64,000 nucleotides of DNA from an uncultured Candidatus Saccharibacteria bacterium (GTDB taxonomy: Bacteria; Patescibacteriota; Minisyncoccia; Phycocordibacterales; CAYSCM01): contig CAYSCM010000003.1 in the NCBI GenBank assembly GCA_964429815.1, positions 29,297 through 93,296 on the forward strand, read 5' to 3'. The translations under genes and the position numbers were made by a program. Below, piece after piece: positions 1 through 64,000 of this stretch; position 1 is the stretch's first letter, and every line of letters starts with the position of its first letter. The notes under the pieces are model-generated. The model did not search any database. It saw nothing but the letters and a program-made list of their open reading frames with translations, and was not told where the DNA came from.

Positions 1-428
1 ACCATACTGCTACCCACCTCTTGCACCAGGCGCTACGTGATGTTTTGGGACACGGAGCTCTCCAAAAGGGAAGTAATATCACTCCTGAGCGGCTTCGGTT
101 TGACTTTGCCTATCCGCGGAAAATGACTGATGAGGAAAAAAGGAAAGTTGAGGATATCGTGAACGCTCGTATTGCTGAAGCACTTCCCGTTTCTTACGAG
201 GATATTCCGTTGGAAGAGGCACAAAAGCGAGGTGCGATCGGTCTTTTTGAAGAAAAGTACGCAGACAAGGTGCGGGTCTATAAAGTGGGCAAGTATTCGC
301 TTGAGTTTTGTGGGGGGCCGCATGTGACGAACACCGCGAAGCTTAGCGTCGACGGTAAAAGGTTTCGCATCGAGAAAGAGGAGGCGATATCCGCAGGAGT
401 GCGGCGTATCAGAGCTGTGTTTGCGTAA
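1..428 (+). CDS. alaS: alanyl-tRNA synthetase, C-terminal part (5'-truncated by window edge)
   Basis: The frame is open from the window start. Carries the AlaRS editing-core motifs (HQALRDVLGHG, FCGGPHV, ISAGVRRIRAVFA). No C-Ala domain follows. Confidence 0.75.
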   Translation, partial: HTATHLLHQALRDVLGHGALQKGSNITPERLRFDFAYPRKMTDEEKRKVEDIVNARIAEALPVSYEDIPLEEAQKRGAIGLFEEKYADKVRVYKVGKYSLEFCGGPHVTNTAKLSVDGKRFRIEKEEAISAGVRRIRAVFA

Positions 429-448
429 GTACAGGCTATACTTAGCGT

Positions 449-1654
449 ATGAGCTTGTTATCCCCGCTGCGAAAAGCTGTCAGTGGAGGTCCGGTCGCGC
501 TCCTTGAGATAGGGAGCGGCTCCGTTGGAGCTCTTTATTTCACGCGCGGGGATGACGCAAAACACGTTCCTAGGTCAGTTTTTTTCGCGAAGCGCTACCC
601 CATGCCGCTCCAAGAGAGCCTCGATTTTCGACGCTTCGCCAAGGCGATGGAGGATTCTCTCAACGCTGCGACCAAGGAACTCTCCGAAAGCCCCGCGATC
701 AAGAAAAATGGGCGTCCGCATGAAGTGCACGTCGTATTCGGCGCTCCCTGGTACCTGTCGCGCTCAAAAGTGACCTCGATGGGTCAACCACGTCCGTTTA
801 TGGTCACCGATTCCATGCTCGCCGCCGTCAATAAGGCAGCTGTCGACGACTTTTTAGCCTCCGGCGAGGTAACGACCGGGGAGCAAATCGAGCATGCACC
901 AAAGCTTGTTGAGCATATGCCGGTCCAAGTGCTTCTCAATGGATACCCCACTTCCCGGCCTGCAGGGAAAAGAGTCACGACGTTTTCGGTCGCGATGTTT
1001 GAAAGCGTCGTATCGTCGAGAGTATTTCAGACCGTCTCCACCGTCGTCTATCACGCGCTTGGGCGCACCCCCTTGTTCCACAGCGCGTCGCTTGCGTACT
1101 ACAAAACCATCGGGAGCATTTTCACGGAACCAGACAACTACCTTATTGCCACAGTCGAACAGGAGGTGACCGAGGTATCGCTTGTCGAGGGTGATGTCCT
1201 CCGCGAGACGGTATCTTCCCCCCTTGGTACCAATCATCTTTTGCGTGCGCTCACGACGGAGCGCAAGACTGTCCCGGAGGAGGCATTATCCTTGTACCTC
1301 CTAGCTACTTCGATGCAAGCTCGCTCAGGAGAGGATAAAACGCTTGAAGCGCATCTCGAAAAAGCTCGCGTTAAAGCACTCTCATCGTTCGCCCAAACAT
1401 GTAATACGCTTGCAAATCTGAAACCCTTGCCGTCGAAACTCTATCTCCTTGCCGAGCCGCAGTTCGGTGCCTGGTTCGCACAGGTGTTCGCGGACAGCAG
1501 CTGCGCACAGTACACCAGTCTCGGTGATCCGTTCCAGGTCGCGCTTTTGACGAAGGATGCCATTGCGAACGCGGTCGGCGCGGAGATAAACCAGTTTCCC
1601 GATGCGCAACTAGGACTTGAAGCGCTCTACGTATCCCGCTTTGGCGCTCAGTAA
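449..1654 (+). CDS. hypothetical protein, possible actin-fold (ASKHA) ATPase resembling FtsA/PilM
   Basis: 401-aa ORF. The N-terminal LLEIGSGSVGALYF resembles the phosphate-1 motif of FtsA/PilM/MreB-type ATPases. The rest has no recognisable motifs. Confidence 0.35.
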   Translation: MSLLSPLRKAVSGGPVALLEIGSGSVGALYFTRGDDAKHVPRSVFFAKRYPMPLQESLDFRRFAKAMEDSLNAATKELSESPAIKKNGRPHEVHVVFGAPWYLSRSKVTSMGQPRPFMVTDSMLAAVNKAAVDDFLASGEVTTGEQIEHAPKLVEHMPVQVLLNGYPTSRPAGKRVTTFSVAMFESVVSSRVFQTVSTVVYHALGRTPLFHSASLAYYKTIGSIFTEPDNYLIATVEQEVTEVSLVEGDVLRETVSSPLGTNHLLRALTTERKTVPEEALSLYLLATSMQARSGEDKTLEAHLEKARVKALSSFAQTCNTLANLKPLPSKLYLLAEPQFGAWFAQVFADSSCAQYTSLGDPFQVALLTKDAIANAVGAEINQFPDAQLGLEALYVSRFGAQ

Positions 1655-1698
1655 TCCACTTTTTATCTTGGATTACGGCGCGCTATACTGAAACTGAT

Positions 1699-3018
1699 AT
1701 GGCAAAACAGCCGCTTCAGGATATTCTTCCGCCACGCCGACCACGCAAACGCCTCGCCGAGGTAATGCAGACAATAAGTCCCCAGACATCGCGTCCCTCG
1801 CCACCCCCACCCCCTCTGCCTCCCCCTCCAACGCAGCCGCAATCAATGGTGTCGGAAACACCACCCGAACCTTCTGGACGTCGATTGGTGCCGAGCGCGA
1901 GGGTGCTCATTGCAGGGGGGGTCGGTCTTATTCTTCTCACCATTGGATTTTCTTACCTATTCGGTGGTGCGACGGTGCGCGTCTCTGCCCACGTACAGCC
2001 GGTCAAAGTGGACGCACTTTCGTTTCAGGCAAAGAAGGACGCCTCCACTGGCCTCTCGTTCGAGGTCGAGACTGTCGAGCGTAGCGGAGTCCGACAGGTC
2101 ACGCCGACGGGGGAGGAAAATGTTTCGATAAAAGCGACCGGGCGTATCGTCGTATACAACAATTATGCAACCCAAGGTCAGCGCCTTATCAAAAATACGC
2201 GATTCGAGACCGGAAGCGGCCTCATCTACCGCATCCCGGAATCGATAACGGTCCCAGGAATCCACAAAGAGAATGGGCAAAACGTTCCTGGATCCATCGA
2301 GGTGGACGTCGTAGCCGATCAGCCCGGGGATCCGTATAACATCAGTCTCTCGGATTTCACTATCCCCGGTTTTAAAGGAACCCCGCAGTACGACAAGTTT
2401 TATGCACGCAGCAAAACACCCATAACTGGAGGCTTTGTCGGCAAACGCCCTGTCGTTCCAACAGCCGACCTTGTTCAAATACGCACCGATCTCGAGAAGG
2501 AATTGCGAGGACAGCTTCTGACGCAAGCTCAGGCGCAAAAACCTGCAGGATATCTTCTCTACGAAAGCGGAGCGACCGCCACTTTTGAGCTTCAGCCAAC
2601 GACGGAAAGCAACGGTCAGGCAGTGGTGACCGAAAAAGCGACCCTTTCGGCAATCATTCTTCGAGCCGAAGCGTTCGCTTCGACGATCGCGAAGGGAACC
2701 GTCGCCCAGTATGAGGACGAGCCGGTCCAGCTTGACAATCCAGAAGAGCTGACGGTCGTTTTTACCGGAGCAAGCAATCCCCTGGAGGAGTCTGTCACAG
2801 GCACCATCTCGGGCAATGCACGTATTCGCTACACCTTTGACCCAGCGGCCCTCCAACAAAATCTCGCCGGGAAAGCCAAAGAGGCCCTCAGCACGTTGGT
2901 AAACAACGACCCAGCCTTTAAAAATGCGATATCCAAGGCGACTGTCTCCATACGGCCTTTTTGGAAGGGACACTTTCCGGTAAACCCCAAGGGCATACGC
3001 ATCATAACGGAGAATTAG
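1699..3018 (+). CDS. hypothetical bitopic membrane protein (Pro-rich cytoplasmic N-terminus, one TM, large extracytoplasmic domain)
   Basis: 439 aa. N-terminal motif DILPPRRPRK, a PPPPPLPPPP tract, one hydrophobic helix (VLIAGGVGLILLTIGFSYLFGG), then about 340 aa of beta-rich sequence. Confidence 0.5.
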   Translation: MAKQPLQDILPPRRPRKRLAEVMQTISPQTSRPSPPPPPLPPPPTQPQSMVSETPPEPSGRRLVPSARVLIAGGVGLILLTIGFSYLFGGATVRVSAHVQPVKVDALSFQAKKDASTGLSFEVETVERSGVRQVTPTGEENVSIKATGRIVVYNNYATQGQRLIKNTRFETGSGLIYRIPESITVPGIHKENGQNVPGSIEVDVVADQPGDPYNISLSDFTIPGFKGTPQYDKFYARSKTPITGGFVGKRPVVPTADLVQIRTDLEKELRGQLLTQAQAQKPAGYLLYESGATATFELQPTTESNGQAVVTEKATLSAIILRAEAFASTIAKGTVAQYEDEPVQLDNPEELTVVFTGASNPLEESVTGTISGNARIRYTFDPAALQQNLAGKAKEALSTLVNNDPAFKNAISKATVSIRPFWKGHFPVNPKGIRIITEN

Positions 3019-3065
3019 CCGCCGACACTGCAATGTTTGACGAAAATAGGAGGTCCTGATACAGT

Positions 3066-3302
3066 GTGGTCTATTCGCAAAGGATGGACGCTGATAAGAA
3101 GTTACAGCCTGAAGTAGAAGGGCAGGTCGTTGAGGCTCTGCCCAATACGCTGTTTCGGGTGCAACTCCAGGGCGGTGAGCTTCTGTTGGCCTATCTTGCG
3201 GGGAAGATGCGTATGAACCGTATACGTGTCCTCGTCGGCGATAAAGTGACGGTGCTTCTCGACCCCTACGGGGGGAAGGGACGTATTGTCCGTCGCCATT
3301 AA
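3066..3302 (+). CDS. infA: translation initiation factor IF-1
   Basis: [19 protein letters not shown]...GKMR...GDKV...GRIV matches the IF-1 S1 fold. The true start may be the ATG at 3084. Confidence 0.9.
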
Positions 3303-3358
3303 CCCGTCGCGTTTATACATAAAACTGCCCTGCGGTTTTCGTGCTGTTTGGAAAACAT

Positions 3359-3475
3359 ATGAAAGTACGAGCTTCGATCAAGAAACGATGCAACAATTGC
3401 CGTCTCGTAAAAAGACGCGGCAAGTGGTACGTCACGTGCACGAGCGAGGCTCGGCACAAGCAGCGCCAGGGATAG
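3359..3475 (+). CDS. rpmJ: 50S ribosomal protein L36
   Basis: Hand translation gives [38 protein letters not shown] (38 aa, a zinc-ribbon L36). It is below the ORF-track size cutoff. It sits in the canonical infA-rpmJ-rpsM position. Confidence 0.9.
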
Positions 3476-3502
3476 ACCACAAGCATAATCGATTGAGTCA
3501 CG

Positions 3503-3886
3503 ATGCGTATTGCAGGTATCACTATTCCCGATAACAAGAGAATGCCGTTTGCCCTCACGGCGGTTTATGGCATTGGCCGAAGCCGAGCACTGAGCGTCCT
3601 TCGACAAGCGAACATTGATGGTGTGAAAAAAGCCAAAGACCTTTCTGCCGATGAGGAGAACCGTATCCGCAAGATCATAGAGGATTCTTTCAAAATAGAG
3701 GGCGAGCTCAAGCGAGAAATCTCCGGAAACATCAAGCGGCTTAAGGATATCAAGGCCTACCGTGGGGTGCGCCACAGCCGTCGCCTGCCGGTCCGTGGTC
3801 AGCGGACGAAGACCAACTCGCGCACAGTCCGCGGTAACGTCCGCAAAACGATGGCTAGTGGCCGTCGCACCGTTGAGAAAACATAA
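3503..3886 (+). CDS. rpsM: 30S ribosomal protein S13
   Basis: MRIAGITIPDNKR...YGIG at the N-terminus; Lys/Arg-rich C-terminus. Confidence 0.95.
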   Translation: MRIAGITIPDNKRMPFALTAVYGIGRSRALSVLRQANIDGVKKAKDLSADEENRIRKIIEDSFKIEGELKREISGNIKRLKDIKAYRGVRHSRRLPVRGQRTKTNSRTVRGNVRKTMASGRRTVEKT

Positions 3887-3893
3887 CGTTACT

Positions 3894-4328
3894 ATGGGAA
3901 AAAAGCGCGTAGCACGAAAAGCGGGCGGGGAAGTCGATGCAGGCAAAAAGTCGCGAGCTCTTTCGCGTGGGTCCCGAAAAAAGATAGATGCCGGTATTCT
4001 CAATATCGAAGCGACCTACAACAACACGAAGGTCCTCCTCGCCGACAAGGCTGGTAATACTGTGATGTGGTCTACCTCGGGCGCTCTTGGGTTTAAGGGT
4101 GCGAAAAAAGGTACGCCGTTCGCGGCCGCCAAGGTCGGCGAGCTCATCGGGGAGAAAGCGGCCGCACTTGGGGTCAAAGAAGTCGACGTTGTCATCAAGG
4201 GGGTCGGCGCGGGCCGCGAATCCGCTATGCGCGCGTTCGTCGGGAAAGGCATTAACGTGGGGTCCATTCAGGACCGTACCCCTGTTCCGCACAACGGCCC
4301 CAAACCTCCTAAGCCACGCCGCGTCTAA
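3894..4328 (+). CDS. rpsK: 30S ribosomal protein S11
   Basis: Internal ATG of the 3762 ORF. MGKKRVARK...ILNIEATYNNTKVLLADKAGN...FKGAKKGTPFAA is the S11 signature. Confidence 0.95.
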   Translation: MGKKRVARKAGGEVDAGKKSRALSRGSRKKIDAGILNIEATYNNTKVLLADKAGNTVMWSTSGALGFKGAKKGTPFAAAKVGELIGEKAAALGVKEVDVVIKGVGAGRESAMRAFVGKGINVGSIQDRTPVPHNGPKPPKPRRV

Positions 4329-4329
4329 C

Positions 4330-4944
4330 ATGAAAATAGGACCACGATATAAAATCGCAAAACGATTGGGGGCCGGCGTCTTCGAGAAGACTCAAACCCA
4401 GAAATTCGCGCTCTCAGCCGAGCGCCGAGCGCGTTCGCGCGGCGGCAAGCACCCGCGCAGTTTCACCGACTATGGCCGCCAGCTCATCGAGAAGCAGAAA
4501 GTCCGCTTCACCTATGGCATCACCGAGGGTCAGCTTGCCCGCTACGTTAACACGGCCGCGCAGAAGCGTGGCGCAGAAACCATTGCCGAGCTTCATCGTA
4601 CGCTCGAGCGGCGCCTCGACAACGTTGTTTATCGCATGGGTATCGCACCGACCCGCCGAGGCGCTCGTCAGATGGTCGCTCACGGTCACATTCAGGTGGC
4701 GGGGAAGCGCGTGACGATCCCCTCCTACCAGGTCTCGCAAGGGGAGATCGTTTCCGTTCGCAAGGGAAGTCAGTCGTCGCCGCTTTTCGTCGCCCATGCG
4801 GAACGCATGGCGCAGGTGCAGGCGCCAAACTGGCTTACGTTTGACGCAGGGAAACTTGAAGGCGCAGTGGTGGGCGAGCCTGTCTATGAGGCCGGCACCA
4901 GCAATCTCGACTACGCCTCGGTAATGGAATTCTATAGCCGTTAA
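4330..4944 (+). CDS. rpsD: 30S ribosomal protein S4
   Basis: MKIGPRYKIAKRLG...S4 domain; the start is the ATG just after the rpsK stop. Confidence 0.95.
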   Translation: MKIGPRYKIAKRLGAGVFEKTQTQKFALSAERRARSRGGKHPRSFTDYGRQLIEKQKVRFTYGITEGQLARYVNTAAQKRGAETIAELHRTLERRLDNVVYRMGIAPTRRGARQMVAHGHIQVAGKRVTIPSYQVSQGEIVSVRKGSQSSPLFVAHAERMAQVQAPNWLTFDAGKLEGAVVGEPVYEAGTSNLDYASVMEFYSR

Positions 4945-4975
4945 TTTTTTATAAATTTATTCACTTTATTTTACT

Positions 4976-5926
4976 ATGGAATACAACGTTGCACTTCCCA
5001 GCAAGCCGCGCATCGTCGACGAATCGGGCTTTTCTGGCTCATACGAGATCGATGGGCTCTATCCCGGCTACGGCCATACGCTCGGCAATAGCCTTCGCCG
5101 CATCATCTTATCGTCTCTCCCCGGGGCAGCTATAACCGCAGTAAAGATCGAAGGCGTACCGCACGAGTTTTCGACCATTGAAGGCGTTAAGGAAGACGTC
5201 ATCACGCTCCTCCTTAACCTAAAAAAGATCCGGATTTCGATGACGACGGACGACCCCCAGACCATTACGCTTAAGGTTAAGGGCCCCGTAAGGATCACCG
5301 CCGCCGATCTCACCGTGCCCGGCCAGGTCACTATTCTCAACCCGGCGCAACATCTCGCCGAGATAACTGGTAAGGCCGCGCTCGAACTCGAAGCAACCGT
5401 TGAACGAGGCCTTGGCTACGTCGCGAAGGAGGTGCTTCGCAAAGAAAAGGTCGATATCGGTGCCATTTCCCTTGACGCCATCTTTACCCCTATCCGTCGC
5501 GTCAATTACGAGGTGGAAAACATGCGCGTGGGCGACCGGACTGACTTCAATCGACTGAGGATCTTCATCGAGACCGACGGCACTATAACGCCAAAAGAAG
5601 CCCTTGAGAAATCAATCGAAATCATGATCAATCAACTTCGCTCCATCGTTGGCTTCAAGGAGGAGATCATCGAGTCCCCAGTCTCCGCCTCGGAGGAGAT
5701 TATGAATGCCGACAAACCGGTCGATACCGAGTATCTAAAGACCCGCATTGAATCACTCGACCTCTCGGCGCGCACCGTGAACGCCCTCACGAATGCCAAC
5801 ATCCGCACCGTGGGCGGCCTTGCCCGCAAGCGCGAAGATGACATTCTCGAGATCGAAGGTATCGGCGAGAAAGGTCTCCAGGAAATACGCCGAGCACTTT
5901 CGAATTTTGGAATCACCCTTAAGTAA
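4976..5926 (+). CDS. rpoA: DNA-directed RNA polymerase alpha subunit
   Basis: GYGHTLGNSLRRILLSSLPG motif and an alpha-CTD (EIEGIGEKGLQEI). Confidence 0.95.
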   Translation: MEYNVALPSKPRIVDESGFSGSYEIDGLYPGYGHTLGNSLRRIILSSLPGAAITAVKIEGVPHEFSTIEGVKEDVITLLLNLKKIRISMTTDDPQTITLKVKGPVRITAADLTVPGQVTILNPAQHLAEITGKAALELEATVERGLGYVAKEVLRKEKVDIGAISLDAIFTPIRRVNYEVENMRVGDRTDFNRLRIFIETDGTITPKEALEKSIEIMINQLRSIVGFKEEIIESPVSASEEIMNADKPVDTEYLKTRIESLDLSARTVNALTNANIRTVGGLARKREDDILEIEGIGEKGLQEIRRALSNFGITLK

Positions 5927-5931
5927 TCTTT

Positions 5932-6285
5932 ATGCGGCACCACGATCGAAATCGAAAATTGGGACGACGCGACAGCTCACGCCGCGCCCTCCTTCGTTCG
6001 CTCGCGGTATCGCTTATTGAGCACGGCAAAATTACCACGACGGAAGCAAAAGCGAAGGAACTTAGGCCATTCGTGGAGCGCTTGGTGACTCATGGCAAAT
6101 CTGGTACGCTTGCATCGCGGCGTCTCACGATCTCTCGGCTTGGAGGCAACGAGAAAGCGACCAAAAAGCTTTTTGAGAGCGTTGCCAAGAAATACGAGGG
6201 CCGCGCGGGTGGTTACACCCGCATCCTGAAGCTGGGAAGCCGCGGAAACGACGCGGCGCCGATGGCGGTCATCGAGTTCGTATAA
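5932..6285 (+). CDS. rplQ: 50S ribosomal protein L17
   Basis: MRHHDRNRKLGRRDSSRRALLRSLAVSLIEHGKITTTEAKAKELR is a typical L17 sequence. Confidence 0.95.
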   Translation: MRHHDRNRKLGRRDSSRRALLRSLAVSLIEHGKITTTEAKAKELRPFVERLVTHGKSGTLASRRLTISRLGGNEKATKKLFESVAKKYEGRAGGYTRILKLGSRGNDAAPMAVIEFV

Positions 6286-6288
6286 GCC

Positions 6289-6633
6289 ATGGAAATTATC
6301 ATTAACGCACAGGGGAAAAGGCTCGGGCGTATCGCCTCAGAGGCGGCCCATAAACTCATGGGTAAACATGAGGCGTCTTTCAGTAAACATGCGCCAGTTC
6401 CGCACCAGGTCAAGGTCATAAACGCCGGCAGGCTCTCTATTTCTGAGAAAGCGCCGAAGCAAAAAACCTACCAGCGTTACAGCGGGTACCCGGGAGGTCT
6501 CAAGACGCTCACTATGCGCGAATTGGTTGAAAAAAAGGGCTATCCCGAAGTGGTGCGCCTTGCGGTCTACGGCATGCTCCCGCGCAATCGCCAGCGCCCG
6601 CTCGCCATGAAGCGCCTCACGGTCGAGAACTAA
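6289..6633 (+). CDS. rplM: 50S ribosomal protein L13
   Basis: GRLASEAAHKLMGKH...LSGYPGGL is L13-like; it is paired with rpsI as usual. Confidence 0.9.
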   Translation: MEIIINAQGKRLGRIASEAAHKLMGKHEASFSKHAPVPHQVKVINAGRLSISEKAPKQKTYQRYSGYPGGLKTLTMRELVEKKGYPEVVRLAVYGMLPRNRQRPLAMKRLTVEN

Positions 6634-6634
6634 T

Positions 6635-7033
6635 ATGACTGACGCAAAATACATCGAAGGAATCGGCCGACGCAAGACCTCTATCGCACGAGTGCGCATT
6701 ACCCCCGCAGGAAAGATTAGTGTCGATATCAATGAAAAAGATCTAGCGAACTATTTCCCGGTAAAAGAACTCCAGCATGCGGCTCTTTCACCGATTGAAC
6801 TTGCCGCTATTCCACAGAAATTTAAAGTAACCGTTAAGCTTATGGGCGGCGGTATTTCTTCCCAGGCGGAAGCGATGCGTCATGGTGTGGCTCGCGCTCT
6901 TGTCGCCTATGATCCGCAGCTTCGCAAGCTTCTAAAATCCGCCGGTTTCCTCAAACGCGATCCCCGCGCGAAAGAGCGCCGCAAGTTCGGCCTCAAGAAG
7001 GCCCGCCGTGCGCCGCAGTGGTCAAAACGCTAG
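6635..7033 (+). CDS. rpsI: 30S ribosomal protein S9
   Basis: GRRKTSIARVRI...GGGISSQAEAMRHGVARAL...RDPRAKERRKFGLKKARRAPQWSKR. Confidence 0.95.
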   Translation: MTDAKYIEGIGRRKTSIARVRITPAGKISVDINEKDLANYFPVKELQHAALSPIELAAIPQKFKVTVKLMGGGISSQAEAMRHGVARALVAYDPQLRKLLKSAGFLKRDPRAKERRKFGLKKARRAPQWSKR

Positions 7034-7097
7034 CACACAAAGGCTCCTGTCGGTGCCTTTTGTACGCATTGAGAAAAACGTAGCGTTAAGGGGTAGA

Positions 7098-7123
7098 AAT
7101 ACCCACTCTTGCGAGTGGGTATT
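7098..7123. terminator. bidirectional intrinsic terminator hairpin between convergent rpsI and the 7128 gene
   Basis: Perfect 11-bp inverted repeat AATACCCACTC-ttgc-GAGTGGGTATT. Neither flank has a strong U-tract. Confidence 0.5.
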
Positions 7124-7127
7124 GCTT

Positions 7128-7454
7128 TCAACTTCCCGAGAGCAAGAATCCTTTGCCAAGCTTCCCATAGGAGTCTGCCGTGGCTGCGCCTTTACGGTAA
7201 TGGGGGTAGTCCCACGATGGACCGTCGAGTCTTATGGTGACTTCCACGTGCTCGCCCTTGCCTCGTGAATCAGCTTCAAGGTGCGTCTTGAATGCGTAGG
7301 CGAATAAAAAGGCGTCGCCAAGCTGTCGCACACCCGTAAATCGGCGTGCAGCAGCTCTGCTGTCGCGTATCTCGAGGTGGGCAAATGCCGAATCTGGCCG
7401 GAGCGTGTAGGCATGGCACACGACCGTAAGTTCCACGTGACGGGTTTTAGACAT
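7128..7454 (-). CDS. hypothetical protein (108 aa)
   Basis: Internal ATG at 7452-7454, preceded by a GGAG ribosome-binding site. The protein begins MSKTRHVELTVVCHAYTL... No recognisable family. Confidence 0.45.
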   Translation of the reverse strand: MSKTRHVELTVVCHAYTLRPDSAFAHLEIRDSRAAARRFTGVRQLGDAFLFAYAFKTHLEADSRGKGEHVEVTIRLDGPSWDYPHYRKGAATADSYGKLGKGFLLSGS

Positions 7455-7535
7455 GAATGCTCCTTTCTCTATCCGCACGCACGGTAGCAAAAAGAAAAAA
7501 TTTGACAAGCTTGAATTTTCATCTAGTATTTCTCC

Positions 7536-8069
7536 ATGCCAGATGGGGAAGACGACGTCGTTTTTGACGAAGACGCCTTGCCTGCCGACAATCTCAAGAG
7601 ACTCCGCGAAAGGCTGAAGAAAGCGGTGGAAGAGAAGCAGGACTATTTAAATGGTTGGCAGCGGGCGAAAGCCGATTTCGTCAATTTCAAGCGCGACGCC
7701 GATGCCCGAGTGGCAGATTCGCGCCGCTTTGGTGCAGCCGAGGTGATCGAGGAACTTATCCCGCTTCTCGATCAATTTGACATGGCCGCGGCGGCGCCAG
7801 GCTGGAAGGAAGCGCCTGAGGGCTTCCGGAGGGGGATGGAGGGTATACGCCGGGGTCTTCACAAGCTTCTCGAAAATAACGGTGTGGCTTCCTTTAGCCC
7901 GACGGGCGAGTCTTTTAATCCACAGCGACATGAATCTCTCGGCAAAATTGAGGTAGAACGTGAAAGCGAAGATCATACAGTAATGAAGACTCTACAACCT
8001 GGCTACGAGCAACATGGTAAAATACTTCGTCCGGCAAAGGTCCAGATAGGAGAATACCGCAGCAAATAA
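7536..8069 (+). CDS. grpE: nucleotide exchange factor GrpE
   Basis: Coiled-coil N-terminus (KRLRERLKKAVEEKQDYLNGWQRAKADFVNFKRD) and a C-terminal beta domain. Placed immediately 5' of dnaK. Confidence 0.9.
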   Translation: MPDGEDDVVFDEDALPADNLKRLRERLKKAVEEKQDYLNGWQRAKADFVNFKRDADARVADSRRFGAAEVIEELIPLLDQFDMAAAAPGWKEAPEGFRRGMEGIRRGLHKLLENNGVASFSPTGESFNPQRHESLGKIEVERESEDHTVMKTLQPGYEQHGKILRPAKVQIGEYRSK

Positions 8070-8085
8070 ATCGTAATAAAATTAT

Positions 8086-9960
8086 ATGGCAAAAATATTG
8101 GGAATAGATCTCGGAACCACCAACTCGGCGATGGCTATCGTTGAAGGAGGGGAACCGCGTGTTTTGGAAAATAGCGAGGGAGCCCGTACGACCCCGTCGG
8201 TGGTAGCACTATCGAAGACCAGAGAGCGCCTCGCGGGGCTTTTGGCAAAACGCCAAGGCGTGACCAATCCCAAAAATACCGTCTATCAGATAAAGCGTTT
8301 TATAGGGCATAATTTTGACGAGCCTGGTGTCGCCAAAGACCGCGAGAGTGTCCCTTTTGAGACCCGCAAATCCCAAAATGGCGGTCTCGAAGTAAAGATG
8401 GGGGAAGAGTGGTATCGCCCGGAAGAAATTTCGGCGATGATTCTCCAAAAGCTCAAGGCTGATGCTGAGGCGCGCCTTGGCGAGAAAATCACAGAGGCTG
8501 TCATCACTGTCCCGGCGTACTTTAATGACTCTCAGCGTCAGGCGACCAAGGATGCGGGAAAGATAGCGGGACTTGAGGTAAAGCGCATCATCAACGAGCC
8601 AACCGCCGCAGCTCTCGCCTATGGATTCAACCGCAAGAAAGACGAAAAAATCGTCGTGTTTGATTTCGGGGGCGGGACTTTCGATATCTCCGTCCTTGAG
8701 GTCGGAAATGATGTCATCGAGGTCAAATCGACCGACGGCGACGCACATCTCGGCGGCAAAGACCTCGACCAGAAGATCATCAATTGGCTCGCCGATGAAT
8801 TCAAAAGAGAAAGCGGCATCGACGTGCGCACTGACGCCCTCGCGCGGCAACGCCTCGACGAGGCGGCGGAGAAGGCTAAAATCGAGCTCTCGACGGCACT
8901 CGAAACAGAGGTAAACATTCCCTTTTTGACCTCCGATGCCTCCGGTCCACGTCATCTCCTTATTAAACTGACACGAGCGAAGCTCGAGGAGCTTTCTGCA
9001 GAATTCGTTGACCGCGCCATGACCATCACGAAGCGCGCGATGGATGCCTCTGCGTTTAAGCTTCCCGATATCAATGAAGTCATTCTGGTAGGAGGCCAGA
9101 CCCGAATGCCTGCGCTCCAAAAGGCTGTCGAAGCATTTTTTGGGAAAAAACCGCACATGGGCGTCAATCCCGATGAAGTCGTGGCCATCGGTGCGGCCAT
9201 TCAGGGAGGGATTCTCCAGGGTGAAGTCAAGGATGTTCTTCTGCTCGATGTCATCCCTCTTTCTCTTGGCATTGAGACGCTTGGAGGTGTTGCGACCAAA
9301 CTCATCGAGCGCAACACCACCATTCCGACCAGCCGTTCGCAGACCTTTTCAACTGCAGCGGACAACCAAACCTCAGTAGAGATCCATATCGTTCAGGGAG
9401 AGCGAGCGATGGCTGCGGACAACAAATCGCTCGGACGATTTATCCTGGACGGGATTCCACCAGCTCCGCGCGGTACGCCCCAGGTAGAAGTCGGTTTCGA
9501 TGTAGATGCAAACGGTATTCTCAGTGTTAAGGCAAAGGATAAGACGAGCGGCAAAGAGCAGTCCATCCGGATAGAAGCGCGCTCGAGTCTCTCAGAGCAA
9601 GATATCGAGCGCATGAAAAAAGACGCTGAATCGCACGCTGCCGATGACGAAAAGAAAAAAGTGCTCGTGGAGGCGCGCAATATCGCCGATCAGCTTATCT
9701 ACACGTCCGAAAAGGCCCTTAAGGATGCAGGCGATAAGGTTCCGATAAGCATACGACAAGAAATCGAGGGCAAAGTAGGCGATCTTCGTAAAGTGAAAGA
9801 CGCACCGGAGGTCGCTGCCATAAGATCGGCTTCAGAGGCTCTGTCACAGAGTCTTGGGAAAATAGGGGAGGCCATGAAAAGCGCCGAAGGTAGGGAAAGG
9901 CCTGGCTCTGAAGGAGAGGCTCGGGACGCAGACTTCAAAGACAAACCCGATAATTCCTAA
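8086..9960 (+). CDS. dnaK: chaperone DnaK (Hsp70)
   Basis: [21 protein letters not shown] and [11 protein letters not shown] motifs; 624 aa. Confidence 0.97.
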
Positions 9961-9962
9961 GT

Positions 9963-9985
9963 AAAACCCCGCACGGCGGGGTTTT
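9963..9985 (+). terminator. intrinsic terminator after dnaK
   Basis: AAAACCCCGC-acg-GCGGGGTTTT: a 10-bp perfect stem that includes a run of four T. Confidence 0.7.
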
Positions 9986-10244
9986 ACGTCAGAGAAGGCC
10001 GAGCGAGTGGCCGAACCGCATGAGCGGCTGCATGATCGACAAAAGAAGTCGATGCCGCAGGTGCGTCGCGATGCGTTCGTAACGATCGGGATCCACACAC
10101 CTGCACTCCTTGAGGATCGCAAACGGCTTCTCACGTTTGTGCTCTCGAAGAGCCGGGCCAAGCGGGGGGCCGTGAGGTCGGTGAGATGATAACATGAGAC
10201 ACTCCCGCCTTTACTTTCTTCTTCCAAGCTCTATGATACCAAGT

Positions 10245-11300
10245 ATGAGCAAGGACTACTACCACATACTGGGCGTAGAAAAGGGCGCCTCGAAAGAGGA
10301 GATCAAAAAAGCGTTCCACAAGCTCGCGCACAAATATCACCCCGACAAGGGAAGCGGCGATGATGCCAAGTTTAAAGAAATAAGTGAAGCCTACGCCATA
10401 CTCTCAGATGACAAGAAGCGGGCCCAGTACGACGCGTACGGCTCTGTGGGAGGCCAAGGTGGGGCCGGGTTCGATTTCTCCGGGTTCCAAGGCTTTGGCG
10501 GGCAGGGGTTTGAGGGCATGGAGTTCGATTTGGGAGATATTTTTAGCGACTTTTTCGGCGGACGGTCCGCGCGGGAGCGCAGAGGGCGTGACATTTCGAT
10601 AGACATGGCGGTACCTTTTCGGGATTCGATTTTTGGCACGACTCGCAAGGTTCTTTTGACCAAGACCTCTGTCTGCGACCTGTGCGGCGGCTCCGGCGCC
10701 AGGAAGGGTTCCGCCTTGGTTTCTTGCACGACCTGCAACGGCAAGGGCACTATCCGTGAGACCAAAGCGTCCGTGCTTGGGACTTTTTCAACTACGTCGA
10801 CCTGCCGTACCTGCAATGGACGCGGAGAGCTCCCAAAAGAAAAATGCGAACGCTGCCATGGGGCAGGTGTGCGTCGCAAGGAAGAGGAGTTTACCATCGT
10901 CATTCCGACCGGCATCGACGACGGCGAAATGATCCGCCTTTCGGGAGCGGGCGAGGCGCTTGTGAGCGGAACCCCAGGGGATCTTTACGTGAAGGTTCAC
11001 GTGGAACCCGATCGCCGCTTTCGTAAGGACGGGCAGAATATCCACATGAGACTCCCCATCAAGCTCACGGAGGCACTTCTTGGCGGCAAGCATGACGTGG
11101 TCACGCTCGACGGCGTTATTACCGTCACCATTCCTTCGGGGATAGGAAGCGGGGAGCTATTACGCGTGCGCGGAAAAGGGGTCCCGTCGGGGAAAAATCG
11201 CCGCGGAGACCTTCTCATAGAGGTGTCTGTTCCCATGCCGGGAAAGCTTCCCCGCAAGGCAGTCGAGCTGATAGAGAAGCTGCGCGACGAGGGGTTGTAG
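10245..11300 (+). CDS. dnaJ: chaperone DnaJ
   Basis: J-domain (DYYHILGV...HPDK), a Gly/Phe region, and four CxxCxGxG zinc repeats. The start was placed at the ATG giving MSKDYY; the ORF track starts at 10194. Confidence 0.93.
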
Positions 11301-11404
11301 GCGAGACTGCGGCGCTTTGTGGGTAACTTCATTGCAACTTTTGCTTTTTTGTGTTGTTATTCTAAGCGGTACGTTCCGCAACAACCAAAGCAAGGGGTTC
11401 AGCA

Positions 11405-12157
11405 ATGACCACACTTCTTTTCCATCACGAGGGCCTCCTCGATGAGGGGGTCCTTCGGGCCGCCGCCGTGCGGCAAGTCGAAGGCTCACGTCTCATCAGT
11501 GCAGCTGCAACCGGCGATCGGAAGGCGATAAGCGCTCTTCACCGCGGCTTCTGGCCGTTCGTGAAGGGTTTCGAAGAAGTGATCGACAAGCGCGGCCGGG
11601 AACTCATTCAGCAGCGCAAGTCGCTCGCCGAGAAGTTTGGACACGAGGTGACACGCGATACGCTTTCTTCGCTCGCGCGTGCCCTCCGGCACATGAAAGC
11701 CGAGGAAGGCTCTCACGCTGCGACCTGGGCTGCCGATGCTCAGAGTCTCAAGATCAAAGACCTCAGCGGTCCGATCGCCGAGGGCGTTCAAGAGCTTCTC
11801 GACAGCGCCTCCAATTCGCAGCTATGGCGCCACTACTCCGTACTTGCGGGGACGGAGTATACCGCGGAAGGACTTTCCGCGCGCCTCTCCCGTCGCTCGC
11901 CTGCATTCGTGTCGGTTTTTCCAATCAAAAAGTGGCTGTGGGGTGAGGTCCACCTCTCTCCGCACGACCACGGGCCCTCGCATCGGCAGATCGATGAAGA
12001 TCTGGCGCGTGCACTGTGTGGTTTTGGCAACGATGAGGAGAGGAAATCGAAACTCGAGGGTGCTATCCTCGAGACCATCACCCTCTTCGGAAAGGCCGCA
12101 GACGACGTCTACGACCTGTATCTGAAGCCTCGGCCGCGCCTGCGGCTTGCTGCTTGA
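11405..12157 (+). CDS. hypothetical protein, possibly a heme-oxygenase-like all-alpha fold (TenA/PqqC/CADD-like)
   Basis: 250 aa, predicted helical. Spaced Glu/His residues (HRGFWPFVKGFEEV, EEGSHAATW). The family call is tentative. Confidence 0.35.
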   Translation: MTTLLFHHEGLLDEGVLRAAAVRQVEGSRLISAAATGDRKAISALHRGFWPFVKGFEEVIDKRGRELIQQRKSLAEKFGHEVTRDTLSSLARALRHMKAEEGSHAATWAADAQSLKIKDLSGPIAEGVQELLDSASNSQLWRHYSVLAGTEYTAEGLSARLSRRSPAFVSVFPIKKWLWGEVHLSPHDHGPSHRQIDEDLARALCGFGNDEERKSKLEGAILETITLFGKAADDVYDLYLKPRPRLRLAA

Positions 12158-12180
12158 GATCTCCTTGCTGAACTCCGCCA

Positions 12181-12216
12181 CGGCCAATGCACTCTGCGTT
12201 GGCCGTTTCTTTTTTG
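12181..12216 (+). terminator. intrinsic terminator
   Basis: CGGCCAA-(11-nt loop)-TTGGCCG followed by TTTCTTTTTTG. Confidence 0.6.
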
Positions 12217-12245
12217 TCTGATAGCCGCGGTACACTTATTCCTAT

Positions 12246-13877
12246 ATGGATCTTCGGGAGATTCTCTTGCTGGTGTTTGGACCAATAAATCTTGTTTTTG
12301 CGACGCTTGTCTATGTCCACAGCAACAAACGAGCAGTGGTTGCTTTCTACGCCCTCATATCCGTTTTTGCGAGCCTCTGGTCCTTTGCGACCCTCCTCAC
12401 TGGAATACCAAACCTTCCGCTCCGTTTCTTTTCCTATGCTCTCCACGCGCACTATATTTTTGGATACTTAGCGTACCTTTCCTTTTTTTGGTTCGCCCTC
12501 TACTATCCGCATCGATCTGCCCGGTCACTCCTTTTCCCTCTACTCTTAACCGCCGCTACCTTTGTATTTTTGGCACTCATACCGACCTCGTCCCTCATAT
12601 ACCAGAGTATTCACTCGGGGAAGGGGATTGCTGATCGTATCGCCTTTAATTTACCTGGTTACGCGGCATTTATTGTCATGCTTTCAGGCGTTTTTTTTGC
12701 TGGCTTACTTATTCTTCTAAGAAAATTTACTCGCACCACCAGGGAGGAGCGGTACCGAGAGTTCGACCCGTATCAAATTTATTTTGCCATTCTGGCGAAT
12801 TTCATCGCCGGGGTGCTGGGGATTACGTTTAATTTGCTTTTTCCGCTATACGGCGATTTCTCGCTTTTTTATGTTAATCCGATTCTTGTGACGTTTGCTC
12901 TCACTGCCATCGGCATTTACAACCTTCTCAAGTACAACCTCTTCAACGTGAAGGTTATCTTGACAGAGCTCTTTACCATTGCCATCTGGGTAATTTTTTT
13001 CCTGCGTATTGCTATCGCTCCCAGCGCACAAGAGCGAATTGCCAATATAGTTCTCCTTCTCGCGACCATCGTATTTGGTATTTTCCTCATCCGCAGCGTT
13101 CTTAAAGAGGTTCACGCACGCGAAGAGATCGAGCGACTCGCCAAAGACCTCGAAAAAGCAAACGCGCGTTTGCGTGAGCTCGATAAGCTAAAGAGCGAGT
13201 TCGTTTCTATTGCCTCTCATCAATTGCGGAGCCCTATTACGGCCATCCGCGGTTATGCTTCGCTCCTTTTGGAGGGATCCTTCGGCGCTGTTCCCGCTGG
13301 GATTAAGGAAGCGCTGGAGCGTATAGCTGAATCAAGCAAAAATATGGCACTATCGGTCGAAGATTTTCTTAATGTTTCTCGTATCGAGCAAGGAAGGATG
13401 AAGTACGAGATGAGCGAGTTTGATATGCGCGAAATGGTGGGGGAGGTCGTTGAAGAGCTTCGTCCCGTCATAGAGCAGAAGGGGCTTTCGATCGCCATCA
13501 AGCAAGATCAGGGAACGCACAAGGTGTTAGCGGACCCCGGAAAGATCAAGCAGGTCATCGGAAATCTCATAGATAATTCCGTCAAATATACGCCGAGGGG
13601 CTCCATCAGCATTGCTGTAGGTGCAGACAACCGGCGCGCCATGGTAATAACGTCTATCTCCGATACGGGGGTAGGTATGTCCAAGGCGACCCTCGGTAAG
13701 TTGTTCGATAAATTCACTCGCGCGGAAAACGCAAACGAGGTGAACGTTATGGGTACCGGGCTCGGGCTTTACGTTGCAAAGCAAATGGTCGAGGCGCATC
13801 GCGGCCGCATCATTGCAACTTCGCCCGGAGAGGGGAAGGGTTCGACCTTTACGGTGGAACTCCCTGCGAAGGGCTAG
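12246..13877 (+). CDS. sensor histidine kinase with a multi-pass membrane N-terminal domain
   Basis: About 7 predicted TM helices over 300 aa, then HisKA (SHQLRSPITAIRGYASLL) and HATPase_c (GTGLGLYVAKQMVEAHRGRI). There is no adjacent response regulator. Confidence 0.85.
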   Translation: MDLREILLLVFGPINLVFATLVYVHSNKRAVVAFYALISVFASLWSFATLLTGIPNLPLRFFSYALHAHYIFGYLAYLSFFWFALYYPHRSARSLLFPLLLTAATFVFLALIPTSSLIYQSIHSGKGIADRIAFNLPGYAAFIVMLSGVFFAGLLILLRKFTRTTREERYREFDPYQIYFAILANFIAGVLGITFNLLFPLYGDFSLFYVNPILVTFALTAIGIYNLLKYNLFNVKVILTELFTIAIWVIFFLRIAIAPSAQERIANIVLLLATIVFGIFLIRSVLKEVHAREEIERLAKDLEKANARLRELDKLKSEFVSIASHQLRSPITAIRGYASLLLEGSFGAVPAGIKEALERIAESSKNMALSVEDFLNVSRIEQGRMKYEMSEFDMREMVGEVVEELRPVIEQKGLSIAIKQDQGTHKVLADPGKIKQVIGNLIDNSVKYTPRGSISIAVGADNRRAMVITSISDTGVGMSKATLGKLFDKFTRAENANEVNVMGTGLGLYVAKQMVEAHRGRIIATSPGEGKGSTFTVELPAKG

Positions 13878-13917
13878 CTTCTCGAAAAACCCTTATTTTG
13901 CTAGACTTTTTCTCATG

Positions 13918-14859
13918 GCAGTAAAAGAGCGTGCCTTTACTGGTCTCAAACCAACCGGCAACCTCCATTTAGGTAACTATTTTGGCACCCTCAAGCAGGT
14001 TCTTGATACCTATTTGCATTACGAGACATTTTTGTGTGTTGTCGATTACCATGCACTTACAACCGTACGCGACTCATCGGCCTTACAGCGGGACATTGTA
14101 GATATGGCCCGTGATTATCTTGCCGCGGGTATTGATCCCGAAAAAGCAATCATCTTCCAGCAATCCCAAGTATCAGAGCACACCGAATTGGCGTGGGTTC
14201 TTGACTGTATCACTCCCGTATCGATGTTACAGTTGGCTCACGCTTACAAAGACGCCATTGCAAACGGCAAGGATGCTGATACAGGTCTTTTCACATACCC
14301 GGTACTCATGACGGCCGATATAGTCCTTTACGATACCGATGTGGTTCCAGTTGGGGAAGATCAGCGCCAGCACGTGGAGTATGCACGAGACATTGCTGGA
14401 AAGTTTAACCGCACCTTTGGAGAAACATTTAAGGAGCCGCGAGAGCAGATTTTAAAATCAGTAGCTGTTGTCCCGGGTACAGACGGTAGGAAAATGAGTA
14501 AAAGTTATAAAAATACTATTTACATTTCAGCTACCAAAGATCAAATTGCAGAGTCCGTAATGAGTATTATTACAGATTCAAAAGGTGATCGTCCTGAAAA
14601 TGTGTATGCCATACATAATCTTTTTAAATCTGAGAAGGAACTGGCCCCCATATACGAAAGCAATCGTGGCAACTATCAGGCATTGAAAAAGGTGCTTATC
14701 GAGGACATTGATGAGTATTTTGCACCCTTCAGGGAGCGACGGAACGCCATTACCGATACCGAAGTAAAAAAGGTGCTAGCCACGGGCTCAGAGAAAGCAC
14801 GGGCAATTGCATCGGCAAAAATGAAAACGGTTCGCGAACGCATCGGCGTAGCGCTATAG
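13918..14859 (+). CDS. trpS: tryptophanyl-tRNA synthetase
   Basis: Internal ATG giving MAVKERAFTGLKPTGNLHLGNY (the HIGH region) and KMSKS (GRKMSKSYKNTI). Confidence 0.9.
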   Translation, partial: AVKERAFTGLKPTGNLHLGNYFGTLKQVLDTYLHYETFLCVVDYHALTTVRDSSALQRDIVDMARDYLAAGIDPEKAIIFQQSQVSEHTELAWVLDCITPVSMLQLAHAYKDAIANGKDADTGLFTYPVLMTADIVLYDTDVVPVGEDQRQHVEYARDIAGKFNRTFGETFKEPREQILKSVAVVPGTDGRKMSKSYKNTIYISATKDQIAESVMSIITDSKGDRPENVYAIHNLFKSEKELAPIYESNRGNYQALKKVLIEDIDEYFAPFRERRNAITDTEVKKVLATGSEKARAIASAKMKTVRERIGVAL

Positions 14860-14862
14860 AAT

Positions 14863-16143
14863 ATGGCACGAACGCTTATACAAAACCTCAAAGAACGCGC
14901 AGGGCAGGAGGTAACCATCGCTGGGTGGATCGATGTACGTCGGGATCAGGGGAAAATGATTTTTTTTAATTTTCGTGACCGCTCTGGGAAAGTACAAGGA
15001 GTTGTGCTCCCGAAAAGCGCGGCGATGGAGGTGGCAAAGGACATTCGCAACGAATTTGTCGTTGAGGCAACTGGGCGTGTAAACATGCGTCCCGAGAAAA
15101 ATATTAATCCTGAGGTGCCAAACGGCGATATCGAGCTTGAGGTTCAGGGTTTAATTCTTCTCTCAAAGGCCGAGGTTCCTTTCGAGCTTAACGCGGACGT
15201 GAATATTGATACCTACCTTGATCATCAGCCCTATACGCTACGCAGTGAGAAAGCAAGGCGCGTTTTCAAACTTCAAGAACTCATTATCGAGGGATTCCGG
15301 GAAGGAATGCGGAGGCAAGATTTCACTGAATTTCAGGCACCAGCCCTTGCGGGAGCTGATGCGGAGGGCGGCGCAGCGGCCTTTGAAGTGTCGTACTACT
15401 ACGACCGCAAAGCCTACCTGGCAACGTCACCGCAACTCTATAAGCAAATAATGGTCGGCGTGTTCGAGAGAGCTTTTGCGACTCCAAAGGTATTTCGTGG
15501 TGAAAAGCACGCAACGACGCGGCATCTTTCCGAGTATAGCTCTATGGATTTTGAAATGGGCTTTATAAAGGATCACACCGAGGTCATGGCAGCTCTTGAG
15601 AACACCATGCGACACATCGTTCATAAATCCGGCCTCCCGGTGATGCTTCCGACTGCTTTTCCCATACTCAAGTTACGAGAGGCCCAAAAGATTCTGGGAG
15701 TATCCATGGAGGCACCCGATCTTGAGCCAGAACACGAGCGCGCTCTGTGTGAATGGGCCTCCAAAGAACATGGCTCCGACTTTATTTTTGTCACGCACTA
15801 TCCGATGAGTAAGCGTCCCTTCTATACCTACGAGGACGAGAGTGACCCTGGTTACTCAAAAAGTTTTGATCTACTATTTCGTGGCCTTGAAATCTCTACA
15901 GGCGGACAACGTATCCACCACTACGATGAGTTGATTGAGAAGGTGAGGGCACGGGGCCTCGATCCAGAGAAATTTGGCTTTTACCTGGAAGCCTTTAGGG
16001 TTGGCATGCCCCCTCATGGTGGTTCTGCTACAGGTCTTGAGCGCTTAACGGCGCGAATGCTTAATCTTCCAAACGTCAAAGAAGCGACGCTCTTTCCGCG
16101 CGATCTTACAAGAATCGACCGCCTCCTCTCACAGGGGGAGTAG
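14863..16143 (+). CDS. aspS: aspartyl-tRNA synthetase, archaeal/eukaryal-type class IIb (probably non-discriminating)
   Basis: 426 aa. OB-fold N-terminus. Motif 3 reads FRGLEISTGGQRIHHYDEL...YLEAFRVGMPPHGGSATGLERL, which matches the short AspRS2 type rather than the bacterial 590-aa type. Confidence 0.7.
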   Translation: MARTLIQNLKERAGQEVTIAGWIDVRRDQGKMIFFNFRDRSGKVQGVVLPKSAAMEVAKDIRNEFVVEATGRVNMRPEKNINPEVPNGDIELEVQGLILLSKAEVPFELNADVNIDTYLDHQPYTLRSEKARRVFKLQELIIEGFREGMRRQDFTEFQAPALAGADAEGGAAAFEVSYYYDRKAYLATSPQLYKQIMVGVFERAFATPKVFRGEKHATTRHLSEYSSMDFEMGFIKDHTEVMAALENTMRHIVHKSGLPVMLPTAFPILKLREAQKILGVSMEAPDLEPEHERALCEWASKEHGSDFIFVTHYPMSKRPFYTYEDESDPGYSKSFDLLFRGLEISTGGQRIHHYDELIEKVRARGLDPEKFGFYLEAFRVGMPPHGGSATGLERLTARMLNLPNVKEATLFPRDLTRIDRLLSQGE

Positions 16144-16144
16144 T

Positions 16145-16867
16145 ATGGCCTTTGTTGCAAAAACCTCGAGCTTCGAAGGACCCCTTGACTTGCTCCTTTC
16201 GCTCATAGAAAAGCGAAAACTTCTTATCAATGAGATCTCGCTTGCCAAGGTCGCAGATGATTTTATCGTCTACGTCCAGTCCCATCGGGAATTTCCACTC
16301 GGTGAAACCGCACACTTCATTCTTATCGCGTCGACTCTTCTCCTCATAAAATCAAAATCGCTTCTTCCGAACCTCGAGCTTTCTGTGGAGGAATCCGCCG
16401 ATGTCGCCTCGCTTGAGAAGCGCCTGCGCGCTTATCAGCGCATCAAAGAGCTTAGCCATGCCATCGCGACTCGATACGGAGCAAAGCCGCTCTACCCGCG
16501 CACGGTGTATCTCGACAGGGCGGTCGTTTTCGCACCCGACCGTCGCACCTCCGGAACATTCATGCTCGAGAGCGTCCGCAACGTTCTCAAGGCGCTCCCA
16601 GTGCTCGTCGAACTTCCCAAAGCTATTGTTAAAAAAGTCGTGAGTCTTGAGGAGATGATAGAGCGGCTTGGAAAACGTATTTCGGATTCACTCCAGCTTT
16701 CTTTCAGGGAATTTGCCGAAGTGGGGAAGGTTGAAAAAGTGAATGTCATCGTGAGCTTCCTTGCCTTGCTTGAACTCGTCAAGCAGGGGACGATCTCGGT
16801 CTTGCAGGATGAGCATTTCGAAGACATAGCCATCGCGTCGGGAGTGGTCGGGACGCCAAAATATTGA
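16145..16867 (+). CDS. scpA: segregation and condensation protein A
   Basis: N-terminal FEGPLDLLLSLIEKRKLLINEISLAKVADDF is the ScpA signature. Confidence 0.85.
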   Translation: MAFVAKTSSFEGPLDLLLSLIEKRKLLINEISLAKVADDFIVYVQSHREFPLGETAHFILIASTLLLIKSKSLLPNLELSVEESADVASLEKRLRAYQRIKELSHAIATRYGAKPLYPRTVYLDRAVVFAPDRRTSGTFMLESVRNVLKALPVLVELPKAIVKKVVSLEEMIERLGKRISDSLQLSFREFAEVGKVEKVNVIVSFLALLELVKQGTISVLQDEHFEDIAIASGVVGTPKY

Positions 16868-16881
16868 TACATAAACGAAAA

Positions 16882-16912
16882 GGGGCGCCTAGTGATGCGC
16901 CCCTCTCATCAC
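16882..16912 (+). terminator. hairpin after scpA
   Basis: GGGGCGC-(8-nt loop)-GCGCCCC, then a CCTTTTCC stretch. Confidence 0.4.
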
Positions 16913-17160
16913 CTTTTCCATTTCCTTGAAGAGGCGGATTTCCTCGCCCGGGCTCGGAGTGTTGGAGCTGGTGATCGACGAGCGGTATGCCCGTCGTGTG
17001 CGAAAGCTTATAACTTTTGCCGGAACTGCCCGTCGACGAGCAGTTTTTCTTTTGCGCGCCATGGCAACTCTCCATTCATCTCGTTCTAACATATCATATT
17101 TCAAGGGTTTGTCAATAAGACGCTGTGCAAAACTCGCCTTAATTGCTAGAATTTCGAGCG

Positions 17161-17730
17161 ATGACACTCGAGGCGAAAATCGAGGCTGTGTTGTTTTTCA
17201 AGGGGGGACCCGTTTCTCGGGTTTTTTTGGCAAGACAACTTTCCACAGACCTATCGGCGATAGATGCCGCAGTTGAGGCCCTTGTAGCTTCTCTGAAAGG
17301 ACGCGGGATATTGCTTGTGCGCAAGGACGACGAAATCGAACTGCGCACTGCCCCGGGAGCGAGCGCCCTCATCGAAAAAATACAGCGAGAGGAGCTTGAG
17401 CGTGATTTGTCGAAAGCTTCTCTCGAGACGCTCTCTATCATCCTTTACCGCAGCCCCATCACGCGAGCCGATATTGATTTTATTCGCGGCGTTAATTCGA
17501 CGTTCATTCTCCGTTCGCTCCTGGTGCGCGGTCTTATTGAGCGTGTATCCGATCCTAAGGATGAGCGAAAATTTTTATACCGTCCGACCTTTGACCTTCT
17601 CTCACATCTCGGCATATCGAGCGTACAGGACCTCCCTGAGTATCAAGCCGTCATATCTGAGTTCGAAAATTTCGAGGCAAAAGCTCAGGCGCTTAATTCT
17701 GCACACGATGAGAGTGAAGAAGATAAATAA
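17161..17730 (+). CDS. scpB: segregation and condensation protein B
   Basis: Tandem winged-helix domains (IEAVLFFKGGPVS, ETLSIILYRSPITRADID). The start was placed at the ATG after the TTG ORF start at 17143. Confidence 0.85.
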   Translation: MTLEAKIEAVLFFKGGPVSRVFLARQLSTDLSAIDAAVEALVASLKGRGILLVRKDDEIELRTAPGASALIEKIQREELERDLSKASLETLSIILYRSPITRADIDFIRGVNSTFILRSLLVRGLIERVSDPKDERKFLYRPTFDLLSHLGISSVQDLPEYQAVISEFENFEAKAQALNSAHDESEEDK

Positions 17731-18658
17731 TGTATCGATAGTGACCGTCTCGTTTGTCGTCCTAGGTATGCTCCTGTTTAGTTTCGCATTCATTCATGTG
17801 CGGATAACAATGCCCGCCCGTCCGGCTCATTCCGATGGTGCATCGGTTACAGCTCCGCAAGCAACCTCCACATCGATGCTCGGTAATGTCGATATAGATG
17901 CAAAGGCGGCGTACGTTTTCGATCTCCAAAGCGGGATGGTTTTGTACGCAAAGAATGAAACGGCCCAATTGCCCCTCGCATCGCTCACCAAGCTCATGAG
18001 CTCCTTGGTCGTTTCTTCGATGCTCTCACCACAGGCGCTCACATCGATTTCTCACCAAAATGTTTCCTTAGAAGGAGGATACGGCCTTAAGGAAGGAGAA
18101 GCCTATCGCGTCCGCGATCTTCTTTCGTACTCCCTCACTGCTTCATCGAATAGCGCCATGCAGGCGCTCGCCAACGCGGCGCTTTCGCAGCAGCATGACG
18201 CTCAAATGTTTATCGATCTTATGAACGCGCGCGCGAAGAAATTAGGCCTCGCGCAGACATACTTTATGAATGAAACCGGCCTCGACCCTAGCGCGACCGT
18301 GAGCGGCGGCTATGGTTCAGCCCGTGATATCGCTCTTCTTCTCTCGGATATTCTGCTTCACAACGGAGCGCTCCTTGAGTCGACGACCAAGGAAACAGTG
18401 ACTATCGAGGGCAATGCCGCCGGAACCCCGGTCTCGCACACCGCAAAAAACACTGATGAGGTGCTCGGCGCTATCCCAGGGCTTATCGGGGGGAAGACCG
18501 GCTATACCGATCTTGCGGGCGGCAACCTCGCTGTTGCGTTCGATGTTGGGCTTCATCATCCGGTGGTAGCAGTGGTGCTAGGCTCGTCCCAAGATGGGCG
18601 TTTTACGGACATGCTTAAAATAGTTCAGTCGATCAACGCCTACATTTCTCACAATTAG
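17708..18658 (+). CDS. D-alanyl-D-alanine carboxypeptidase (peptidase S11 / PBP5-like)
   Basis: SxxK (ASLTK), SxN (SSNSA) and KTG (GGKTGYT) motifs, with an N-terminal signal/anchor. The real gene is the 3' two-thirds of the 17315 ORF; the start overlaps the end of scpB. Confidence 0.75.
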   Translation: MRVKKINNVSIVTVSFVVLGMLLFSFAFIHVRITMPARPAHSDGASVTAPQATSTSMLGNVDIDAKAAYVFDLQSGMVLYAKNETAQLPLASLTKLMSSLVVSSMLSPQALTSISHQNVSLEGGYGLKEGEAYRVRDLLSYSLTASSNSAMQALANAALSQQHDAQMFIDLMNARAKKLGLAQTYFMNETGLDPSATVSGGYGSARDIALLLSDILLHNGALLESTTKETVTIEGNAAGTPVSHTAKNTDEVLGAIPGLIGGKTGYTDLAGGNLAVAFDVGLHHPVVAVVLGSSQDGRFTDMLKIVQSINAYISHN

Positions 18659-18660
18659 CC

Positions 18661-19749
18661 ATGTTCCAACTCGCCGATATCGTCAAAGTCATTACCCCGA
18701 CCGCACTTGCGTTCTTTATCGGAGTAAGCCTCACGCCGCTTCTTACGCACTATCTCTATAAGCACAAGGCGTGGAAAAAAAAGGCAGGAAAGCTTGCGAT
18801 CGACGGCACGGTCGCAGCCGTCTTCAGTGAGCTTCACAAGGACAAGGAGGTCGGGACGCCGCGAATGGGCGGCATTGTCGTGTGGGGAAGTGCCGTCATC
18901 GTCATTGTCGGTTTCTATCTTCTAGCTATCGCGTTTCCTTCGACAAGTTTTACCAAACTGAGTTTTCTGAGCCGAAACCAGACGTGGCTGCCGCTTTTCA
19001 GCCTTATTTCCGGAGCCCTTGTTGGTTTTATCGACGATCTTCTCGAAATACGAGGGAGTCGTGACTATCGCGCTGGAGGGCTTTCGTTGCGCAAACGGCT
19101 TCTCATTGTGGGTGCGATTTCTGCCGGGGTCGGCTGGTGGCTCTACATTAAACTCGGCATTGCGACGCTAGCGCTCCCATTCCTTCCGGACGTGCACGTC
19201 GGCGCTTTTATAGTCCCTGTGTACATGTTCGTCGCCCTTTCGATTTACAGCAGTGGAATAATAGACGGCATCGATGGACTTTCCGCTGGAGTTTTTGCGG
19301 CTATCTTTTCCGCCTATGCCGGTATCGCGTTTTTCAATAATCAGCTTGATCTTGCGGCTTTTTCGGCCATGTTGGTCGGATCACTTCTCGCTTTCTTGTG
19401 GTTTAACATTCCGCCTGCGCGCTTCTATATGACCGAAACCGGCATGATGGCTCTTACGCTTACCCTTGCGACCATTGCGTTCCTCACGGACACCCTTGGC
19501 GGCGGGGTGGGGGTAGCAGTCCTTCCCATCATCGGATTTCCCCTCGTCGTCACCGTGTTGTCGGTGGTACTTCAAATGGCATCGAAAAAGTTTCGCGGAA
19601 AAAAACTATTCCTCGTTTCTCCCATTCACCATCACTTTGAGGCCATCGGCTGGCCTTCCCACAAGGTGACCATGCGTTATTGGGTCATCTCCATTATTTT
19701 CGCGTTTCTCGGGATGGTGCTCTCTCTTATTGGCAAGCCGCTCCTATGA
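18661..19749 (+). CDS. mraY: phospho-N-acetylmuramoyl-pentapeptide transferase
   Basis: KEVGTPRMGGIV and IDGIDGLSAGV motifs; a polytopic membrane protein. Confidence 0.92.
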   Translation: MFQLADIVKVITPTALAFFIGVSLTPLLTHYLYKHKAWKKKAGKLAIDGTVAAVFSELHKDKEVGTPRMGGIVVWGSAVIVIVGFYLLAIAFPSTSFTKLSFLSRNQTWLPLFSLISGALVGFIDDLLEIRGSRDYRAGGLSLRKRLLIVGAISAGVGWWLYIKLGIATLALPFLPDVHVGAFIVPVYMFVALSIYSSGIIDGIDGLSAGVFAAIFSAYAGIAFFNNQLDLAAFSAMLVGSLLAFLWFNIPPARFYMTETGMMALTLTLATIAFLTDTLGGGVGVAVLPIIGFPLVVTVLSVVLQMASKKFRGKKLFLVSPIHHHFEAIGWPSHKVTMRYWVISIIFAFLGMVLSLIGKPLL

Positions 19750-20840
19750 CGAAGCGTCTCGACACGACGTTTCTTCTTACAACGATCGTCCTTCTTACCG
19801 GGGGGTTTTTTATTTTTATGTCCGCTTCGCTAGGTCTTCTGACACGCGATGGCGCAAGCTTTTCTTCCGTCGCCGCGAGCCAAATCCTGCTCGGTGCAGG
19901 CGTGGGCGCGCTGGGGATGTTCGGGCTTTCTCGCATTCATTACAAGAATTTTAGGCGATTTGCGCTGCCGTTTTTCATCGTTGCCTGTCTAATCTCTGTT
20001 CTCGTGTTCGTGCCGGGGATCGGTGCAAAATTCGGCGGTGCACACTCCTGGATACTCCTTGGCCCCATCTCGTTCCAACCGGCAGAACTTTTAAAGTTTG
20101 CCTACATTGTCGTTCTTTCCGCGTTCCTTGCTAATCCCGACAGAGGCCAGCGAGAGCAGTTTTATAAATTCGCGATCTTCAGCGGTATAACCCTAGTCGC
20201 AATACTCCTCCTTGCCCTTGAGCCAAACATCGGGACCGCCATGGTGTTGGCGCTCGCGGGAGTTTCGGTACTTTTTGCATCGGGTGCCAGCATGCGCTAC
20301 ATCGCGCTTATGGGAATCACCGTCATTACTATTCTCATTGTGTACGTTTCTATATTTTCCCATGCGTTTGCGCGCATAAAGACCTACCTTGACCCATCCG
20401 CCGATCCTCAAGGTTCCGGATATCAGATACAGCAGGCGCTTATCGCCGTTGGTTCCGGAGAGCTCTTTGGTCGAGGATTCGGACAGAGCTTGCAAAAATT
20501 CAACCACCTGCCGGAGCCGATAGGGGACTCTATATTCGCGGTATTCGCGGAAGAATTTGGATTTGTCGGCTCTTTGGTACTTTTGGTGCTGTTTGTTCTT
20601 TTTGCACTTCGCGGTTTTCGCATTGCGGCACGCGCTCCCGATCGCTTTGGGGCCCTTCTGGTGGTTGGATTCATTTCTCTTATACTCGTGCAATCGCTTA
20701 CCAATATTGCGGCGGTGCTTGGGGTGCTTCCACTCACCGGGCTTCCGCTTATTTTCATAAGCCACGGCGGTTCGGCGCTCCTCTTCGCGCTTCTTGAGGT
20801 AGGTGTTATACTCTCAGTTTCCCGTTTTGCCAAGGTTTAA
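19746..20840 (+). CDS. ftsW: SEDS-family peptidoglycan glycosyltransferase (FtsW/RodA)
   Basis: ATGA overlap with mraY. 10-TM SEDS topology with a PEPIGDSIFAVFAEEFGF motif. Confidence 0.85.
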   Translation: MTKRLDTTFLLTTIVLLTGGFFIFMSASLGLLTRDGASFSSVAASQILLGAGVGALGMFGLSRIHYKNFRRFALPFFIVACLISVLVFVPGIGAKFGGAHSWILLGPISFQPAELLKFAYIVVLSAFLANPDRGQREQFYKFAIFSGITLVAILLLALEPNIGTAMVLALAGVSVLFASGASMRYIALMGITVITILIVYVSIFSHAFARIKTYLDPSADPQGSGYQIQQALIAVGSGELFGRGFGQSLQKFNHLPEPIGDSIFAVFAEEFGFVGSLVLLVLFVLFALRGFRIAARAPDRFGALLVVGFISLILVQSLTNIAAVLGVLPLTGLPLIFISHGGSALLFALLEVGVILSVSRFAKV

Positions 20841-20875
20841 GCCCTGAAACCCGCAATTGGTGCTATACTTTTTGC

Positions 20876-22006
20876 ATGAAGATAGTGCTTACGGGCGGAG
20901 GAACGGGGGGGCACTTTTATCCTCTGATAGCGGTCGCTGAGGAGATAAATCGCATCGCCACGGAGCGGAAAATCCTCCCTCCACAGCTTTACTACATCGC
21001 CCCAACTCCCTACGATGAGCGGCTCCTGTTCGAGAACAACATAGAATTTCGTCACTCGCCGGCAGGGAAACTGCGCCGCTACTTCTCTTTCCTCAACGTC
21101 ATCGACCTCGTGAAGACTCTCATCGGGGTCAGTAAAGCTCTCCTGCAGCTTTTTTCCATATTTCCGGACGTCATTTTCAGCAAAGGCGGCTACAGCAGTT
21201 TTCCCACAGTGACCGCTGGACATATACTTGGCATTCCTGTTGTCGTTCACGAGTCCGATGCAAAGCCAGGTCGAGCCAACCTTCTGGCCGGAAAACGTGC
21301 ACAGTCAATTGCCCTCTCTTATCCCGAAGCCGCAGACTATTTTCCGAAAGACAAAATTGCATTGGTTGGCAATCCGGTGCGCAGAGCTTTGCGCACACCG
21401 CTCACCGAAGGGGCCCGAGAATTTTTAAAACTTGAGGAACAAGCGCCCGTCATACTCATTCTTGGAGGCTCGCAGGGAGCATCGCGAATAAACGACATCA
21501 TTTTAGAAGCCTTGCCGGAGCTGGTACAAAGATTTCAGGTGATTCATCAGACAGGTGAGGCTCTCTTTGAATCTGTGTCGCAAACAGCTTCCGTCATTCT
21601 TGATAAAAACTCTAATGCGTCCCGGTATCATTTGTTTGCGTACCTTAACGAACTAGCATTGCGTATGAGCGGGGGTGTCGCGTCGCTCATCATCACCCGC
21701 GCCGGTTCCGGGAGCCTTTTCGAGATAGCGGGATGGGGGAAGCCCTCCATCGTTATTCCCATCCCAGAGGAGGTGAGCCATGATCAGCGTAGCAACGCGT
21801 ATTCATACGCCAGGAACGGAGCGGCGACCGTGATCGAAGAGAAAAACCTGGCACCCCACCTTCTTCTTTCCGAAATAAACCGCATCATGGATGATGCGAA
21901 ACTCCAGAAGGACATGGGTGAAGCCGCTCTTGCGTTTGCACGCCCTGACGCAGCGACCAAGATTGCTGAAGAACTTATACGCATTGCGCTTTTGCATGAG
22001 AGATAA
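20876..22006 (+). CDS. murG: UDP-GlcNAc:undecaprenyl-PP-MurNAc-pentapeptide GlcNAc transferase
   Basis: MKIVLTGGGTGGHFYPLIAVAEEI at the N-terminus; GT28 fold. Confidence 0.92.
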   Translation: MKIVLTGGGTGGHFYPLIAVAEEINRIATERKILPPQLYYIAPTPYDERLLFENNIEFRHSPAGKLRRYFSFLNVIDLVKTLIGVSKALLQLFSIFPDVIFSKGGYSSFPTVTAGHILGIPVVVHESDAKPGRANLLAGKRAQSIALSYPEAADYFPKDKIALVGNPVRRALRTPLTEGAREFLKLEEQAPVILILGGSQGASRINDIILEALPELVQRFQVIHQTGEALFESVSQTASVILDKNSNASRYHLFAYLNELALRMSGGVASLIITRAGSGSLFEIAGWGKPSIVIPIPEEVSHDQRSNAYSYARNGAATVIEEKNLAPHLLLSEINRIMDDAKLQKDMGEAALAFARPDAATKIAEELIRIALLHER

Positions 22007-22011
22007 TCATT

Positions 22012-23361
22012 ATGTTCGGAATTTTCGGAGACAGAAGGAAAGACGTAGTCACCCGATACGCACCCAGCCCTACCGGTAAACAGCACGTGGGTGGCATTCG
22101 AACGGCGCTCTACAACTACCTCTACGCCCGCCAGCATGGTGGTACCTACATCTTACGCTCCGAGGACACAGACAAGGCGCGTTCGAACAAAGAATACGAG
22201 GATTATTTTTTAGAGCTCTTTTCCTGGCTTGGACTCGAGCATGACGCTTTTTATCGCCAATCAGACCGAACGGCAATCTACGCACGACATCTCGATGCGC
22301 TTATCAAAAAGGGGAGCGCCTACGTCTCCTTTGAAGAGCCTCGGGAGCCGAAAGGTCGAGCGCGCGTGATTCGTTTCAAAAATCCAAGTAAGAAAATAAC
22401 TTTTGTGGACGTGGTGTTGGGGGAGGTCACGTTCGATACTACCGAACTCGGTGATTTTGTAATAGCGCGGAGTTTTGAGGAGCCACTTTATCATTTTACA
22501 GTCGTCGTCGATGATTTTGAGATGGGCGTTACCCACGTTATCCGCGGCCAGGAACACCTTTCTAACACTCCTCGCCAAATTCTCCTTCAGGAGGCCATCG
22601 GGGCAGGGCGCCCCGTCTACGCTCATGCGTCTGTCATTCTCAATGAAGAACGGGAAAAAATGAGCAAGCGCGATCCTCTGGTGCGCCCTGCGCTTGAATA
22701 CCGGGATGAAGGCTACCTTCCTGAGGCGCTTCTCAATTTTATGGCTTTTCTCGGCTGGAACCCGGGTGGAGAGAGGGAAGTGATGAGCCTTACCGATCTC
22801 GTAAGGGCTTTTAGCTTGGAGCGTCTTCACAAGCACGGAGCCGTTTTCAATCCTGAGAAGCTTTTGTGGTTCAATCGTGAACATATGCTGCGACTTTCCG
22901 ACCAAGAGTTTGATGCCGCTCTGGTGCCATTTCTCGACGCTCATTCATTTGAACTTTCACGCTATCGAAAACTCATTCGCGAACGTTCCTCGACGTTCAA
23001 GGAAGCCGCGGATTTTCTTCGTTCCGGAGAATTTTCATACTTAGTTGAGCGTCCTACGGTAGAGGCAGCAAAGCTTCCTTGGAAAAACGACGGCGCTTCG
23101 GTCGTACGGAAGCATTTGGATGTTGTGCTGTCCATGGTAATAGCACTCGATGCGCGTCCGACTGTAGATCGGGCGAAGTCCCTCATCTTCCCGTACGCCG
23201 ATAGAGAGGGGAGGGGGAGCGTGCTATGGCCACTTCGATATGCGCTGTCCGGCCGGGAAAAATCCCCGGACCCCTTTGAGCTTATTGCCCTGCTTGGCCG
23301 TGACGAGTCCCGAGCGCGCATTGAGCTAGCGCTAACAGCGCTTGCGGCACCTACGAAATGA
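22012..23361 (+). CDS. gltX: glutamyl-tRNA synthetase
   Basis: VTRYAPSPTGKQHVGGIRTALYNY (the HIGH variant) and KMSKR. Confidence 0.9.
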   Translation: MFGIFGDRRKDVVTRYAPSPTGKQHVGGIRTALYNYLYARQHGGTYILRSEDTDKARSNKEYEDYFLELFSWLGLEHDAFYRQSDRTAIYARHLDALIKKGSAYVSFEEPREPKGRARVIRFKNPSKKITFVDVVLGEVTFDTTELGDFVIARSFEEPLYHFTVVVDDFEMGVTHVIRGQEHLSNTPRQILLQEAIGAGRPVYAHASVILNEEREKMSKRDPLVRPALEYRDEGYLPEALLNFMAFLGWNPGGEREVMSLTDLVRAFSLERLHKHGAVFNPEKLLWFNREHMLRLSDQEFDAALVPFLDAHSFELSRYRKLIRERSSTFKEAADFLRSGEFSYLVERPTVEAAKLPWKNDGASVVRKHLDVVLSMVIALDARPTVDRAKSLIFPYADREGRGSVLWPLRYALSGREKSPDPFELIALLGRDESRARIELALTALAAPTK

Positions 23362-24635
23362 TGCGCTTGCGGCCAGTCTTTTTATTCCTTGCCCTGACCG
23401 TTTTTTTCGTTGCTGCTCCGGCCCTGCGGGCGCAGGATACCGATGCCCTTCAAAAGCAAATTGATGAGCACAACGCCCAAATTCAAGCCCTCGAGCAAGA
23501 AATATCGGGATATCAGCAACAATTGGATGCGACCACGAAGGACCGCCAAACACTTCAAGGCGCCATAAAACAACTCGACCTAAGCAGACAGAAGCTTTCT
23601 GCTTCAATCACGGTGACCCAAAACAAAATAGATACCGACGATCTCGAGATACGCCAGCTGGCACTTCAAATCACAGATAAGAGCTCGCGTATTTCAGCCA
23701 ACAGTGCCGCGATCGCAGAAGGACTTCGAGAAGTACAAGAAATCGACGGGGGGAGCCTTCTGGAGCAGATTCTTGATTCGCAAAAACTTTCGGACCTGTG
23801 GGACCACGTGTCGACGCTCTCCACGTTTCAAGGAGCAGTTCGTGCCAAGACAGAGGAACTCAAGGCCCTCAAGAGCGATCTCGAGGATACAAAGCATCGC
23901 ACCGAGGGGAAACGTGCGGAACTTATCGTGCTGCGCGCCCAGCTAGCCGATCAGCGCAGAGCGCTCGACGCCAACCGGGCCGATAAAAACAAGCTCCTCG
24001 CTGAGACCAAAAACAAGGAATCAGAATATCAAAAGCTCATCGCACAGAAGCAGACTCTAAAAGCACAATTTGAAGCCGAACTCTCCAGTATTGAATCGAA
24101 GCTCAAACAAACCGTCGACCCTGCTTCGCTGCCACGCTACGGTTCGGGGGTTCTTTCATGGCCGCTCGATAAAGTGCGTATAACACAGTATTTCGGCAAT
24201 ACGCCCTTTGCCACCGCTAACCCGCAAGTGTATGGAGGAAAAGGGCATAACGGCATCGACCTTGGAGCTCCACCGGGCACGCTTGTCAAAGCTGCCCTTT
24301 CGGGAACCGTGCTCGGCACGGGAGATACTGACCTTACATGTCCCAATGCTTCCTACGGTCGCTGGATCCTCATACGCCACAATAATGGCCTTACTACTCT
24401 CTATGCACACCTTTCCGTTATTACCGCCGCGGCCGGCCAGTCCGTCGCAACGGGACAGATAATCGGTTACTCAGGAAGCACGGGATACGCTACCGGACCG
24501 CACCTTCACTTCACTGTCTACGCTTCTGACGTCGTCACTATAAGCACCTTCCCCAGCACGAGCTGTAAAGGACGCGTGTACACCATGCCGATCTCCCCCG
24601 CGGACGGTTACCTTAATCCGCTCTCCTATCTATAG
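23358..24635 (+). CDS. M23/LytM-family peptidase with an N-terminal coiled coil (EnvC-like)
   Basis: Signal peptide, a long heptad-rich region, then HNGIDLGAPPGT...YAHLS...GSTGYATGPHLHF zinc-ligand motifs. Confidence 0.8.
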   Translation: MMRLRPVFLFLALTVFFVAAPALRAQDTDALQKQIDEHNAQIQALEQEISGYQQQLDATTKDRQTLQGAIKQLDLSRQKLSASITVTQNKIDTDDLEIRQLALQITDKSSRISANSAAIAEGLREVQEIDGGSLLEQILDSQKLSDLWDHVSTLSTFQGAVRAKTEELKALKSDLEDTKHRTEGKRAELIVLRAQLADQRRALDANRADKNKLLAETKNKESEYQKLIAQKQTLKAQFEAELSSIESKLKQTVDPASLPRYGSGVLSWPLDKVRITQYFGNTPFATANPQVYGGKGHNGIDLGAPPGTLVKAALSGTVLGTGDTDLTCPNASYGRWILIRHNNGLTTLYAHLSVITAAAGQSVATGQIIGYSGSTGYATGPHLHFTVYASDVVTISTFPSTSCKGRVYTMPISPADGYLNPLSYL

Positions 24636-24756
24636 CGTAGCACTGTGCGTATCACGCTCGCTCAGAGTTCCTGGAGCGCTACAATAGGGGAGAGGTCGAT
24701 TTTATACGCCAACGATACTTCCTTTAGATATGATGAAAGGACACAGAGGTCTTCAC

Positions 24757-24948
24757 ATGGTGACGTTCACACTCGTCATCATCGGCGCCCTCAACTGGGG
24801 TGTGTATGCGCTTACCGGTTGGGAAATCGGCCAGATCTTCGGAGGCATGAACGCCTCGGTCTCGCAGATCATCTACATCCTCGTCGGGCTATCCGCCGTC
24901 TATGAGGTGTTGATGCACAAGAAGCATTGCCGGATGTGCAATCCATAG
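24757..24948 (+). CDS. DUF378-family small membrane protein
   Basis: MVTFTLVIIGALNWGVYALTGWEIGQIFGG...; an AGAGG ribosome-binding site sits 8 nt before this ATG. The ORF track starts at 24730. Confidence 0.6.
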   Translation: MVTFTLVIIGALNWGVYALTGWEIGQIFGGMNASVSQIIYILVGLSAVYEVLMHKKHCRMCNP

Positions 24949-24960
24949 ACTTTTCTCAAA

Positions 24961-24990
24961 AAATCCCGGAGCGTTGGCCTGGGATTTTTT
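24961..24990 (+). terminator. intrinsic terminator after the DUF378 gene
   Basis: AAATCCCGG-(loop)-CCTGGGATTT followed by a run of six T. Confidence 0.5.
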
Positions 24991-25135
24991 GTTGGCACCC
25001 CCGGTGCGTCCGGTTCCCCGGCTCTTGATAGTAAGCGTCGCAAAAGATATATTGTGCGACGCTTATCTATTTTCTCACGAACCTGTGAGGCTGCATCTGG
25101 AATACCCTGCCCTATACATCCTTATGTCTCTCTAC

Positions 25136-25181
25136 CCGCAAACACAAAAAGCGCCGATGGGGGCGCTTTTTGTGTTTGCGG
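25136..25181. terminator. long perfect hairpin, probably a bidirectional terminator
   Basis: 20-bp perfect stem CCGCAAACACAAAAAGCGCC-gatggg-GGCGCTTTTTGTGTTTGCGG. It lies immediately 3' of the minus-strand gene ending at 25185. A second 11-bp hairpin sits at 25032-25064. Confidence 0.55.
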
Positions 25182-25184
25182 AGC

Positions 25185-25748
25185 TTACCTGGCGGCAACT
25201 TCCGCTTTGGGACCCCAACATTTCTTGGATGAGACCCATGGATCGGAACCTTGCTTCTCGTAGAGCCTTCGGGCGTATACGAGATTGTCCGTAAGCTTTT
25301 CAAGATCCAAACCGAGCTTGGTGGCTATGTCTTTGTGGTATCGCTCGTTGATCTGCATGACACCAACGTCGTTTGAGTCTATTTCGCCTCGAATAACGAG
25401 GCCATTTTTATCGTACTGGCGCATGTGCGATTCGCATCGCGCGATGTCGACCATGATCGGTATATCCGTGAAGTAGGCCTCGACGAGTTGCTCGACGCCC
25501 ACATTAGAAGCCGTCGCGCCCGGAGCGACCGTCGCTTGCGCGATGGCCGCGCTTGAGTTCCCGAGTGACCCCGAGAGCGCGATGGCGATAATTGCAAGAA
25601 TGATAAGCCTTTTCTCTAGTGTTCTAAGTTCCCTCCAGATTCCAGCGACTAAATCGGATTCTGGCGCGATCAGGTGCCTGATCGATTTGGAGCTCAGACG
25701 CTTTAAGCGTCGGCTAAACAAAAATCCCGCGCACGCGAGATTGCGCAA
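25185..25748 (-). CDS. lytic transglycosylase (SLT domain) with an N-terminal TM anchor
   Basis: CESHM...DVGVMQINERYH matches the SLT family-1 catalytic Glu/Ser and MQIN motifs. Hydrophobic LIILAIIAIALSGSL anchor. The start codon is uncertain. Confidence 0.6.
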   Translation of the reverse strand: MRNLACAGFLFSRRLKRLSSKSIRHLIAPESDLVAGIWRELRTLEKRLIILAIIAIALSGSLGNSSAAIAQATVAPGATASNVGVEQLVEAYFTDIPIMVDIARCESHMRQYDKNGLVIRGEIDSNDVGVMQINERYHKDIATKLGLDLEKLTDNLVYARRLYEKQGSDPWVSSKKCWGPKAEVAAR

Positions 25749-25904
25749 ATACTAGCATGGAATTATCTTGCTGTCAATACAGCCCAATGAATTTTAGGGT
25801 ATGTCAAATACCTTAAAAGGGCTCTGTATAGGCGTTAACTTCCTAATCTTCATAATTCATCTTGCGCGGCTAGCGCCGCCTTCATCGCCCCTCCATATCT
25901 TCTG

Positions 25905-25975
25905 TCGGGCTGCCGGGAATTGAACCCGGGTCACATCCACCCCATGGATGCATACTACCGTTGTACTACAGCCCG
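25905..25975 (-). tRNA. tRNA-Pro (anticodon GGG)
   Basis: Hand-folded cloverleaf: acceptor CGGGCTG/CAGCCCG, D-stem GTAC/GTAT, anticodon stem CATCC/GGATG with loop ATGGGGT, T-arm CCGGG-TTCAATT-CCCGG. CCA is not encoded. Confidence 0.85.
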
Positions 25976-26072
25976 TTATCTAAAACCGTGCCATTGTATG
26001 TCAGCTCTTACTTCCCCGCTAGCGGTAAGTGAGGGAAGTATATTTCGGTACTTTTAACTCTTCCGTGGCGCC

Positions 26073-26663
26073 TCACACGAGCCATGGGATATCGAACTGC
26101 ACAAATTCTGGTAGCAACTTTTTATCGTACAGGAGTCTCGAAATGACTTCGGCGTGCGATAGCGCTCCGGTAAGAGCATTGTGTGGTGAGGGTTCCGCCG
26201 GAATGCCCACATAGTTTAGGACCGTATCGAGGTCAAGCGCGCTGCGTCGATTCACGCTCGGAATATTGAGGTTTCGCTTTATCATGTGCATGTAGCAGAG
26301 AGTGTGGGTGTCTACGGTGCGGTAGGCATAGGGCCATTCGATATGCATCCGTCCCGCTGCAGCCTTAAGAAAGTCGCGATCAAAAGAGACGTTCTGGCCG
26401 GCAAGCGTATGTTCGGTCGTCTCGTTTCCCCAGGCGATAAAAGCTTTGATAAGTTCTCCTTCGGGCTTCTTAGCAAGATCGGTTATTTCCTCTCTGGAAA
26501 AGCCGTTGACCTCAAGGGCCTCTGGCATAACGTGCGCTCCGTCCCAAATCCTGCACTCGTCGTAAAACTGATTCGTCGGGTCGTCAAAATCAAGCGCTCC
26601 TACGGAGACGATGGAGTGCTTGTGGTATTCCGTGCCGGACGCTTCGACATCGACAACTATCAT
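26073..26663 (-). CDS. 3'-5' exonuclease, DEDDh (DnaQ-like) family
   Basis: Exo I (VVDVEASG), Exo II (FIAWGNETTEHTLAGQNVSFD) and Exo III (H-NALTGAL) motifs. Confidence 0.75.
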   Translation of the reverse strand: MIVVDVEASGTEYHKHSIVSVGALDFDDPTNQFYDECRIWDGAHVMPEALEVNGFSREEITDLAKKPEGELIKAFIAWGNETTEHTLAGQNVSFDRDFLKAAAGRMHIEWPYAYRTVDTHTLCYMHMIKRNLNIPSVNRRSALDLDTVLNYVGIPAEPSPHNALTGALSHAEVISRLLYDKKLLPEFVQFDIPWLV

Positions 26664-26680
26664 GTGCTCCAGTATCGCAA

Positions 26681-27052
26681 CTATTGAAGCCCGTTACAAT
26701 GTGCCGCCGGCAGGTAGCCGGCTTTTCGGGCCTCCTGCGCCGATGGGAACGAGACCCTGTTTGACTCTGAAATGCCCTTAGCACCGGAACAATCCGGATA
26801 AAAGTAGCGTGTACCATTTTTGGAGGCAACCACGGCCCCACCTCCAAGTGCCGTTAAACCCTCCGCGGCGGCGGGCAACGTGCGTTCGTAATTCTCTGGA
26901 TATGAAATAGAGAGGCTTGGTTTTCCCATTTCGAGAACGGATAGTCTGCCGAGGCAAAACGATGCGATACCCACGAGGACGATAAGGGTCGGTACTAAAA
27001 ACTCTTTGAGGTGTAAACGCTTGAGTTTTTCCGCAACCTCAAGTATAGTCAT
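26681..27052 (-). CDS. membrane-anchored protein with an Ada-like Cys-rich metal-binding domain
   Basis: N-terminal TM helix. C-terminal [36 protein letters not shown] parallels the Ada N-terminal Zn motif (C...C...N..F....EA..AG..PC..C). It is 17 nt upstream of the exonuclease gene on the same strand. Confidence 0.45.
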
Positions 27053-27071
27053 GGCTCAAGCATACACTGAT

Positions 27072-27344
27072 ATGGCAAGTAAAAAAGCGGGCGGGACAGC
27101 TAAAAATCTACGCGATTCGAAACCAAAATACCTTGGCGTGAAGCTCTATGAAGGGCAGCTCGCCCAGCCTGGGGCTGTTATTATTCGCCAGCGCGGGACC
27201 GAATTTTCTCCTGGCAAGGGCGTCGGCATAGGAAAAGATCACACGCTGTATTCTCTGGTTGATGGTAAAGTTTCCTTCCGCACCAAGCGTAAAATATCCT
27301 TTAACGGAAAGACAAAAAAGCAGAACGTAGTTGACGTTAAGTAG
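27072..27344 (+). CDS. rpmA: 50S ribosomal protein L27
   Basis: [25 protein letters not shown]...IIRQRGT.F.PG..VG.GKD is the L27 consensus. An alternative ATG at 27051 would add a 7-aa extension. Confidence 0.9.
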
Positions 27345-27351
27345 CAAAAGA

Positions 27352-27377
27352 GACCCCGCAGGGGGTTTTTGCTTTTG
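27352..27377 (+). terminator. intrinsic terminator after rpmA
   Basis: GACCCC-gcag-GGGGTT followed by TTTGCTTTTG. Confidence 0.6.
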
Positions 27378-27572
27378 CTAATGGTAATTATTTTTTTATA
27401 GCAAATGCATAATGCGAGGGGTTACTACTGCAGGAACTGATCAAGAATAGGTCTTGAACACTTCCTGCTTGCAGGAGGTGTCACATGACCAAGGAAAGCG
27501 GCTCTCGCTGCGCATATTGCTGAGGAAGCCATCGAAAGCAATAACCGCTACGGCGAATACCGCTAACCACTG

Positions 27573-27608
27573 GACCCCCGAAGCAATCACGGGGGTCTTC
27601 TTATTTTG
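27573..27608 (+). terminator. plus-oriented intrinsic terminator ending an unannotated short transcript
   Basis: GACCCCC-(11-nt loop)-GGGGGTC followed by TTCTTATTTTG. The U-tract lies only on the plus strand and overlaps the stop codon of minus-strand rplI. Confidence 0.5.
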
Positions 27609-28044
27609 CTTCAATTAAAAGCTCAAATGAGACCTTGCCCTTCCCTGCCTCAACAACAACCGTCTGCTTCCCGACACTCTTTACCGGCTCGTCGAGCTTG
27701 ATCATGTTGGGAACTATATCCACGCGGAGTTCTTTTTTAAGCGTCTCCGCAATTTCCTTTTGGTGAATACCTTTGAAGAGGTGTCCCTTCTCGTTTGCCT
27801 GAACGACTATGGTGACTGTTTTCCCTGAGAGAGCTTCTAAATTTTTATGTAAGATATTGAGATCCACCTCCTTCATTTCCGCAAGCTCTTTCTGCCTGAT
27901 GAGGAGGTCCCTGACGCGCGACTCGGTCGCTTCCTGGGCTAGCCCCTTGGGTATGAGAAGGTTACGGGCATAGCCATCAGAAACGTTTTTGACGTCCCAT
28001 TTCTTCCCTGCTCTGGGAACATCTTTAAGGAAAATGATTTTCAT
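27601..28044 (-). CDS. rplI: 50S ribosomal protein L9
   Basis: MKIIFLKDVPRAGKKWDVKNVSDGYARNLLIPKGLA is an L9 N-domain. 147 aa. Confidence 0.9.
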   Translation of the reverse strand: MKIIFLKDVPRAGKKWDVKNVSDGYARNLLIPKGLAQEATESRVRDLLIRQKELAEMKEVDLNILHKNLEALSGKTVTIVVQANEKGHLFKGIHQKEIAETLKKELRVDIVPNMIKLDEPVKSVGKQTVVVEAGKGKVSFELLIEAK

Positions 28045-28045
28045 G

Positions 28046-29320
28046 TTATTGAGGAATCGGCGTTGGAAAATTTTGCACGCGGATCGTAAACGAAGATTTA
28101 AGTATTCCGACCGCCTTTTCTAACTGCGGGTCCTTGCCGGCCTTAACGTCCGCGTCGGTTACCTTTATCTCGACGTCCGGTGAAAGACCACCGTTGCTGA
28201 TGGAGCGGCCGTTGGGGGTAAGCCAGCGCGCGATGGTGACCTTGAGCGAAGCCTCCGGCGTGATGTCGACGAGCTCTTGGACTGAACCTTTGCCGAAGGT
28301 TCGAGTGCCGACCAGTGTCGCTCGGTGATATTCCTGCATGGCGCCGGCAAAAATTTCGGAAGCCGATGCCGAGCCCTGGTCGACGAGAAGAACCATTTTC
28401 AGGTTGTCGTTGAAGACCTGGTAGCCGCGGGTGCGATGGAGAAGCTCCTCCTTTCCAGGACCATAATTTTCTCGCACGACCACCTTGCCGGGCGGTAGGA
28501 AGAAGCTCGCTGCGTCGACGGCAGCTTCGAGGTAGCCGCCGGGGTTGCCTCGTAGGTCGATGACGAGCTTATCCGTATTGGCGGCGATGAACTCCCGTAA
28601 GGCGTTGCGGAAAAGTTGGGGCGAGTTAGCGGAAAATTGATAGAACCGGATGACAAAAATGCCATCGTCGCGCTTTTGCGTGTCGATAGTGGGGACTTGA
28701 ATGACGTCACGAGTGACGGTCACCTCGAAAGGCGCGCTCTTCCCTTCCCGAGCAAGGGTAAGTTTTACCGTGGTGCCTACCTCCCCGCGGATAAGGGAAA
28801 CCGCTTTATCGACTGACATGCCCTCGGTGGTCGATGCACCTATGGCGAGGATGACGTCGCCCGACTTGATGCCGGCATGCTCCGCCGGGGAGCCTTTAAG
28901 CGGCGCGATGACCGTGATAGCGCCGTTTCGTTGTCCTATTTCCATGCCGGCCCCGCCGAAGGAACCGCTAATATTTTCCTGGAAAATCTTGTTTTCCTGG
29001 GGAGGAAGGAAGACGGTGTAGGGGTCGCCGAGCGACGAAGCAAGCCCCTCAATGGCCCCCCAGAGCATCTGCTGCTGCGATATCACCTTAGTGGTCGTCG
29101 CGGGCACGAACTTTTCGTTGAGGACGCCCCATGCCTTCCACAGTGGAGAGACATCGACCCCCGCGGGGACGTTGCCGCCGGAGCTGCTCAATACGGGGAG
29201 CGCCGACGCAGGTGCATTGTCGCGAATGACGTAGCCGATGGCAAAGAAAAGAGCGGCTATCACGATGTAGCCGACAATTCCCCGACTGCGCCCTTCCGGA
29301 CGCGTGCTCTCCCCGTCCAT
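28046..29320 (-). CDS. ctpA: carboxyl-terminal processing protease (S41, with PDZ domain)
   Basis: PDZ domain (GIKSGDVILAIG) followed by an S41 catalytic domain (VIDLRGNPGGYL). Confidence 0.85.
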   Translation of the reverse strand: MDGESTRPEGRSRGIVGYIVIAALFFAIGYVIRDNAPASALPVLSSSGGNVPAGVDVSPLWKAWGVLNEKFVPATTTKVISQQQMLWGAIEGLASSLGDPYTVFLPPQENKIFQENISGSFGGAGMEIGQRNGAITVIAPLKGSPAEHAGIKSGDVILAIGASTTEGMSVDKAVSLIRGEVGTTVKLTLAREGKSAPFEVTVTRDVIQVPTIDTQKRDDGIFVIRFYQFSANSPQLFRNALREFIAANTDKLVIDLRGNPGGYLEAAVDAASFFLPPGKVVVRENYGPGKEELLHRTRGYQVFNDNLKMVLLVDQGSASASEIFAGAMQEYHRATLVGTRTFGKGSVQELVDITPEASLKVTIARWLTPNGRSISNGGLSPDVEIKVTDADVKAGKDPQLEKAVGILKSSFTIRVQNFPTPIPQ

Positions 29321-29421
29321 ACGAATCTAATTATCGCAAACCAAGACGTCCCCCGCAAATGCCGTTGCGGTTCCGTGATGCGCGCGCGAGTGTTAAACTT
29401 GCTAACATCGCCTCTACTCGT

Positions 29422-30894
29422 ATGTGGCCATTTACGTCACGACAACGCCCACTGACCGCACCGCTTTTTTTGTTCAACACGCTCTCCGGCGAACTGGAGA
29501 CTTTCGTGCCGCGCGGCAGGGTCGTAAAAATGTACAATTGCGGTCCCACCGTCTATGACTACCAGCACATCGGCAACATGCGCCCGTACGTTTTTGCCGA
29601 TACGCTGCGGCGCGCTCTTGAGCTTAACGGCTACAAGGTAAAACAAGTCATAAACCTAACTGATGTAGGACATCTCACGGGCGAGAATGAGGGTAATCCG
29701 GACGTCGGTGAAGACAAAGTCGAAAAGAAAGCCCGCGAGGAAGGAGAGACCGTGGAGACCATCGTCTCTCGCGTCACCAAGGCTTATTACGAGGACCTCG
29801 ACCGGCTCAACATCGATCGCCACAAGATCATTTTTGCTCGTGCAACCGACCATATCCGGGAGCAGATAGCCCTCGTCAAGACGCTAGAGGAAAAGGGCCA
29901 TACCTACCAAATCGCGGATGGCATTTATTTCGATACCAGTAAATTCCGCAGTTATGGAAAGCTTGGCAACATTGATATCGAAGGACTTAAAGAGGGCGCC
30001 CGTGTCGAAAAAGTGCCGGGTAAGCGCCGTCCTACCGACTTTGCGCTCTGGAAGTTCTCTCCAAAAAAAGGGATCCGCCAGCAAGAATGGGGCTCGCCCT
30101 GGGGAGTCGGCTTTCCCGGGTGGCATCTCGAGTGCTCTGCCATTGCGATGAGCCTTCTCGGACAGCAGATCGACATACACACCGGCGGCATTGACCACAT
30201 TCCCATCCATCACAACAACGAGATAGCCGAAGCGGAGTGTGCGACCGGTAAGCAGTTTTCACGCTACTGGCTGCACAACGCGTTTATTACCGTCGAGGGA
30301 AAGAAGATCGCAAAATCCGTCGGCAATACCATTTATGTTCGCAACATCATTGACCGCGGGCTCTCTCCCCTTTCGTTGCGTCTCTGGTTCCTTGGCGGCC
30401 ACTACCGTTCTCCTATGAATTTCACCTGGGAGGCTCTCGAGGGCTCTCAGACGGCGCTAGTGCGGCTCCACCGGCACTTTGTCGAGGAACTTGGTGCGAA
30501 GGTTGGTTCGATAAGTAAGAAATACGGGGAGGAATTCCGTCTTGCTATCAATAACGATCTCGATACTCCTAAGGCGCTAGCCATCCTCTGGGAAGTGGTG
30601 AAGGATGCATCTCTCTCTAAAGAAGACAAGCGCGCGACTCTCCTTTCTTTCGATAGAGCCTTGGGCCTTGGCCTGTCGGAGACGAATGAGAAGCTATTGG
30701 CCATGCTTGCGGGCAAGGAACACCGGCTGGTTATTGCCGAAATCCCTGCCGACATAGTGGAGTTGAGTGCACGGCGGGAAAAGGCTCGAACTGCAGGCGA
30801 TTTTGCGGAAGCAGACCGTATCCGAGCGGAAGCCGCGAGGCAGGGGTACCAGATCGAAGACACGCCTCTCGGCCCGCGGTTTAAGAAGATATAA
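29422..30894 (+). CDS. cysS: cysteinyl-tRNA synthetase
   Basis: MYNCGPTVYDYQHIGN (the HIGH region), a Zn-binding Cys, and a KIAKSVGN (KMSKS-like) motif. A TTG at 29470 is an alternative start. Confidence 0.9.
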   Translation: MWPFTSRQRPLTAPLFLFNTLSGELETFVPRGRVVKMYNCGPTVYDYQHIGNMRPYVFADTLRRALELNGYKVKQVINLTDVGHLTGENEGNPDVGEDKVEKKAREEGETVETIVSRVTKAYYEDLDRLNIDRHKIIFARATDHIREQIALVKTLEEKGHTYQIADGIYFDTSKFRSYGKLGNIDIEGLKEGARVEKVPGKRRPTDFALWKFSPKKGIRQQEWGSPWGVGFPGWHLECSAIAMSLLGQQIDIHTGGIDHIPIHHNNEIAEAECATGKQFSRYWLHNAFITVEGKKIAKSVGNTIYVRNIIDRGLSPLSLRLWFLGGHYRSPMNFTWEALEGSQTALVRLHRHFVEELGAKVGSISKKYGEEFRLAINNDLDTPKALAILWEVVKDASLSKEDKRATLLSFDRALGLGLSETNEKLLAMLAGKEHRLVIAEIPADIVELSARREKARTAGDFAEADRIRAEAARQGYQIEDTPLGPRFKKI

Positions 30895-30972
30895 CCCCTC
30901 TTCCACAGGTTAAAAACACTTTACCCTCTTGCGGAATGAGTGCCTGTTTCTCCAGAGTGGTACACTTCCCGT

Positions 30973-32367
30973 ATGGCTGCTAGAGGCAACCCCGCTGCAC
31001 TGCGCATCCCACCGCAAAATCTTGAGTCCGAGAAAGCACTTCTCGGCTCCATCATGCTTCGCCCGGAGGGCATGCATGAGATCATCGACCTTGTTTCATC
31101 GGAATCCTTCTATGCGGAGCGGCACCGTATCATCTTCCGCGCCATGTTTGAGCTCATGGGCGCGAGCTCTCCTATCGATCAGCTCTCCGTCTCAACACAC
31201 CTCACCGAGCGAAAACAACTCGAACAGGCCGGCGGCAAAAGTTATCTTCTCGAGCTCGTAAACTCCACTCCTTCCGCAAGTAATCTCAAGTACTACGCGC
31301 AAGTCGTGCATCGCAAAGCGATGATGCGGAATCTCCTGGAAGCCGCCGACTACATCAATGAGCTTGGCTACAATGAGGTTGAAGATCTCGAAGAACTACT
31401 CGATAAGGCAGAGAAGAAAGTCTACGAGGTCACGAGCTCCCCGTCGTTCCATAAGTTTGTCTCGATTGCTGATACGCTTGGCGGCGCGTGGGAGCGTATT
31501 GAAAATTTAAGCCACAACAAGGACGAGCTTCGTGGTATCAGAAGTGGTTATCGTGACCTCGACAATCTTTTAGCCGGCTTTCAAAAATCTGATCTTATTA
31601 TTCTCGCCGCACGCCCAAGCATGGGAAAGACCGCCCTGGCTCTTGATATTGCCCGACAAACAGCAACCCTATATAAGAATCCCGTCGGTATCTTTTCCCT
31701 TGAAATGAGCTCTCAGCAACTTGTCGACCGCATGCTTGCTGCAGAAGCCCGTGTCGATGCCTGGAAACTCCGCACCGGGAAACTTTCGACCGATGACGAG
31801 TTTAATAAACTGCGCGACTCTCTCGATCGCCTCTCACAGGCCCCTATTTTTATCGACGATCAACCGGGGAGTAATATTCTCAAAATGCGTTCGGTAGCGC
31901 GTCGCATGAAGCGTGAACACGGCCTCGCCCTTCTCATAGTCGACTACCTGCAACTTATGGTCCCGACCGGTGCTCGAGCTTCGGATTCCCTTGTGCAGCA
32001 GGTCACGGAAATTTCTCGCTCGCTCAAGACACTCGCCCGAGAGCTCGATGTACCGGTTCTTGCGCTCTCTCAGCTTTCGCGCGAAATCGAAAAGCGTCGT
32101 GGCAAACCCCGTCTCTCAGACCTTCGTGATTCAGGCTCCATCGAGCAGGACGCGGACGTGGTCATGTTTATTCATCGCGATGACAAAATGAACGAAAACT
32201 CCGACCGTCCCAACATCGCTGAAATCCTTGTCGAAAAACACCGCAATGGTCCGACCGGCCGAATCGAGCTTTATTTCGACGAGAAGAAAACCACCTTCCT
32301 GCCGATTGAGCGCTCCTCTTTAGCCGATTTTGAAACCGCCTCTCCCGGAGCTTCAGAGGACTTTTAG
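30973..32367 (+). CDS. dnaB: replicative DNA helicase DnaB
   Basis: N-terminal PPQNLESEKALLGSIM. Walker A ARPSMGKTALAL. Characteristic RecA-fold motifs. The ORF-track GTG start at 30940 is an alternative. Confidence 0.9.
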   Translation: MAARGNPAALRIPPQNLESEKALLGSIMLRPEGMHEIIDLVSSESFYAERHRIIFRAMFELMGASSPIDQLSVSTHLTERKQLEQAGGKSYLLELVNSTPSASNLKYYAQVVHRKAMMRNLLEAADYINELGYNEVEDLEELLDKAEKKVYEVTSSPSFHKFVSIADTLGGAWERIENLSHNKDELRGIRSGYRDLDNLLAGFQKSDLIILAARPSMGKTALALDIARQTATLYKNPVGIFSLEMSSQQLVDRMLAAEARVDAWKLRTGKLSTDDEFNKLRDSLDRLSQAPIFIDDQPGSNILKMRSVARRMKREHGLALLIVDYLQLMVPTGARASDSLVQQVTEISRSLKTLARELDVPVLALSQLSREIEKRRGKPRLSDLRDSGSIEQDADVVMFIHRDDKMNENSDRPNIAEILVEKHRNGPTGRIELYFDEKKTTFLPIERSSLADFETASPGASEDF

Positions 32368-32369
32368 AT

Positions 32370-32981
32370 ATGAATACCATCGCTAACCTTGCGGAACTTT
32401 TCCGCAAGTTCCCCGGAATAGGTCCGAGACAAGCGAAACGATTTGTTTATTTTTTGCTTACCCAAAGCGACTCATACCGACGCGAGCTTGCGGAGCATAT
32501 CGTCAACCTTAAAAAAGAAGTTACCATCTGCCCCCGCTGCTTCCGCTATTTCACCAAGGTCGGCGCCACGACGCACTGCTCCGTTTGTACCAATGCGGGG
32601 CGGGATCAGACTCTTCTCATGCTTGTCGAAAAGGATGTGGACCTCGAGAGTGTCGAGAAAAGCAAGCTCTATAGCGGCCTCTATTTCGTGCTTGGGGGTG
32701 TAGTCCCTATTCTCGAGAAAGAGCCGGAAAAACGTATTCGCATTCAAGAGCTCGAAAAACGCATCGCGAAGGAAGATGGCTCTATTAAGGAAATTATTTT
32801 TGCTCTCTCGGTGAACCCTGACGGAGACAATACCCACGACTACCTTGTTGAGCGCCTCACTCCCCTGTCCAAGGAATACGGGTTCAAACTCTCATCGCTT
32901 GGCCGTGGTCTCTCGACCGGTAGTGAGCTGGAATATTCTGACTCTGAGACAATAAAAAACGCCTTGCGGAATCGACAATGA
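32370..32981 (+). CDS. recR: recombination protein RecR
   Basis: Helix-hairpin-helix N-terminus, a C4 zinc finger (CPRC...CSVC), and a Toprim domain. Confidence 0.92.
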   Translation: MNTIANLAELFRKFPGIGPRQAKRFVYFLLTQSDSYRRELAEHIVNLKKEVTICPRCFRYFTKVGATTHCSVCTNAGRDQTLLMLVEKDVDLESVEKSKLYSGLYFVLGGVVPILEKEPEKRIRIQELEKRIAKEDGSIKEIIFALSVNPDGDNTHDYLVERLTPLSKEYGFKLSSLGRGLSTGSELEYSDSETIKNALRNRQ

Positions 32982-33274
32982 AGTTGAACATAGAATTTCT
33001 TGCTGACTCAGATGCATTTGACTACTCAAATGGCATATCGGAATACCGAGCTGCTTGTCGTGGAAAGAAGCGTACGAGTAGCGAAGAGAACCACAAACTT
33101 CTGTTTCTTGTTTTGTATGACTTGCTGACCCACCTCTATGGCACAGAAACCGCGGATCAAGCAGTCGCCACAGACAAGACGTATGGGGCCCAATATGTAA
33201 ATGCCTGGGAATGGGCGCTTTCAATTTCGAAAGATGAGAGGAGAAAAAGATTTGACGAAATTCTAGCTAACTAA
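32978..33274 (+). CDS. hypothetical small protein (98 aa), lower-GC, coupled to recR
   Basis: ATGA overlap with the recR stop. Local GC is about 43%, against 55-58% in the surroundings. It has its own downstream terminator. No recognisable family. Confidence 0.45.
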   Translation: MKLNIEFLADSDAFDYSNGISEYRAACRGKKRTSSEENHKLLFLVLYDLLTHLYGTETADQAVATDKTYGAQYVNAWEWALSISKDERRKRFDEILAN

Positions 33275-33296
33275 AGCCTGCCATTCGGCGGGCTTT
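33273..33296. terminator. bidirectional terminator between the small ORF and convergent rplU
   Basis: AAAGCCTGCC-attc-GGCGGGCTTT; one G.U wobble pair. Confidence 0.55.
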
Positions 33297-33298
33297 AG

Positions 33299-33616
33299 TT
33301 AGGAGATTTTATCGATCTTTACTTCAAAGTAGGGCTGGCGGTGGCCGCGCTTCTTAAAGTATCGGCTCTTTGCCTTGTACTTGATGACGGTCACTTTCGG
33401 GGCTCGTGCGGCGCTTACCAGCTTCCCGGTTACCTTGGCACCAGAGACGTTAGGGTTGCCGATTTTGGCCTCATTGCCGCCTGCAACAAGGAGAACGTTC
33501 TCAAAGGTAAGGGTATCCCCCGCCTTGTGGTTTCCTTTCATCTTCTCGATCTTAAGGGTATCCCCCTCAGAAACGAGGTATTGCTTGCCGCCGGTTGCTA
33601 TCACTGCAAATTTCAT
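33299..33616 (-). CDS. rplU: 50S ribosomal protein L21
   Basis: MKFAVIATGGKQYLVSEGDTLKIEK...KVTVIKYKAKSRY; 105 aa. Confidence 0.92.
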   Translation of the reverse strand: MKFAVIATGGKQYLVSEGDTLKIEKMKGNHKAGDTLTFENVLLVAGGNEAKIGNPNVSGAKVTGKLVSAARAPKVTVIKYKAKSRYFKKRGHRQPYFEVKIDKIS

Positions 33617-33625
33617 AGATGCCCC

Positions 33626-33653
33626 ATACTAGCCAAAATGGCTAATTTTGCAA
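33626..33653 (-). promoter_or_regulatory. putative sigma70-type promoter of rplU
   Basis: On the minus strand, TTGCAA-16 nt-TAGTAT ends 9 nt before the ATG. This implies a leaderless or very short-leader mRNA. Confidence 0.4.
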
Positions 33654-33670
33654 GAAGCGGAGGCAGATAA

Positions 33671-33698
33671 TTGAACAATTAACAAAGTATGGTATAGT
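33671..33698 (+). promoter_or_regulatory. putative promoter of the 33743 gene
   Basis: TTGAAC-16 nt-TGgTATAGT (extended -10). An AAAGGAG ribosome-binding site sits before the ATG at 33743. Confidence 0.4.
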
Positions 33699-33742
33699 TC
33701 GCGTAGGTGGTGGCAATATCTTTCTAAAGAAAGGAGTACCGA

Positions 33743-34114
33743 ATGCCAGCGCGAACACTAGAAGAACGGGTGGCTTCGCTGGAAAGCCGGGTGGGCGAAC
33801 TTGAGGGACGCGATGAGTTCTTCATCTCTCAACTCCAAGGAATTCACCTGGAAGTTCAAGGTCTGCGTCAAGACTACGAGCTACGGACGAACATTCTTAG
33901 CGCGAGGATGAGGGGTGTTGAGGCTCGACTTAATCAAGTTGAAATCCGGCTCTCACAACTCCCGACACGTGACGAGTTTGAGCAACGACTCTCGCAACTT
34001 CCGACACGTGATGAGTTCGAGCAACGACTCTCACAGCTCCCGACACGTGAGGAAATGACGCAAATCGTCCGGGATGCTCTGATAGCGAGACCCAAAAGGC
34101 CGAAAGCTCCGTAA
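33743..34114 (+). CDS. coiled-coil protein with three tandem 13-aa repeats (RLSQLPTRDEFEQ)
   Basis: Strong ribosome-binding site; 123 aa; heptad-rich. The tandem 39-nt DNA repeats encode the repeated peptide. Confidence 0.55.
   Translation: MPARTLEERVASLESRVGELEGRDEFFISQLQGIHLEVQGLRQDYELRTNILSARMRGVEARLNQVEIRLSQLPTRDEFEQRLSQLPTRDEFEQRLSQLPTREEMTQIVRDALIARPKRPKAP
33948..34058 (+). repeat. about 2.8 tandem copies of a 39-nt unit inside the coiled-coil gene
   Basis: CGACTCTC(G/A)CA(A/G)CT(T/C)CCGACACGTGA(T/C)GAGTT(C/T)GAGCAA repeated in-frame. Confidence 0.7.
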
Positions 34115-34125
34115 CGTTACCCTGT

Positions 34126-34158
34126 GAAGCTCCGCGATCGCGGAGCTTCTTCTTTTTT
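34126..34158. terminator. bidirectional intrinsic terminator (convergent with rmuC)
   Basis: Perfect 24-nt palindrome GAAGCTCCGCGATCGCGGAGCTTC followed by TTCTTTTTT. Confidence 0.7.
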
Positions 34159-34172
34159 AGTTATAGCTAGTC

Positions 34173-35234
34173 CTAGTCCCGCTCGTTAGGTTTCGCCAAT
34201 TCTAATGTCTCAAAACCCGCCGAAGCGCCAGCGATTTTGAGTACGTCCTTATCGATTTTCTTGAGCTCCTTTCCCGCTGCGTTGTAATGATTCACCGTCG
34301 TCGAAAGCGCATTTCCCACTTTTACATAATAGTCTTCGTAGGCCTTGAGATGCTTTCCCAAGTCCTCAACTTTTGTAATGATCTGTGAAGCCTTCTCTTC
34401 AATCTGCATCGCCTTAAGTCCCTGGAGCACCGTCTGCAGATACGCCAAGAACGACGTTGGAGAGACAATAATGACTCTCTTCTGCTGGAACGCATATTCG
34501 ATAAGGTCACGTGTGTTTACTTTTACTGATCCGACCTGTGCCACAAGTAGGTCGTAATAGATAGCCTCATGCGGAATAAACATAAACGCAAAATCAAGCG
34601 TTCCCTCAGAGGGTTTTACGTACTTGCTTGTCTCATCAATACGGCTTTTCAGGTCAGCTTTAAAAGCCTTTTCAAGTCGCTCGCGTTCTACCGGATCCCG
34701 CTCTTCAGCGAGGCGATTGTAATTTTCAAGCGAGAACTTCGAGTCAACGGGAATGATTTTGTCTTTCACAAATACGACTGCATCGACGATAGTGCCGTCC
34801 TTGAATGGATACTGCATTTGGAAGCTCCCTGGCGGCAGAACATTCTTGAGAAGGGTCTCGAGATAGTACTCTCCGAGAATTCCGCGCTGCTTAGGGTTCT
34901 TGAGGATGTCCTCGAGGGATTGAAGCTGATCGGCAAAGGAAACAACCTGGCGGTTGGTCTCGTCGAGTTTTGTAAGTCCCTCGGTCACCTCGCGAATGAG
35001 CTTCGCCGATTCGCCCAGCTGTGTGCGCACCGTCTCGTGCACCTGTCGACTCGACTCCGCAACGCGGCTATCAAGAGTGCGCGCAAGTTCCTGGATCTGA
35101 TTTTGAATGAGAACCAGAGAATTATCCTCATTGACACTTCCCCTTCCCTGACGGCGCATCATCACCCATACAAAAATGGCATTGCCTACCGCAAGGAGGA
35201 CAATCAGCGCGATAAGCAAACCGAGGTTTTCCAT
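34173..35234 (-). CDS. rmuC: DNA recombination protein RmuC
   Basis: N-terminal TM helix, a long coiled coil, and a C-terminal RmuC nuclease-like domain (FMFIPHEAIYYDLL...VIIVSPTSFLAYL). Confidence 0.85.
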   Translation of the reverse strand: MENLGLLIALIVLLAVGNAIFVWVMMRRQGRGSVNEDNSLVLIQNQIQELARTLDSRVAESSRQVHETVRTQLGESAKLIREVTEGLTKLDETNRQVVSFADQLQSLEDILKNPKQRGILGEYYLETLLKNVLPPGSFQMQYPFKDGTIVDAVVFVKDKIIPVDSKFSLENYNRLAEERDPVERERLEKAFKADLKSRIDETSKYVKPSEGTLDFAFMFIPHEAIYYDLLVAQVGSVKVNTRDLIEYAFQQKRVIIVSPTSFLAYLQTVLQGLKAMQIEEKASQIITKVEDLGKHLKAYEDYYVKVGNALSTTVNHYNAAGKELKKIDKDVLKIAGASAGFETLELAKPNERD

Positions 35235-35261
35235 AGGGCAATTTTAGCATAGGATAAAGAT

Positions 35262-35717
35262 ATGACTCTCCACGAAAATTTCCGCGAGCAGCTCAAAGAT
35301 GCGATGCGCGCAAAAGATACGGTGCGAACGACTGTTATCAAAAGTCTGATGACTGCCGCTACAAATGAACTTGTCGCAACGAAGCGAAAGCCGGACGAAA
35401 TCCTCACGGATGATCAAACTCTCGCAGTCATTCGCCGCGCTGTAAAGCAGCGAAAGGATTCGATTGAGCAATTCACCAAAGGAAATCGTCCCGACCTAGC
35501 CGCCACCGAGCAAGCTGAACTTAAGGTCCTTGAGGCCTACCTCCCTGCTCAATTGAGCCGCGAGGAAATTGAAAGAGTTGCCCGGGCTAAGGCTGCGGAG
35601 CTTGGCGTCTCCGACAAAACTGGCGCTAATAAACTCATGGGTATGCTTATGAAAGAGCTAAAAAATAAGGCTGACGGTACCGAAGTTAAGGCTGTGGTTG
35701 ATTCTCTTTTTGCTTGA
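35262..35717 (+). CDS. yqeY: GatB/YqeY-domain protein
   Basis: 151 aa. REQLKDAMRAKD...VIRRAVKQRKDSIEQF matches the YqeY family. Confidence 0.8.
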   Translation: MTLHENFREQLKDAMRAKDTVRTTVIKSLMTAATNELVATKRKPDEILTDDQTLAVIRRAVKQRKDSIEQFTKGNRPDLAATEQAELKVLEAYLPAQLSREEIERVARAKAAELGVSDKTGANKLMGMLMKELKNKADGTEVKAVVDSLFA

Positions 35718-35743
35718 CTTTTGGTCATTTTCTGTGGTATAAT
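35714..35743 (+). promoter_or_regulatory. strong sigma70-type promoter
   Basis: TTGACT-18 nt-TGgTATAAT, consensus in both hexamers, followed by an AGGAGG ribosome-binding site for the 35781 gene. Confidence 0.55.
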
Positions 35744-35780
35744 CGAGGCTAGCAAATCGCTCTCTTAGCAGGAGGCCAAA

Positions 35781-35996
35781 ATGGCCAAACCGAAACATGT
35801 CCAAGACGCAATCTTTGCGGGTAGCACCGCGAAGTTATCTGATTACGGCAAGCATGGCGCCCGAGTCGCGACACACAAACGCCGCGCTAAGGCAGCTGCG
35901 AAGCCGACCGCCGAGGAACAAGCCTCGGCACGCCTACGCCGCAAGCACGCGTTCAAGGAGGAGGCCATCGCTTCGTGGGGAAAGTCTCGTGACTGA
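35781..35996 (+). CDS. small highly basic protein (71 aa), unknown function
   Basis: Consensus promoter and AGGAGG ribosome-binding site. Lys/Arg/Ala-rich (HKRRAKAAAKP...RLRRKHAFKEE). The overlapping +1-frame ORF at 35797 is rejected for this stretch. Confidence 0.55.
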   Translation: MAKPKHVQDAIFAGSTAKLSDYGKHGARVATHKRRAKAAAKPTAEEQASARLRRKHAFKEEAIASWGKSRD

Positions 35997-36324
35997 CCCT
36001 ACTGAAGTCCTTCTCGAAGGCTACCTTCTCAACACGGACGAGCTTCAAGACGCCGAGGCTCGTTATCCGGGTTACGTTCGACTCGGGTCACACGGGCGCT
36101 ACGGCGCTGTCGTGACCGTCGCCGGCAATGAGGTGCACTACAACCTTATCGGGGGTGACACGCGCCACTTCGGCGAATGGCATCGTCTCGATACGCGCGA
36201 GATCCCAGAGCTCTTGCAACGGCTTGCTCGTCATCGTGCAGCTGAAGCGGTGCTCGGAGTGAGGCTCGATCATGCGCTGGCAGTCGAGCGTAAACGCAAG
36301 CGCAAAATCATCCTGAAGGTGTAA
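35989..36324 (+). CDS. hypothetical protein (about 111 aa; GTG start inferred)
   Basis: The frame of ORF 35797..36324 stays open for 110 codons after the upstream gene's stop, with no Met codon. A GTG overlaps the upstream stop (GTGACTGA). A terminator follows immediately. Confidence 0.3.
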   Translation: MTDPTEVLLEGYLLNTDELQDAEARYPGYVRLGSHGRYGAVVTVAGNEVHYNLIGGDTRHFGEWHRLDTREIPELLQRLARHRAAEAVLGVRLDHALAVERKRKRKIILKV

Positions 36325-36352
36325 CTGGTCTCGACTGGTTACACCTTTTTTT
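36317..36352. terminator. bidirectional intrinsic terminator (convergent with truB)
   Basis: AGGTGTAAC...GTTACACCT 9-bp stem with inner pairs, then a run of seven T. Confidence 0.65.
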
Positions 36353-36359
36353 ATGTCTT

Positions 36360-37007
36360 TTAGAAATCCCCTATCTTTTTGGCGTGCTCTACTCTAAATT
36401 CTCCGATCCGTGTTCGGCGTAGTGTGTAGAGTGTCGCAGGGTAGCCGAGTCGTCTGCCGAGCTCCTCTGCGAGAGAGCGGATATAGGTGCCGCTTCCCAC
36501 TTCAAACTCCACTCGGATTAGTACCTTATCTCCCTGTCGCTCCACATCCTCCAAAACAGCTTTCAGCACACGCATGGTCTTAACGGGGGTTTCAAACTCT
36601 TCCCCACTTCTTGCGCGTTTGTAGAGTGCCCTCCCCCTCACCTTGACGGCAGAATAGGCCGGCACGGGAAGTTCGAGCTCTCCTATAAGTGAGCTCATTG
36701 CTTTTGCGATATCGCCATTTGATAGTTCCCCGACAGACTTACTTTCTAGAACCGCCCCAGCCATGTCTCCCGTATCGCGTCTTTCTCCAAGGAGTATTGC
36801 CGCTCGATATACCTTGGGAAGTTTTAAGTACACATTAAGTTTTTTCGTCGAGTCCCCTACAGCGATAATAAGAAGCCCCGTCGCAAGTGGATCAAGTGTG
36901 CCCGCATGCCCCATTTTTCGTACCTTGAGACGTGTGCGTAGTTGGCGAATAACGTCAAAAGAGGTGATGCCGGAGGGCTTATCGATGAGAAAAATACTTT
37001 CCATCAT
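36360..37007 (-). CDS. truB: tRNA pseudouridine(55) synthase
   Basis: LIDKPSGITSFDVIRQLRTRLKVRKMGHAGTLDPLATGLLII includes the catalytic Asp motif. Confidence 0.92.
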   Translation of the reverse strand: MMESIFLIDKPSGITSFDVIRQLRTRLKVRKMGHAGTLDPLATGLLIIAVGDSTKKLNVYLKLPKVYRAAILLGERRDTGDMAGAVLESKSVGELSNGDIAKAMSSLIGELELPVPAYSAVKVRGRALYKRARSGEEFETPVKTMRVLKAVLEDVERQGDKVLIRVEFEVGSGTYIRSLAEELGRRLGYPATLYTLRRTRIGEFRVEHAKKIGDF

Positions 37008-38818
37008 TGGTAACCTTTCGCCTGGAGCGTGAAGAGACGGGCGTAGACTCCTTTATTAGCGAGCAGTTCGCTATGAGTTCCCAGTTCGGAAACAGTGCCA
37101 TTTTCGAGGATACAAATTTTATTCGCTTGTCGAACGGTCGAAAAACGATGTGAGATGAGGATGACTGTCTTGTCTGCAGGAAGTTTTTCCATTCGTTCAA
37201 AAATGTTTGCCTCTGCTTCGGCATCAATTGAAGCAGTCGGCTCATCGAGAATGAAAATGTTGGGCTGCCGATAAAATGCCCGAGCGAGCGCGAGCTTTTG
37301 CCACTGTCCGATCGAAGGCTCTACACCGCCACTGAACTCTTTGCCGATCATCTGATCGTACCCTTTTTCCCATGACTCGATAAAACTATGCGATTCACTC
37401 CTCTGAGCGGCATCTTTAACGACACTAAATTCCTCGGGGAGAGACGATCGTCCAAGCGCAATGAGTTCTCTCACCGGAAGGGCGTAGTGGGCGTAATCCT
37501 GGAACAAAACGGCGAGGTGATGGTACCAGCTCTCGAGATCTATATCTTTTAAATCGATACCGTCAATAAGAATTCGACCGTCGGTGGGATCATAAAATCT
37601 ACACAGGAGCTTGATGAGGGTGGTTTTGCCCGCCCCGTTCACTCCCACGATCGCAAACTTCTCCCCAGGCTCGATGGTAAATGAAATGTTGTGGAGCACT
37701 GGCTCCTTCGTGTCCGGGTATCGGAAGGTTACATTCTCGAAGCTTATTTGTGGAGTTTTCTCCACGTTAAGCAGCCGGCCGGGATGAGGCTTTTTAATAA
37801 GGTTGGGCATGTTAAGAAATCTAAGGACGTCTGATACAAAAAGACTATCGCCATACTGCCGACCAAAGTTGGCAAAAAGCGATGAGAGCGAAGAGCGGAA
37901 GTTGGCGATGGAAGCAAGGATAAATGTCAATGTCCCTATGTGGAGCTCCCCCTCGACGACTCTTTGTACAAACCACACAATGGCCACACCAATAGCAAGC
38001 TGGGAGAACAGAAGGCTGAAAAAGCTTGACGTCAGCTTTCTTCGCTCCGTCCTCGTCTGTTCTGTTTGAAAGTCATGAAGGAGTTTGTAGACTCGGTTCA
38101 CAAAGTTTCGGATATTTTGAAACAAGCGTAATTCTACCGCTCGCGACACATTGGTGAATTCACTGCGCAAATTCCAGTAATGTCGCCGGTCTTCGGCCTT
38201 ACCTCCATGGATGTCCCAAACATCACGTCCGTATCTGCTTTCTACATAAAGTTCTGGGACCGTAGCGACAACAATAAGAAGGAGGAGCCACCAATTCGAG
38301 ACAGCGAGCACCACGGAAGCAATAGCAACTTCAATGAGGTTCTGGACAATGAATACCTGGCGCCAGGCAAAGTTCTGGATACGGTACGTTCCCCCTTCGC
38401 GGATCTTATTAAACAGATCCTGATAGGAAGGATTCTCGTGTATGGCGACATCTGTATCGCCCAATTTGTGCAATATTAGAAGCTCAAAACGCTCACTGAG
38501 GTAAAAATAAAATATCTTTGTAATGTAATCCTGGAGCTCGAAGAGAAAGCTCGGAAGAATAGAGGCTAGAAAAAATGCAATAACGATGAAAATAAGGCTC
38601 GATGAAAAGACGTGGCTTGCCGTGCTTGCCTGAAGATTGTTAACGAGAAGTGCCAACGATCCCGATTGCATGAAAGGGATCGAGGAGAGCAAAACCGCCA
38701 CGGCAGCAATGGCGAGAACGAGAAAGGGTCGTCCTTTCCACACCAAAGCACTGACCCGGCCAAAGTTTTTGAAAAGCTCAAAAATGCCTGAAAATTTTGA
38801 TGGCTTTTTAGTTTCCAT
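37004..38818 (-). CDS. ABC transporter, fused permease/ATPase (type I exporter)
   Basis: 6-TM N-terminal half. Walker A GVNGAGKTTL, signature FSGGVEPSIGQ, Walker B ILDEPTASID. Confidence 0.88.
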   Translation of the reverse strand: METKKPSKFSGIFELFKNFGRVSALVWKGRPFLVLAIAAVAVLLSSIPFMQSGSLALLVNNLQASTASHVFSSSLIFIVIAFFLASILPSFLFELQDYITKIFYFYLSERFELLILHKLGDTDVAIHENPSYQDLFNKIREGGTYRIQNFAWRQVFIVQNLIEVAIASVVLAVSNWWLLLLIVVATVPELYVESRYGRDVWDIHGGKAEDRRHYWNLRSEFTNVSRAVELRLFQNIRNFVNRVYKLLHDFQTEQTRTERRKLTSSFFSLLFSQLAIGVAIVWFVQRVVEGELHIGTLTFILASIANFRSSLSSLFANFGRQYGDSLFVSDVLRFLNMPNLIKKPHPGRLLNVEKTPQISFENVTFRYPDTKEPVLHNISFTIEPGEKFAIVGVNGAGKTTLIKLLCRFYDPTDGRILIDGIDLKDIDLESWYHHLAVLFQDYAHYALPVRELIALGRSSLPEEFSVVKDAAQRSESHSFIESWEKGYDQMIGKEFSGGVEPSIGQWQKLALARAFYRQPNIFILDEPTASIDAEAEANIFERMEKLPADKTVILISHRFSTVRQANKICILENGTVSELGTHSELLANKGVYARLFTLQAKGYQ

Positions 38819-38825
38819 ACGCTAG

Positions 38826-38897
38826 CGACCCTACCGGGAATCGAACCCGGATTCCGGCCTTGAAAGAGCCGTGTCCTAACCGTTAGACGATAGGGCC
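38826..38897 (-). tRNA. tRNA-Glu (anticodon TTC)
   Basis: Hand-folded cloverleaf: acceptor GGCCCTA/TAGGGTC, anticodon stem CGGCT/GGCCG with loop CTTTCAA, T-arm CCGGG-TTCGATT-CCCGG. Confidence 0.85.
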
Positions 38898-38937
38898 TGA
38901 GAGACCAAAAATAGCACGGATTGCAACATAAAAAAAG

Positions 38938-38960
38938 AAGCCCGCAAGATGCGGGCTATG
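38938..38960 (-). terminator. intrinsic terminator of the PadR-like gene / murF operon
   Basis: On the minus strand: AGCCCGC-atct-GCGGGCT followed by TCTTTTTTTAT. It abuts the stop codon. Confidence 0.55.
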
Positions 38961-39255
38961 CATGTCGTAGCCTGCCCAGCAGGATTCTTTGCTGTGCTCG
39001 ATTCCGGAGTTGCTGGTGAAGACCCGAGCTCGTGAGTCGCACCTGCGATTCGGGCCGTCCGCCGCGTTCTGGCTTTTTGGAATCAACCATTCTCTTTTCG
39101 AGAAAACCCCTCTCGACCAGAACCTCCATCGCTGCGTAGCTTGTACCGACAGACCAACGCCTGTGAGTCGTTTCCTCGAGCTCTCCTATGAGCTCAAACA
39201 TGCTTCTCCAGTAAGTCGTGCACGCATTCAGGAATTCATCTTGAGCCGAGGCCAT
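38956..39255 (-). CDS. winged-helix transcriptional regulator, PadR-like
   Basis: 99 aa. SVGTSYAAMEVLVERGFLEKR...GGRPESQVRLTSSG resembles the PadR recognition helix and wing. GGAG ribosome-binding site. Has its own terminator. Confidence 0.5.
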   Translation of the reverse strand: MASAQDEFLNACTTYWRSMFELIGELEETTHRRWSVGTSYAAMEVLVERGFLEKRMVDSKKPERGGRPESQVRLTSSGLHQQLRNRAQQRILLGRLRHA

Positions 39256-39306
39256 CGAATCACTCCACTATTTTCCATAGCCTAGCGGAAAACTCCAAAA
39301 GCGCAA

Positions 39307-40608
39307 CTAGCGTTTCAGCCACTCCTCTTCTTGGCGTACCAGGACCTCTTTTGGGTCCATGTCGGGTGCCAAGAGAGCAGCGGTCACCTTTTCCAGGCGC
39401 GGCGATTGAGAACCTTTTATAAGGACAATGTCGTTTGGCTCGATTTTGCTAGGAATTTTCTCGATAGCTTCACGCCATGACGGAAATTCGACGACATTCT
39501 CCGGCAAAAATCCCGCAGCGATTGCTGCACGCCCAACGTCACGGGCGCGCACGCCGATGACACAGAGGACATCGACGATTTTTGCCGCTCTTCGTCCAAG
39601 CTCCTCATGTGCTGAAACGGAGTGCGGGCCGAGCTCCATCATATCCCCCAAAATCGCGATCTTTCTCCCGCGTCCTATCTTGATTTCTTTAAGGGTTTGG
39701 AGTGCAACCTCCGCAGCGATCGGGGAGGAATTATACGTATCATCGATGAGCGTCGAGCTGTTCCGCCCAGGAAGGAGCCTCATGCGCCCCGGCGGGGTCA
39801 CTTGCCTTCCGATATCCTGCGCGATATTGACGAGATTTATGCCAACCGCTATGCCCGTTGCGGCCGCAGCAAGCGCGGCTGAAATGTGGCTTTGCCCCAG
39901 CGCCCCGCGCAGCTCGCAAGGTACGCTGTTGCCGCGATATTCGATGCGAAAACCCATGCCGACGGGCTCTCCGTCCTCATAGAGAATGGATTCATGCGAG
40001 CCGCGCACGTGCGCTGCCTCCGACATTCCGTACGTCACGACACTTCCCCGGAAGAGCGCCGCGCTCCCAAGCACGGCCTCATCATCCGCATTGAGGATGA
40101 GGGTGCCCTCGGGAAAGAGCGATTTGACGAGATGCTGTTTTTCGGCCGCGACTGCGTCGGGAGTCTTAAAGAACTCTACATGCACGGGCACGTCGGGAAA
40201 ACGCGTTATTACGACCACTTCGGTGCGCATCCAGCGCGCGATGGCACTTATGTCGCCGGGGCGGTCAGCGCCGACTTCGAGGACGAGCCACTTCGGATAA
40301 TGATTTGGCAAAAGGATGAGCCCAAGGCCCTCAGCGAGGACCCGCAGCCAACGCAAGAAGTCTCTCCAGGCATTTGCCGCGCCCAGGATGGTGAGCGGAA
40401 TGCCTATCTCACTGTTAAAGCTCTTCTCGCTTTTGCGCGTATGGAGATGGCGCGATATGACCGAGTAGATGGCGTCTTTTGTCGAAGTCTTTCCGACGCT
40501 CCCGGTGACAGCGATGATGCGCGGCCTATATTTGCGCAGAACCGCACGCGCTTCAAGCGCGAGAAGAGAAACTAGTACGCCTCGTATAAATTTTCGAAAA
40601 GAGTCCAT
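39307..40608 (-). CDS. murF: UDP-MurNAc-tripeptide--D-Ala-D-Ala ligase
   Basis: RIIAVTGSVGKTSTK (P-loop), DTYNSSP, ILGDMMELG motifs. Confidence 0.88.
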   Translation of the reverse strand: MDSFRKFIRGVLVSLLALEARAVLRKYRPRIIAVTGSVGKTSTKDAIYSVISRHLHTRKSEKSFNSEIGIPLTILGAANAWRDFLRWLRVLAEGLGLILLPNHYPKWLVLEVGADRPGDISAIARWMRTEVVVITRFPDVPVHVEFFKTPDAVAAEKQHLVKSLFPEGTLILNADDEAVLGSAALFRGSVVTYGMSEAAHVRGSHESILYEDGEPVGMGFRIEYRGNSVPCELRGALGQSHISAALAAAATGIAVGINLVNIAQDIGRQVTPPGRMRLLPGRNSSTLIDDTYNSSPIAAEVALQTLKEIKIGRGRKIAILGDMMELGPHSVSAHEELGRRAAKIVDVLCVIGVRARDVGRAAIAAGFLPENVVEFPSWREAIEKIPSKIEPNDIVLIKGSQSPRLEKVTAALLAPDMDPKEVLVRQEEEWLKR

Positions 40609-40611
40609 GGG

Positions 40612-42321
40612 CTAACGATCGGGAGGAATAGCGTAATAGTTAATGAGAAAGTCTGCAATATTCTTAAACGGAAGTGTGAGGGTCTGGGACGCGTAGTTTA
40701 CCCCCTGCGGCTCGAGGGTGAAGAGAAAAACGAGGAATTTTGCATCATAGGCCGGGAAGTAGCCGAAGAACGAGTGGAGGTAGCGATCGTCGTAGTAGCC
40801 TCCACCCGGCTTTGCGATTTGGGCGGTACCGGTCTTAGCCGCTATGGAGTAGTGCTCCTCTTTCACCCTTCCCTGAAGGAGCGACGTATCGACGACCGTG
40901 ACAAGCATGCGGGTAATTTCGTCGGCCGTGTCCTCTTTTATGACCTGCTCGCCTCCCGGAGGGCTCACGGGGTCGACGAGGCCGCTTCGGTAGCGTATCT
41001 CGGTCGCAACATGGGGAGAGGGGAGGCGGCCATGATTGGCGAGGGTCGCGAGCGCACGTGTAATCGCGATCGGCGTGACCGCAATTCCCTGCCCGAAGGA
41101 AGCTGTCGCGTACTCGATATCACGCGGACTCTCTAGGTTCCCGACGATGCCTGCCGCTTCACTCGGGAGATCGATGCCGGTCTCCTCACCGATGCCGAAG
41201 TGCTTCAAGTAATCGGCGAAACGTTTATTCCCGAGCCGCGAAACTACGTATGCCGCACCGGTATTGAGGGACTGATTGAGGACGTCTTGCATCGAGACCG
41301 TGCCGCGGCCCTTTCCGTCGAAGTTGCAGAACGTCTTTTTATCGAGCGTGTCGCACCCTTTATCGAGATACGTGGTTTGTGCCGTCACGACGCCGGCATC
41401 AATTCCGGATGCCATGGTGAGCGGTTTTACGATAGAGCCCATTTCAAAGACCTTGTCGACGAGCGGATTATCGAGGAGGGAGATGTTGCCGACGCTGCCG
41501 TAGTGATTCGGGTCGAACGTCGGATATACTCCCATCGCCACAACGGTACCTGTTTTGGGTTCGATGACGATGCCCCCGGTCTCTGTGCTCTGCCAAGTAT
41601 CGTTCACAGACCGAAGCGTATCTTCAAGTTTCTTCTCGACCGTCGGTTCGATACCGGTCACAATGTCTCCCTCCCCGCGCCCATTGGTTCCTCCAAGTTT
41701 TCGAACGTCCGAGAAAAGCTCGCTGAAAAAACTATCGTAGCCGCCTCCTTTGCGCGCCAAGGTGTCATCGTAATAGCGCTCGAGGCCGTATCGGCCAGAA
41801 AAGGTCATCCCATCATCGTTATACCCGACGAAGCCGACGACACTGCTACCCAATTCCCCCGCTGGGTAATAGCGCCACTTCTCGCGGTATATGGAAACCC
41901 CGGGAAGGTTGAGTGCATCGATCGCGGCGCCATTATCAGCGGAGATCTGGTGAGCCACCTCCTCGTAGGTGTCGTTTTGTTTTTGTGCGCGTGCGAAGAA
42001 TTTTTCCCGATCGAGAGGGATGATCGCGGAGAGTCTTTCGTACACCCCGGCAGGATCGCTCACTTTCTGTGGATTGAGGGAGAGGAGAAAACCGCTCCCG
42101 AGAGTAGCCGCGGCGACCTCGGTGCCATCGTTTGCCGTAAAGTAAATGCTCCCCCGATCGAACAGCGTTTCGGAGGGATTTATGTACTGCCGGTCTTCCT
42201 TGGCTGCATAAACCTCTCCTTGCATGATCTGGAGATAGTAGAGGCGCGCGAGGAGGACCAGCACAAATGCGCACAGCAGAATGCTTATGAAACGCACGCG
42301 CCGCATGAATGCGCCTCTCAT
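40612..42321 (-). CDS. ftsI: penicillin-binding protein, class B transpeptidase (FtsI/PBP3)
   Basis: N-terminal TM; SxxK (GSIVKPLT), SxN (SLNTG) and KTG (KTGTAQ) motifs. Sits in the mraZ-rsmH-ftsL-ftsI-murF context. Confidence 0.88.
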   Translation of the reverse strand: MRGAFMRRVRFISILLCAFVLVLLARLYYLQIMQGEVYAAKEDRQYINPSETLFDRGSIYFTANDGTEVAAATLGSGFLLSLNPQKVSDPAGVYERLSAIIPLDREKFFARAQKQNDTYEEVAHQISADNGAAIDALNLPGVSIYREKWRYYPAGELGSSVVGFVGYNDDGMTFSGRYGLERYYDDTLARKGGGYDSFFSELFSDVRKLGGTNGRGEGDIVTGIEPTVEKKLEDTLRSVNDTWQSTETGGIVIEPKTGTVVAMGVYPTFDPNHYGSVGNISLLDNPLVDKVFEMGSIVKPLTMASGIDAGVVTAQTTYLDKGCDTLDKKTFCNFDGKGRGTVSMQDVLNQSLNTGAAYVVSRLGNKRFADYLKHFGIGEETGIDLPSEAAGIVGNLESPRDIEYATASFGQGIAVTPIAITRALATLANHGRLPSPHVATEIRYRSGLVDPVSPPGGEQVIKEDTADEITRMLVTVVDTSLLQGRVKEEHYSIAAKTGTAQIAKPGGGYYDDRYLHSFFGYFPAYDAKFLVFLFTLEPQGVNYASQTLTLPFKNIADFLINYYAIPPDR

Positions 42322-42344
42322 CTATTTCACTTTACCCTGAAACG

Positions 42345-42662
42345 CTACAAACCGCGCGGCAACGGAAGGGCGCTCGTGAGGAGAGTTTTCCGCGAAGCAA
42401 AGGCGCTTTCCTTCACTGCGACGAAACCGCTCGCAAACGCGACGTCCTGCGTGAGAGCGCTCATTTTCGCTAGATACTCCCCCTCGAATGCTCCCGCGCT
42501 GGCGGTCGCTCTGGCTATGGTTTGCTCTGTTTCTTTCTGGAGGACGACGTGGACTATGGAAAAGGACACGAAATACATGTAGGAGGCTGCAAGGACCCCT
42601 ATAAGCATAAAAAGCATTATGGTGAGCTGTCTTTTGAGGTTGTAGGCTTGTACTGCTGTCAT
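42345..42662 (-). CDS. ftsL: cell division protein FtsL-like (single TM)
   Basis: 105 aa, one TM helix. Located between rsmH and ftsI, overlapping rsmH by 4 nt. Confidence 0.6.
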   Translation of the reverse strand: MTAVQAYNLKRQLTIMLFMLIGVLAASYMYFVSFSIVHVVLQKETEQTIARATASAGAFEGEYLAKMSALTQDVAFASGFVAVKESAFASRKTLLTSALPLPRGL

Positions 42663-43552
42663 GATTTTTCAAAGATTCTAAGTTTGCTACTGCGAGAGCG
42701 GGTGTTCTCTATACGTTCTGTCCCGGTCGGGGTCAGTGGCTTTTTCGTAAGAACCGTCCCCTTCCCTTCCCTCGCCCAATTCCGGAAGGTGTTCTTAACG
42801 ATGCGGTCTTCGGCACTATGGAAAGAGATAAACGCCATCCGTCCATGCCCTGCGAGAGCCTCATAACTTTTTCGCAGTGCTTCCTTAAGAGAGCCGAGCT
42901 CGTCATTTACTGCGATGCGCAAGGCCTGAAACGTTTTGGTTGCGGGGTGAATTTTTCCATGCCGCTTGAGGACGCTTTCTATCACGGCAACCAAATCTGC
43001 CGTCGTCTTAAGTGACCCTCCCTGGCGAGCCTTCACGAGCGCATGCGCAATCTTTCGTGCCGCGCGTTCCTCTCCATAGCCGAAGAGAACGTCCGCGATG
43101 TGCTCCTCTTCCCATGTGTTGACGATATCGCGTGCCGTGAGTGCCTGTGCCTCAGGCGTATCGTCGAAGGTCATGAGGAGCGGTTCGTCTTTTTTGAAGC
43201 TGAATCCCCGTCCGGAATTCTCAAGTTGGTCGGATGAGAGTCCGAGGTCGAAATACGCTTTCGTGAGTTTTTCCACGCCGACCTCTGCCAGCACTCGATC
43301 GAGATTGCGAAAATTTTCCTTTCGCAGCTCGACCCGGCACTCTGCGCCCTGAAGGCGCTTCCGCGTGCGCTCAAGCGCGCTCTGGTCGAGATCGACCCCG
43401 ATAAAGACACCCTTTTCCCCAAGCCGCTTCACTACCGCCTGCGCGTGACCGCCACCATTAACCGTCCCGTCAAAGACGATGTCTTCGGGAACGATCGCAA
43501 GACCTTCTATGAGCTCCTGTAAAAGAACACCTCGATGCACTCCTTCGGACAT
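42659..43552 (-). CDS. rsmH: 16S rRNA (cytosine1402-N4)-methyltransferase
   Basis: HRGVLLQELIEGL...FDGTVNGGGHAQAVV...DLGLSSDQLE is the RsmH/MraW signature. Confidence 0.92.
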   Translation of the reverse strand: MSEGVHRGVLLQELIEGLAIVPEDIVFDGTVNGGGHAQAVVKRLGEKGVFIGVDLDQSALERTRKRLQGAECRVELRKENFRNLDRVLAEVGVEKLTKAYFDLGLSSDQLENSGRGFSFKKDEPLLMTFDDTPEAQALTARDIVNTWEEEHIADVLFGYGEERAARKIAHALVKARQGGSLKTTADLVAVIESVLKRHGKIHPATKTFQALRIAVNDELGSLKEALRKSYEALAGHGRMAFISFHSAEDRIVKNTFRNWAREGKGTVLTKKPLTPTGTERIENTRSRSSKLRIFEKS

Positions 43553-43556
43553 GGCC

Positions 43557-43991
43557 TCATAACACGCCTATCTCTCCAAGCTTCTCCGCCATCTGGTCCG
43601 CCTGACCCTCGATGCGCTTCTTGTAGGTGCGCCATTTCCCTTCGTCCCAGATCTCGACCCGGGCCTGGAGGCCTGCCAGCACAACCCTTTCTTTGAGCGA
43701 GGCGAACTCTTTCTGAAAATCCGGAATAAGAATGCGACCCGCGCTGTCTACCTCGACCTCGACCGCTCCGGAGAGCATGAAGCGATTGAAGCCGCGCGTA
43801 TCGGACTTGGTGAACGACAGCTCCCCGAGCTTTTCGGAGACCTTCGACCATTCTTTCGTCGAATACATGAAGAGACAGTTGTCGAGACCTCTGGTGATGA
43901 CCACTTTGCGCCCCAACTCTTGGCGGAATCTCGCGGGAAGCGAAAGGCGCTTCTTGGGGTCGAGCGTGTGGGTGTATTCGCCGATAAGCAT
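43557..43991 (-). CDS. mraZ: transcriptional regulator MraZ
   Basis: Internal ATG giving MLIGEYTHTLDPKKRLSLPARFR; two tandem MraZ repeats; 144 aa. Confidence 0.9.
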   Translation of the reverse strand: MLIGEYTHTLDPKKRLSLPARFRQELGRKVVITRGLDNCLFMYSTKEWSKVSEKLGELSFTKSDTRGFNRFMLSGAVEVEVDSAGRILIPDFQKEFASLKERVVLAGLQARVEIWDEGKWRTYKKRIEGQADQMAEKLGEIGVL

Positions 43992-44035
43992 CCGTGCCGT
44001 GGCGAGAGCCGGTGGGAAGCGGTCGTTTCCCCGTT

Positions 44036-44102
44036 TCCCACTTTCTCCCACTACAGTGAAATTATATAACACTCTATCCCACCGCTAGGGACTTATCCCC
44101 AC
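44036..44102 (-). promoter_or_regulatory. array of GTGGGA direct repeats (putative MraZ boxes) flanking a TATAAT -10
   Basis: On the mraZ strand: GTGGGGA, GTGGGA, [TTATATAAT], GTGGGAG, GTGGGA. Two boxes are 10 nt apart. They lie 45-110 nt upstream of the mraZ ATG. Confidence 0.45.
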
Positions 44103-44161
44103 TTTTTAGCAAGAAAAAAGGCCGCGTTTTGGCTAAACGTGGGCGTACATGAAAATTTCAC

Positions 44162-45739
44162 CTATGCGCTCACTTCTTTGAGTCGCTCGATAAGAAAATC
44201 CCTTGGCAAAACGGATAGAAACCATCCCGCTTTAGGACCACTTTCTTTTCCGAGGAATGCGAGATAGAGGGCGCTAAAGAGCTCCTTTGGCTCGATTGTG
44301 AGTTTTGACTTTAATTCATGCATATACTCATGTAACTTTTGTCCATCGAGTGCTTCAGTTTGTACGATATATCGTACAATTTCTGCAAGAGCTTCCTTTT
44401 GCTTCGGTGAGAGATTTTTTGCGGCTTCAGACACCGCAACTTTTTGGAGCTCGTACCGATACTTCTCGGGCGCATGTTCGGTAAGCCAGCGGCGCGCATA
44501 GGTCTCTCGCTCCTGCGCTTCCGCCTTGTCTTCGGCGGAAAGTGCAGAGCCCTTCATGGCGGCCACTTCCTCTAAAAGTTTGAGGTGTGGCATCTGCACG
44601 ATAAATGAGACGATCGAAAATCGCGGCCGATAGGCGTTGGGAATACTTTCACGCTCCTTTTCTGGGTGGATGAGCTCAAATAGCCGTGCAAAATCGTCCT
44701 TCTCGCCAGCAAAATATTTCTCTGCAATGGTGTCATGAAGATCGTAGAGCGTCGGGATGGTTTCGCCGTCGGGTTCGAAGTTCACAGCTTGTTTAATATC
44801 CTTCCCGAGAAGCGCTAGGCGAAAAATTTTAGGCGGAACAAGTTCTGCTATTTCTTTTGCAGATGAGCCGGCTCCTTTCGAGGAAGACATTTTCCTCCCG
44901 CCCACGAGGAAAAATTCATAGGAAAATTCGTAGGGTGCATCGAGGCCAAAAACTTCTTTCGCTATTGCTTTGGCAACATCATGCGCGCCACCCTTCCCCA
45001 TATGGTCTTTTCCCGCTCCCTCAACATCAACACCAAGCACCTTCCACTTCGCAGCCCATTCAACCTTAAAGGGAAATTTCGCAACTCCTCCAAAAGGGGC
45101 TATCGTGCCATCGTGGCCGCACCCTTTTGCCCAGGTGACTAGATCGCTCTTACAGCGATACGCTACTTTTTTACCGTTCCAGGCATACACCTCGGTTGTT
45201 CCCACACGTCCGCACTTTTCACAAATGACGGAGAGTGGGTACCATTCATCTCCCTTTTTTGAGCCAGAAACTTCATGATAGATGCGGCGAATGTCGGGAG
45301 CTCTATCGAGTGCCGTTTGAATGAGCTCATCCATTTTTCCGGAAAGGTAAAGCTCACTCACGTTATAAAATGTCGGGCTAAATCCTGCCGTTCGTATCAC
45401 CCCCTTAAACTCGTTGGCAAAGTATTCCGCATAATTTTTTGCCTTGCCGTCCGGAGATGGAATGCGCAGTAGTGGCATGCCCATGTATTTTTTAAATTCG
45501 GCTGGCAAATAGACCGGGAAGCCATCCATGGGGTCCATGTCATTGAATTCGTATTGAAAATTGTTGCGGATACCCCTCTCCCTAAGGACTTCACTCACGG
45601 TACCGTGAATGGCAACGCCCCGCATGGAACCGACATGAACGCGCCCGGAGGGAGTCTTTTCGTCACGAATGAGGAGCTCTCCGCCGCGTGGTCGTACCGA
45701 TTTGACGATGTCTTCCGTTATTCTGTCGGCCCAAAACAT
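44162..45739 (-). CDS. lysK: lysyl-tRNA synthetase, class I (archaeal-type)
   Basis: 525 aa. HIGH-like HVGSMRG, KMSKS as KMSSSKG, and a C-terminal alpha-helical anticodon-binding domain. The architecture matches LysRS-I, not the class II LysS. Confidence 0.8.
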   Translation of the reverse strand: MFWADRITEDIVKSVRPRGGELLIRDEKTPSGRVHVGSMRGVAIHGTVSEVLRERGIRNNFQYEFNDMDPMDGFPVYLPAEFKKYMGMPLLRIPSPDGKAKNYAEYFANEFKGVIRTAGFSPTFYNVSELYLSGKMDELIQTALDRAPDIRRIYHEVSGSKKGDEWYPLSVICEKCGRVGTTEVYAWNGKKVAYRCKSDLVTWAKGCGHDGTIAPFGGVAKFPFKVEWAAKWKVLGVDVEGAGKDHMGKGGAHDVAKAIAKEVFGLDAPYEFSYEFFLVGGRKMSSSKGAGSSAKEIAELVPPKIFRLALLGKDIKQAVNFEPDGETIPTLYDLHDTIAEKYFAGEKDDFARLFELIHPEKERESIPNAYRPRFSIVSFIVQMPHLKLLEEVAAMKGSALSAEDKAEAQERETYARRWLTEHAPEKYRYELQKVAVSEAAKNLSPKQKEALAEIVRYIVQTEALDGQKLHEYMHELKSKLTIEPKELFSALYLAFLGKESGPKAGWFLSVLPRDFLIERLKEVSA

Positions 45740-45770
45740 ACGATGTATGCTACCACGCGGCCTCCGAGCG

Positions 45771-45798
45771 AAAAATCCGCCCTTCGAGGCGGATTTTT
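45771..45798. terminator. bidirectional intrinsic terminator between lysK start region and greA end
   Basis: AAAAATCCGCC-cttcga-GGCGGATTTTT, an 11-bp perfect stem with T-runs. Confidence 0.65.
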
Positions 45799-46260
45799 CT
45801 ACTTTACATCGACGATGGTGTAGTGCTGCTTGCCGTTCGGAGTCGTGAAGTTAAAATCTTGTCCCTTTTTCTTTCCCATGAGCGCCTCACCGAGCGGCGA
45901 GAGGTATGAGATCTTGCGCTCGTGAACGTTGGCTTCTTCAGAGCCTACTATCTTGTACTCGCGGGCCTCGGAATCATCCTGCTTTCGTATCGTGACGATC
46001 GAACCCATCGATACCGTATCGCTTTCTTTGTGCGCGACGATCTTGGCTGATTTGAGAATTCCCTCGAGCTTTTGGATGCGCTCTTCTGTCGCTGCCTGCA
46101 TTTCACGCGCTTCCTGATACTCGGCGTTTTCGGAAAGGTCGCCAAGCGAGCGAGCGTACTCGAGCGACTCCGCAATTTCCTTCCGACGAACCGTCTTGAG
46201 GTTTCCGAGTTCATTCTTAAGCTCCTCAAATTTTTCGCGCGTGAGAAATTCCTCGGTCAT
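45799..46260 (-). CDS. greA: transcription elongation factor GreA
   Basis: N-terminal coiled coil with LSENAEYQEAR, and a C-terminal FKBP-like domain. Confidence 0.92.
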   Translation of the reverse strand: MTEEFLTREKFEELKNELGNLKTVRRKEIAESLEYARSLGDLSENAEYQEAREMQAATEERIQKLEGILKSAKIVAHKESDTVSMGSIVTIRKQDDSEAREYKIVGSEEANVHERKISYLSPLGEALMGKKKGQDFNFTTPNGKQHYTIVDVK

Positions 46261-46296
46261 AGGTGGTACCTAAGTGTACCTGTGCTCTCACTTCTG

Positions 46297-46331
46297 TCAA
46301 CAAACAGAAACCGCCCGAACGGAGCGGTTTC
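46297..46331 (-). terminator. minus-oriented intrinsic terminator 40 nt upstream of the greA start
   Basis: On the minus strand: GAAACCGC-(9-nt loop)-GCGGTTTC followed by TGTTTGTTGA. Confidence 0.55.
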
Positions 46332-46764
46332 CGGCGGGCGGTGGTTTAGCGTGGAGGAATTCCGACAGCCAAGCATAGGGTCCTTCGCAACTTCTTTTTA
46401 TTTTGGCCCCTTAGCTTGTGCAACGGTGTATCAGAGACAAGTTGTACCATTGCGGCGACACCAGGACGTAGTCTCAGGAACCGAGCGGCCACGAGCCATT
46501 TAGTGTTGCCGAAAGTCTACCCGTGACCATTCGACAAACCGTCGTGATTGGTGAATAGACATAGCTTGGGCGAAGGTTATTCTCCGGTCGATTATGGGCA
46601 TTTGCCTTATGGACCGACACTCTGATTTTGCCGGTTTCTGGGATGAACCAGTCTAAGTTTCCGACAGAGCATAGGCGTTCAAGGAATTCTGACTTTTTCA
46701 AGGCGGCCTCCATCCTGTGTGCTTTCAATCGAACGCTACAAGAAAATGCAGACACTGTCGAGTT
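46332..46764 (-). ncRNA. candidate structured non-coding RNA or long regulatory leader (family not identified)
   Basis: About 430 nt with no convincing ORF between the mrdA stop and the terminator. GC is lower than the surroundings. Two direct copies of TTCCGACAG..GCATAGG flank two GGAATTC palindromes that could form a long-range helix. Strand assignment follows the terminator orientation. Confidence 0.3.
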
Positions 46765-48501
46765 TTAAGGCTTGACAATTTCGGGACGGTTGGCGTAGAG
46801 CCACTCGAAGAAACTGCGTGCGACGGCGGAAGCTCCAACCAAGTTGCCGCGACGGCCGCGCTCCATGGTGATGGCAAACGCATAGCGCGGGTGCTCGGAG
46901 GGAAAGAACCCCATGACCCACGAGTTCACATGTTCCTTGGAGACGCCGAGTTCAGCGGTACCGGTTTTCGCTGAAATATGAATCTCGGGAATGTTGAGCG
47001 CGGATGCGGTACCCTCGAGCGTCGAGAGTCGCATACCGTCGTGGACAACATCGAACACGTCCGAAGAGATGGGGAGCTTTGTCGAGGGAGCGATATCTGC
47101 TGCAAGGACAGTCGGCGTGAGCAGGTTGTCTTCGTTGGCAATGGCAGCAACCGCTCGCACGACCTGAATGAGCGTCACCTGGAAGCCGTACTGACCGATA
47201 GCGCTGTGGTAGGTATCGCCAATGCGCCACGTTGGATCGTCGGGGAAATTTTGCGCTTTCCACTCCGGCGAAGGAATGGTTCCCCTCCCTTCGCCCGCCC
47301 AAAGGCCGGTCGAGGTGCCGAAGCCAAAAAGGCGAACGTACTTTTCGATATTAGCGATGCCAAGCCCCAAAAGCGGCGAGCTCAGGCCCACTTGCGGCGC
47401 GACGGCTGCAGAGACTCCGCCCCCGACCGTGTAGAAGTAGACGTCGGAGGAGACCGCGATGGCGTGGCGCATATCCACATACCCTTGCGCCCGCCAATCC
47501 TTAAAAAGAGTTTCTTTAGTCGGATCATAGGGGTTTGGAATGGAAATCTGTCCGGTCGAAAGGAGTTTTTTGCTCGGGCTAATGACACCTTCGGTGAGAA
47601 CACCGGTCGCGATGAAGGGCTTGATGATGGAGCCGGGGGTATAAAGGCCGATCGTCGAGCGATCGAGAAATGGCTTGCGCGTGTCGGCGAGGTAGCCGGC
47701 TATTACCGACGCCGGTCCACCCGCCGTCATGATGGTGGAGTCGTACTCAGGATAGCTCGTGAGCGCGATGAGCTGCCCGGTGCGCGTGTCTATGACCGCC
47801 CCCGCCCCGCCGACGAATCCCACATCGTCGGCGATACTTTTGATGAAGTTGTAGAGCGCGCTTGACATCTCGGCATCAATGGAGAGCGTGATATTGTCGC
47901 CTGACTGCGGTGCGCGCACGACGCTCTCCGATTGCGGAGCATTCTTCGCGTCGATTTCTACTATCTTCACGCCCGCTTTTCCCGAGAGCTCGCTGTCAAA
48001 CGTCCTTTCGACGCCGTCTTTGGGTGTCACCTCTTTGTCGTAGTAATTTCCCGACGAGTCTTTTTTAGGATAACTCACGTAGCCGAGAAGGTGCGCAAGC
48101 CCGGGAAGCGGCGTGTATACGCGAAGCGCAAAGTCACCTTTGGGATTCGGCTCGTTCCAGGCGAGAAGAACTCCCTTGCTGTCGTAAATAAGGCCGCGAT
48201 CGGCGAAAATGGTCGACTGTTTGAGATGGTTATTCTCGCTCTTGACCTCATACGAGGCACCCTGCAGGACCTGGAGATAGAAAAGCCTGCCGGTGAATAC
48301 GACGCCGGAAATGAAAACGAGGGTCGCGAGGGCGCGCAGGGTGAATTTGCTGATTGGACGGACGATGCGCCCTTCCATTTGGCTCCTATCGAACTGCGGG
48401 ATGTTGTGAGAATCGAGAAAGATCTCATCCGGGTAAATCTCGCTGTTGCGAGCGCGCTTGAACAGGCTTTTAAGTCTCCGACGTATGCGGAAGCGGGTCA
48501 T
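46765..48501 (-). CDS. mrdA: penicillin-binding protein 2 (elongasome class B transpeptidase)
   Basis: ATGA overlap with mreD. TM anchor, SxxK (GSIIKPF) and KTG (KTGTAE) motifs. The start is the internal ATG at 48501; the ORF-track N-terminal 70 aa are rejected. Confidence 0.85.
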   Translation of the reverse strand: MTRFRIRRRLKSLFKRARNSEIYPDEIFLDSHNIPQFDRSQMEGRIVRPISKFTLRALATLVFISGVVFTGRLFYLQVLQGASYEVKSENNHLKQSTIFADRGLIYDSKGVLLAWNEPNPKGDFALRVYTPLPGLAHLLGYVSYPKKDSSGNYYDKEVTPKDGVERTFDSELSGKAGVKIVEIDAKNAPQSESVVRAPQSGDNITLSIDAEMSSALYNFIKSIADDVGFVGGAGAVIDTRTGQLIALTSYPEYDSTIMTAGGPASVIAGYLADTRKPFLDRSTIGLYTPGSIIKPFIATGVLTEGVISPSKKLLSTGQISIPNPYDPTKETLFKDWRAQGYVDMRHAIAVSSDVYFYTVGGGVSAAVAPQVGLSSPLLGLGIANIEKYVRLFGFGTSTGLWAGEGRGTIPSPEWKAQNFPDDPTWRIGDTYHSAIGQYGFQVTLIQVVRAVAAIANEDNLLTPTVLAADIAPSTKLPISSDVFDVVHDGMRLSTLEGTASALNIPEIHISAKTGTAELGVSKEHVNSWVMGFFPSEHPRYAFAITMERGRRGNLVGASAVARSFFEWLYANRPEIVKP

Positions 48502-48791
48502 GGCGGGGCGTTGCGAAAGAGTATCCGCTTGCGCACGACACGGGCGGCGGTGAGCGCAAGCAGGAATCCAAACGTAAAGAAATATTGGAAACCGCCGTAC
48601 GCGGGCACGGGTGCGGCACCGAACGCGTCGATCACGATGCCCCAAAACACCACCTCGATGGGACGCAGCGATACGATGAAGAGAAGCCCGATGAGCGCGG
48701 TAATCCACCACGGGAAATAGATAAGCGATAAGAGCATCGCGGCATTGAAAAGAAGACGTATCGTAGCGCTACTGCGAAGCCACATAGACAT
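48498..48791 (-). CDS. mreD: rod shape-determining protein MreD (short form)
   Basis: Hydrophobic 3-TM protein between mreC and mrdA. The start is inferred at the internal Met so that it does not run deep into mreC. Confidence 0.5.
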   Translation of the reverse strand: MSMWLRSSATIRLLFNAAMLLSLIYFPWWITALIGLLFIVSLRPIEVVFWGIVIDAFGAAPVPAYGGFQYFFTFGFLLALTAARVVRKRILFRNAPP

Positions 48792-49569
48792 AGCGTATCT
48801 CGGAGAGATTGACTGGATTTTTGAACAGAACGGTTTTAAAGGTGTCGGCAGGATTATCAATGATGCGCTCGACGACCGCAAACAGTTTCGGATCGATGCC
48901 GGGGATGACCACCGTGTCGGTTTCCTTCACATCGGCCCCGCGCGGCAATTTGACGGAGAAATTCCCGGCACCTCGTCCAAGCGCAACGGCCGCGACCCCC
49001 GGCTCCCCGATGAGGACCGCGGTCTGCTCTCCTGGCGTTGAGAAAAGCGACACAAGCGCGGTCGAGGCGTACACTTCGCGCACTAGCCCGAGCGCGATAT
49101 CGCCGCCCACATATACGAGCGAGCCTTTAACGACGCCCTCGTTCGCACCGGCATCGATGATGAGCGTGTCGTAAGGCGACTGGTTGGGCCAGGAGAGGAC
49201 CGCGGCAAGCACGCCCTTCAGAGGGAGCGTCCGGCCGAACTGCGCTTTTAGCGCTTCGAGCTCGGCTTTGAGCTCGTTTCTTTCAAGAAGCTCCAGCTGA
49301 GCCTCGGAGAGCTCCTGTCGCAGTCGCGCATTGTCCCGCTCCAGCGCCACCTTGCTGGAAAAAGCCGCGAGGAGAGAAGAAGCTCCCGTCGAGAGGGCCC
49401 CTTGGCTGCGCAGAATGGGCTGCATGAGGACACGCACGGTGGCACGCACGAAGGAAGGCATCGCAAAACCGGAAACAGACGCGAGCAGGAAAAGGACGAG
49501 AAGGAGGAGTACCGTTCTCCACAACGAGGCGCGCGAATATCTCCTACGATCGCGGTGCGTGATCATCAT
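48769..49569 (-). CDS. mreC: rod shape-determining protein MreC
   Basis: TM anchor, a coiled coil (LRQELSEAQLELLERNELKAELEALKAQ), and C-terminal beta domains. The start is the internal ATG doublet; the ORF-track N-terminus overlaps mreB and is rejected. Confidence 0.8.
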   Translation of the reverse strand: MMITHRDRRRYSRASLWRTVLLLLVLFLLASVSGFAMPSFVRATVRVLMQPILRSQGALSTGASSLLAAFSSKVALERDNARLRQELSEAQLELLERNELKAELEALKAQFGRTLPLKGVLAAVLSWPNQSPYDTLIIDAGANEGVVKGSLVYVGGDIALGLVREVYASTALVSLFSTPGEQTAVLIGEPGVAAVALGRGAGNFSVKLPRGADVKETDTVVIPGIDPKLFAVVERIIDNPADTFKTVLFKNPVNLSEIRYVYVASQ

Positions 49570-50611
49570 CGCTTTCAATGAGAACATCACGGTAACGCTC
49601 AACGTCCTCGAGAATAATACCCGTGCCTCGCACCACCGCGGTAAGCGGGTCGTCAGCGACCGTGACCGGGATGCGCAAAATCTCCTCGAGGAGGTCGCGC
49701 ATGCCACGCATGAGCGCTCCGCCTCCGACGAGGGACACGCCGCGCTGCATGACGTCGGAGAGCACTTCCGGCGGCGTAGTCTCGAGAACCTCGCGCACCG
49801 ACTCAACGAGATTGTCGATAGAGTTGCCGATCGCTTCGCGAATATCGGCATCGGTCACCACGATCTCCCGGGGTAAGCCCGTGACGAGATCACGGCCACG
49901 CACCGTCACCTCGATGGGGATACCGACAATCACCGTACCGGCCGCTACCTTGAGCTCTTCAGCCGTTTTCTCACCCACCAAAATCTTAAACTCGTTGCGG
50001 ATATAGGAAATGATATCGTTGTTGAGCTTGTCTCCGGCAATCCGCACGTTCCTGCTCTGGACGATGCCACCCATGGAAATGACGGCGACGTCGGAGGTTC
50101 CCCCGCCGATGTCGATGACCATTGAGCCGACCGGCTCATAAACCGGAAGCCGAATACCGAGCGCGGCTGCCATCGGCTCCTCCACGATGTGAACCTCGCG
50201 AGCGCCAGCATTCTTCGCCGCGTCACGTACGGCACGCGTTTCGACGTTGGTGATCCCAGAGGGGACCCCGATGACGACGCGCGGGCCGAGGAGTTTTGTG
50301 GAATCTTTTTGAGCTTTATTGATGAGGTATGCGAGCATTTCCTCGGTCACTTCGAAATCGGAAATGACGCCATCGACGAGCGGGCGCAGCGCCTTCACAT
50401 GCGCTGGAGTACGGCCGAGCATCTCCTTCGCCTCGCGGCCGACTGCGACGACCTGTCCCGTCTTTTGGTTTACGGCGACGACGGAGGGCTCATTGATGAC
50501 GATGCCGCGACCCTTGAGATAGACGAGCGTATTGGCGGTACCTAAATCGATGCCTAAATCGTTTGAAAAAAGCCGGTAGAATCTTTCCCTCAACTTGCTC
50601 CACCACGCCAT
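49544..50611 (-). CDS. mreB: rod shape-determining protein MreB
   Basis: Start at MAWWSKLR...LGIDLGTANTLVY; actin-fold motifs DIGGGTSDVAV and a GGGALMRG-type region; 355 aa. Confidence 0.92.
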   Translation of the reverse strand: MAWWSKLRERFYRLFSNDLGIDLGTANTLVYLKGRGIVINEPSVVAVNQKTGQVVAVGREAKEMLGRTPAHVKALRPLVDGVISDFEVTEEMLAYLINKAQKDSTKLLGPRVVIGVPSGITNVETRAVRDAAKNAGAREVHIVEEPMAAALGIRLPVYEPVGSMVIDIGGGTSDVAVISMGGIVQSRNVRIAGDKLNNDIISYIRNEFKILVGEKTAEELKVAAGTVIVGIPIEVTVRGRDLVTGLPREIVVTDADIREAIGNSIDNLVESVREVLETTPPEVLSDVMQRGVSLVGGGALMRGMRDLLEEILRIPVTVADDPLTAVVRGTGIILEDVERYRDVLIESDDDHAPRS

Positions 50612-50621
50612 AGCCTCCGCA

Positions 50622-51854
50622 TCATACTGTAAATAGGGCCGATTCGGTAATGAGCTTGACTGTCCCGTTTGCGCGCCTGCCGAGCTCAATCTTCTTCTTG
50701 GCAAGAGATTTTTCGGAGACGACAATGCGGTTCGGGATACCAAGAAGGTCCGCGTCGGCGAATTTCTCACCAGCGCGCAGGTCACGGTCATCGTAGAGCA
50801 CCTCCGCGCTAGCCTTTCGGAGCTTGCCGTAGAGAGTCTCCGCCGCTTTGTGCACCTTTGTATCGCCGGGAACCTCGATGAGATGAAATTTATAGGGGGC
50901 TATCTCCTCTGGCCACACGATGCCTTTCTCGTCGGAGAGAACCTCGACGACCATGCCCATGAGCCGCCCGAGTCCGATGCCGTAACAACCCATCAGTACC
51001 GGAGTGTCCTTCCCCTCTTTATTTTTTACGGTGAGCTCAAAGGGCGCGGAGAATTTCGTCTTGAGATCGAAAATGTTACCGACTTCGACCGCTTTCTCTT
51101 CTTTGAACTCGCTTGCGCCACAGGAAGGGCAGGTTTTCTGCTCGTCCTTGATCTCTTTGTTGATGGCAATCTGACAGTTCGTGCACACGTAGATGGTGTC
51201 CTCACCGACTGGAGAAATCGCTTGGAATTCATGAGAGTACTTAGAGAACGTCCCGCCGGAAGCAAAAGTAAGATACGTCACGTCCCCGATACCGGCGCGT
51301 TTGAAAATGCGGAAGTAGGCCTTTTTCACTCTTTCGTAATAGACGGAAAAATCCTTCTCGTCAGCGTGGAAGGAGTAGAGGTCCTTCATAATGAATTCCC
51401 TGCCACGAAGGAGTCCGCTTTTTGCGCGCAGTTCCATCCGGAATTTCGTCTGAAATTGATACGCGGAAAACGGGAGATCTTTGTAGGAATGGATATACTC
51501 CTTCGCGATGGGGACGATGATCTCCTCGTGCGTTGGCCCGAGCGCGACCTCCCTCCCGGAAGAGTCCGCCATCTTGTAGAGGTCATCCATCGATTCCCAC
51601 CGGCCGGTCTTTTGCCAATTCTCTTTCGGGTGGAGCGAAGAGAGGAAGAGCTCCTGTCCGCCGACCGCGTTCATCTCATCGCGAATGACGTTCTCAATTT
51701 TCTTGAGCACCCGCAGTCCCAACGGCAGGTACGAGTAGACGCCGGCCATTTCCTTGTGAATGAAGCCGCCGCGGATGAGGAGTTTCGCGTTTTTAGCCGT
51801 CTCATCGGAGGGTATTTCGCGGCGGGTTTTCGTGAAAAGCTCCGATTGGCGCAT
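50622..51854 (-). CDS. proS: prolyl-tRNA synthetase
   Basis: Start at MRQSELFTKT. Class II motifs. A Zn-ribbon insertion (CTNCQ...CPSCG). A C-terminal anticodon-binding domain. Confidence 0.88.
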   Translation of the reverse strand: MRQSELFTKTRREIPSDETAKNAKLLIRGGFIHKEMAGVYSYLPLGLRVLKKIENVIRDEMNAVGGQELFLSSLHPKENWQKTGRWESMDDLYKMADSSGREVALGPTHEEIIVPIAKEYIHSYKDLPFSAYQFQTKFRMELRAKSGLLRGREFIMKDLYSFHADEKDFSVYYERVKKAYFRIFKRAGIGDVTYLTFASGGTFSKYSHEFQAISPVGEDTIYVCTNCQIAINKEIKDEQKTCPSCGASEFKEEKAVEVGNIFDLKTKFSAPFELTVKNKEGKDTPVLMGCYGIGLGRLMGMVVEVLSDEKGIVWPEEIAPYKFHLIEVPGDTKVHKAAETLYGKLRKASAEVLYDDRDLRAGEKFADADLLGIPNRIVVSEKSLAKKKIELGRRANGTVKLITESALFTV

Positions 51855-51901
51855 AACGTAGCGCCATTGTACCTCACCGCGTGAGAGGGTCAAACGATGG
51901 C

Positions 51902-53005
51902 CTATCCAGCGAGACGCGCCACGTCGTTGTAGGTCACGACGAGCATAAGGAGAATGAGAAGCGCGAAGCCGATGGAATTGAGAAGCTGGGCGAAACGCGG
52001 ACGAATGGGCGAGCCCTTGAGGGTTTCGATCAGAAGAAAAAGAAGCCGACCGCCATCAAGCGCAGGAAGCGGAATGAGATTGACGATGGAGAGGTTCACG
52101 GAAATGAACGCCGAAAACGTGATGAGATAAATAAGCCCGAGCGTACTAGCCTCTCCGACGGCGCCCACAATGCCGACCGGTCCGGTAATTTCCTTGATGC
52201 TCGAAGAACCGGTAAAGGCCCCGGTGATAAGATGCCAAAAACCGGTAAGCACGTTTCGAAGCATATCCGCGGTGAGCGTACCGCCCTCATAAAGCGAGCG
52301 GAACAAACCGTATCGCTGCGTGCCCACCAGCTCAGCAACGACGCCTACCGCCTTACGGGAGGGTTCGCTCGGGATTATTCCTGCCCTGGGTTGCACCGCG
52401 ATGTCGACGGTCTTTCCTTGCCGCACCACGGAGAGCGTCACGCGCTCGGATTCATGTGCGGAAACAAAATCCGGAAGATCGGAAGGCGAAGAAAGCCGCA
52501 CACTCTCCCCTTCTACAGCCGCCGCGACCGGAATATCACCCGCTTTGAGCCCGGCACTATCGGCCGGTGAGTTCGGAACGACGGAGGTGATAAGGAGCTT
52601 TGCGTTTTGCACTTCACCGCGGTGCGCTTCGTCCACGGAGGTTGGCATGCCGACCATGAAGCCACATGAGAGGAGGAGCCACGCAAAAAGCAGATTGCAC
52701 GTGACGCCCGCGACGAGGACGAGTGCTTGGATACCGCGAGATTTTCCGAGCATGCTACGGTGCCGCTCCGCCGGCAGTCGCGCAAGATCCGCGGGGTTCT
52801 CGCCGAATATCCGAACGAAACCCCCGAACGGCAACGCGTTGAGGCTGTAAAGCGTCTCGCCGAAGCGCCGTCCGAGGAGCCGCGGCGGGAAGCCTACGCC
52901 GAATTCCTCGACGCGGATGCCGTAGAGCTTGGAGGCCGTGAAGTGGCCGAGCTCATGCACGACCACGAGGATGACGAGGATGACGAGAAAAAGTATGACG
53001 CTCAT
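51902..53005 (-). CDS. rseP: site-2 protease RseP (M50 zinc metalloprotease with PDZ)
   Basis: HELGH in the first TM, a PDZ domain, and an LDGG motif. Confidence 0.85.
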   Translation of the reverse strand: MSVILFLVILVILVVVHELGHFTASKLYGIRVEEFGVGFPPRLLGRRFGETLYSLNALPFGGFVRIFGENPADLARLPAERHRSMLGKSRGIQALVLVAGVTCNLLFAWLLLSCGFMVGMPTSVDEAHRGEVQNAKLLITSVVPNSPADSAGLKAGDIPVAAAVEGESVRLSSPSDLPDFVSAHESERVTLSVVRQGKTVDIAVQPRAGIIPSEPSRKAVGVVAELVGTQRYGLFRSLYEGGTLTADMLRNVLTGFWHLITGAFTGSSSIKEITGPVGIVGAVGEASTLGLIYLITFSAFISVNLSIVNLIPLPALDGGRLLFLLIETLKGSPIRPRFAQLLNSIGFALLILLMLVVTYNDVARLAG

Positions 53006-53013
53006 GGTTATCC

Positions 53014-53568
53014 TTAGCCGCGGATCTCCGCCTCCTTGCGTTCAAGTACGTCTTCGAGGTTCGAATTACACGCATCGATGGTTTTCTCCATCTCTCCCTT
53101 GAAGCGGAATTTTTCATCTTCCGACACTTCACCCGTCTTCTCTTTTGTCTGAATGTCATGCCATACCTTGTCGCGCTCGCCACGCATCGTGACGCGCGCT
53201 TGCTCGAGACGCTCTTTTAGGAGTTTGAGGAGGGATGCACGCCGCTCCGCAGTGAGCTCGGGAAACGTGACCCGCACGCCCTGTTCGTTGGCTGAGACTG
53301 AGAGGCCGAGATTACTGTTCACGATGGCTTTCTCGACGTCCTTGATTTGCGCCTTGTCCCATGGGGTGACCATAAGGGAGCGGGCATCGGAAATAGTGAT
53401 GGAGCCGACGCTCGAGACAGGCACCAGGGTGCCGTAGGACTCGACTTTAACGCTGTCAAGAACGGCTGGCGTCGCGCGGCCCGTACGGATGCCCGCGTAC
53501 TCTTTTTTGAGCCACTCCTCGACGCTTTTTAACTTTTCGCGAAGCGGCTGGAAATTATAGGTCGCCAC
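53014..53568 (-). CDS. frr: ribosome recycling factor
   Basis: VLDSVKVESYGTLVPVSSVGSITISDARSLMVTPWDK matches the RRF family. Confidence 0.95.
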   Translation of the reverse strand: MATYNFQPLREKLKSVEEWLKKEYAGIRTGRATPAVLDSVKVESYGTLVPVSSVGSITISDARSLMVTPWDKAQIKDVEKAIVNSNLGLSVSANEQGVRVTFPELTAERRASLLKLLKERLEQARVTMRGERDKVWHDIQTKEKTGEVSEDEKFRFKGEMEKTIDACNSNLEDVLERKEAEIRG

Positions 53569-53602
53569 AGAGGTATCGTAGCATACCTACCTACGCTGCT
53601 AC

Positions 53603-54409
53603 CTACTCAGGGCGTCCGCGTATAAGCCTTCGAAGGACGCGAAACACGGCCCGCAGAAGCCACCACAAAAGAATAAGTGCGATAAGGTAAAACCAGATGC
53701 GGTGGAAAAAAACATACGAAAGTGCGGCGAGCGCGAGGTACTCAAACTGTTTCCCCACAGTCGCGTACGAGGTGGACTTGCTCGTCGAGGCGGTCGGGCC
53801 GATGTGCGCGCCCTTGCTTTCGGCTGCCGCCTCTTGGTAGAGCACATCGGCTTTTTTGTGGAGGGACTGCGCCTCCGTTGCGCGAAACGTCTCGACGCGA
53901 TCGTAGGTGGAGGATGCTGCGCTGGTAAGCCAGGGGGCGTTGGATTTAACATAGGCGCTGCCTTGCTGAAGAAGATTGCTGAAGCTTCCGGTGGTCGCCG
54001 AAACAATGGAATCGATGCTTGTCGGGGAGCGTCCTTCGTCTGTCGCCTCGATCGCAAGCTCGCCGGATGTCGACGTGTCAGCGCTGCCCCCCGAGACGCC
54101 CTGGAGCTCGGCATGAACATGATGTACGCCGGTCGAGAGGGTAAACGGAACGTGGACAACGTCGTAGCCGCCATCTTTTCCCGCAGCGAAATGAGCGGTC
54201 CCAAGTTCGGTTGTCCCGTCATAGAAGACCACGGCACCGGAGATGCTTCGTGAGGAGCTATTGCTGACCAGGGCAAAAATAGAAATCTCTTCGCCAAGGA
54301 CGGGAGTGGCGTCGCTCGTCCACAAACCCTGCGAAAAACCCACACCGGAGGCTAAGGCAAGGGGAGCGGGCGCCACCAGGAAAATGGCGATGAAAAGTAT
54401 TTTTTTCAT
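53603..54409 (-). CDS. hypothetical secreted protein with a C-terminal membrane anchor
   Basis: Signal peptide (MKKILFIAIFLVAPAPLALA), a beta-rich N-domain, a Ser/Thr-rich linker, and a C-terminal TM plus basic tail (LLWWLLRAVFRVLRRLIRGRPE). Confidence 0.5.
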   Translation of the reverse strand: MKKILFIAIFLVAPAPLALASGVGFSQGLWTSDATPVLGEEISIFALVSNSSSRSISGAVVFYDGTTELGTAHFAAGKDGGYDVVHVPFTLSTGVHHVHAELQGVSGGSADTSTSGELAIEATDEGRSPTSIDSIVSATTGSFSNLLQQGSAYVKSNAPWLTSAASSTYDRVETFRATEAQSLHKKADVLYQEAAAESKGAHIGPTASTSKSTSYATVGKQFEYLALAALSYVFFHRIWFYLIALILLWWLLRAVFRVLRRLIRGRPE

Positions 54410-55065
54410 AGGGTTGGCAGCGTCAGAGCCAAGTGCTCAAGGAGGAGTTTCACCGACGAGGCACGATCCGAAAGATATCCTCGCGCACGCTCAAGCGCGC
54501 GCAGTGTCGTAGCATTTTGCACCACGTCCGCGCAGAGCGACTCCTCAAGGCCGTCGATGAGCACCCCCGCAGCGGCCCGATCGCGCTCCTCGACGATGTC
54601 TTTGATCCGCGCAAGCCGCTCGGGAGGTGTAAGAGCGAGGAAACGTTTTGCATCCGCTGACTGCTCCTTTCGCTCAACCTTCCCTCGCACGGCAAACAAT
54701 CGCGAGCGAAGCGTGGGGAGAAGTCGCGTCGAGCGCGACGTCACGAGGAAAAAATGTGTACGCGCGGCCGGTTCCTCGAAGAGTTTAAGAAGTGCGTTTT
54801 GGGCCTCGGTGCCGATGGCTTCGAAGGAAATGACGAATATTTTTGCACCGGCACCCGCTGCGCGAAGCGCCGCCGCCTCTTTCAGTTCGCGTGCATCATC
54901 CATGCCAAGCGTCTCATAGGAGCGAACCTGAAAGCCGGGGTTACCCTGCGCTGCAACATCAAAGAGCTTCTCGAGCATATGTATGAACTCGTCCTTAATG
55001 GTGTCAAACTCCCCTTCGATGAGAATCGCGTGGTGAGAGGTATCGATTGCTCTGGAGAGGTTCAC
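54406..55065 (-). CDS. holB: DNA polymerase III delta' subunit-like (clamp-loader AAA+ fold)
   Basis: HHAILIEGEF...AQNALLKLFEEP...LLPTLRSR matches the delta-prime SRC/sensor motifs. 219 aa, short. Confidence 0.6.
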   Translation of the reverse strand: MNLSRAIDTSHHAILIEGEFDTIKDEFIHMLEKLFDVAAQGNPGFQVRSYETLGMDDARELKEAAALRAAGAGAKIFVISFEAIGTEAQNALLKLFEEPAARTHFFLVTSRSTRLLPTLRSRLFAVRGKVERKEQSADAKRFLALTPPERLARIKDIVEERDRAAAGVLIDGLEESLCADVVQNATTLRALERARGYLSDRASSVKLLLEHLALTLPTL

Positions 55066-55145
55066 TTGTTCAGAATAGCAAAGAATACAAAATCGGCCGG
55101 CCTCCTGTGGGGAGACCGGCCGAGATAGGAAACGCCTAGCGCCTT

Positions 55146-55502
55146 TTACGGACGATCGGCGCCGGCGAGCGCATCGGGAGCCGCTTCTTCTTCCCGCGGG
55201 CCCCTGACAATCGACTTTATAACAATTGCCAAGGAGCTCAACAGAAAGAGAACCGCTGCCGTCAAAACGAGCACGAAGCTCATCATTCTGAAAGGCAGCT
55301 TGAGGTCATCAGCGCTCGACGAGGGAATATCCCCCACCATGAACCCGACGCCGAGCACAATGACGAGGACCCCGACGCTCACCCACAGGGCGAGCTTGAG
55401 ATCGACCAGCATGAGCGCTAGGCCCATGAAGGCGACAAGTATGGCGGGTAGATAGATCACCGCCATGTAATGCACATCGTACATGCTTCCCTCCAATTTC
55501 AT
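55146..55502 (-). CDS. hypothetical membrane protein (3-4 TM)
   Basis: A hydrophobic ORF with no known motifs. The start is uncertain. Confidence 0.4.
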   Translation of the reverse strand: MKLEGSMYDVHYMAVIYLPAILVAFMGLALMLVDLKLALWVSVGVLVIVLGVGFMVGDIPSSSADDLKLPFRMMSFVLVLTAAVLFLLSSLAIVIKSIVRGPREEEAAPDALAGADRP

Positions 55503-55602
55503 GCCCCGACGGAATGCGGGGACGACATTTCGAGGGAAATTATATCATAAATAATGCGATCTTGTCAAATAAAAACCGGCCCTTCGTTTGTAGGGCCGGC
55601 CC

Positions 55603-56283
55603 TTATCCTCCCAACTTCATTGTGTCGAGCTCGGTGATGAGGCGGCCGAGCGCATGGAGAAGCCCTTCGACGGTATTTCCCGCGGAGGAAAACAGCCGAT
55701 CGAGGTGCCCGCGCTCGTTTATGAGAAAGCTGAAGGCACCGATCTTCACGTCACCGACGCGAAATGTCGAGGGTCCTTTTACAGCAAGAAGCCAGGTGAG
55801 ACTGAGATACCTTCCGCGAGGTTCGTCTTTCACCTCCGAGATAACCTCCTCGACGCTGCCGTAGCGAGCGCTGTAGCGCACCGAGAAGGTCGCGAACCGG
55901 TAGTCATAGAGTCCGACTACGAGTTTTTTCGTGACGTACTCTCCTATGAGCTCGCGCAACCTTCCGTCTCGCCCTTCCGAGAGCGCAGCTCGCCAGGACT
56001 TTCCGGCGACCCAGCGGGTTATCGCCTCGACGTCGAAATAGTCGCGGTAAATGCTCCGGAATTCCCCCTCGAGAGCCCGCTTGCTGAGCATCGTGTTGCG
56101 AAGCGCCGAAAACGCTTTTCCTCCGAGCTCCGCGACGAACTCCTGCGCAAGGTTTCGCGCGATCATCTCTCCTCTCGCCGAAGTGGTAAACGATGTTGCA
56201 CACGGCACGCCGATGAGCGCGCCGATGAATTCGCGCCGACGGAGGATTCTTCGCGGCGCGACTGCTCTTGTAGTCGCACCCAT
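55603..56283 (-). CDS. Tat-signal protein, possibly in the MlaC/Ttg2D lipid-binding family
   Basis: Twin-arginine motif RRREFIGAL. The mature part shows the W..G..W..ls......F...F...L.V..YD.R pattern of MlaC-like proteins. The family call is tentative. Confidence 0.4.
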   Translation of the reverse strand: MGATTRAVAPRRILRRREFIGALIGVPCATSFTTSARGEMIARNLAQEFVAELGGKAFSALRNTMLSKRALEGEFRSIYRDYFDVEAITRWVAGKSWRAALSEGRDGRLRELIGEYVTKKLVVGLYDYRFATFSVRYSARYGSVEEVISEVKDEPRGRYLSLTWLLAVKGPSTFRVGDVKIGAFSFLINERGHLDRLFSSAGNTVEGLLHALGRLITELDTMKLGG

Positions 56284-56363
56284 GGCACGCCTCCGTGTTG
56301 GACTAATCTTTCTTCATTTTCCCACCGCGGCCGCAGAATGCCCAACGGAGCTGTGCAAAACCG

Positions 56364-57377
56364 CTAGCGCTTGGCGATAATGCTCTTTTTATAGGTATCG
56401 AGGTGCGCGAGCGCGATACCGGTGCCCTTGGCAACACATAGTGGCGCATCCTTGGCGAGTATGGCTTTTACACCGATGCGGCGCAGGACAAGCTCAGGAA
56501 AATTGCGCAGCTGCGACGTTCCGCCGGTCATGATGATGCCCTGATCGATAATATCCGCGGCCAGCTCTGGCGGCGTCTCCTGGAGAACGTCTCGAATAGC
56601 TTTGATCATCTCGCGCAACTCCCTCCCTATGGCGCGTACAATTTCGTTACTCTTGAGCTCCGTTGTACGCGGAAGTCCCGTGAGGAGATCGCGGCCTTTG
56701 ACATGCATGGAAAGTTCCTCCGCAAGCGGCACAGCGGAGCCGATGTGGATCTTTACATCCTCGGCCATCTTGTCGCCTATCGCGAGGTTGTAGGTCTTCT
56801 TTATATAGTCGGCGATGGCGTGATCAATACGATTACCGGCGCACTTCACCGACGTCGAAGCGACTATGCCGCCGAGAGAAATCACGGCGACGTCGATGGT
56901 GCCCCCACCGATGTCGACGATCATGTGTCCCTTCGCCTCGTGAATGGGTATGCCCGCACCGATCGCCGCAAGGATCGGCTCCTTCACCACATAGGCGCTT
57001 TTTGCACCGGCACGGATGGAGGCTTCGATGACCGCACGTTTTTCTGTTGAGGTGACGCCCGCAGGGACGGAGACCATGACCTCGGGACGAAAGAGATTCC
57101 AGGTACCAAGAGCCTTGCGCATATAGTAACGAAGCATCGCTTCCGTCACGCGGTAATCCGCGATAACACCATCTTTCATCGGACGATACGCGATGATGCT
57201 CTCCGGTGTTCGGCCGATCATCTCTTTAGCTTCCGCACCGACCGCGAGAATTTTATTGTCTTGCTCAGAAACCGCAACGACGGAGGGCTCATTGAGGACC
57301 ACTCCCTTACCGGGCACATACACGAGCGTATAAGTGGTCCCGAGGTCGATCCCAAGCTTTGGAGAAAATAAGGCCAT
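56364..57377 (-). CDS. mreB: MreB/Mbl actin-like paralog (second copy)
   Basis: [32 protein letters not shown] and IIMTGGTSQLRN motifs; 337 aa. It is distinct from the mreB at 49544..50611. Confidence 0.88.
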   Translation of the reverse strand: MALFSPKLGIDLGTTYTLVYVPGKGVVLNEPSVVAVSEQDNKILAVGAEAKEMIGRTPESIIAYRPMKDGVIADYRVTEAMLRYYMRKALGTWNLFRPEVMVSVPAGVTSTEKRAVIEASIRAGAKSAYVVKEPILAAIGAGIPIHEAKGHMIVDIGGGTIDVAVISLGGIVASTSVKCAGNRIDHAIADYIKKTYNLAIGDKMAEDVKIHIGSAVPLAEELSMHVKGRDLLTGLPRTTELKSNEIVRAIGRELREMIKAIRDVLQETPPELAADIIDQGIIMTGGTSQLRNFPELVLRRIGVKAILAKDAPLCVAKGTGIALAHLDTYKKSIIAKR

Positions 57378-57489
57378 GAGAGTTGTATCTTAACGGAGCT
57401 TGAGTTAGAGCACAAAGCAGGCGCTATTGACTTTTATATTCCTATATGTTTAGATGCGAAAGGTACCAGCGGAAATACTGGAGGTCACA

Positions 57490-58251
57490 ATGTCCGCACA
57501 CGTTCTCTACACCATCGACCGGAAGCCCGAGTTGACTTCGGACGAGAAGAAACGAGTCGCGTACCTGCGCGAGAAGCAGGAGCTCGCGAATTCGCTGGGC
57601 CTCACCGTCCAGGCAAGCGCGCTCGATGTCGACATCGAAACCATCAAGCGTGCCAACTTGATCGCGACGCCGTCGCTCTCGTCGGATGAGCTACTCATTT
57701 GGCGCGCGTGGTTACCGACCGCCTACGCCGAGCATCTACGGACCGCTCACCACGGAGGTTTTCTGAAGTATTACGACTTCGATAAAATCCCGGGTCCCGT
57801 GCTTAAGATCTGGCAAAAACACAGGGAATCGGGACTCTTCCAGAGCTTCGAAATCTGGACACCCGAGTTTCACAAGATGGATCCGGTCCTCGTCGGCGTG
57901 AGCGGAACAAGCTATCACTTGCTTGCTCGCTGGGGCGAGTCCGATGCGCAGCTCATCTCGTTCTCGGAAATCAAGAAGAAAGTCAAACAACGTTGGCGCC
58001 GAAACCAGTTGCATTATCTTATCGTTCCCGCTTTCTTCGCCGGCGTTATCACTCTTTTTCTCAGCGCTGTTGCTATCAGGGAATCCGTACCCTCGTCAGA
58101 CCCGAATAACGATTGGGTGCTTCTCAGTATTCCGATAGGCATTAGCGTTTCGATTGCCCTGGGGGCGTTCCTTCGTAAGCTTTACGCGCGCAGGGATCCT
58201 CTCATGCAAGCAATCGCGCGTCATACCACATCGACTTCTGCTGACGACTGA
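57490..58251 (+). CDS. hypothetical protein with a C-terminal two-TM anchor
   Basis: A GGAGG ribosome-binding site sits before the ATG at 57490; the ORF track starts at 57454. No recognisable family. Confidence 0.5.
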   Translation: MSAHVLYTIDRKPELTSDEKKRVAYLREKQELANSLGLTVQASALDVDIETIKRANLIATPSLSSDELLIWRAWLPTAYAEHLRTAHHGGFLKYYDFDKIPGPVLKIWQKHRESGLFQSFEIWTPEFHKMDPVLVGVSGTSYHLLARWGESDAQLISFSEIKKKVKQRWRRNQLHYLIVPAFFAGVITLFLSAVAIRESVPSSDPNNDWVLLSIPIGISVSIALGAFLRKLYARRDPLMQAIARHTTSTSADD

Positions 58252-58342
58252 CATATGTGCTGTTCCTCAACAACGCCGCGAAGCAATTCACGGCGTTTTT
58301 CTTTTACTATCCCTTCATCTTCATTTGCCGTAGCATAGGCCA

Positions 58343-60244
58343 ATGCATTTGGTCGAGGTTATTCCGATAGCCCGCGGCATAAGCACTGAAGTGCTCTCCT
58401 ACTTTACAGGGAAGCCTATCTCAGCCGGCGAAATAGTGAAAGTCCCCGTGCGTACTCGGATTATTCCGGCGATGGTCGTCGCCGTGCGCTCCGCCTCCGA
58501 GCTGAAGGCGGATATACGCAAAGCGCCTTTTGAAATAAAAAAGCTTGAAGAAATAGTCGCCAAACGCGTCTTTCGAAAAGAATTCGTCGAAACCGCCGCG
58601 GTGTGCGCCGAGTATTTCGCTACTACGACCGGAGCGGTCCTCGCTTCCCTTCTTCCCAAGGCACTCCTTACTTCTCTCCCTGAGCTGCCAGAGCTCGGTG
58701 AATCACTGAAGCACCGACAACAATTCACTCCGGAGCGCATTATCCTCCAAGCGCCGCTTTCGGAGCGGCTCTCTCACTACAAGAGCCTCATTCGGGAGGA
58801 GTTTGCCCGTGGTCGCTCTGTTGCCATTGTCGTACCCACCATCCAGGACGGCACCGTTCTCGAGAGCGAGCTTTCCCGCGGCATCGAAGCGTTTACCTAC
58901 TTTTTCCATACCGACGTACCCCGCAAGAAAATCCTTGAGAGGTGGCGGCAGCTCGCAGAAGATCCGCATCCCATACTCACGATTATGACTGGCTCGTTTT
59001 TAGGACTGCCCCGCAACGATCTAGGAGTGCTTGTCGTTGAGCGTGAGAGCGCTCGGGGCTACAAATTACAATTCCGACCATACCTCGATATCCGAGTGTT
59101 CGCTGAACGCTACGCGGGAGCTCTTGGGGCGCGCTTCATTCTTGCCGATATGCCGCTTCGCGTTGAGACACTCGGCCGCATGGTGGGTGGCGAGGTCGAG
59201 GAGTTCGGAAAGCTCCGTGCTCGTGCCGTGAGTTCTGCAACCTCTTCCGTTATCGACGCGCGACGTCCGACGGAAGCCAAGAAAAAAGCGTTCGAAACGC
59301 TGACGCCCGAGCTGCGAGAGGCTCTCGGAAAGATCCTCACGGAGGGGAAACGGGCATTCCTTTTTACCGTGCGACGCGGTCTTTCTCCCGTGACCGCCTG
59401 TGGCGATTGCGAGAGCATCGTCACGTGTAGCGTTTGCGACGCGGCGGTCGTCCTCCACAGGGCGGGAAAGGAGAACGCGTTCGTATGCCACTCATGCGGG
59501 GCGGTGCGGAGCGCACATGAAAAATGTAAGACGTGCGATAGTTGGAAACTGGTGACGCTTGGTATCGGGATCGAGCGCGTGCGAGAAGAGCTCTCTTCCC
59601 TCTTTCCCGATGTTCCACTCTTCGTGCTCGAGCGCGAAACGGCGAAAAATCACAAAGAAGCGGTCGCTATTGCAAAAAAATTCTACTCAACCGCCCCGGC
59701 GATACTCCTTGGCACAGAGCTCTCGTTTCCGTATGTCGAAAAAGAAGTCGCTCTCTCTGCGATTGTCTCTGCCGATACGCTTCTGTCGGTACCTGAGTGG
59801 CGGACTCAGGAGAGACTATTTTCGGCGCTTCTTGCGGTGCGCGGATTTGCCAGAGAACACTTTTTCATACAGACACGCGAACCAGAGCAGCCGACTATTG
59901 CGCTCGCTCGCGACGGCAACATCATCGAATTTTATAAAGCGGAGCTCGCGCGCAGGAGCGAGTTTCGCTACCCGCCGGCGACCGTGCTCATCAAGCTCAC
60001 GATCGAAGGGACCCGTAGTCGTATCGCGGCAGGCATCGAGACGCTCACGAAGGAGTTCGGTCCATACGGGTTTCTGGTGTACGCCCCATCCGTTCACCTC
60101 GGTCATGGGAACTATCTCGCCCATGGGCTCCTGCGGATCACCAAGGCGGCGTGGCCCGACGCGGCCATAGTGCGCAAACTGCGCGCGCTGTCGCCCGAAT
60201 TTGCCATCGACGTTGAGCCGCAGAATCTGCTCTCGGCCTCTTGA
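58343..60244 (+). CDS. priA: primosomal protein N' (PriA)-like, Walker A apparently degenerate
   Basis: N-terminal 3'-DNA-binding-like domain. The helicase core position reads QAPLSERLSHY where GxGKT is expected. The PriA Cys-rich Zn region is present (CGDCESIVTCSVCDAAVVLH...CHSCG...CKTCDS). Confidence 0.7.
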   Translation: MHLVEVIPIARGISTEVLSYFTGKPISAGEIVKVPVRTRIIPAMVVAVRSASELKADIRKAPFEIKKLEEIVAKRVFRKEFVETAAVCAEYFATTTGAVLASLLPKALLTSLPELPELGESLKHRQQFTPERIILQAPLSERLSHYKSLIREEFARGRSVAIVVPTIQDGTVLESELSRGIEAFTYFFHTDVPRKKILERWRQLAEDPHPILTIMTGSFLGLPRNDLGVLVVERESARGYKLQFRPYLDIRVFAERYAGALGARFILADMPLRVETLGRMVGGEVEEFGKLRARAVSSATSSVIDARRPTEAKKKAFETLTPELREALGKILTEGKRAFLFTVRRGLSPVTACGDCESIVTCSVCDAAVVLHRAGKENAFVCHSCGAVRSAHEKCKTCDSWKLVTLGIGIERVREELSSLFPDVPLFVLERETAKNHKEAVAIAKKFYSTAPAILLGTELSFPYVEKEVALSAIVSADTLLSVPEWRTQERLFSALLAVRGFAREHFFIQTREPEQPTIALARDGNIIEFYKAELARRSEFRYPPATVLIKLTIEGTRSRIAAGIETLTKEFGPYGFLVYAPSVHLGHGNYLAHGLLRITKAAWPDAAIVRKLRALSPEFAIDVEPQNLLSAS

Positions 60245-60268
60245 CTCCTGCCACCGTTAGGGTATAGT
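60241..60268 (+). promoter_or_regulatory. putative sigma70 promoter P1 overlapping the priA stop
   Basis: TTGACT-16 nt-TATAGT. Confidence 0.5.
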
Positions 60269-60477
60269 CCTTTCTGGAATCGTTGCGGATGCTTCCCTGA
60301 CCTTCTCCCAGAGGAGAGGGTGCGAGAGCGTTCGCTTCGCTGTGGGGTCGGCTTCTCCCCGGGGCCGACCCCATACCACCCTTAACCTTTTTCTACAGGA
60401 AACGCGGCGGCGATACCCCTCGCCTCCGTGTCGTGACGCTCGGATTCCTCAGGCCGAGCGTTACATGCCCGGGCGAA

Positions 60478-60520
60478 GCCAGGCGGCGGTCCCCTCCCGC
60501 TCGCCTGGCTTTTATTTTTA
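60478..60520 (+). terminator. intrinsic terminator T1
   Basis: GCCAGGCG-(16-nt loop)-CGCCTGGC followed by TTTTATTTTTA. Confidence 0.65.
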
Positions 60521-60548
60521 TACCCACAGTTTCTCCCCTTCCGTGCCG

Positions 60549-60576
60549 TTGACGGGAGCGTCTCGTGCGATATAGT
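60549..60576 (+). promoter_or_regulatory. putative sigma70 promoter P2
   Basis: TTGACG-16 nt-TATAGT. Confidence 0.5.
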
Positions 60577-60779
60577 TTCCTGCGGACCGTCGTACTTCTA
60601 CCCATTCGCAGCTCTCCGGTGCAAGACCGTTTTGAGAGCTCGCGCGGGGCCGGCTGGTGTTCGAACATTAACCGCCGGCCCCGGTCCTCTTCGAATGCGC
60701 GACTTCCCTCCTCTCCCCGCGTGGGGGTCGCGTATGGTGCGTGCCCGGTGCTGTCCCCCCTCGGGCGCGCCCATGTCCT

Positions 60780-60820
60780 GGGCCAGGTGGCGATACCCCT
60801 CGCTGCCTGGCCCTTTTATT
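60780..60820 (+). terminator. intrinsic terminator T2, homologous to T1, 35 nt upstream of def
   Basis: GGGCCAGG-(18-nt loop)-CCTGGCCC followed by TTTTATT. The loop/stem sequence GGCGATACCCCTCGC is shared with the T1 module. Confidence 0.65.
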
Positions 60821-60854
60821 GTGCGTATTGCGCCAAGGAGCGAGAGGATATTGA

Positions 60855-61391
60855 ATGAGACCCATGGTGAAAATCGTCCAAAACGGCAACCCAGTACTTC
60901 GCGAGATTGCGAAGCCCGTTTCTCTTTCGACCATCAAGTCCGCGTCGTTTCGAAAAGTCCTCAAGGATATGGAGGTGGCGCTTTCCTCGCAGGAAGACGG
61001 GGTCGCGCTCGCAGCCCCACAGATAGGGCTTTCGCTACGCCTCTTTATCGTTTCAGGGCGTATTTTTGAAAAAACAAAAGGGGACGTTAAGCGTAGCCGC
61101 AAATCGGACCTTATCTTCATCAATCCCGAGCTGATCCGTCTTTCAAAAAAACGAAAGGTGATGGACGAAGGGTGTCTGTCTGTGCGTCCGCTCTACGGCA
61201 ATGTAAAACGCGCCGAGAAAGCGACCATCCGCGCCTACGACGAAAAGGGAAAACTCCATGAGTACGGAGCAAGCGGCCTTCTCGCGCAGATATTCCAGCA
61301 CGAAATGGATCATCTGGAGGGCATTCTCTTTGTAGATAAAGCGACCGACGTGCTTGAACTTCCGAAGGAACATGCAAAAGTCAAAGCCTAG
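60855..61391 (+). CDS. def: peptide deformylase
   Basis: GVALAAPQIG, EGCLS and QHEMDHLEG motifs; AAGGAG ribosome-binding site. Confidence 0.95.
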   Translation: MRPMVKIVQNGNPVLREIAKPVSLSTIKSASFRKVLKDMEVALSSQEDGVALAAPQIGLSLRLFIVSGRIFEKTKGDVKRSRKSDLIFINPELIRLSKKRKVMDEGCLSVRPLYGNVKRAEKATIRAYDEKGKLHEYGASGLLAQIFQHEMDHLEGILFVDKATDVLELPKEHAKVKA

Positions 61392-62223
61392 GTTCGCTTT
61401 CTTCGGCACCCCGCGTTTTGCGACCATCGTCCTTGATGAGCTCGCAGCGGCCGGATACCTCCCCGCACTCATCGTCACCGCCCCGGACGCTCCGGTCGGG
61501 CGCGGGCTTACGCTCACTTCCCCTGCGGTGAAGCAGTGGGCTGATCGACACGATATTGCCTCCATTCAACCAACCTCTCTTGCGCAATTACCAAAAGAAC
61601 TTACCGGTTCGTGGGATTTCTTTGTCGTCGCCGCGTATGGAAAACTTCTGCGCAAAAACGTTCTCGACATACCCACGCAAGGGACCCTCAACGTACATCC
61701 ATCGCTTTTGCCAAAACTGCGCGGTGCCTCCCCTATTGAGTCAGCCATTCTTACCGACGAGAAAGAAACGGGTGTCTCCATCATGCTCCTCGATGAAAAA
61801 ATGGATCACGGTCCCATTCTTGCGCAAAAAAAGGTAGCACCAAAACCCTGGCCTCCTCGAGCCAGCGAGCTGGAAGACACTCTCGCCCACGAAGGGGGTC
61901 GCCTGCTCGCAGTGGTGATCGCGCCGTGGCAGGGCGGCGAGCTGAATCCGACGGAGCAGGATCACACGAGGGCGAGCGTCACCAAAAAAATTGAGAAGGG
62001 GGATGGACTCATCGATCTTACCGCAGATCCCTATCAAAACTTTTTAAAAATTCGAGCTCTTGAAGGTTGGCCGGGAACCTATTTTTTCCATCAAAAACAG
62101 GGGAGGAGAATTCGCGTCAAGATCGTGGATGCAACCTATACTCCCGGCTCACTTACCATTACGCGCGTTATTCCGGAGGGTAAGCGCGAGATGAGCTACC
62201 CGGATTTTTTGCGCGGAAAATAA
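61372..62223 (+). CDS. fmt: methionyl-tRNA formyltransferase
   Basis: FFGTP...NVHPSLLPKLRGASPI (SLLP motif) and a C-terminal domain. GAAGGAA ribosome-binding site. 20-nt overlap with def. Confidence 0.9.
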   Translation: MQKSKPRFAFFGTPRFATIVLDELAAAGYLPALIVTAPDAPVGRGLTLTSPAVKQWADRHDIASIQPTSLAQLPKELTGSWDFFVVAAYGKLLRKNVLDIPTQGTLNVHPSLLPKLRGASPIESAILTDEKETGVSIMLLDEKMDHGPILAQKKVAPKPWPPRASELEDTLAHEGGRLLAVVIAPWQGGELNPTEQDHTRASVTKKIEKGDGLIDLTADPYQNFLKIRALEGWPGTYFFHQKQGRRIRVKIVDATYTPGSLTITRVIPEGKREMSYPDFLRGK

Positions 62224-62341
62224 AAGGCGCGATTACTCGCGCCCAAGTTTCTGCTTCTCCGGTGTCGGTCGCTCTTTCTGTTGCCCTTCCTTCGGAAATT
62301 TTCGATCGGGAAGCCTTAAGGATTGTCCGAAGTGATGGGGT

Positions 62342-62608
62342 TCAACCCACCCCTGGCGAATCACCTCGGGGGTCGTGCGTAAGGTGGGCACACTCGTTCC
62401 CCTTCTCGTCTAGTTGATTTCCTCCTGGCACTGCCTCACCTCGCTTCGCGAGTGTTCTTTCGATGAGAGAAAGCTTTTCGCGCAGCGAGCGCCGTTCGTG
62501 TTCCTCGGTACAGCCCGGGAGGTTGAGACCAGCGAGCTGCCAAAGTTCTTTGCGCAGCTGCTGCCACGAACCTAGGAGCTGTGCCGAGGTCAGCGTATCA
62601 AACGCCAT
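62342..62608 (-). CDS. hypothetical small protein (88 aa)
   Basis: Strong AAGGAGGG ribosome-binding site 6 nt before the ATG. Helical N-half, low-complexity C-half. Lies 30 nt downstream of hpf. Confidence 0.45.
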   Translation of the reverse strand: MAFDTLTSAQLLGSWQQLRKELWQLAGLNLPGCTEEHERRSLREKLSLIERTLAKRGEAVPGGNQLDEKGNECAHLTHDPRGDSPGVG

Positions 62609-62640
62609 GGATTCCCTCCTTTTGCTTCAGAGACCCTACG

Positions 62641-63021
62641 TCAAAACTTCCAGTTGCGCCAGTCGCGCATGAGCTCCTTTACGCGCGCACCAGAGCGGCG
62701 CACGAACCCACGCTCCTTTTGCTTTGCCTTGCCGAGCTCCATGAGAAGCTGATCTTCGACGGCGTCTATCGCGGCGTGGAGCGTCTCTTTCATCTGCACG
62801 GCTCGATGTTGCTTTCCCGAGAGGGTGAGGGTGGCCTCGGCTTTGAAAATGTTCCCGTTCTTGTGGTGGTCGGTCACCCGGGCGAGCTCAACGTCCAGCC
62901 GGTGTACCGGGTCATCGGGCTGAACGAATTTTGAAAGCGACGAAAGCTTTTCCTCAAGGTAGCGTTTGACCTCCTCGGTGAGAGCGATGTTGGTGGCTTT
63001 TAAGGTGGTGACCATGCTCAT
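62641..63021 (-). CDS. hpf: ribosome hibernation promoting factor / RaiA family (short form)
   Basis: MSMVTTLKATNIALTEEVKRYLEEKLSSLSKF...matches the YfiA/HPF fold. The start is the internal ATG with an AGGAA ribosome-binding site. Confidence 0.8.
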   Translation of the reverse strand: MSMVTTLKATNIALTEEVKRYLEEKLSSLSKFVQPDDPVHRLDVELARVTDHHKNGNIFKAEATLTLSGKQHRAVQMKETLHAAIDAVEDQLLMELGKAKQKERGFVRRSGARVKELMRDWRNWKF

Positions 63022-63031
63022 GGCGGTGTTC

Positions 63032-63286
63032 CTATGTTTTGTAATGTTCTCCGAGATACTCGACGATCGCTGCCGATTCATAGAGCCCCAGGTGGCGATT
63101 GTGATCGAGGAGATAGGGCACTTGTCGATATCCGCCTTCGTGCACGAGCTCTTTCGCGTAGCGAGACTCCTTGATGTTGCGTATATCGACGGGGATGTTG
63201 AGCTCATCCACTTTGGCAAGCGCCGCTCGGCTGAAGGCGCAGTTGTCTTTTACATAAAGGATAAGCCCGGCGGAAGAGGCGCTCAT
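63032..63286 (-). CDS. glutaredoxin-like protein (thioredoxin fold, CxxS active site)
   Basis: ILYVKDNCAFS...VPYLLDHNRHLG is a Grx/NrdH-like layout with CAFS in place of CxxC. Confidence 0.7.
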   Translation of the reverse strand: MSASSAGLILYVKDNCAFSRAALAKVDELNIPVDIRNIKESRYAKELVHEGGYRQVPYLLDHNRHLGLYESAAIVEYLGEHYKT

Positions 63287-63864
63287 GGTGATTGCCGCTC
63301 ATAGCGGCCAATGAGGGTCGCACTGCCGAGCTCATGTCCTGCCATCGCGCTCAGTACTTTATCCTTGGTGGCACCCGGCTCAAGCGAGAGGTTTTCATCG
63401 AGCGCGTAGAGCGTAAAGAAGTAGCGGTGCTCTTTCGGCTCATATTGCGGCGGAGGACAGGGACCGATGTAGCCTTTCTTCCCCGCTCCGTTGTTTCCCT
63501 GCACTCCTTCAGAGCTCCCCTCGGGAATTCCCGTCGTCTGAGGAGGAATATTGAAAAGCACCCAGTGCACAAACTCTCCATCGGGACGGAGCGTCTTAGG
63601 CACATCCGGATCGAGCATAATGAGCGCGAGCGATTTGGTGCCAGCGGGAACATTACTAAAGGAAAGCGCCGGACTTACGGGAGCCGGATCATCACAGGTG
63701 TACTTGCCGGGAATGGTCCCGTCTGCGGCAAACGCGCTCGAGTCGATGGTAAAGTTTTTTGCTGTCATTGGTGCTCGGGTAGTCTTACGGTGCGAAGTAA
63801 CGTAGATTCCAAAAGCAACAAGCACGAGTACCCCAAAGCCAACCGTGAAGTACATGCTCCGCAT
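63283..63864 (-). CDS. YbhB/YbcL (PEBP, Raf-kinase-inhibitor-like) family protein with an N-terminal TM anchor
   Basis: DPDVP...HWVLFNIP...GPCPP...HRYFFTLYALD are the PEBP motifs. The start is uncertain (ATG at 63864 or 63855). Confidence 0.7.
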   Translation of the reverse strand: MRSMYFTVGFGVLVLVAFGIYVTSHRKTTRAPMTAKNFTIDSSAFAADGTIPGKYTCDDPAPVSPALSFSNVPAGTKSLALIMLDPDVPKTLRPDGEFVHWVLFNIPPQTTGIPEGSSEGVQGNNGAGKKGYIGPCPPPQYEPKEHRYFFTLYALDENLSLEPGATKDKVLSAMAGHELGSATLIGRYERQSP

Positions 63865-63925
63865 ATCGGAAGTATAACAAAAACGGCCCAACTGCTTTGC
63901 AAAATAGGTTCAATTTTGTAAGAAT

Positions 63926-63990
63926 GTGGCCACATTCCGGTGTAGCTCAATGGTAGAGCAGCTCCCTGTTAAGGAGTTGGTTGTAGGTTC
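63926..63990 (+). tRNA. tRNA-Asn (anticodon GTT), 3' end cut by the window edge
   Basis: Acceptor TCCGGTG, D-arm GCTC-AATGGTA-GAGC, anticodon stem GCTCC/GGAGT with loop CTGTTAA, T-arm GTAGG-TTCGAGT-CCTAC. A TTGCAA-17 nt-TAAGAAT promoter-like element lies upstream. Confidence 0.8.
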
Positions 63991-64000
63991 GAGTCCTACC

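Follow-up and report, generated by a model that had tools for sequence, protein, structure and literature searches.

We analysed two adjacent genes, here called A and B, in a window of 64 kb, which is the whole stretch of DNA under study. The genes lie between the 3' end of alaS and infA, and infA is the first gene of the rpsM-rpsK-rpsD-rpoA-rplQ block downstream of B. The features are given below in window coordinates, with the strand and, in brackets, the evidence used.

21..428, +: alaS 3' end, alanyl-tRNA synthetase (ORF translation; tRNA-synt_2c/tRNA_SAD genes in homologous loci)
449..1654, +: gene A, 401 aa, predicted cytoplasmic FtsA/PilM-type actin-fold (ASKHA) protein of a family without a curated model
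500..529, +: phosphate-1 loop of A, residues 18-27, LLEIGSGSVG (column frequencies, 228 family members)
746..1012, +: 1C (SHS2-type) insertion domain of A, residues ~100-188
1142..1186, +: phosphate-2 loop of A, residues 232-246 (HMMER alignment to FtsA VDIGGGTMD, hhalign, column frequencies)
1655..1698, no strand: A-B spacer, 44 nt (sequence and consensus scan)
1699..3018, +: gene B, 439 aa, N-in single-pass (bitopic) membrane protein (AlphaFold, charge pattern, homologues)
1699..1755, +: N-terminal cytoplasmic peptide of B, residues 1-19, MAKQPLQDILPPRRPRKRL, proposed docking peptide for A (alignment and logo)
1756..1896, +: cytoplasmic linker of B, residues 20-66, variable and of low complexity (alignment, pLDDT)
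1897..1959, +: transmembrane helix of B, residues 67-87 (AlphaFold helix and hydrophobicity maximum)
1960..3015, +: external domain of B, residues 88-439
2110..2454, +: beta-barrel within the external domain, residues ~138-252
3066..3302, +: infA, translation initiation factor IF-1 (ORF translation; eIF-1a Pfam matches at the same place in relatives)

Gene A starts 20 nt past the alaS stop, and a consensus scan of the 44-nt A-B spacer found no promoter or terminator match. Both ORFs that a sequence-only reading of this DNA had described were recovered by translation, and neither is a chance ORF. The public gene call on the source contig starts B at an internal Met, which gives a protein of 417 aa and leaves out the N-terminal peptide. 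The family alignment places the true start at position 1699. As on this contig, gene callers can cut off this peptide and hide the feature of B that is likeliest to matter for function.

Family and predicted fold of protein A

An exhaustive profile search assigned 3612 clusters at 50% identity to the A family (E ≤ 1e-3), 1905 of them at E ≤ 1e-30. A word-indexed homology search had found 3, later 13, relatives because the family evolves fast, so that the exhaustive search was needed to reveal it. The window protein has no match in Pfam, NCBIfam, PHROGs or PADLOC, and the PADLOC defence-protein models matched neither A nor B at E ≤ 1. Thus, the earlier description of A as otherwise unrecognisable holds for the curated libraries. 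Among 39 family members, weak matches were found to the Pfam FtsA model PF14450 (20/39, best E 1.5e-6), to TIGR01174 (18/39, best E 3.6e-6), to Ppx/GppA (14/39) and to the PilM models PF11104 (1/39) and TIGR01175 (3/39). None of these matches reached the curated thresholds of the FtsA and PilM models. Sequence profiles agreed with the predicted fold described below, with an E-value of 1e-4 in a PDB search and 92% in hhalign; when aligned by hhalign with E. coli HofM, the A profile produced no signal (probability 0.2%). The strongest matches of A in both sequence and structure were to FtsA, slightly ahead of PilM.

The predicted structure of A is confident (pLDDT 87, pTM 0.87). It has the ASKHA fold of the FtsA/PilM type, in which subdomain 1C (SHS2) replaces 1B, and this is the kind of fold on which the sequence-only reading had depended. 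The family-specific motifs with the strongest conservation, P100-W101 (98% W) and N164-G165-Y166 (94/81/98%), lie in the 1C of A, which follows a strand-helix-strand-strand order. A metabolic ASKHA enzyme was ruled out as the main reading of A by the full-length match, including the 1C that is specific to FtsA/PilM.

The FtsA/PilM-like phosphate-1 motif reported earlier is indeed present, as LLEIGSGSVGALYF at residues 18-31. Its family consensus is h-h-D-I-G-S-G-S-V-G, with Asp in 91% of the 228 members; the window protein has Glu (E20) at this position. For phosphate-2 the consensus is D-(I/V)-(T/S)-G-E-x-T-(E/D), and the window protein reads T-V-E-Q-E-V-T-E, in which Asp (T235 instead) and Gly are lost and E239, T241 and E242 remain. 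The family as a whole lacks the Gly-rich adenosine loop known from FtsA/PilM, with no conserved Gly at positions 335-340. Nucleotide binding by A is uncertain because of this missing loop and the residues lost from the two phosphate loops of the window protein.

Past the last core helix, the 228 homologues of A have a tail of at most 25 residues (median 10.5). Therefore, there is no room for an FtsA-style linker with an amphipathic membrane-targeting helix. Together, the model and the alignments show A as a predicted soluble cytoplasmic protein of FtsA/PilM architecture that has no membrane-targeting tail of its own.

Topology and domains of protein B

The search for B homologues returned more than 1000 matches, all of them hypothetical proteins where they are named at all, and species-representative genomes contain at least 510 loci that match B. 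The protein begins MAKQPLQDILPPRRPRK and has a proline tract, PSPPPPPLPPPPT, at residues 33-45. In its AlphaFold model (pLDDT 82.8), residues 67-87 form the one hydrophobic helix and lead into a beta-rich domain, and the outline given earlier (a short cytoplasmic N-terminus, a poly-Pro tract, one transmembrane helix and a large external domain) was borne out.

The family consensus of the N-terminal peptide is M-x-K-x-x-phi-Q-D-I-V-P-P-x-K/R-R-S-I-R. When 21 sequences were aligned with MAFFT without anchoring, D8 was invariant and both I9 and R18 were at least 90% conserved, and an anchored logo of 171 sequences gave D 96%, I 78%, P 79% and P 71%. One sub-clade carries K-W-N-L-Q-D-I-R-P. The peptide is disordered in the AlphaFold model (pLDDT <50), and so is the linker that follows it (pLDDT 42-56), which shows no conservation and many gaps in the alignment. 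This linker is proline-rich in the window genome and basic or charged in relatives. Across the family the transmembrane helix starts at a median residue of 62 (range 22-111), and the median net charge is +6 for the N-terminal segment versus 0 past the helix, a positive-inside pattern that supports the N-in topology. These data show B to be an N-in single-pass membrane protein with a conserved peptide on a disordered linker and a conserved external domain.

The beta-barrel of the external domain carries nearly invariant QRLIKNTRFE, VPGSIE and FTIPGFKG motifs, and past it come a long helix and then alpha/beta domains, an architecture like that of baseplate J. The barrel and adjoining domains have a three-dimensional fold in common with the baseplate J/GlxA barrel, and the resemblance extends to baseplate J/wedge proteins of phages and contractile injection systems (Mu gp47, P1 BplA, T4 gp6 class) and to the GlxA barrel (PDB 4UNM, PF21110). 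Sequence identity to these proteins is 10-18%, and differing domain orientations bring the global TM-scores down to about 0.19. The window protein scored 17.1 bits on PF21110, below the cutoff of 27. Weak matches to this model occurred in 21/21 aligned members and to PF04865 (baseplate J) in 1/21 (E 0.054), and the curated threshold of neither model was reached. No SPOR or POTRA-type domain was found in B. Unlike baseplate proteins, B is membrane-anchored and lies in a housekeeping locus without phage genes; these features, together with the absence of any PHROG match, ruled out a prophage remnant.

Linkage and neighbourhood of the two genes

We found an A homologue directly upstream of B on the same strand in 148 of 152 Parcubacteria loci with enough upstream sequence (75/79 in the first set and 73/73 in the second). 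The bitopic partner to which the earlier proposal was tied thus adjoins A almost throughout. When contexts were chosen through A, a gene of 440-480 aa came next in 4/4 and two of these carried the GlxA mark. The median A-B spacer was ~35 nt in the first set (read from per-locus gaps) and 24 nt in the second, and in four loci of the first set the genes overlap by 4-26 nt.

The flanks are also stable, with alaS upstream in 67/72 loci with room and infA downstream in ~62/74. The alaS-A adjacency is nearly as conserved as the A-B adjacency, and in these small genomes the genes round the ribosomal cluster keep their order irrespective of function. The A-B pair is kept in five loci without alaS upstream (L026, L039, L076, L079, L091) and in eleven without infA downstream. 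In four other loci (L052, L053, L056, L075) alaS is followed by B with no A within ~4 kb, and the B peptide is kept.

The sequence-only reading had called for a check of the vicinity for pilB, pilT, pilC or ftsZ, and none was found near A-B. In the first 83 loci and the window there was no FtsZ signature (GGGTG[ST]G) and no PilB/PilT Walker A near the pair, and no pilB, pilT, pilC, pilO or pilin gene within 4 kb. Likewise, no FtsA, FtsZ, FtsQ or pilus-gene signature was found in the ~80 kb of the source contig inspected; in the other loci the flanks covered were 2.5-10 kb long. A phmmer search of the window with E. coli FtsZ, FtsA and FtsQ matched only MreBs. The window does hold split dcw genes (mraZ, mraW, PBP, mraY, ftsW and murG), with no ftsA or ftsZ.

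The mirror-tree partial correlation was 0.33 for A-B (p 0.001), 0.38 for A-RpsK and 0.50 for B-RpsK. The A-B value is no larger than the RpsK controls, and therefore it indicates nothing specific to the pair. In a systematic MI-APC scan clade-defining columns dominated, and no peptide-specific partner in A emerged.

A proposed membrane-spanning module and its alternatives

In the PilM-PilN system of the type IVa pilus (PDB 2YCH, 5EOU, 3JC8), the actin-like gene is likewise followed by a gene for an N-in bitopic protein with a short conserved N-terminal peptide. This PilN peptide binds between PilM subdomains 1A and 1C (2YCH, 5EOU). A resembles PilM in its FtsA-like fold with 1C and in having no membrane anchor of its own. 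However, its neighbours are alaS, infA and ribosomal genes instead of pil genes, and it has no Gly-rich adenosine loop. E. coli HofN begins MNPPINFLPWR, and the peptide of B is like the INFLPWR of PilN/HofN in position and general character only. Thus, the PilN-like N-terminus proposed earlier for B stood as to place and character and failed as to motif, which is phi-Q-D-I-V-P-P-x-K/R-R rather than the I-N-L-L-P of PilN. B also differs from PilN in the disordered linker of 30-60 residues ahead of its membrane helix, ~40 residues longer than that of PilN, and its external domain has a baseplate-J/GlxA-like barrel, whereas PilN/PilO have a coiled coil and a ferredoxin-like fold.

FtsN of the divisome (FtsA PDB 7Q6D, 1E4F, 3WQT) is bitopic as well, and its N-terminal cytoplasmic peptide contacts FtsA subdomain 1C. 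The FtsN peptide, AQRDYVRRSQ, has an Asp and basic clusters as in B, and the likeness of the B peptide to RDYVRR is one of position and general character only. Each protein combines a folded external domain with a long disordered stretch, which is cytoplasmic in B and periplasmic in FtsN. Unlike FtsN, B has no SPOR domain, and unlike FtsA, A has no C-terminal amphipathic membrane-targeting helix and never stood beside ftsZ in the first 83 loci. GspL/EpsL of type II secretion and other membrane-anchored actin-like proteins follow the same general logic as A-B, in that a single membrane helix connects an actin-like domain in the cytoplasm with a domain outside.

Based on this evidence, we propose, with a probability of roughly 0.55, that A and B constitute a two-protein, membrane-spanning module specific to Parcubacteria/Paceibacteria. 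The best reading of the pair is a third, lineage-specific branch of FtsA/PilM-type proteins. No description of A-B was found in the literature searched, and the membrane-spanning pair that the two proteins probably make up is of a type absent from it.

The pair could instead belong to the division machinery, with A as the fast-evolving true FtsA of the lineage acting with FtsZ, and B as an FtsN-like or FtsQ/DivIB-like bitopic partner. The slight lead of FtsA among the matches of A argues for this, as do the resemblance of the B peptide to the E. coli FtsN N-terminus (Asp, then a hydrophobic residue, with basic clusters in both) and a window with split dcw genes but no ftsA or ftsZ. However, A has no membrane-targeting helix, its matches to curated FtsA models are all below threshold, B has neither a SPOR nor a POTRA-type domain, and none of the first 83 loci has the pair beside ftsZ or among dcw genes. 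In addition, groundwater Patescibacteria, in a set that includes Paceibacteria, are reported to express annotated ftsA genes (PMC9938205), which suggests that a canonical FtsA may exist separately and counts against this explanation. We consider it unlikely, though the most serious of the three alternatives.

Less probable still is a mere frozen gene order, in which A would be an ASKHA enzyme of the kinase/phosphatase type and B an unrelated surface protein. The functionally unrelated alaS and infA are nearly as syntenic as the pair, the co-evolution tests show nothing beyond phylogeny, 14/39 A members weakly match Ppx/GppA, and four loci have B without A. On the other hand, 1C and the full-length FtsA/PilM match are hallmarks of scaffold proteins and not of enzymes, the pair outlasts the loss of either flank, and the architectures are complementary, with an anchorless A beside a B whose conserved peptide has no other evident purpose. 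About equally improbable, or slightly more so, is a variant type IV pilus or competence platform with A as PilM, B as PilN and the pilus ATPases elsewhere. The order of an actin-like gene and a bitopic gene with a conserved N-terminal peptide is that of pilM-pilN (hofM-hofN in E. coli), and the sub-clade peptide K-W-N-L-Q-D-I-R-P recalls I-N-(L/F)-L-P. However, none of the pilus genes sought turned up in the window or, within 4 kb of the pair, in the first 83 loci, the external domain of B does not have the PilN/PilO fold, its cytoplasmic linker is ~40 residues longer than in PilN, and the A profile found nothing in HofM. CPR bacteria are also reported to carry separate canonical pilM/N/O/B/C/T genes that are co-localised (PMC6744442). 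Thus, of the new cytoskeletal or pilus-platform module suggested by the sequence-only reading, the module as such is supported and the pilus platform has become less likely.

In the membrane-spanning module that we prefer, the B peptide would dock on A at 1C or in the groove between 1A and 1C, as in PilN-PilM and FtsN-FtsA, and would thereby recruit A to the membrane. A might then self-associate in a nucleotide-dependent way and so cluster or orient the external domains of B, or B might report the outside state to A. We weakly infer a housekeeping role at the cell envelope, such as division, wall growth or surface organisation, rather than a type IV pilus machine. A bolder and doubtful version, to which we give about one chance in four, takes A-B as an unrecognised third FtsA/PilM branch at the core of a Parcubacteria-specific trans-envelope machine. 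Its domesticated baseplate-like external domain, perhaps ring-forming like wedge proteins, would be organised from the cytoplasm by the actin-like scaffold through the new peptide phi-Q-D-I-V-P-P, and the machine would replace or supplement FtsA-based division anchoring or organise a host-attachment surface.

The Parcubacteria/Paceibacteria are a very large group of ultra-small and almost entirely uncultured bacteria, in which division and envelope building are poorly known. With at least 510 species-representative genomes and a ribosomal gene neighbourhood, A-B seems to belong to the core genes of this group. Seen as a protein of the FtsA/PilM type that has its own membrane partner, A offers a testable handle on the cell biology of the group, and the pair would extend the principle of the peptide-tethered actin-like scaffold (PilM-PilN, FtsA-FtsN) to a phage-baseplate-like partner.

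One covariation may bear on the proposed contact. In a post hoc comparison, Asp/Glu at A position 165, in the 1C NGY hairpin, occurred with Lys/Arg at B position 10 in 29/30 cases. By parsimony, 6/7 gains of Asp/Glu at A165 fell on a B10 Lys/Arg background, which spans 40-50% of the tree, and the pair of positions ranks only 19,533 of 159,328 in the unbiased MI-APC scan. The covariation may be taken as a weak hint only.

The A-B locus and its conservation

The sequence-only reading placed two ORFs at the left end of the window, and both were confirmed, with B as the gene next to A.

Features of the A-B locus
449-1654, + strand: gene A (FtsA/PilM-type protein), 401-aa ORF, starting 20 nt past the stop of a truncated alaS
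44 nt between genes A and B: spacer
1699-3018, + strand: gene B (bitopic membrane protein), 439-aa ORF

A simple consensus scan of the spacer found no promoter-like or terminator-like site. Downstream (3') of B lie infA, rpsM, rpsK, rpsD, rpoA, rplQ, rplM, rpsI, grpE, dnaK and dnaJ. From its relatives and the contig names of the matching loci (Kaiserbacteria, Campbellbacteria, Taylorbacteria, Zambryskibacteria and Wolfebacteria are named), the window is assigned to Parcubacteria/Paceibacteria within Patescibacteria (CPR). In the public annotation of the source contig, B starts at an internal methionine, Met23 (417 aa vs. 439; window 1699-1764 affected), and the conserved N-terminal peptide is consequently lost from the called protein. 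The public calls also include a 72-aa minus-strand ORF (3102-3320) over the plus-strand infA (3066-3302), and a 250-aa ORF without Pfam match directly 3' of dnaJ (11405-12157, +), which we also found.

We collected 82 loci via B, 79 of them with enough upstream sequence. In 75 of these 79, the gene directly 5' of B, on its strand, was an A homologue; the spacer was usually about 35 nt, and the genes overlapped in four loci. The same arrangement was found in a second set of 80 further metagenome loci, in all 73 with room. Thus, the suggested co-occurrence of A homologues with a bitopic partner holds in both sets. Four contexts reached via A (P0002, P0134, P0131, P0125) all had a gene of 440-480 aa next; two of these genes carry the GlxA mark, and the other two are putative B homologues. 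The pair is kept without alaS upstream in five loci (L026, L039, L076, L079, L091), and without infA downstream, with unrelated genes there instead, in eleven loci that are mostly mutual close relatives. In the four exceptions (L052, L053, L056, L075), alaS adjoins B, no A was found within ~4 kb and the B peptide is retained, which points either to relocation of A or to a different partner for the peptide. Because gene order near the ribosomal cluster is generally conserved, adjacency alone is weak evidence that A and B share a function.

Sequence and predicted structure of A and B

The window protein A was described earlier as otherwise unrecognisable, and it indeed had no match in curated libraries. 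A word-indexed search gave three relatives, a small number that is explained by the rapid divergence of the family, whose members usually show 18-27% identity to the window protein. By exhaustive profile search, the family comprised 3612 clusters (50% identity) at E ≤ 1e-3 and 1905 at E ≤ 1e-30. Genes 5' of B homologues elsewhere are A homologues (BLASTP E 5e-38 and 3e-8), and a local HMM recovered 76 of them. A 39-member A profile matched FtsA (E 1e-4), PilM (3e-4), GppA/Ppx and EutJ among PDB sequences, all of which are ASKHA proteins, and hhalign against E. coli FtsA gave a probability of 92%. Weak matches to Pfam FtsA and TIGR01174 were found in 20 and 18 of the 39 members, respectively. 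The 1C/SHS2 insertion subdomain sets FtsA and PilM apart from other actin-like proteins. In the AlphaFold model of A, which is confident (pLDDT 87.1, pTM 0.87), residues 102-188 form this subdomain as a strand-helix-strand-strand insertion. The profile matches, the hhalign result and the subdomain together uphold the proposed identity: A is an actin-fold protein of the FtsA/PilM type.

Conserved residues of A, counted over 228 family sequences
Phosphate-1 loop: family D-I-G-S-G-S-V-G; in the window protein, Glu replaces Asp
Phosphate-2 loop: family D-(I/V)-(T/S)-G-E-x-T-(E/D); in the window protein, Thr for Asp and Gln for Gly
Further residues: G260 (invariant), P100-W101, N164-G165-Y166, R49, D385; all kept in the window protein

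In these 228 sequences there was no conserved glycine at the FtsA/PilM adenosine-loop position, and no member had a C-terminal extension able to form an FtsA-type membrane-targeting helix. We therefore regard the FtsA/PilM-type actin fold as established and A as a putative ATPase at most.

B has more than 1000 homologues, all named ones being hypothetical, and a pattern scan with one genome per species gave at least 510 loci. At the extreme N-terminus, an unanchored alignment of 21 sequences had Asp8 invariant and Ile9 and Arg18 conserved to at least 90%. Next come a charged/proline-rich stretch that did not align, a hydrophobic helix and an external domain that is strongly conserved and rich in invariant residues (QRLIKNTRFE, VPGSIE, FTIPGFKG). 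The consensus of the peptide over 171 distinct sequences is M-x-K-x-x-phi-Q-D(96%)-I(78%)-V-P(79%)-P(71%)-E-K/R-R-S-I-R(70%). The helix starts at residue 62 (median), and the net charge is +6 N-terminal and 0 C-terminal of it, which supports an N-in topology. The AlphaFold model (pLDDT 82.8) has residues 1-64 disordered, a helix at 67-87 and then a beta-rich domain. Alignment, charge split and model agree with the short cytoplasmic N-terminus, single TM helix and large external domain that had been read from the sequence. The poly-Pro tract is also present, as a near-pure proline run in the linker, PSPPPPPLPPPPT (window 1795-1833). In most relatives the linker is charged, Arg/Lys/Glu-rich and of similar length, so that a linker seems to be retained with little constraint on its composition.

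Foldseek of B against viral models gave baseplate-J proteins at probability 1.0, with global TM-scores kept low by differing domain orientations. PF21110 matched weakly in 21/21 aligned members, and B had no PHROG or PADLOC match.

Possible mechanism and relation to known systems

We infer an A-B module most strongly from the complementary architectures. A has no route of its own to the membrane, and the sole conserved cytoplasmic feature of B is a short disordered peptide at its extreme N-terminus; from this, we propose that the peptide would dock on A and thereby tether it to the membrane. Such a tether could link self-association of A to how the external domains of B are arranged. PilM-PilN and FtsA-FtsN have the same layout, an actin-like protein plus a bitopic partner with an N-terminal peptide (MNPPINFLPWR in E. 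coli HofN, AQRDYVRRSQ in E. coli FtsN), and the peptide-binding site is at or next to subdomain 1C in both (PDB 2YCH, 5EOU; FtsN-FtsA genetics). Among the family-specific residues of A, W101 and the NGY hairpin are the most conserved; they are in or beside 1C, which agrees with docking but does not prove it. By analogy, the B peptide would contact A.

Positions considered for covariation
941-946, + strand: A residues 165-166
1726-1728, + strand: B residue 10

Acidic residues at A165 are almost confined to pairs with a basic residue at B10 (29/30 cases, a post hoc observation), and 6/7 inferred gains of acidic A165 fell on a basic-B10 background (also post hoc). Among loci L094-L173, NDY or NEY often replaces the A hairpin NGY where B belongs to the 'KWNLQDI(R/K)P' sub-clade. 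The replacement may be charge-complementary, significant post hoc only and not supported by an unbiased MI-APC scan, where the A165-B10 pair ranks 19,533 of 159,328. In a mirror-tree analysis, the A-B partial correlation was 0.33, not above controls.

The FtsA matches of the A family would allow A to be a divergent true FtsA. However, A differs from FtsA in having no membrane-targeting helix and, over the first 83 loci and the window, no ftsZ neighbourhood, and we consider this explanation unlikely. The pair also differs from PilM/PilN in lacking a pil neighbourhood, the INLLP motif and the PilN fold, and B differs from FtsN in lacking a SPOR domain; with all curated models, every A and B score was below threshold. 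The suggested check for nearby pil and ftsZ genes covered the first 83 loci and the window, and it found neither an FtsZ signature nor a PilB/PilT Walker A around the pair. FtsA, FtsZ and FtsQ were absent from the window, and these and PilB/PilT from the ~80 kb of source contig inspected. Canonical, co-localised pilM/N/O/B/C/T have been reported in CPR bacteria (PMC6744442), and annotated ftsA is reported to be expressed in groundwater Patescibacteria, Paceibacteria among the set (PMC9938205). Together with the missing neighbours, these reports argue for a module apart from both the pilus platform and canonical FtsA. Such an A-B module would, by analogy, work like PilM-PilN or FtsA-FtsN yet stand outside both families.

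Since the pair sits in a housekeeping locus and is nearly universal in the group, we tentatively suggest a role at the envelope, for example in division, wall growth or surface organisation. Neither PilM-PilN nor FtsA-FtsN has a counterpart of the baseplate-J-like external domain, and no description of the pair was found in the literature searched. A and B might form a Parcubacteria-specific trans-envelope machine, in which a third FtsA/PilM branch is combined with a domesticated baseplate-like domain; we give this a probability of about 0.25.

Other envelope, division and translation genes

Further genes in the window
39307-44072 (-) and 17315-22006 (+): two pieces of a split dcw cluster
44162-45739 (-): class I lysyl-tRNA synthetase (Pfam tRNA-synt_1f, E 1.6e-85)
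46765-50791 (-) and 56364-57377 (-): two MreB paralogues
55603-56283 (-): 226-aa protein with a Pfam MlaC match (E 2.3e-9)
63936-64000 (+): tRNA gene clipped by the right window end, reported by Rfam and not by ARAGORN

The two MreB paralogues of the earlier reading were recovered. One paralogue is in an mreB-mreC-(95-aa gene)-PBP2 block; the other stands alone and adjoins the MlaC-like gene. MlaC is part of periplasmic lipid transport and characteristic of outer-membrane bacteria, and the match is unexpected for a CPR bacterium thought to lack an outer membrane. The dcw pieces are in opposite orientation with ~17 kb between them. One contains mraZ and mraW together with a PBP gene and a Mur ligase gene; a D-Ala-D-Ala carboxypeptidase, mraY, ftsW/rodA and murG make up the other. 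No ftsQ, ftsA or ftsZ follows either piece. After murG come gltX and a coiled-coil-containing M23 peptidase. The class I lysyl-tRNA synthetase is of archaeal type, the usual bacterial enzyme being class II.

Follow-up and report, generated by a model that had tools for sequence, protein, structure and literature searches.

Two most likely small non-coding RNA genes with rows of C-rich-loop hairpins between priA and def in a member of the Patescibacteria

The spacer between priA and the def-fmt genes raises the question of what a GC-rich stretch with no credible reading frame is doing there. It lies in a window of 64 kb, the whole stretch of DNA that was analysed, and has a GC content of 63% as against 54% for the window. 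Inspection of its open reading frames, BLASTP and Pfam found no credible or conserved ORF in the spacer, as a preliminary description of this DNA had held. That description left two readings: a pair of small-RNA genes, or attenuator- or riboswitch-type leaders controlling def-fmt. Most likely, the spacer holds a pair of genes for small non-coding RNAs, both of which form a series of hairpins whose loops are C-rich. The features are as follows.

60241..60268, + strand: promoter P1, TTGACT-16-TATAGT, 10/12
60275..60522, + strand: predicted unit 1 RNA, about 245 nt, with hairpins A1, B1, C1, D1 and T1; minimum free energy (MFE) -130.1 kcal/mol, z -7.16; 5' end placed from the -10 box
60281..60339, + strand: hairpin A1; its stem is long and two-tiered, CCUUCUCC/GGAGAGGG forming the top
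60341..60375, + strand: hairpin B1, 15 bp, loop UCCCC; weak match to the 6C model
60402..60431, + strand: hairpin C1, loop UACCCC(UC); stems read straight from the sequence
60433..60464, + strand: hairpin D1, 11 bp, loop AUUCCUCAGG
60475..60522, + strand: terminator T1, which is hairpin E1; stem 60475-60512, loop UCCCCUC, U-tract UUUUAUUUUU, -28 kcal/mol
60549..60576, + strand: promoter P2, TTGACG-16-TATAGT, 10/12
60583..60822, + strand: predicted unit 2 RNA, about 240 nt, with hairpins A2, B2, C2, D2 and T2; MFE -124.8 kcal/mol, z -6.07
60607-60644, + strand: hairpin A2 of unit 2
60645-60683, + strand: hairpin B2 of unit 2
60695-60735, + strand: hairpin C2 of unit 2, CCCUCCUCUCCCC in the loop
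60736-60772, + strand: hairpin D2 of unit 2, GUCCCCCCUC in the loop
60780..60821, + strand: terminator T2, 14-bp stem 60780-60813, loop AUACCCCU, tract UUUUAUU, -29 kcal/mol
60842..60866, + strand: def translation start region, with SD-like AGAGGA at 60843-60848 and two ATG codons, 60855 and 60864
60847-60852, + strand: weak -10-like GATATT, aligned with the def -10 box of the Paceibacteria locus L009

The two promoters, 308 nt apart, are the sole promoter-like sites in 59500-61500, where shuffled sequences yield 0.4, and they make up two of the 11 strong sigma70-like promoters on both strands of the window, 128 kb in all. The -35 hexamer of P1 contains the stop codon of priA, TGA (60242-60244). 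Both promoters were thus recovered where they had been described, as were the two terminators and the GGGG...CCCC hairpins, the latter with perfect 10-bp arms (60343-60352/60364-60373 and 60645-60654/60674-60683).

The units had also been called clearly diverged duplicates, which holds in part. Their terminators are alike (score 38 vs 12.9 +/- 2.3, reached by 0/1000 shuffles), while their bodies score 18 vs 18.6 and their promoter regions show no significant similarity. The units therefore share architecture and length with no detectable similarity in body sequence, and duplication, like the term 'paralogous', is demonstrated for the terminators alone. Within T2, the outer stem is homologous to T1, and the inner part, stem and loop, is a near copy of C1 (17/18 nt, 60406-60423 vs 60786-60803).

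In MFE folding, each unit forms four GC-rich hairpins and an intrinsic terminator, and none of 200 shuffles folded as well as either unit. In 200-nt windows, the fold excess of the spacer (z -7.1) is far greater than that of all but one of the other 13 gaps between genes that measure 120 nt or more; the single gap that out-scores it is a terminator stack. The excess is also asymmetric, with z -7.1 on the + strand vs -3.5 on the - strand. The out-scoring gap, the structured region 24636-25184, was considered as a further candidate and set aside as stacked terminators only.

Comparison with relatives adds evidence for unit 1. A single close relative (L002) was found in a set of 5.8 billion proteins, its PriA being 71% identical. 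It carries an ortholog of unit 1 at 6947-7298 (local score 35 vs 20.3 +/- 2.6, 0/300 shuffles; z = -7.2), with its own terminator and a promoter, TTGACA-16-TATAGT, at 6913-6940. Between the two, loops are identical and stems have changed in a compensatory manner. Three stem positions of C1 differ on both sides with pairing retained, and the lower stem of B1, CUGUGGGGUCGG, is kept while its top differs. Over the 16 nt of its loop and closing pairs, D1 does not differ from L002 or from an alphaproteobacterial small RNA (sRNA) of loci L089-L093. Conservation of A1 in L002 is undetectable, and the counterpart of E1 is there an internal hairpin without a U-tract.

An alignment of the D-E hairpins from seven sequences has 94.7% of its cells paired, and 8/19 pairs change on both sides. 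This level was reached by 0-1/500 shuffles, and slid controls had 21-51% of cells paired. Unit 1 is present in just two CPR genomes, and covariation in hairpins B and C is that of two sequences. No covariation was gained from three Logan assemblies and three L002-type contigs, whose spacer sequences are identical. The structural check proposed in the preliminary description came out in favour of unit 1, with covariation in D-E and compensatory stem changes against L002. No ortholog of unit 2 was found; its similarity to L002 is insignificant and two covariance models, one of the D-E module (R1) and one built from the alphaproteobacterial members alone (R2), match only T2; its structure is therefore a purely thermodynamic prediction.

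The loops share a distinct composition. CCCCTC occurs at 7.3/kb in the spacer vs 0.30/kb in the window, an enrichment of about 24-fold, and all four CCCCUC copies (4/4) lie in apical loops. CCC was held by 3/6, 3/6 and 6/9 hairpin loops, against about one in shuffles. Together with CCUCC and UCCUC, which like CCCCUC occur in apical loops and some linkers, these C/U-rich motifs resemble the anti-Shine-Dalgarno (anti-SD) end of 16S rRNA. C-rich loops are not unique to the spacer RNAs, since the ordinary terminator 55085-55125 of the same genome also has one. A search for targets among 60 start regions in the 64-kb window, with exact 8-mer complements and RNAduplex, found no outlier; def ranked third for the GAUACCCCUCGC loop, yet within the distribution. 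Many genes in the window look leaderless, with no SD, which may leave few targets of the SD type.

A similar arrangement recurs more widely in the same position. A scan of a genome collection with PriA alone gave no match, and a scan with a PriA alignment recovered 80 loci from Paceibacteria, each of them 36-41% identical. Other Paceibacteria loci that keep the priA-def synteny number 56; in about 10 of these (named carriers are L007, L008, L009, L010, L019, L046, L071, L073 and L081), the slot holds a promoter, an RNA of hairpins with pyrimidine-rich loops such as UUCUCCUUUCU, and a terminator. Two tandem units occupy the slot in L073. In L002, L007, L009, L010, L019, L046, L073 and L081, the terminated RNA is followed by a -10 box of def's own, 6-8 nt before the ATG. 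The window, L002 and the named carriers all have the full set of a promoter at or overlapping the priA stop, pyrimidine-loop hairpins, a terminator and def on the same strand. In 32/56 related genomes there is almost no priA-def spacer. The slot RNAs cannot be demonstrated to be homologous in sequence: R1 matches none of these RNAs and found no further copy in the window, unit 2 or the 80 loci, and R2 matches only L071 (28 bits). Among the short Paceibacteria RNAs, the MAFFT register of the first hairpin is inconsistent. The L007 locus also contains a 16S gene that is interrupted after about position 1400, the 3' end (anti-SD) falling outside the locus.

The D-E module appears outside this slot as well. 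In uncultured soil Alphaproteobacteria (L089-L097), an uncatalogued free-standing sRNA of about 130 nt lies between pyrF/GATase and xth and runs from promoter (TTGCTT-N17-CATATC) to terminator. Its hairpins H1 and H2 have the same loop and closing pairs as D and E in both unit 1 and L002, over 16 and 13-19 nt; their order is also the same and their spacing similar, and its terminator hairpin aligns with hairpin F of L002. It has only three or four hairpins, whereas the CPR RNAs add the 5' hairpins A-C, and it differs from them in promoter type, genomic context and phylum. R2 scores L002 at 44.8 bits (E 7.5e-8, full model) and the window at 60427-60519 at 27.8 bits (E 3.7e-4), but these scores are partly circular and the loop identity is partly by construction, because the search that brought up the sequences from Alphaproteobacteria used a 22-nt pattern based on the CPR loops. 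Closer alphaproteobacterial relatives are already altered in those loops. Another R2 match in the window, at 55085-55194 on the - strand, is an ordinary terminator.

Known RNA families offer likeness in kind. No Rfam family reaches its gathering score anywhere in the window, and searches at E <= 10 of the spacer in L002, of the loci in Alphaproteobacteria and of six loci with short RNAs gave nothing at threshold. When both strands of 60150-60900 were run through cmscan at E <= 10, 12 weak matches came up, none of them RF01750 or a riboswitch. Across these searches, the weak matches are to assorted C-rich-loop sRNAs and, by shape only, to miRNA models. ZTP, THF, T-box, 6S and SRP models had no match in the spacer at E <= 10. 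The likeness to the ZTP (pfl) riboswitch (RF01750) that had been suggested on the strength of 'UCGUGAC ... CGCCUGGC' thus does not hold up. These short motifs sit within ordinary hairpin stems, the pseudoknotted two-subdomain architecture is absent, and all that is shared is a terminator and a location ahead of fmt, a folate-related gene.

The best Rfam match, over A1-B1, is 6C (RF01066; B11 in mycobacteria), which falls below threshold (23.9 bits vs a gathering score of 47, E = 0.82). 6C RNAs have GC-rich hairpins whose C-rich apical loops need neither Hfq nor ProQ to bind sites that are G-rich and RBS-like (PMC6486639). The spacer RNAs have such hairpins and loops too, but in 6C itself the hairpins that bear loops number two and show runs of six or more C; it is confined to Actinobacteria and measures about 60-100 nt. 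Likewise, sX13 (RF02232) matches weakly over D2-T2 (22.0 bits vs a gathering score of 50). This RNA of the Xanthomonadaceae has three hairpins with loop motifs of 4-5 C aimed at G-rich mRNA sites (PMC3771888), and its length and phylogenetic range are unlike those of the spacer RNAs.

The cuckoo RNAs of Alphaproteobacteria (CcsR1-4 / RSs0680, alpha-r14 SmelC397/NfeR1) consist of two to four or more adjacent hairpins, possibly arranged in series, with anti-SD-like C/U-rich loops; their stems vary by compensatory change, copy and hairpin numbers are variable, and little is conserved beyond close relatives (PMC4615179). Adjacent hairpins, conserved loops and variable stems are common to both groups, and C2 and the first L002 hairpin carry CCCUCCUCUC, near the cuckoo motif CCUCCUCCC. 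However, the exact CCUCCUCCC is absent, the nearest form being that in the C2 loop, which leaves the spacer RNAs outside the cuckoo/CcsR/ar14 group, and the CcsR1 and ar14 models have no match in the window at E <= 10. The spacer RNAs further differ in having CCCCUC as their commonest loop motif, about 240 nt, five hairpins, a patescibacterial host genome and no DUF1127 context.

The best reading of these data is that the spacer RNAs are trans-acting sRNAs of the 6C, sX13 or cuckoo kind. As predicted from sequence, they have the promoter, Rho-independent terminator and non-coding character of sRNAs with C-rich, anti-SD-like loops, and their exposed apical-loop motifs are kept while stems covary. 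Of the two readings first proposed, that of small-RNA genes is supported by a promoter and terminator for each unit, the L002 ortholog, the free-standing pyrF-xth module and a leaderless promoter of def's own in other Paceibacteria; we infer discrete expression, action in trans and targets. On balance, the analysis leans towards independently transcribed sRNAs whose anti-SD-like loops block SD-like mRNA sites and which occupy a fast-evolving slot in Paceibacteria. A sigma70-type promoter would start each unit and a strong intrinsic terminator would end it. Exposed loops would then pair with G-rich, SD-like stretches of mRNA and block translation initiation, perhaps needing no chaperone thanks to G-C-rich loop contacts. 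RNAIII and the Rsa RNAs have the same reported or proposed mode. Loop pairing with SD-like mRNA sites has also been reported or proposed for 6C (PMC6486639), sX13 (PMC3771888) and cuckoo RNAs (PMC4615179). In the slot, loops would stay while stems drift compensatorily, hairpins come and go, and units duplicate in tandem.

The main rival, considered unlikely, is that unit 2, or both units serially, form a 5' leader of def-fmt, with def-fmt expression set by regulated termination at T2 (and T1) or by C/U-rich motifs sequestering the SD, the terminated RNAs being by-products. Both units are oriented as def, T2 ends about 30 nt ahead of the def SD, and RNA ahead of def recurs in other Paceibacteria. 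The promoter scan found no site of at least 9/12 between T2 and def, which has a clear SD where many window genes look leaderless; some def-fmt transcription may therefore be read-through of T2, and unit 2 is also placed as a leader and may act on def in cis. Against this, def has its own -10 box after the terminated RNA in the eight loci listed above, and the weak GATATT is retained in the window. A new promoter follows unit 1, which therefore cannot be a leader.

Pairing potential with the start of def was likewise weighed. The RBS region is complementary to the 3' arm and loop of T2 at 13/16 positions and also to UCCUCUUCG at 60685-60693, with which the SD pairs in the predicted read-through RNA, but the spacer RNA is so full of CCUC motifs that such complementarity is expected by chance. 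Folds truncated to lack the 3' arm of T1 or T2 give the 5' arm no stable partner, and hence no competing antiterminator, by an MFE method blind to protein- or ligand-induced structures; full read-through folds leave T1 and T2 intact. Cis-regulatory Rfam families, ZTP/pfl and THF included, are unmatched at E <= 10, conservation lies in apical loops rather than helix junctions, and the D-E module precedes xth in Alphaproteobacteria, unlinked to def. The attenuator- or riboswitch-type leader first proposed is therefore disfavoured.

Less probable still is a role in which the pyrimidine-rich loops titrate an RNA-binding protein (e.g. ribosomal protein S1, a KH or a cold-shock-type protein) or free 30S, as CsrB/RsmZ do with CsrA. 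This would suit multivalent RNAs with 4-7 similar loops each (CCCCUC x4), the high dosage suggested by tandem copies and strong promoters, and the lack of a standout mRNA partner in the window. However, no gene for a candidate protein partner was found adjoining the locus, and the motif is anti-SD-like, for which comparable RNAs are documented to pair with mRNA (PMC6486639, PMC4615179).

It is quite improbable that the spacer has no dedicated function and is a GC-rich stack of terminators or insulators separating priA from def, possibly partly horizontal, with fortuitous or spurious hexamers. The window does have another gap of stacked terminators with a stronger z-score, hairpin bodies evolve fast, unit 2 has no ortholog and most related genomes lack the spacer almost entirely. 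Yet two of the 11 best promoter matches stand correctly upstream of the structures, with the promoter conserved in L002, loops are identical and stems compensatory at 71% PriA identity, loop motifs are enriched, and the fold is strand-asymmetric, whereas bidirectional terminators are symmetric. Finally, that each unit encodes a small protein is hardly credible: the frames, open over 77 aa in the window (60342-60575) and over 74 aa in L002 (7032-7256), share a GTG start in hairpin B but diverge at the D loop and are restored solely by non-triplet indels (BLASTP between them E = 1.3), have no Pfam match, SD or ATG, so that no conserved small ORF with an RBS was found, the frame in the window passes through T1 and P2, and GC-/pyrimidine-rich sequence is expected to hold long open frames.

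Returning to the preferred reading of trans-acting sRNAs, the shared two-hairpin seed module in what would be a highly expressed multi-hairpin sRNA of ultra-small, probably episymbiotic Patescibacteria could reflect horizontal transfer of an RNA module between phyla, or a symbiont's mimic of a host sRNA with the same G-rich targets, possibly host mRNAs; this is a speculative suggestion with a low chance of being right. The full pattern was absent from viral contigs searched for a phage vector, where three 16-mer matches are chance. Given the loop identity, it can be asked whether modules of regulatory RNA pass from one to the other between a symbiont lineage and possible hosts.

Since sRNAs of the C-rich-loop kind are well known, the mechanism would not surprise a specialist. 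Patescibacteria/CPR genomes are small and, to our knowledge, few classical regulators are known in them; no report of regulatory small RNAs in this group was found in the literature. The spacer RNAs would add a family to Rfam for annotation. If true, a recurrent sRNA slot with strong promoters and anti-SD-like loops would provide a first handle on post-transcriptional control in the large, uncultivated Patescibacteria/CPR.

The priA-def spacer is a real, structured, non-coding locus and most likely represents a new Patescibacteria family of C-rich-loop small RNAs (sRNAs), encoded by two tandem genes. The genome is of the Paceibacteria/Minisyncoccia type within the Patescibacteria (CPR), and PriA (58343-60244) matches such organisms exclusively. 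Searches with PriA returned a single close relative (P0002; loci L002-L004) at 71% identity, with all remaining matches at or below 43%. The order priA, def, fmt is retained in 56 of 80 related loci (one genome per species). The spacer itself spans 610 nt and has a GC content of 63%, compared with 54% in the window.

The promoters, hairpin arms and terminators named in the preliminary description are real and lie at the coordinates given there. The GGGG(U/C)CGGC hairpins have perfect 10-bp arms, and both terminators, T1 and T2, are present. The two promoters are as follows:

60241-60268, + strand: promoter P1 of unit 1, TTGACT-16-TATAGT
60549-60576, + strand: promoter P2 of unit 2, TTGACG-16-TATAGT

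These are the sole promoter-like sites within the surrounding 2 kb, where 0.4 would be expected, and two of the 11 sites scoring at least 10/12 on both strands of the whole 64 kb; several of the others directly precede genes. The priA stop codon (60242-60244) lies inside the P1 -35 hexamer. Elsewhere in the window, a 12/12 consensus promoter at 55568-55539(-) is followed by a 5'-UTR hairpin (CGUCCCCGCAUUCCGUCGGGGC) abutting the ATG of a 118-aa ORF of unknown function, whose terminator (55085-55125, - strand) has a C-rich loop (UCUCCCCACAGGA).

Each unit is predicted to fold into four hairpins in a row (A to D) and a terminator hairpin. The predicted transcripts reach -130.1 kcal/mol (unit 1, 60275-60520; z -7.2) and -124.8 kcal/mol (unit 2, 60583-60822; z -6.1), with 0 of 200 shuffles as good in either case. 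Folding of the spacer is strand-asymmetric, with z-scores of -7.1 on the + strand versus -3.5 on the - strand. Of the 14 intergenic gaps measuring 120 nt or more, one alone folds with a more extreme z-score than the spacer, a bidirectional-terminator stack at 24.9-25.2 kb; there, three stacked near-perfect palindromic terminators (24900-25190) lie between convergent genes, with z -8.3 on the - strand.

The two units had been described as clearly diverged duplicates, which holds for their terminators alone. Similarity is significant between T1 and T2 (local score 38 versus 12.9 +/- 2.3; 0 of 1000 dinucleotide shuffles), but between the unit bodies it is not above chance (18 versus 18.6), and the same applies to the promoter regions. 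An 18-nt repeat is common to hairpin C1 and the T2 loop. The units thus have length, layout and loop motifs in common rather than alignable body sequence.

Comparison with L002, the locus of the close relative, indicates conservation of unit 1 at the RNA level. The L002 priA-def spacer (420 nt) contains one unit, comprising a TTGACA-16-TATAGT promoter (11/12), approximately 350 nt at z = -7.2 and a terminator, and its RNA aligns significantly to unit 1 (35 versus 20.3 +/- 2.6). The lower stem of hairpin B is conserved, as is the pairing of hairpin C, in which three positions differ on both sides. In hairpin D, CGGAUUCCUCAGGCCG, comprising the loop and its closing pairs, is identical in both, and three adjacent stem pairs have been swapped (UCG/CGA to CAU/AUG-type changes). 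Hairpin E also conserves its loop, CGGUCCCCUCCCG, yet serves as the terminator in the window and as an internal hairpin in L002, where it is followed by one extra C-rich-loop hairpin and a different terminator; hairpins are therefore gained or lost while loops persist. For unit 2, no ortholog was found, and its sole link to L002 is a 10-nt motif, CCCUCCUCUC (= CCCTCCTCTC), that lies in the apical loop of hairpin C2 (60705-60714) and in that of the first L002 hairpin (6965-6974), within unrelated stems.

CCCCTC is more frequent in 60275-60822 than in the window (7.3/kb versus 0.30/kb), and its four copies there are all in apical loops (C1, T1, D2 and T2). The loops of E1, D1 and C2 and the linker between B2 and C2 contain CCUCC or UCCUC. 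CCC is present in 3 of 6 hairpin loops in unit 1, 3 of 6 in unit 2 and 6 of 9 in L002, compared with approximately one in shuffles; these counts were reached by 3, 14 and 0 of 200 shuffles, respectively.

A comparable arrangement recurs in the priA-def slot of other Paceibacteria. The spacer is at most 55 nt in 32 of the 56 loci with priA followed by def, and approximately 10 of the 56 carry these elements in order:

Element 1: promoter at the priA end, -35 TTGAC often within the last priA codons
Element 2: short RNA made of two hairpins with pyrimidine-rich loops, the second being the terminator
Element 3 (most loci): leaderless def promoter, a -10 box 6-8 nt 5' of the def ATG

These loci are L007, L008, L009, L010, L019 and L073, with longer versions in L046, L071 and L081. 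In L008, L009, L010, L019 and L073, the -35 TTGAC is encoded by the last priA codons (VD(P)ESLL). L073 (5894-6087) contains the short sRNA twice in tandem; both copies comprise a -10 box, a terminator and a hairpin whose loop is of the CUCCUUUC type, and this duplication is independent of and parallel to that in the window. L046 and L081 retain the promoter, terminator and def promoter, with diverged bodies. Sequence homology across the slot was not demonstrable: R1, a covariance model of the D-E hairpin module, matches none of these loci, and R2, built from alphaproteobacterial sRNA sequences alone, matches only L071 among them, weakly. In this respect the slot RNAs resemble the alphaproteobacterial cuckoo RNAs, which have conserved loops and free stems and are poorly conserved outside close relatives (PMC4615179).

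The 3' end of Bacillus-type 16S rRNA reads ...CCUCCUUUCU. Slot loops such as GUUCUCCUUUCU, AUCUCCUUUCGA and AUCCUCCCCCUUUCU resemble this end, which may differ from that of these organisms. Insertions interrupting 16S rRNA genes are usual in CPR; for example, group I intron-like insertions break up the gene in L007 (544-3539, - strand), which comes from a Campbellbacteria MAG; another insertion follows approximately position 1400, and the 3' end of the gene falls outside the locus.

Taken together, the promoters, terminators, fold excess and L002 ortholog best support one of the two readings offered in the preliminary description, that of sRNA genes. The two genes would be independent, and their RNAs would use exposed C/U-rich loops to pair with G-rich, Shine-Dalgarno (SD)-like mRNA sites. 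Such pairing has been demonstrated for 6C, independently of a chaperone (PMC6486639), and for sX13 (PMC3771888), and proposed for cuckoo RNAs (PMC4615179). At the gathering score, Rfam identified three tRNAs and no other family in the whole window. At E <= 10 the spacer gave weak matches only, the best being 6C (23.9 bits; gathering score 47) and sX13 (22 bits; 50), both sRNAs with C-rich loops. Duplex scans within 64 kb of the genome returned no outstanding target. Leaderless mRNAs appear common in this genome, with a -10-like box (TATACT, TAGTAT, TAGCAT and others) ending 6-8 nt 5' of the ATG. Examples include:

449, 1699, 7536, 20876, 34173-35234(-) and 58343: gene starts with a -10-like box and no SD

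SD-like sequences occur chiefly upstream of operon-internal genes and def. As many genes look leaderless, the sRNA targets may be operon-internal, SD-led genes.

A cis-regulatory role in front of def seems unlikely overall. The scan passed no promoter between T2 and def. The SD of def (AGAGGA, 60843-60848) is a good one, and the T2 3' arm (13/16) and a UCCUCU linker are predicted to be able to pair with it; T2 read-through may therefore contribute to def-fmt expression, and the RNA could affect def in cis. Against a dedicated attenuator, folding predicts no antiterminator, a new promoter follows unit 1, and in relatives the def promoter is placed 3' of the terminator. A weak -10-like GATATT (60847-60852) aligns with the L009 def box, and the gene caller behind L005 puts the def start at 60864. 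A protein-titrating role for the RNAs seems less likely than action in cis. The suggested riboswitch-type leader, with its resemblance to ZTP/pfl, is not supported; Rfam at E <= 10 gave no match to ZTP/pfl, THF, T-box, 6S or SRP in the spacer. A coding role for unit 1 was rejected: its only long open frame and that of its L002 ortholog share a GTG start yet are in different frames at hairpin D, and they align at E = 1.3, with no Pfam match or ribosome-binding site.

Support for sRNA genes also comes from an unexpected relative. One metagenome scan, searching for a 22-nt pattern taken from the D and E loops, yielded five GC-rich soil contigs, assigned by their Xth protein to uncultured Alphaproteobacteria, besides the L002 contig and one match apparently due to chance. 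In these five contigs, too, the D and E motifs form the loops of neighbouring hairpins (H1 and H2), in an RNA of approximately 130 nt between pyrF and xth with its own promoter (TTGCTT-N17-CATATC) and terminator. Members of this family, which has no Rfam match, are:

L089 2888-3016; L090; L091; L092; L093; L094 2333-2463; L096 2278-2406; L097 110-238: sRNA of approximately 130 nt with C-rich loops, 5' of xth and 3' of pyrF or a GATase gene

In L089, a perfect palindrome of approximately 105 nt (3015-3119; GAGGACAGAGGACGGACGACAGACGACGG...) separates the sRNA from xth; miRNA precursor models match it by shape only.

Identity reaches past the search pattern: it spans 16 nt at D and, when L002 is compared, up to 19 nt at E. 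In a joint CPR-alphaproteobacterial alignment, 94.7% of cells are paired, with double changes in 8 of 19 pairs; this pairing was reached by at most 1 of 500 shuffles, and slid controls were 21-51% paired. R2 aligns L002 end to end at 44.8 bits, placing hairpin F against the alphaproteobacterial terminator hairpin, and scores the window at 27.8 bits, although the retrieval of the alphaproteobacterial sequences with CPR-derived motifs makes both scores partly circular. H1 loops differ in more distant alphaproteobacterial members (L094, L096 and L097). The exact loop identity between CPR and Alphaproteobacteria is the one surprising element of the locus, possibly reflecting horizontal transfer or a shared target; no phage copy of the D-E module was found. 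The alphaproteobacterial relative matters here mainly in that, on sequence grounds, it appears to place the D-E module in an sRNA that clearly stands alone and is unconnected with def-fmt.
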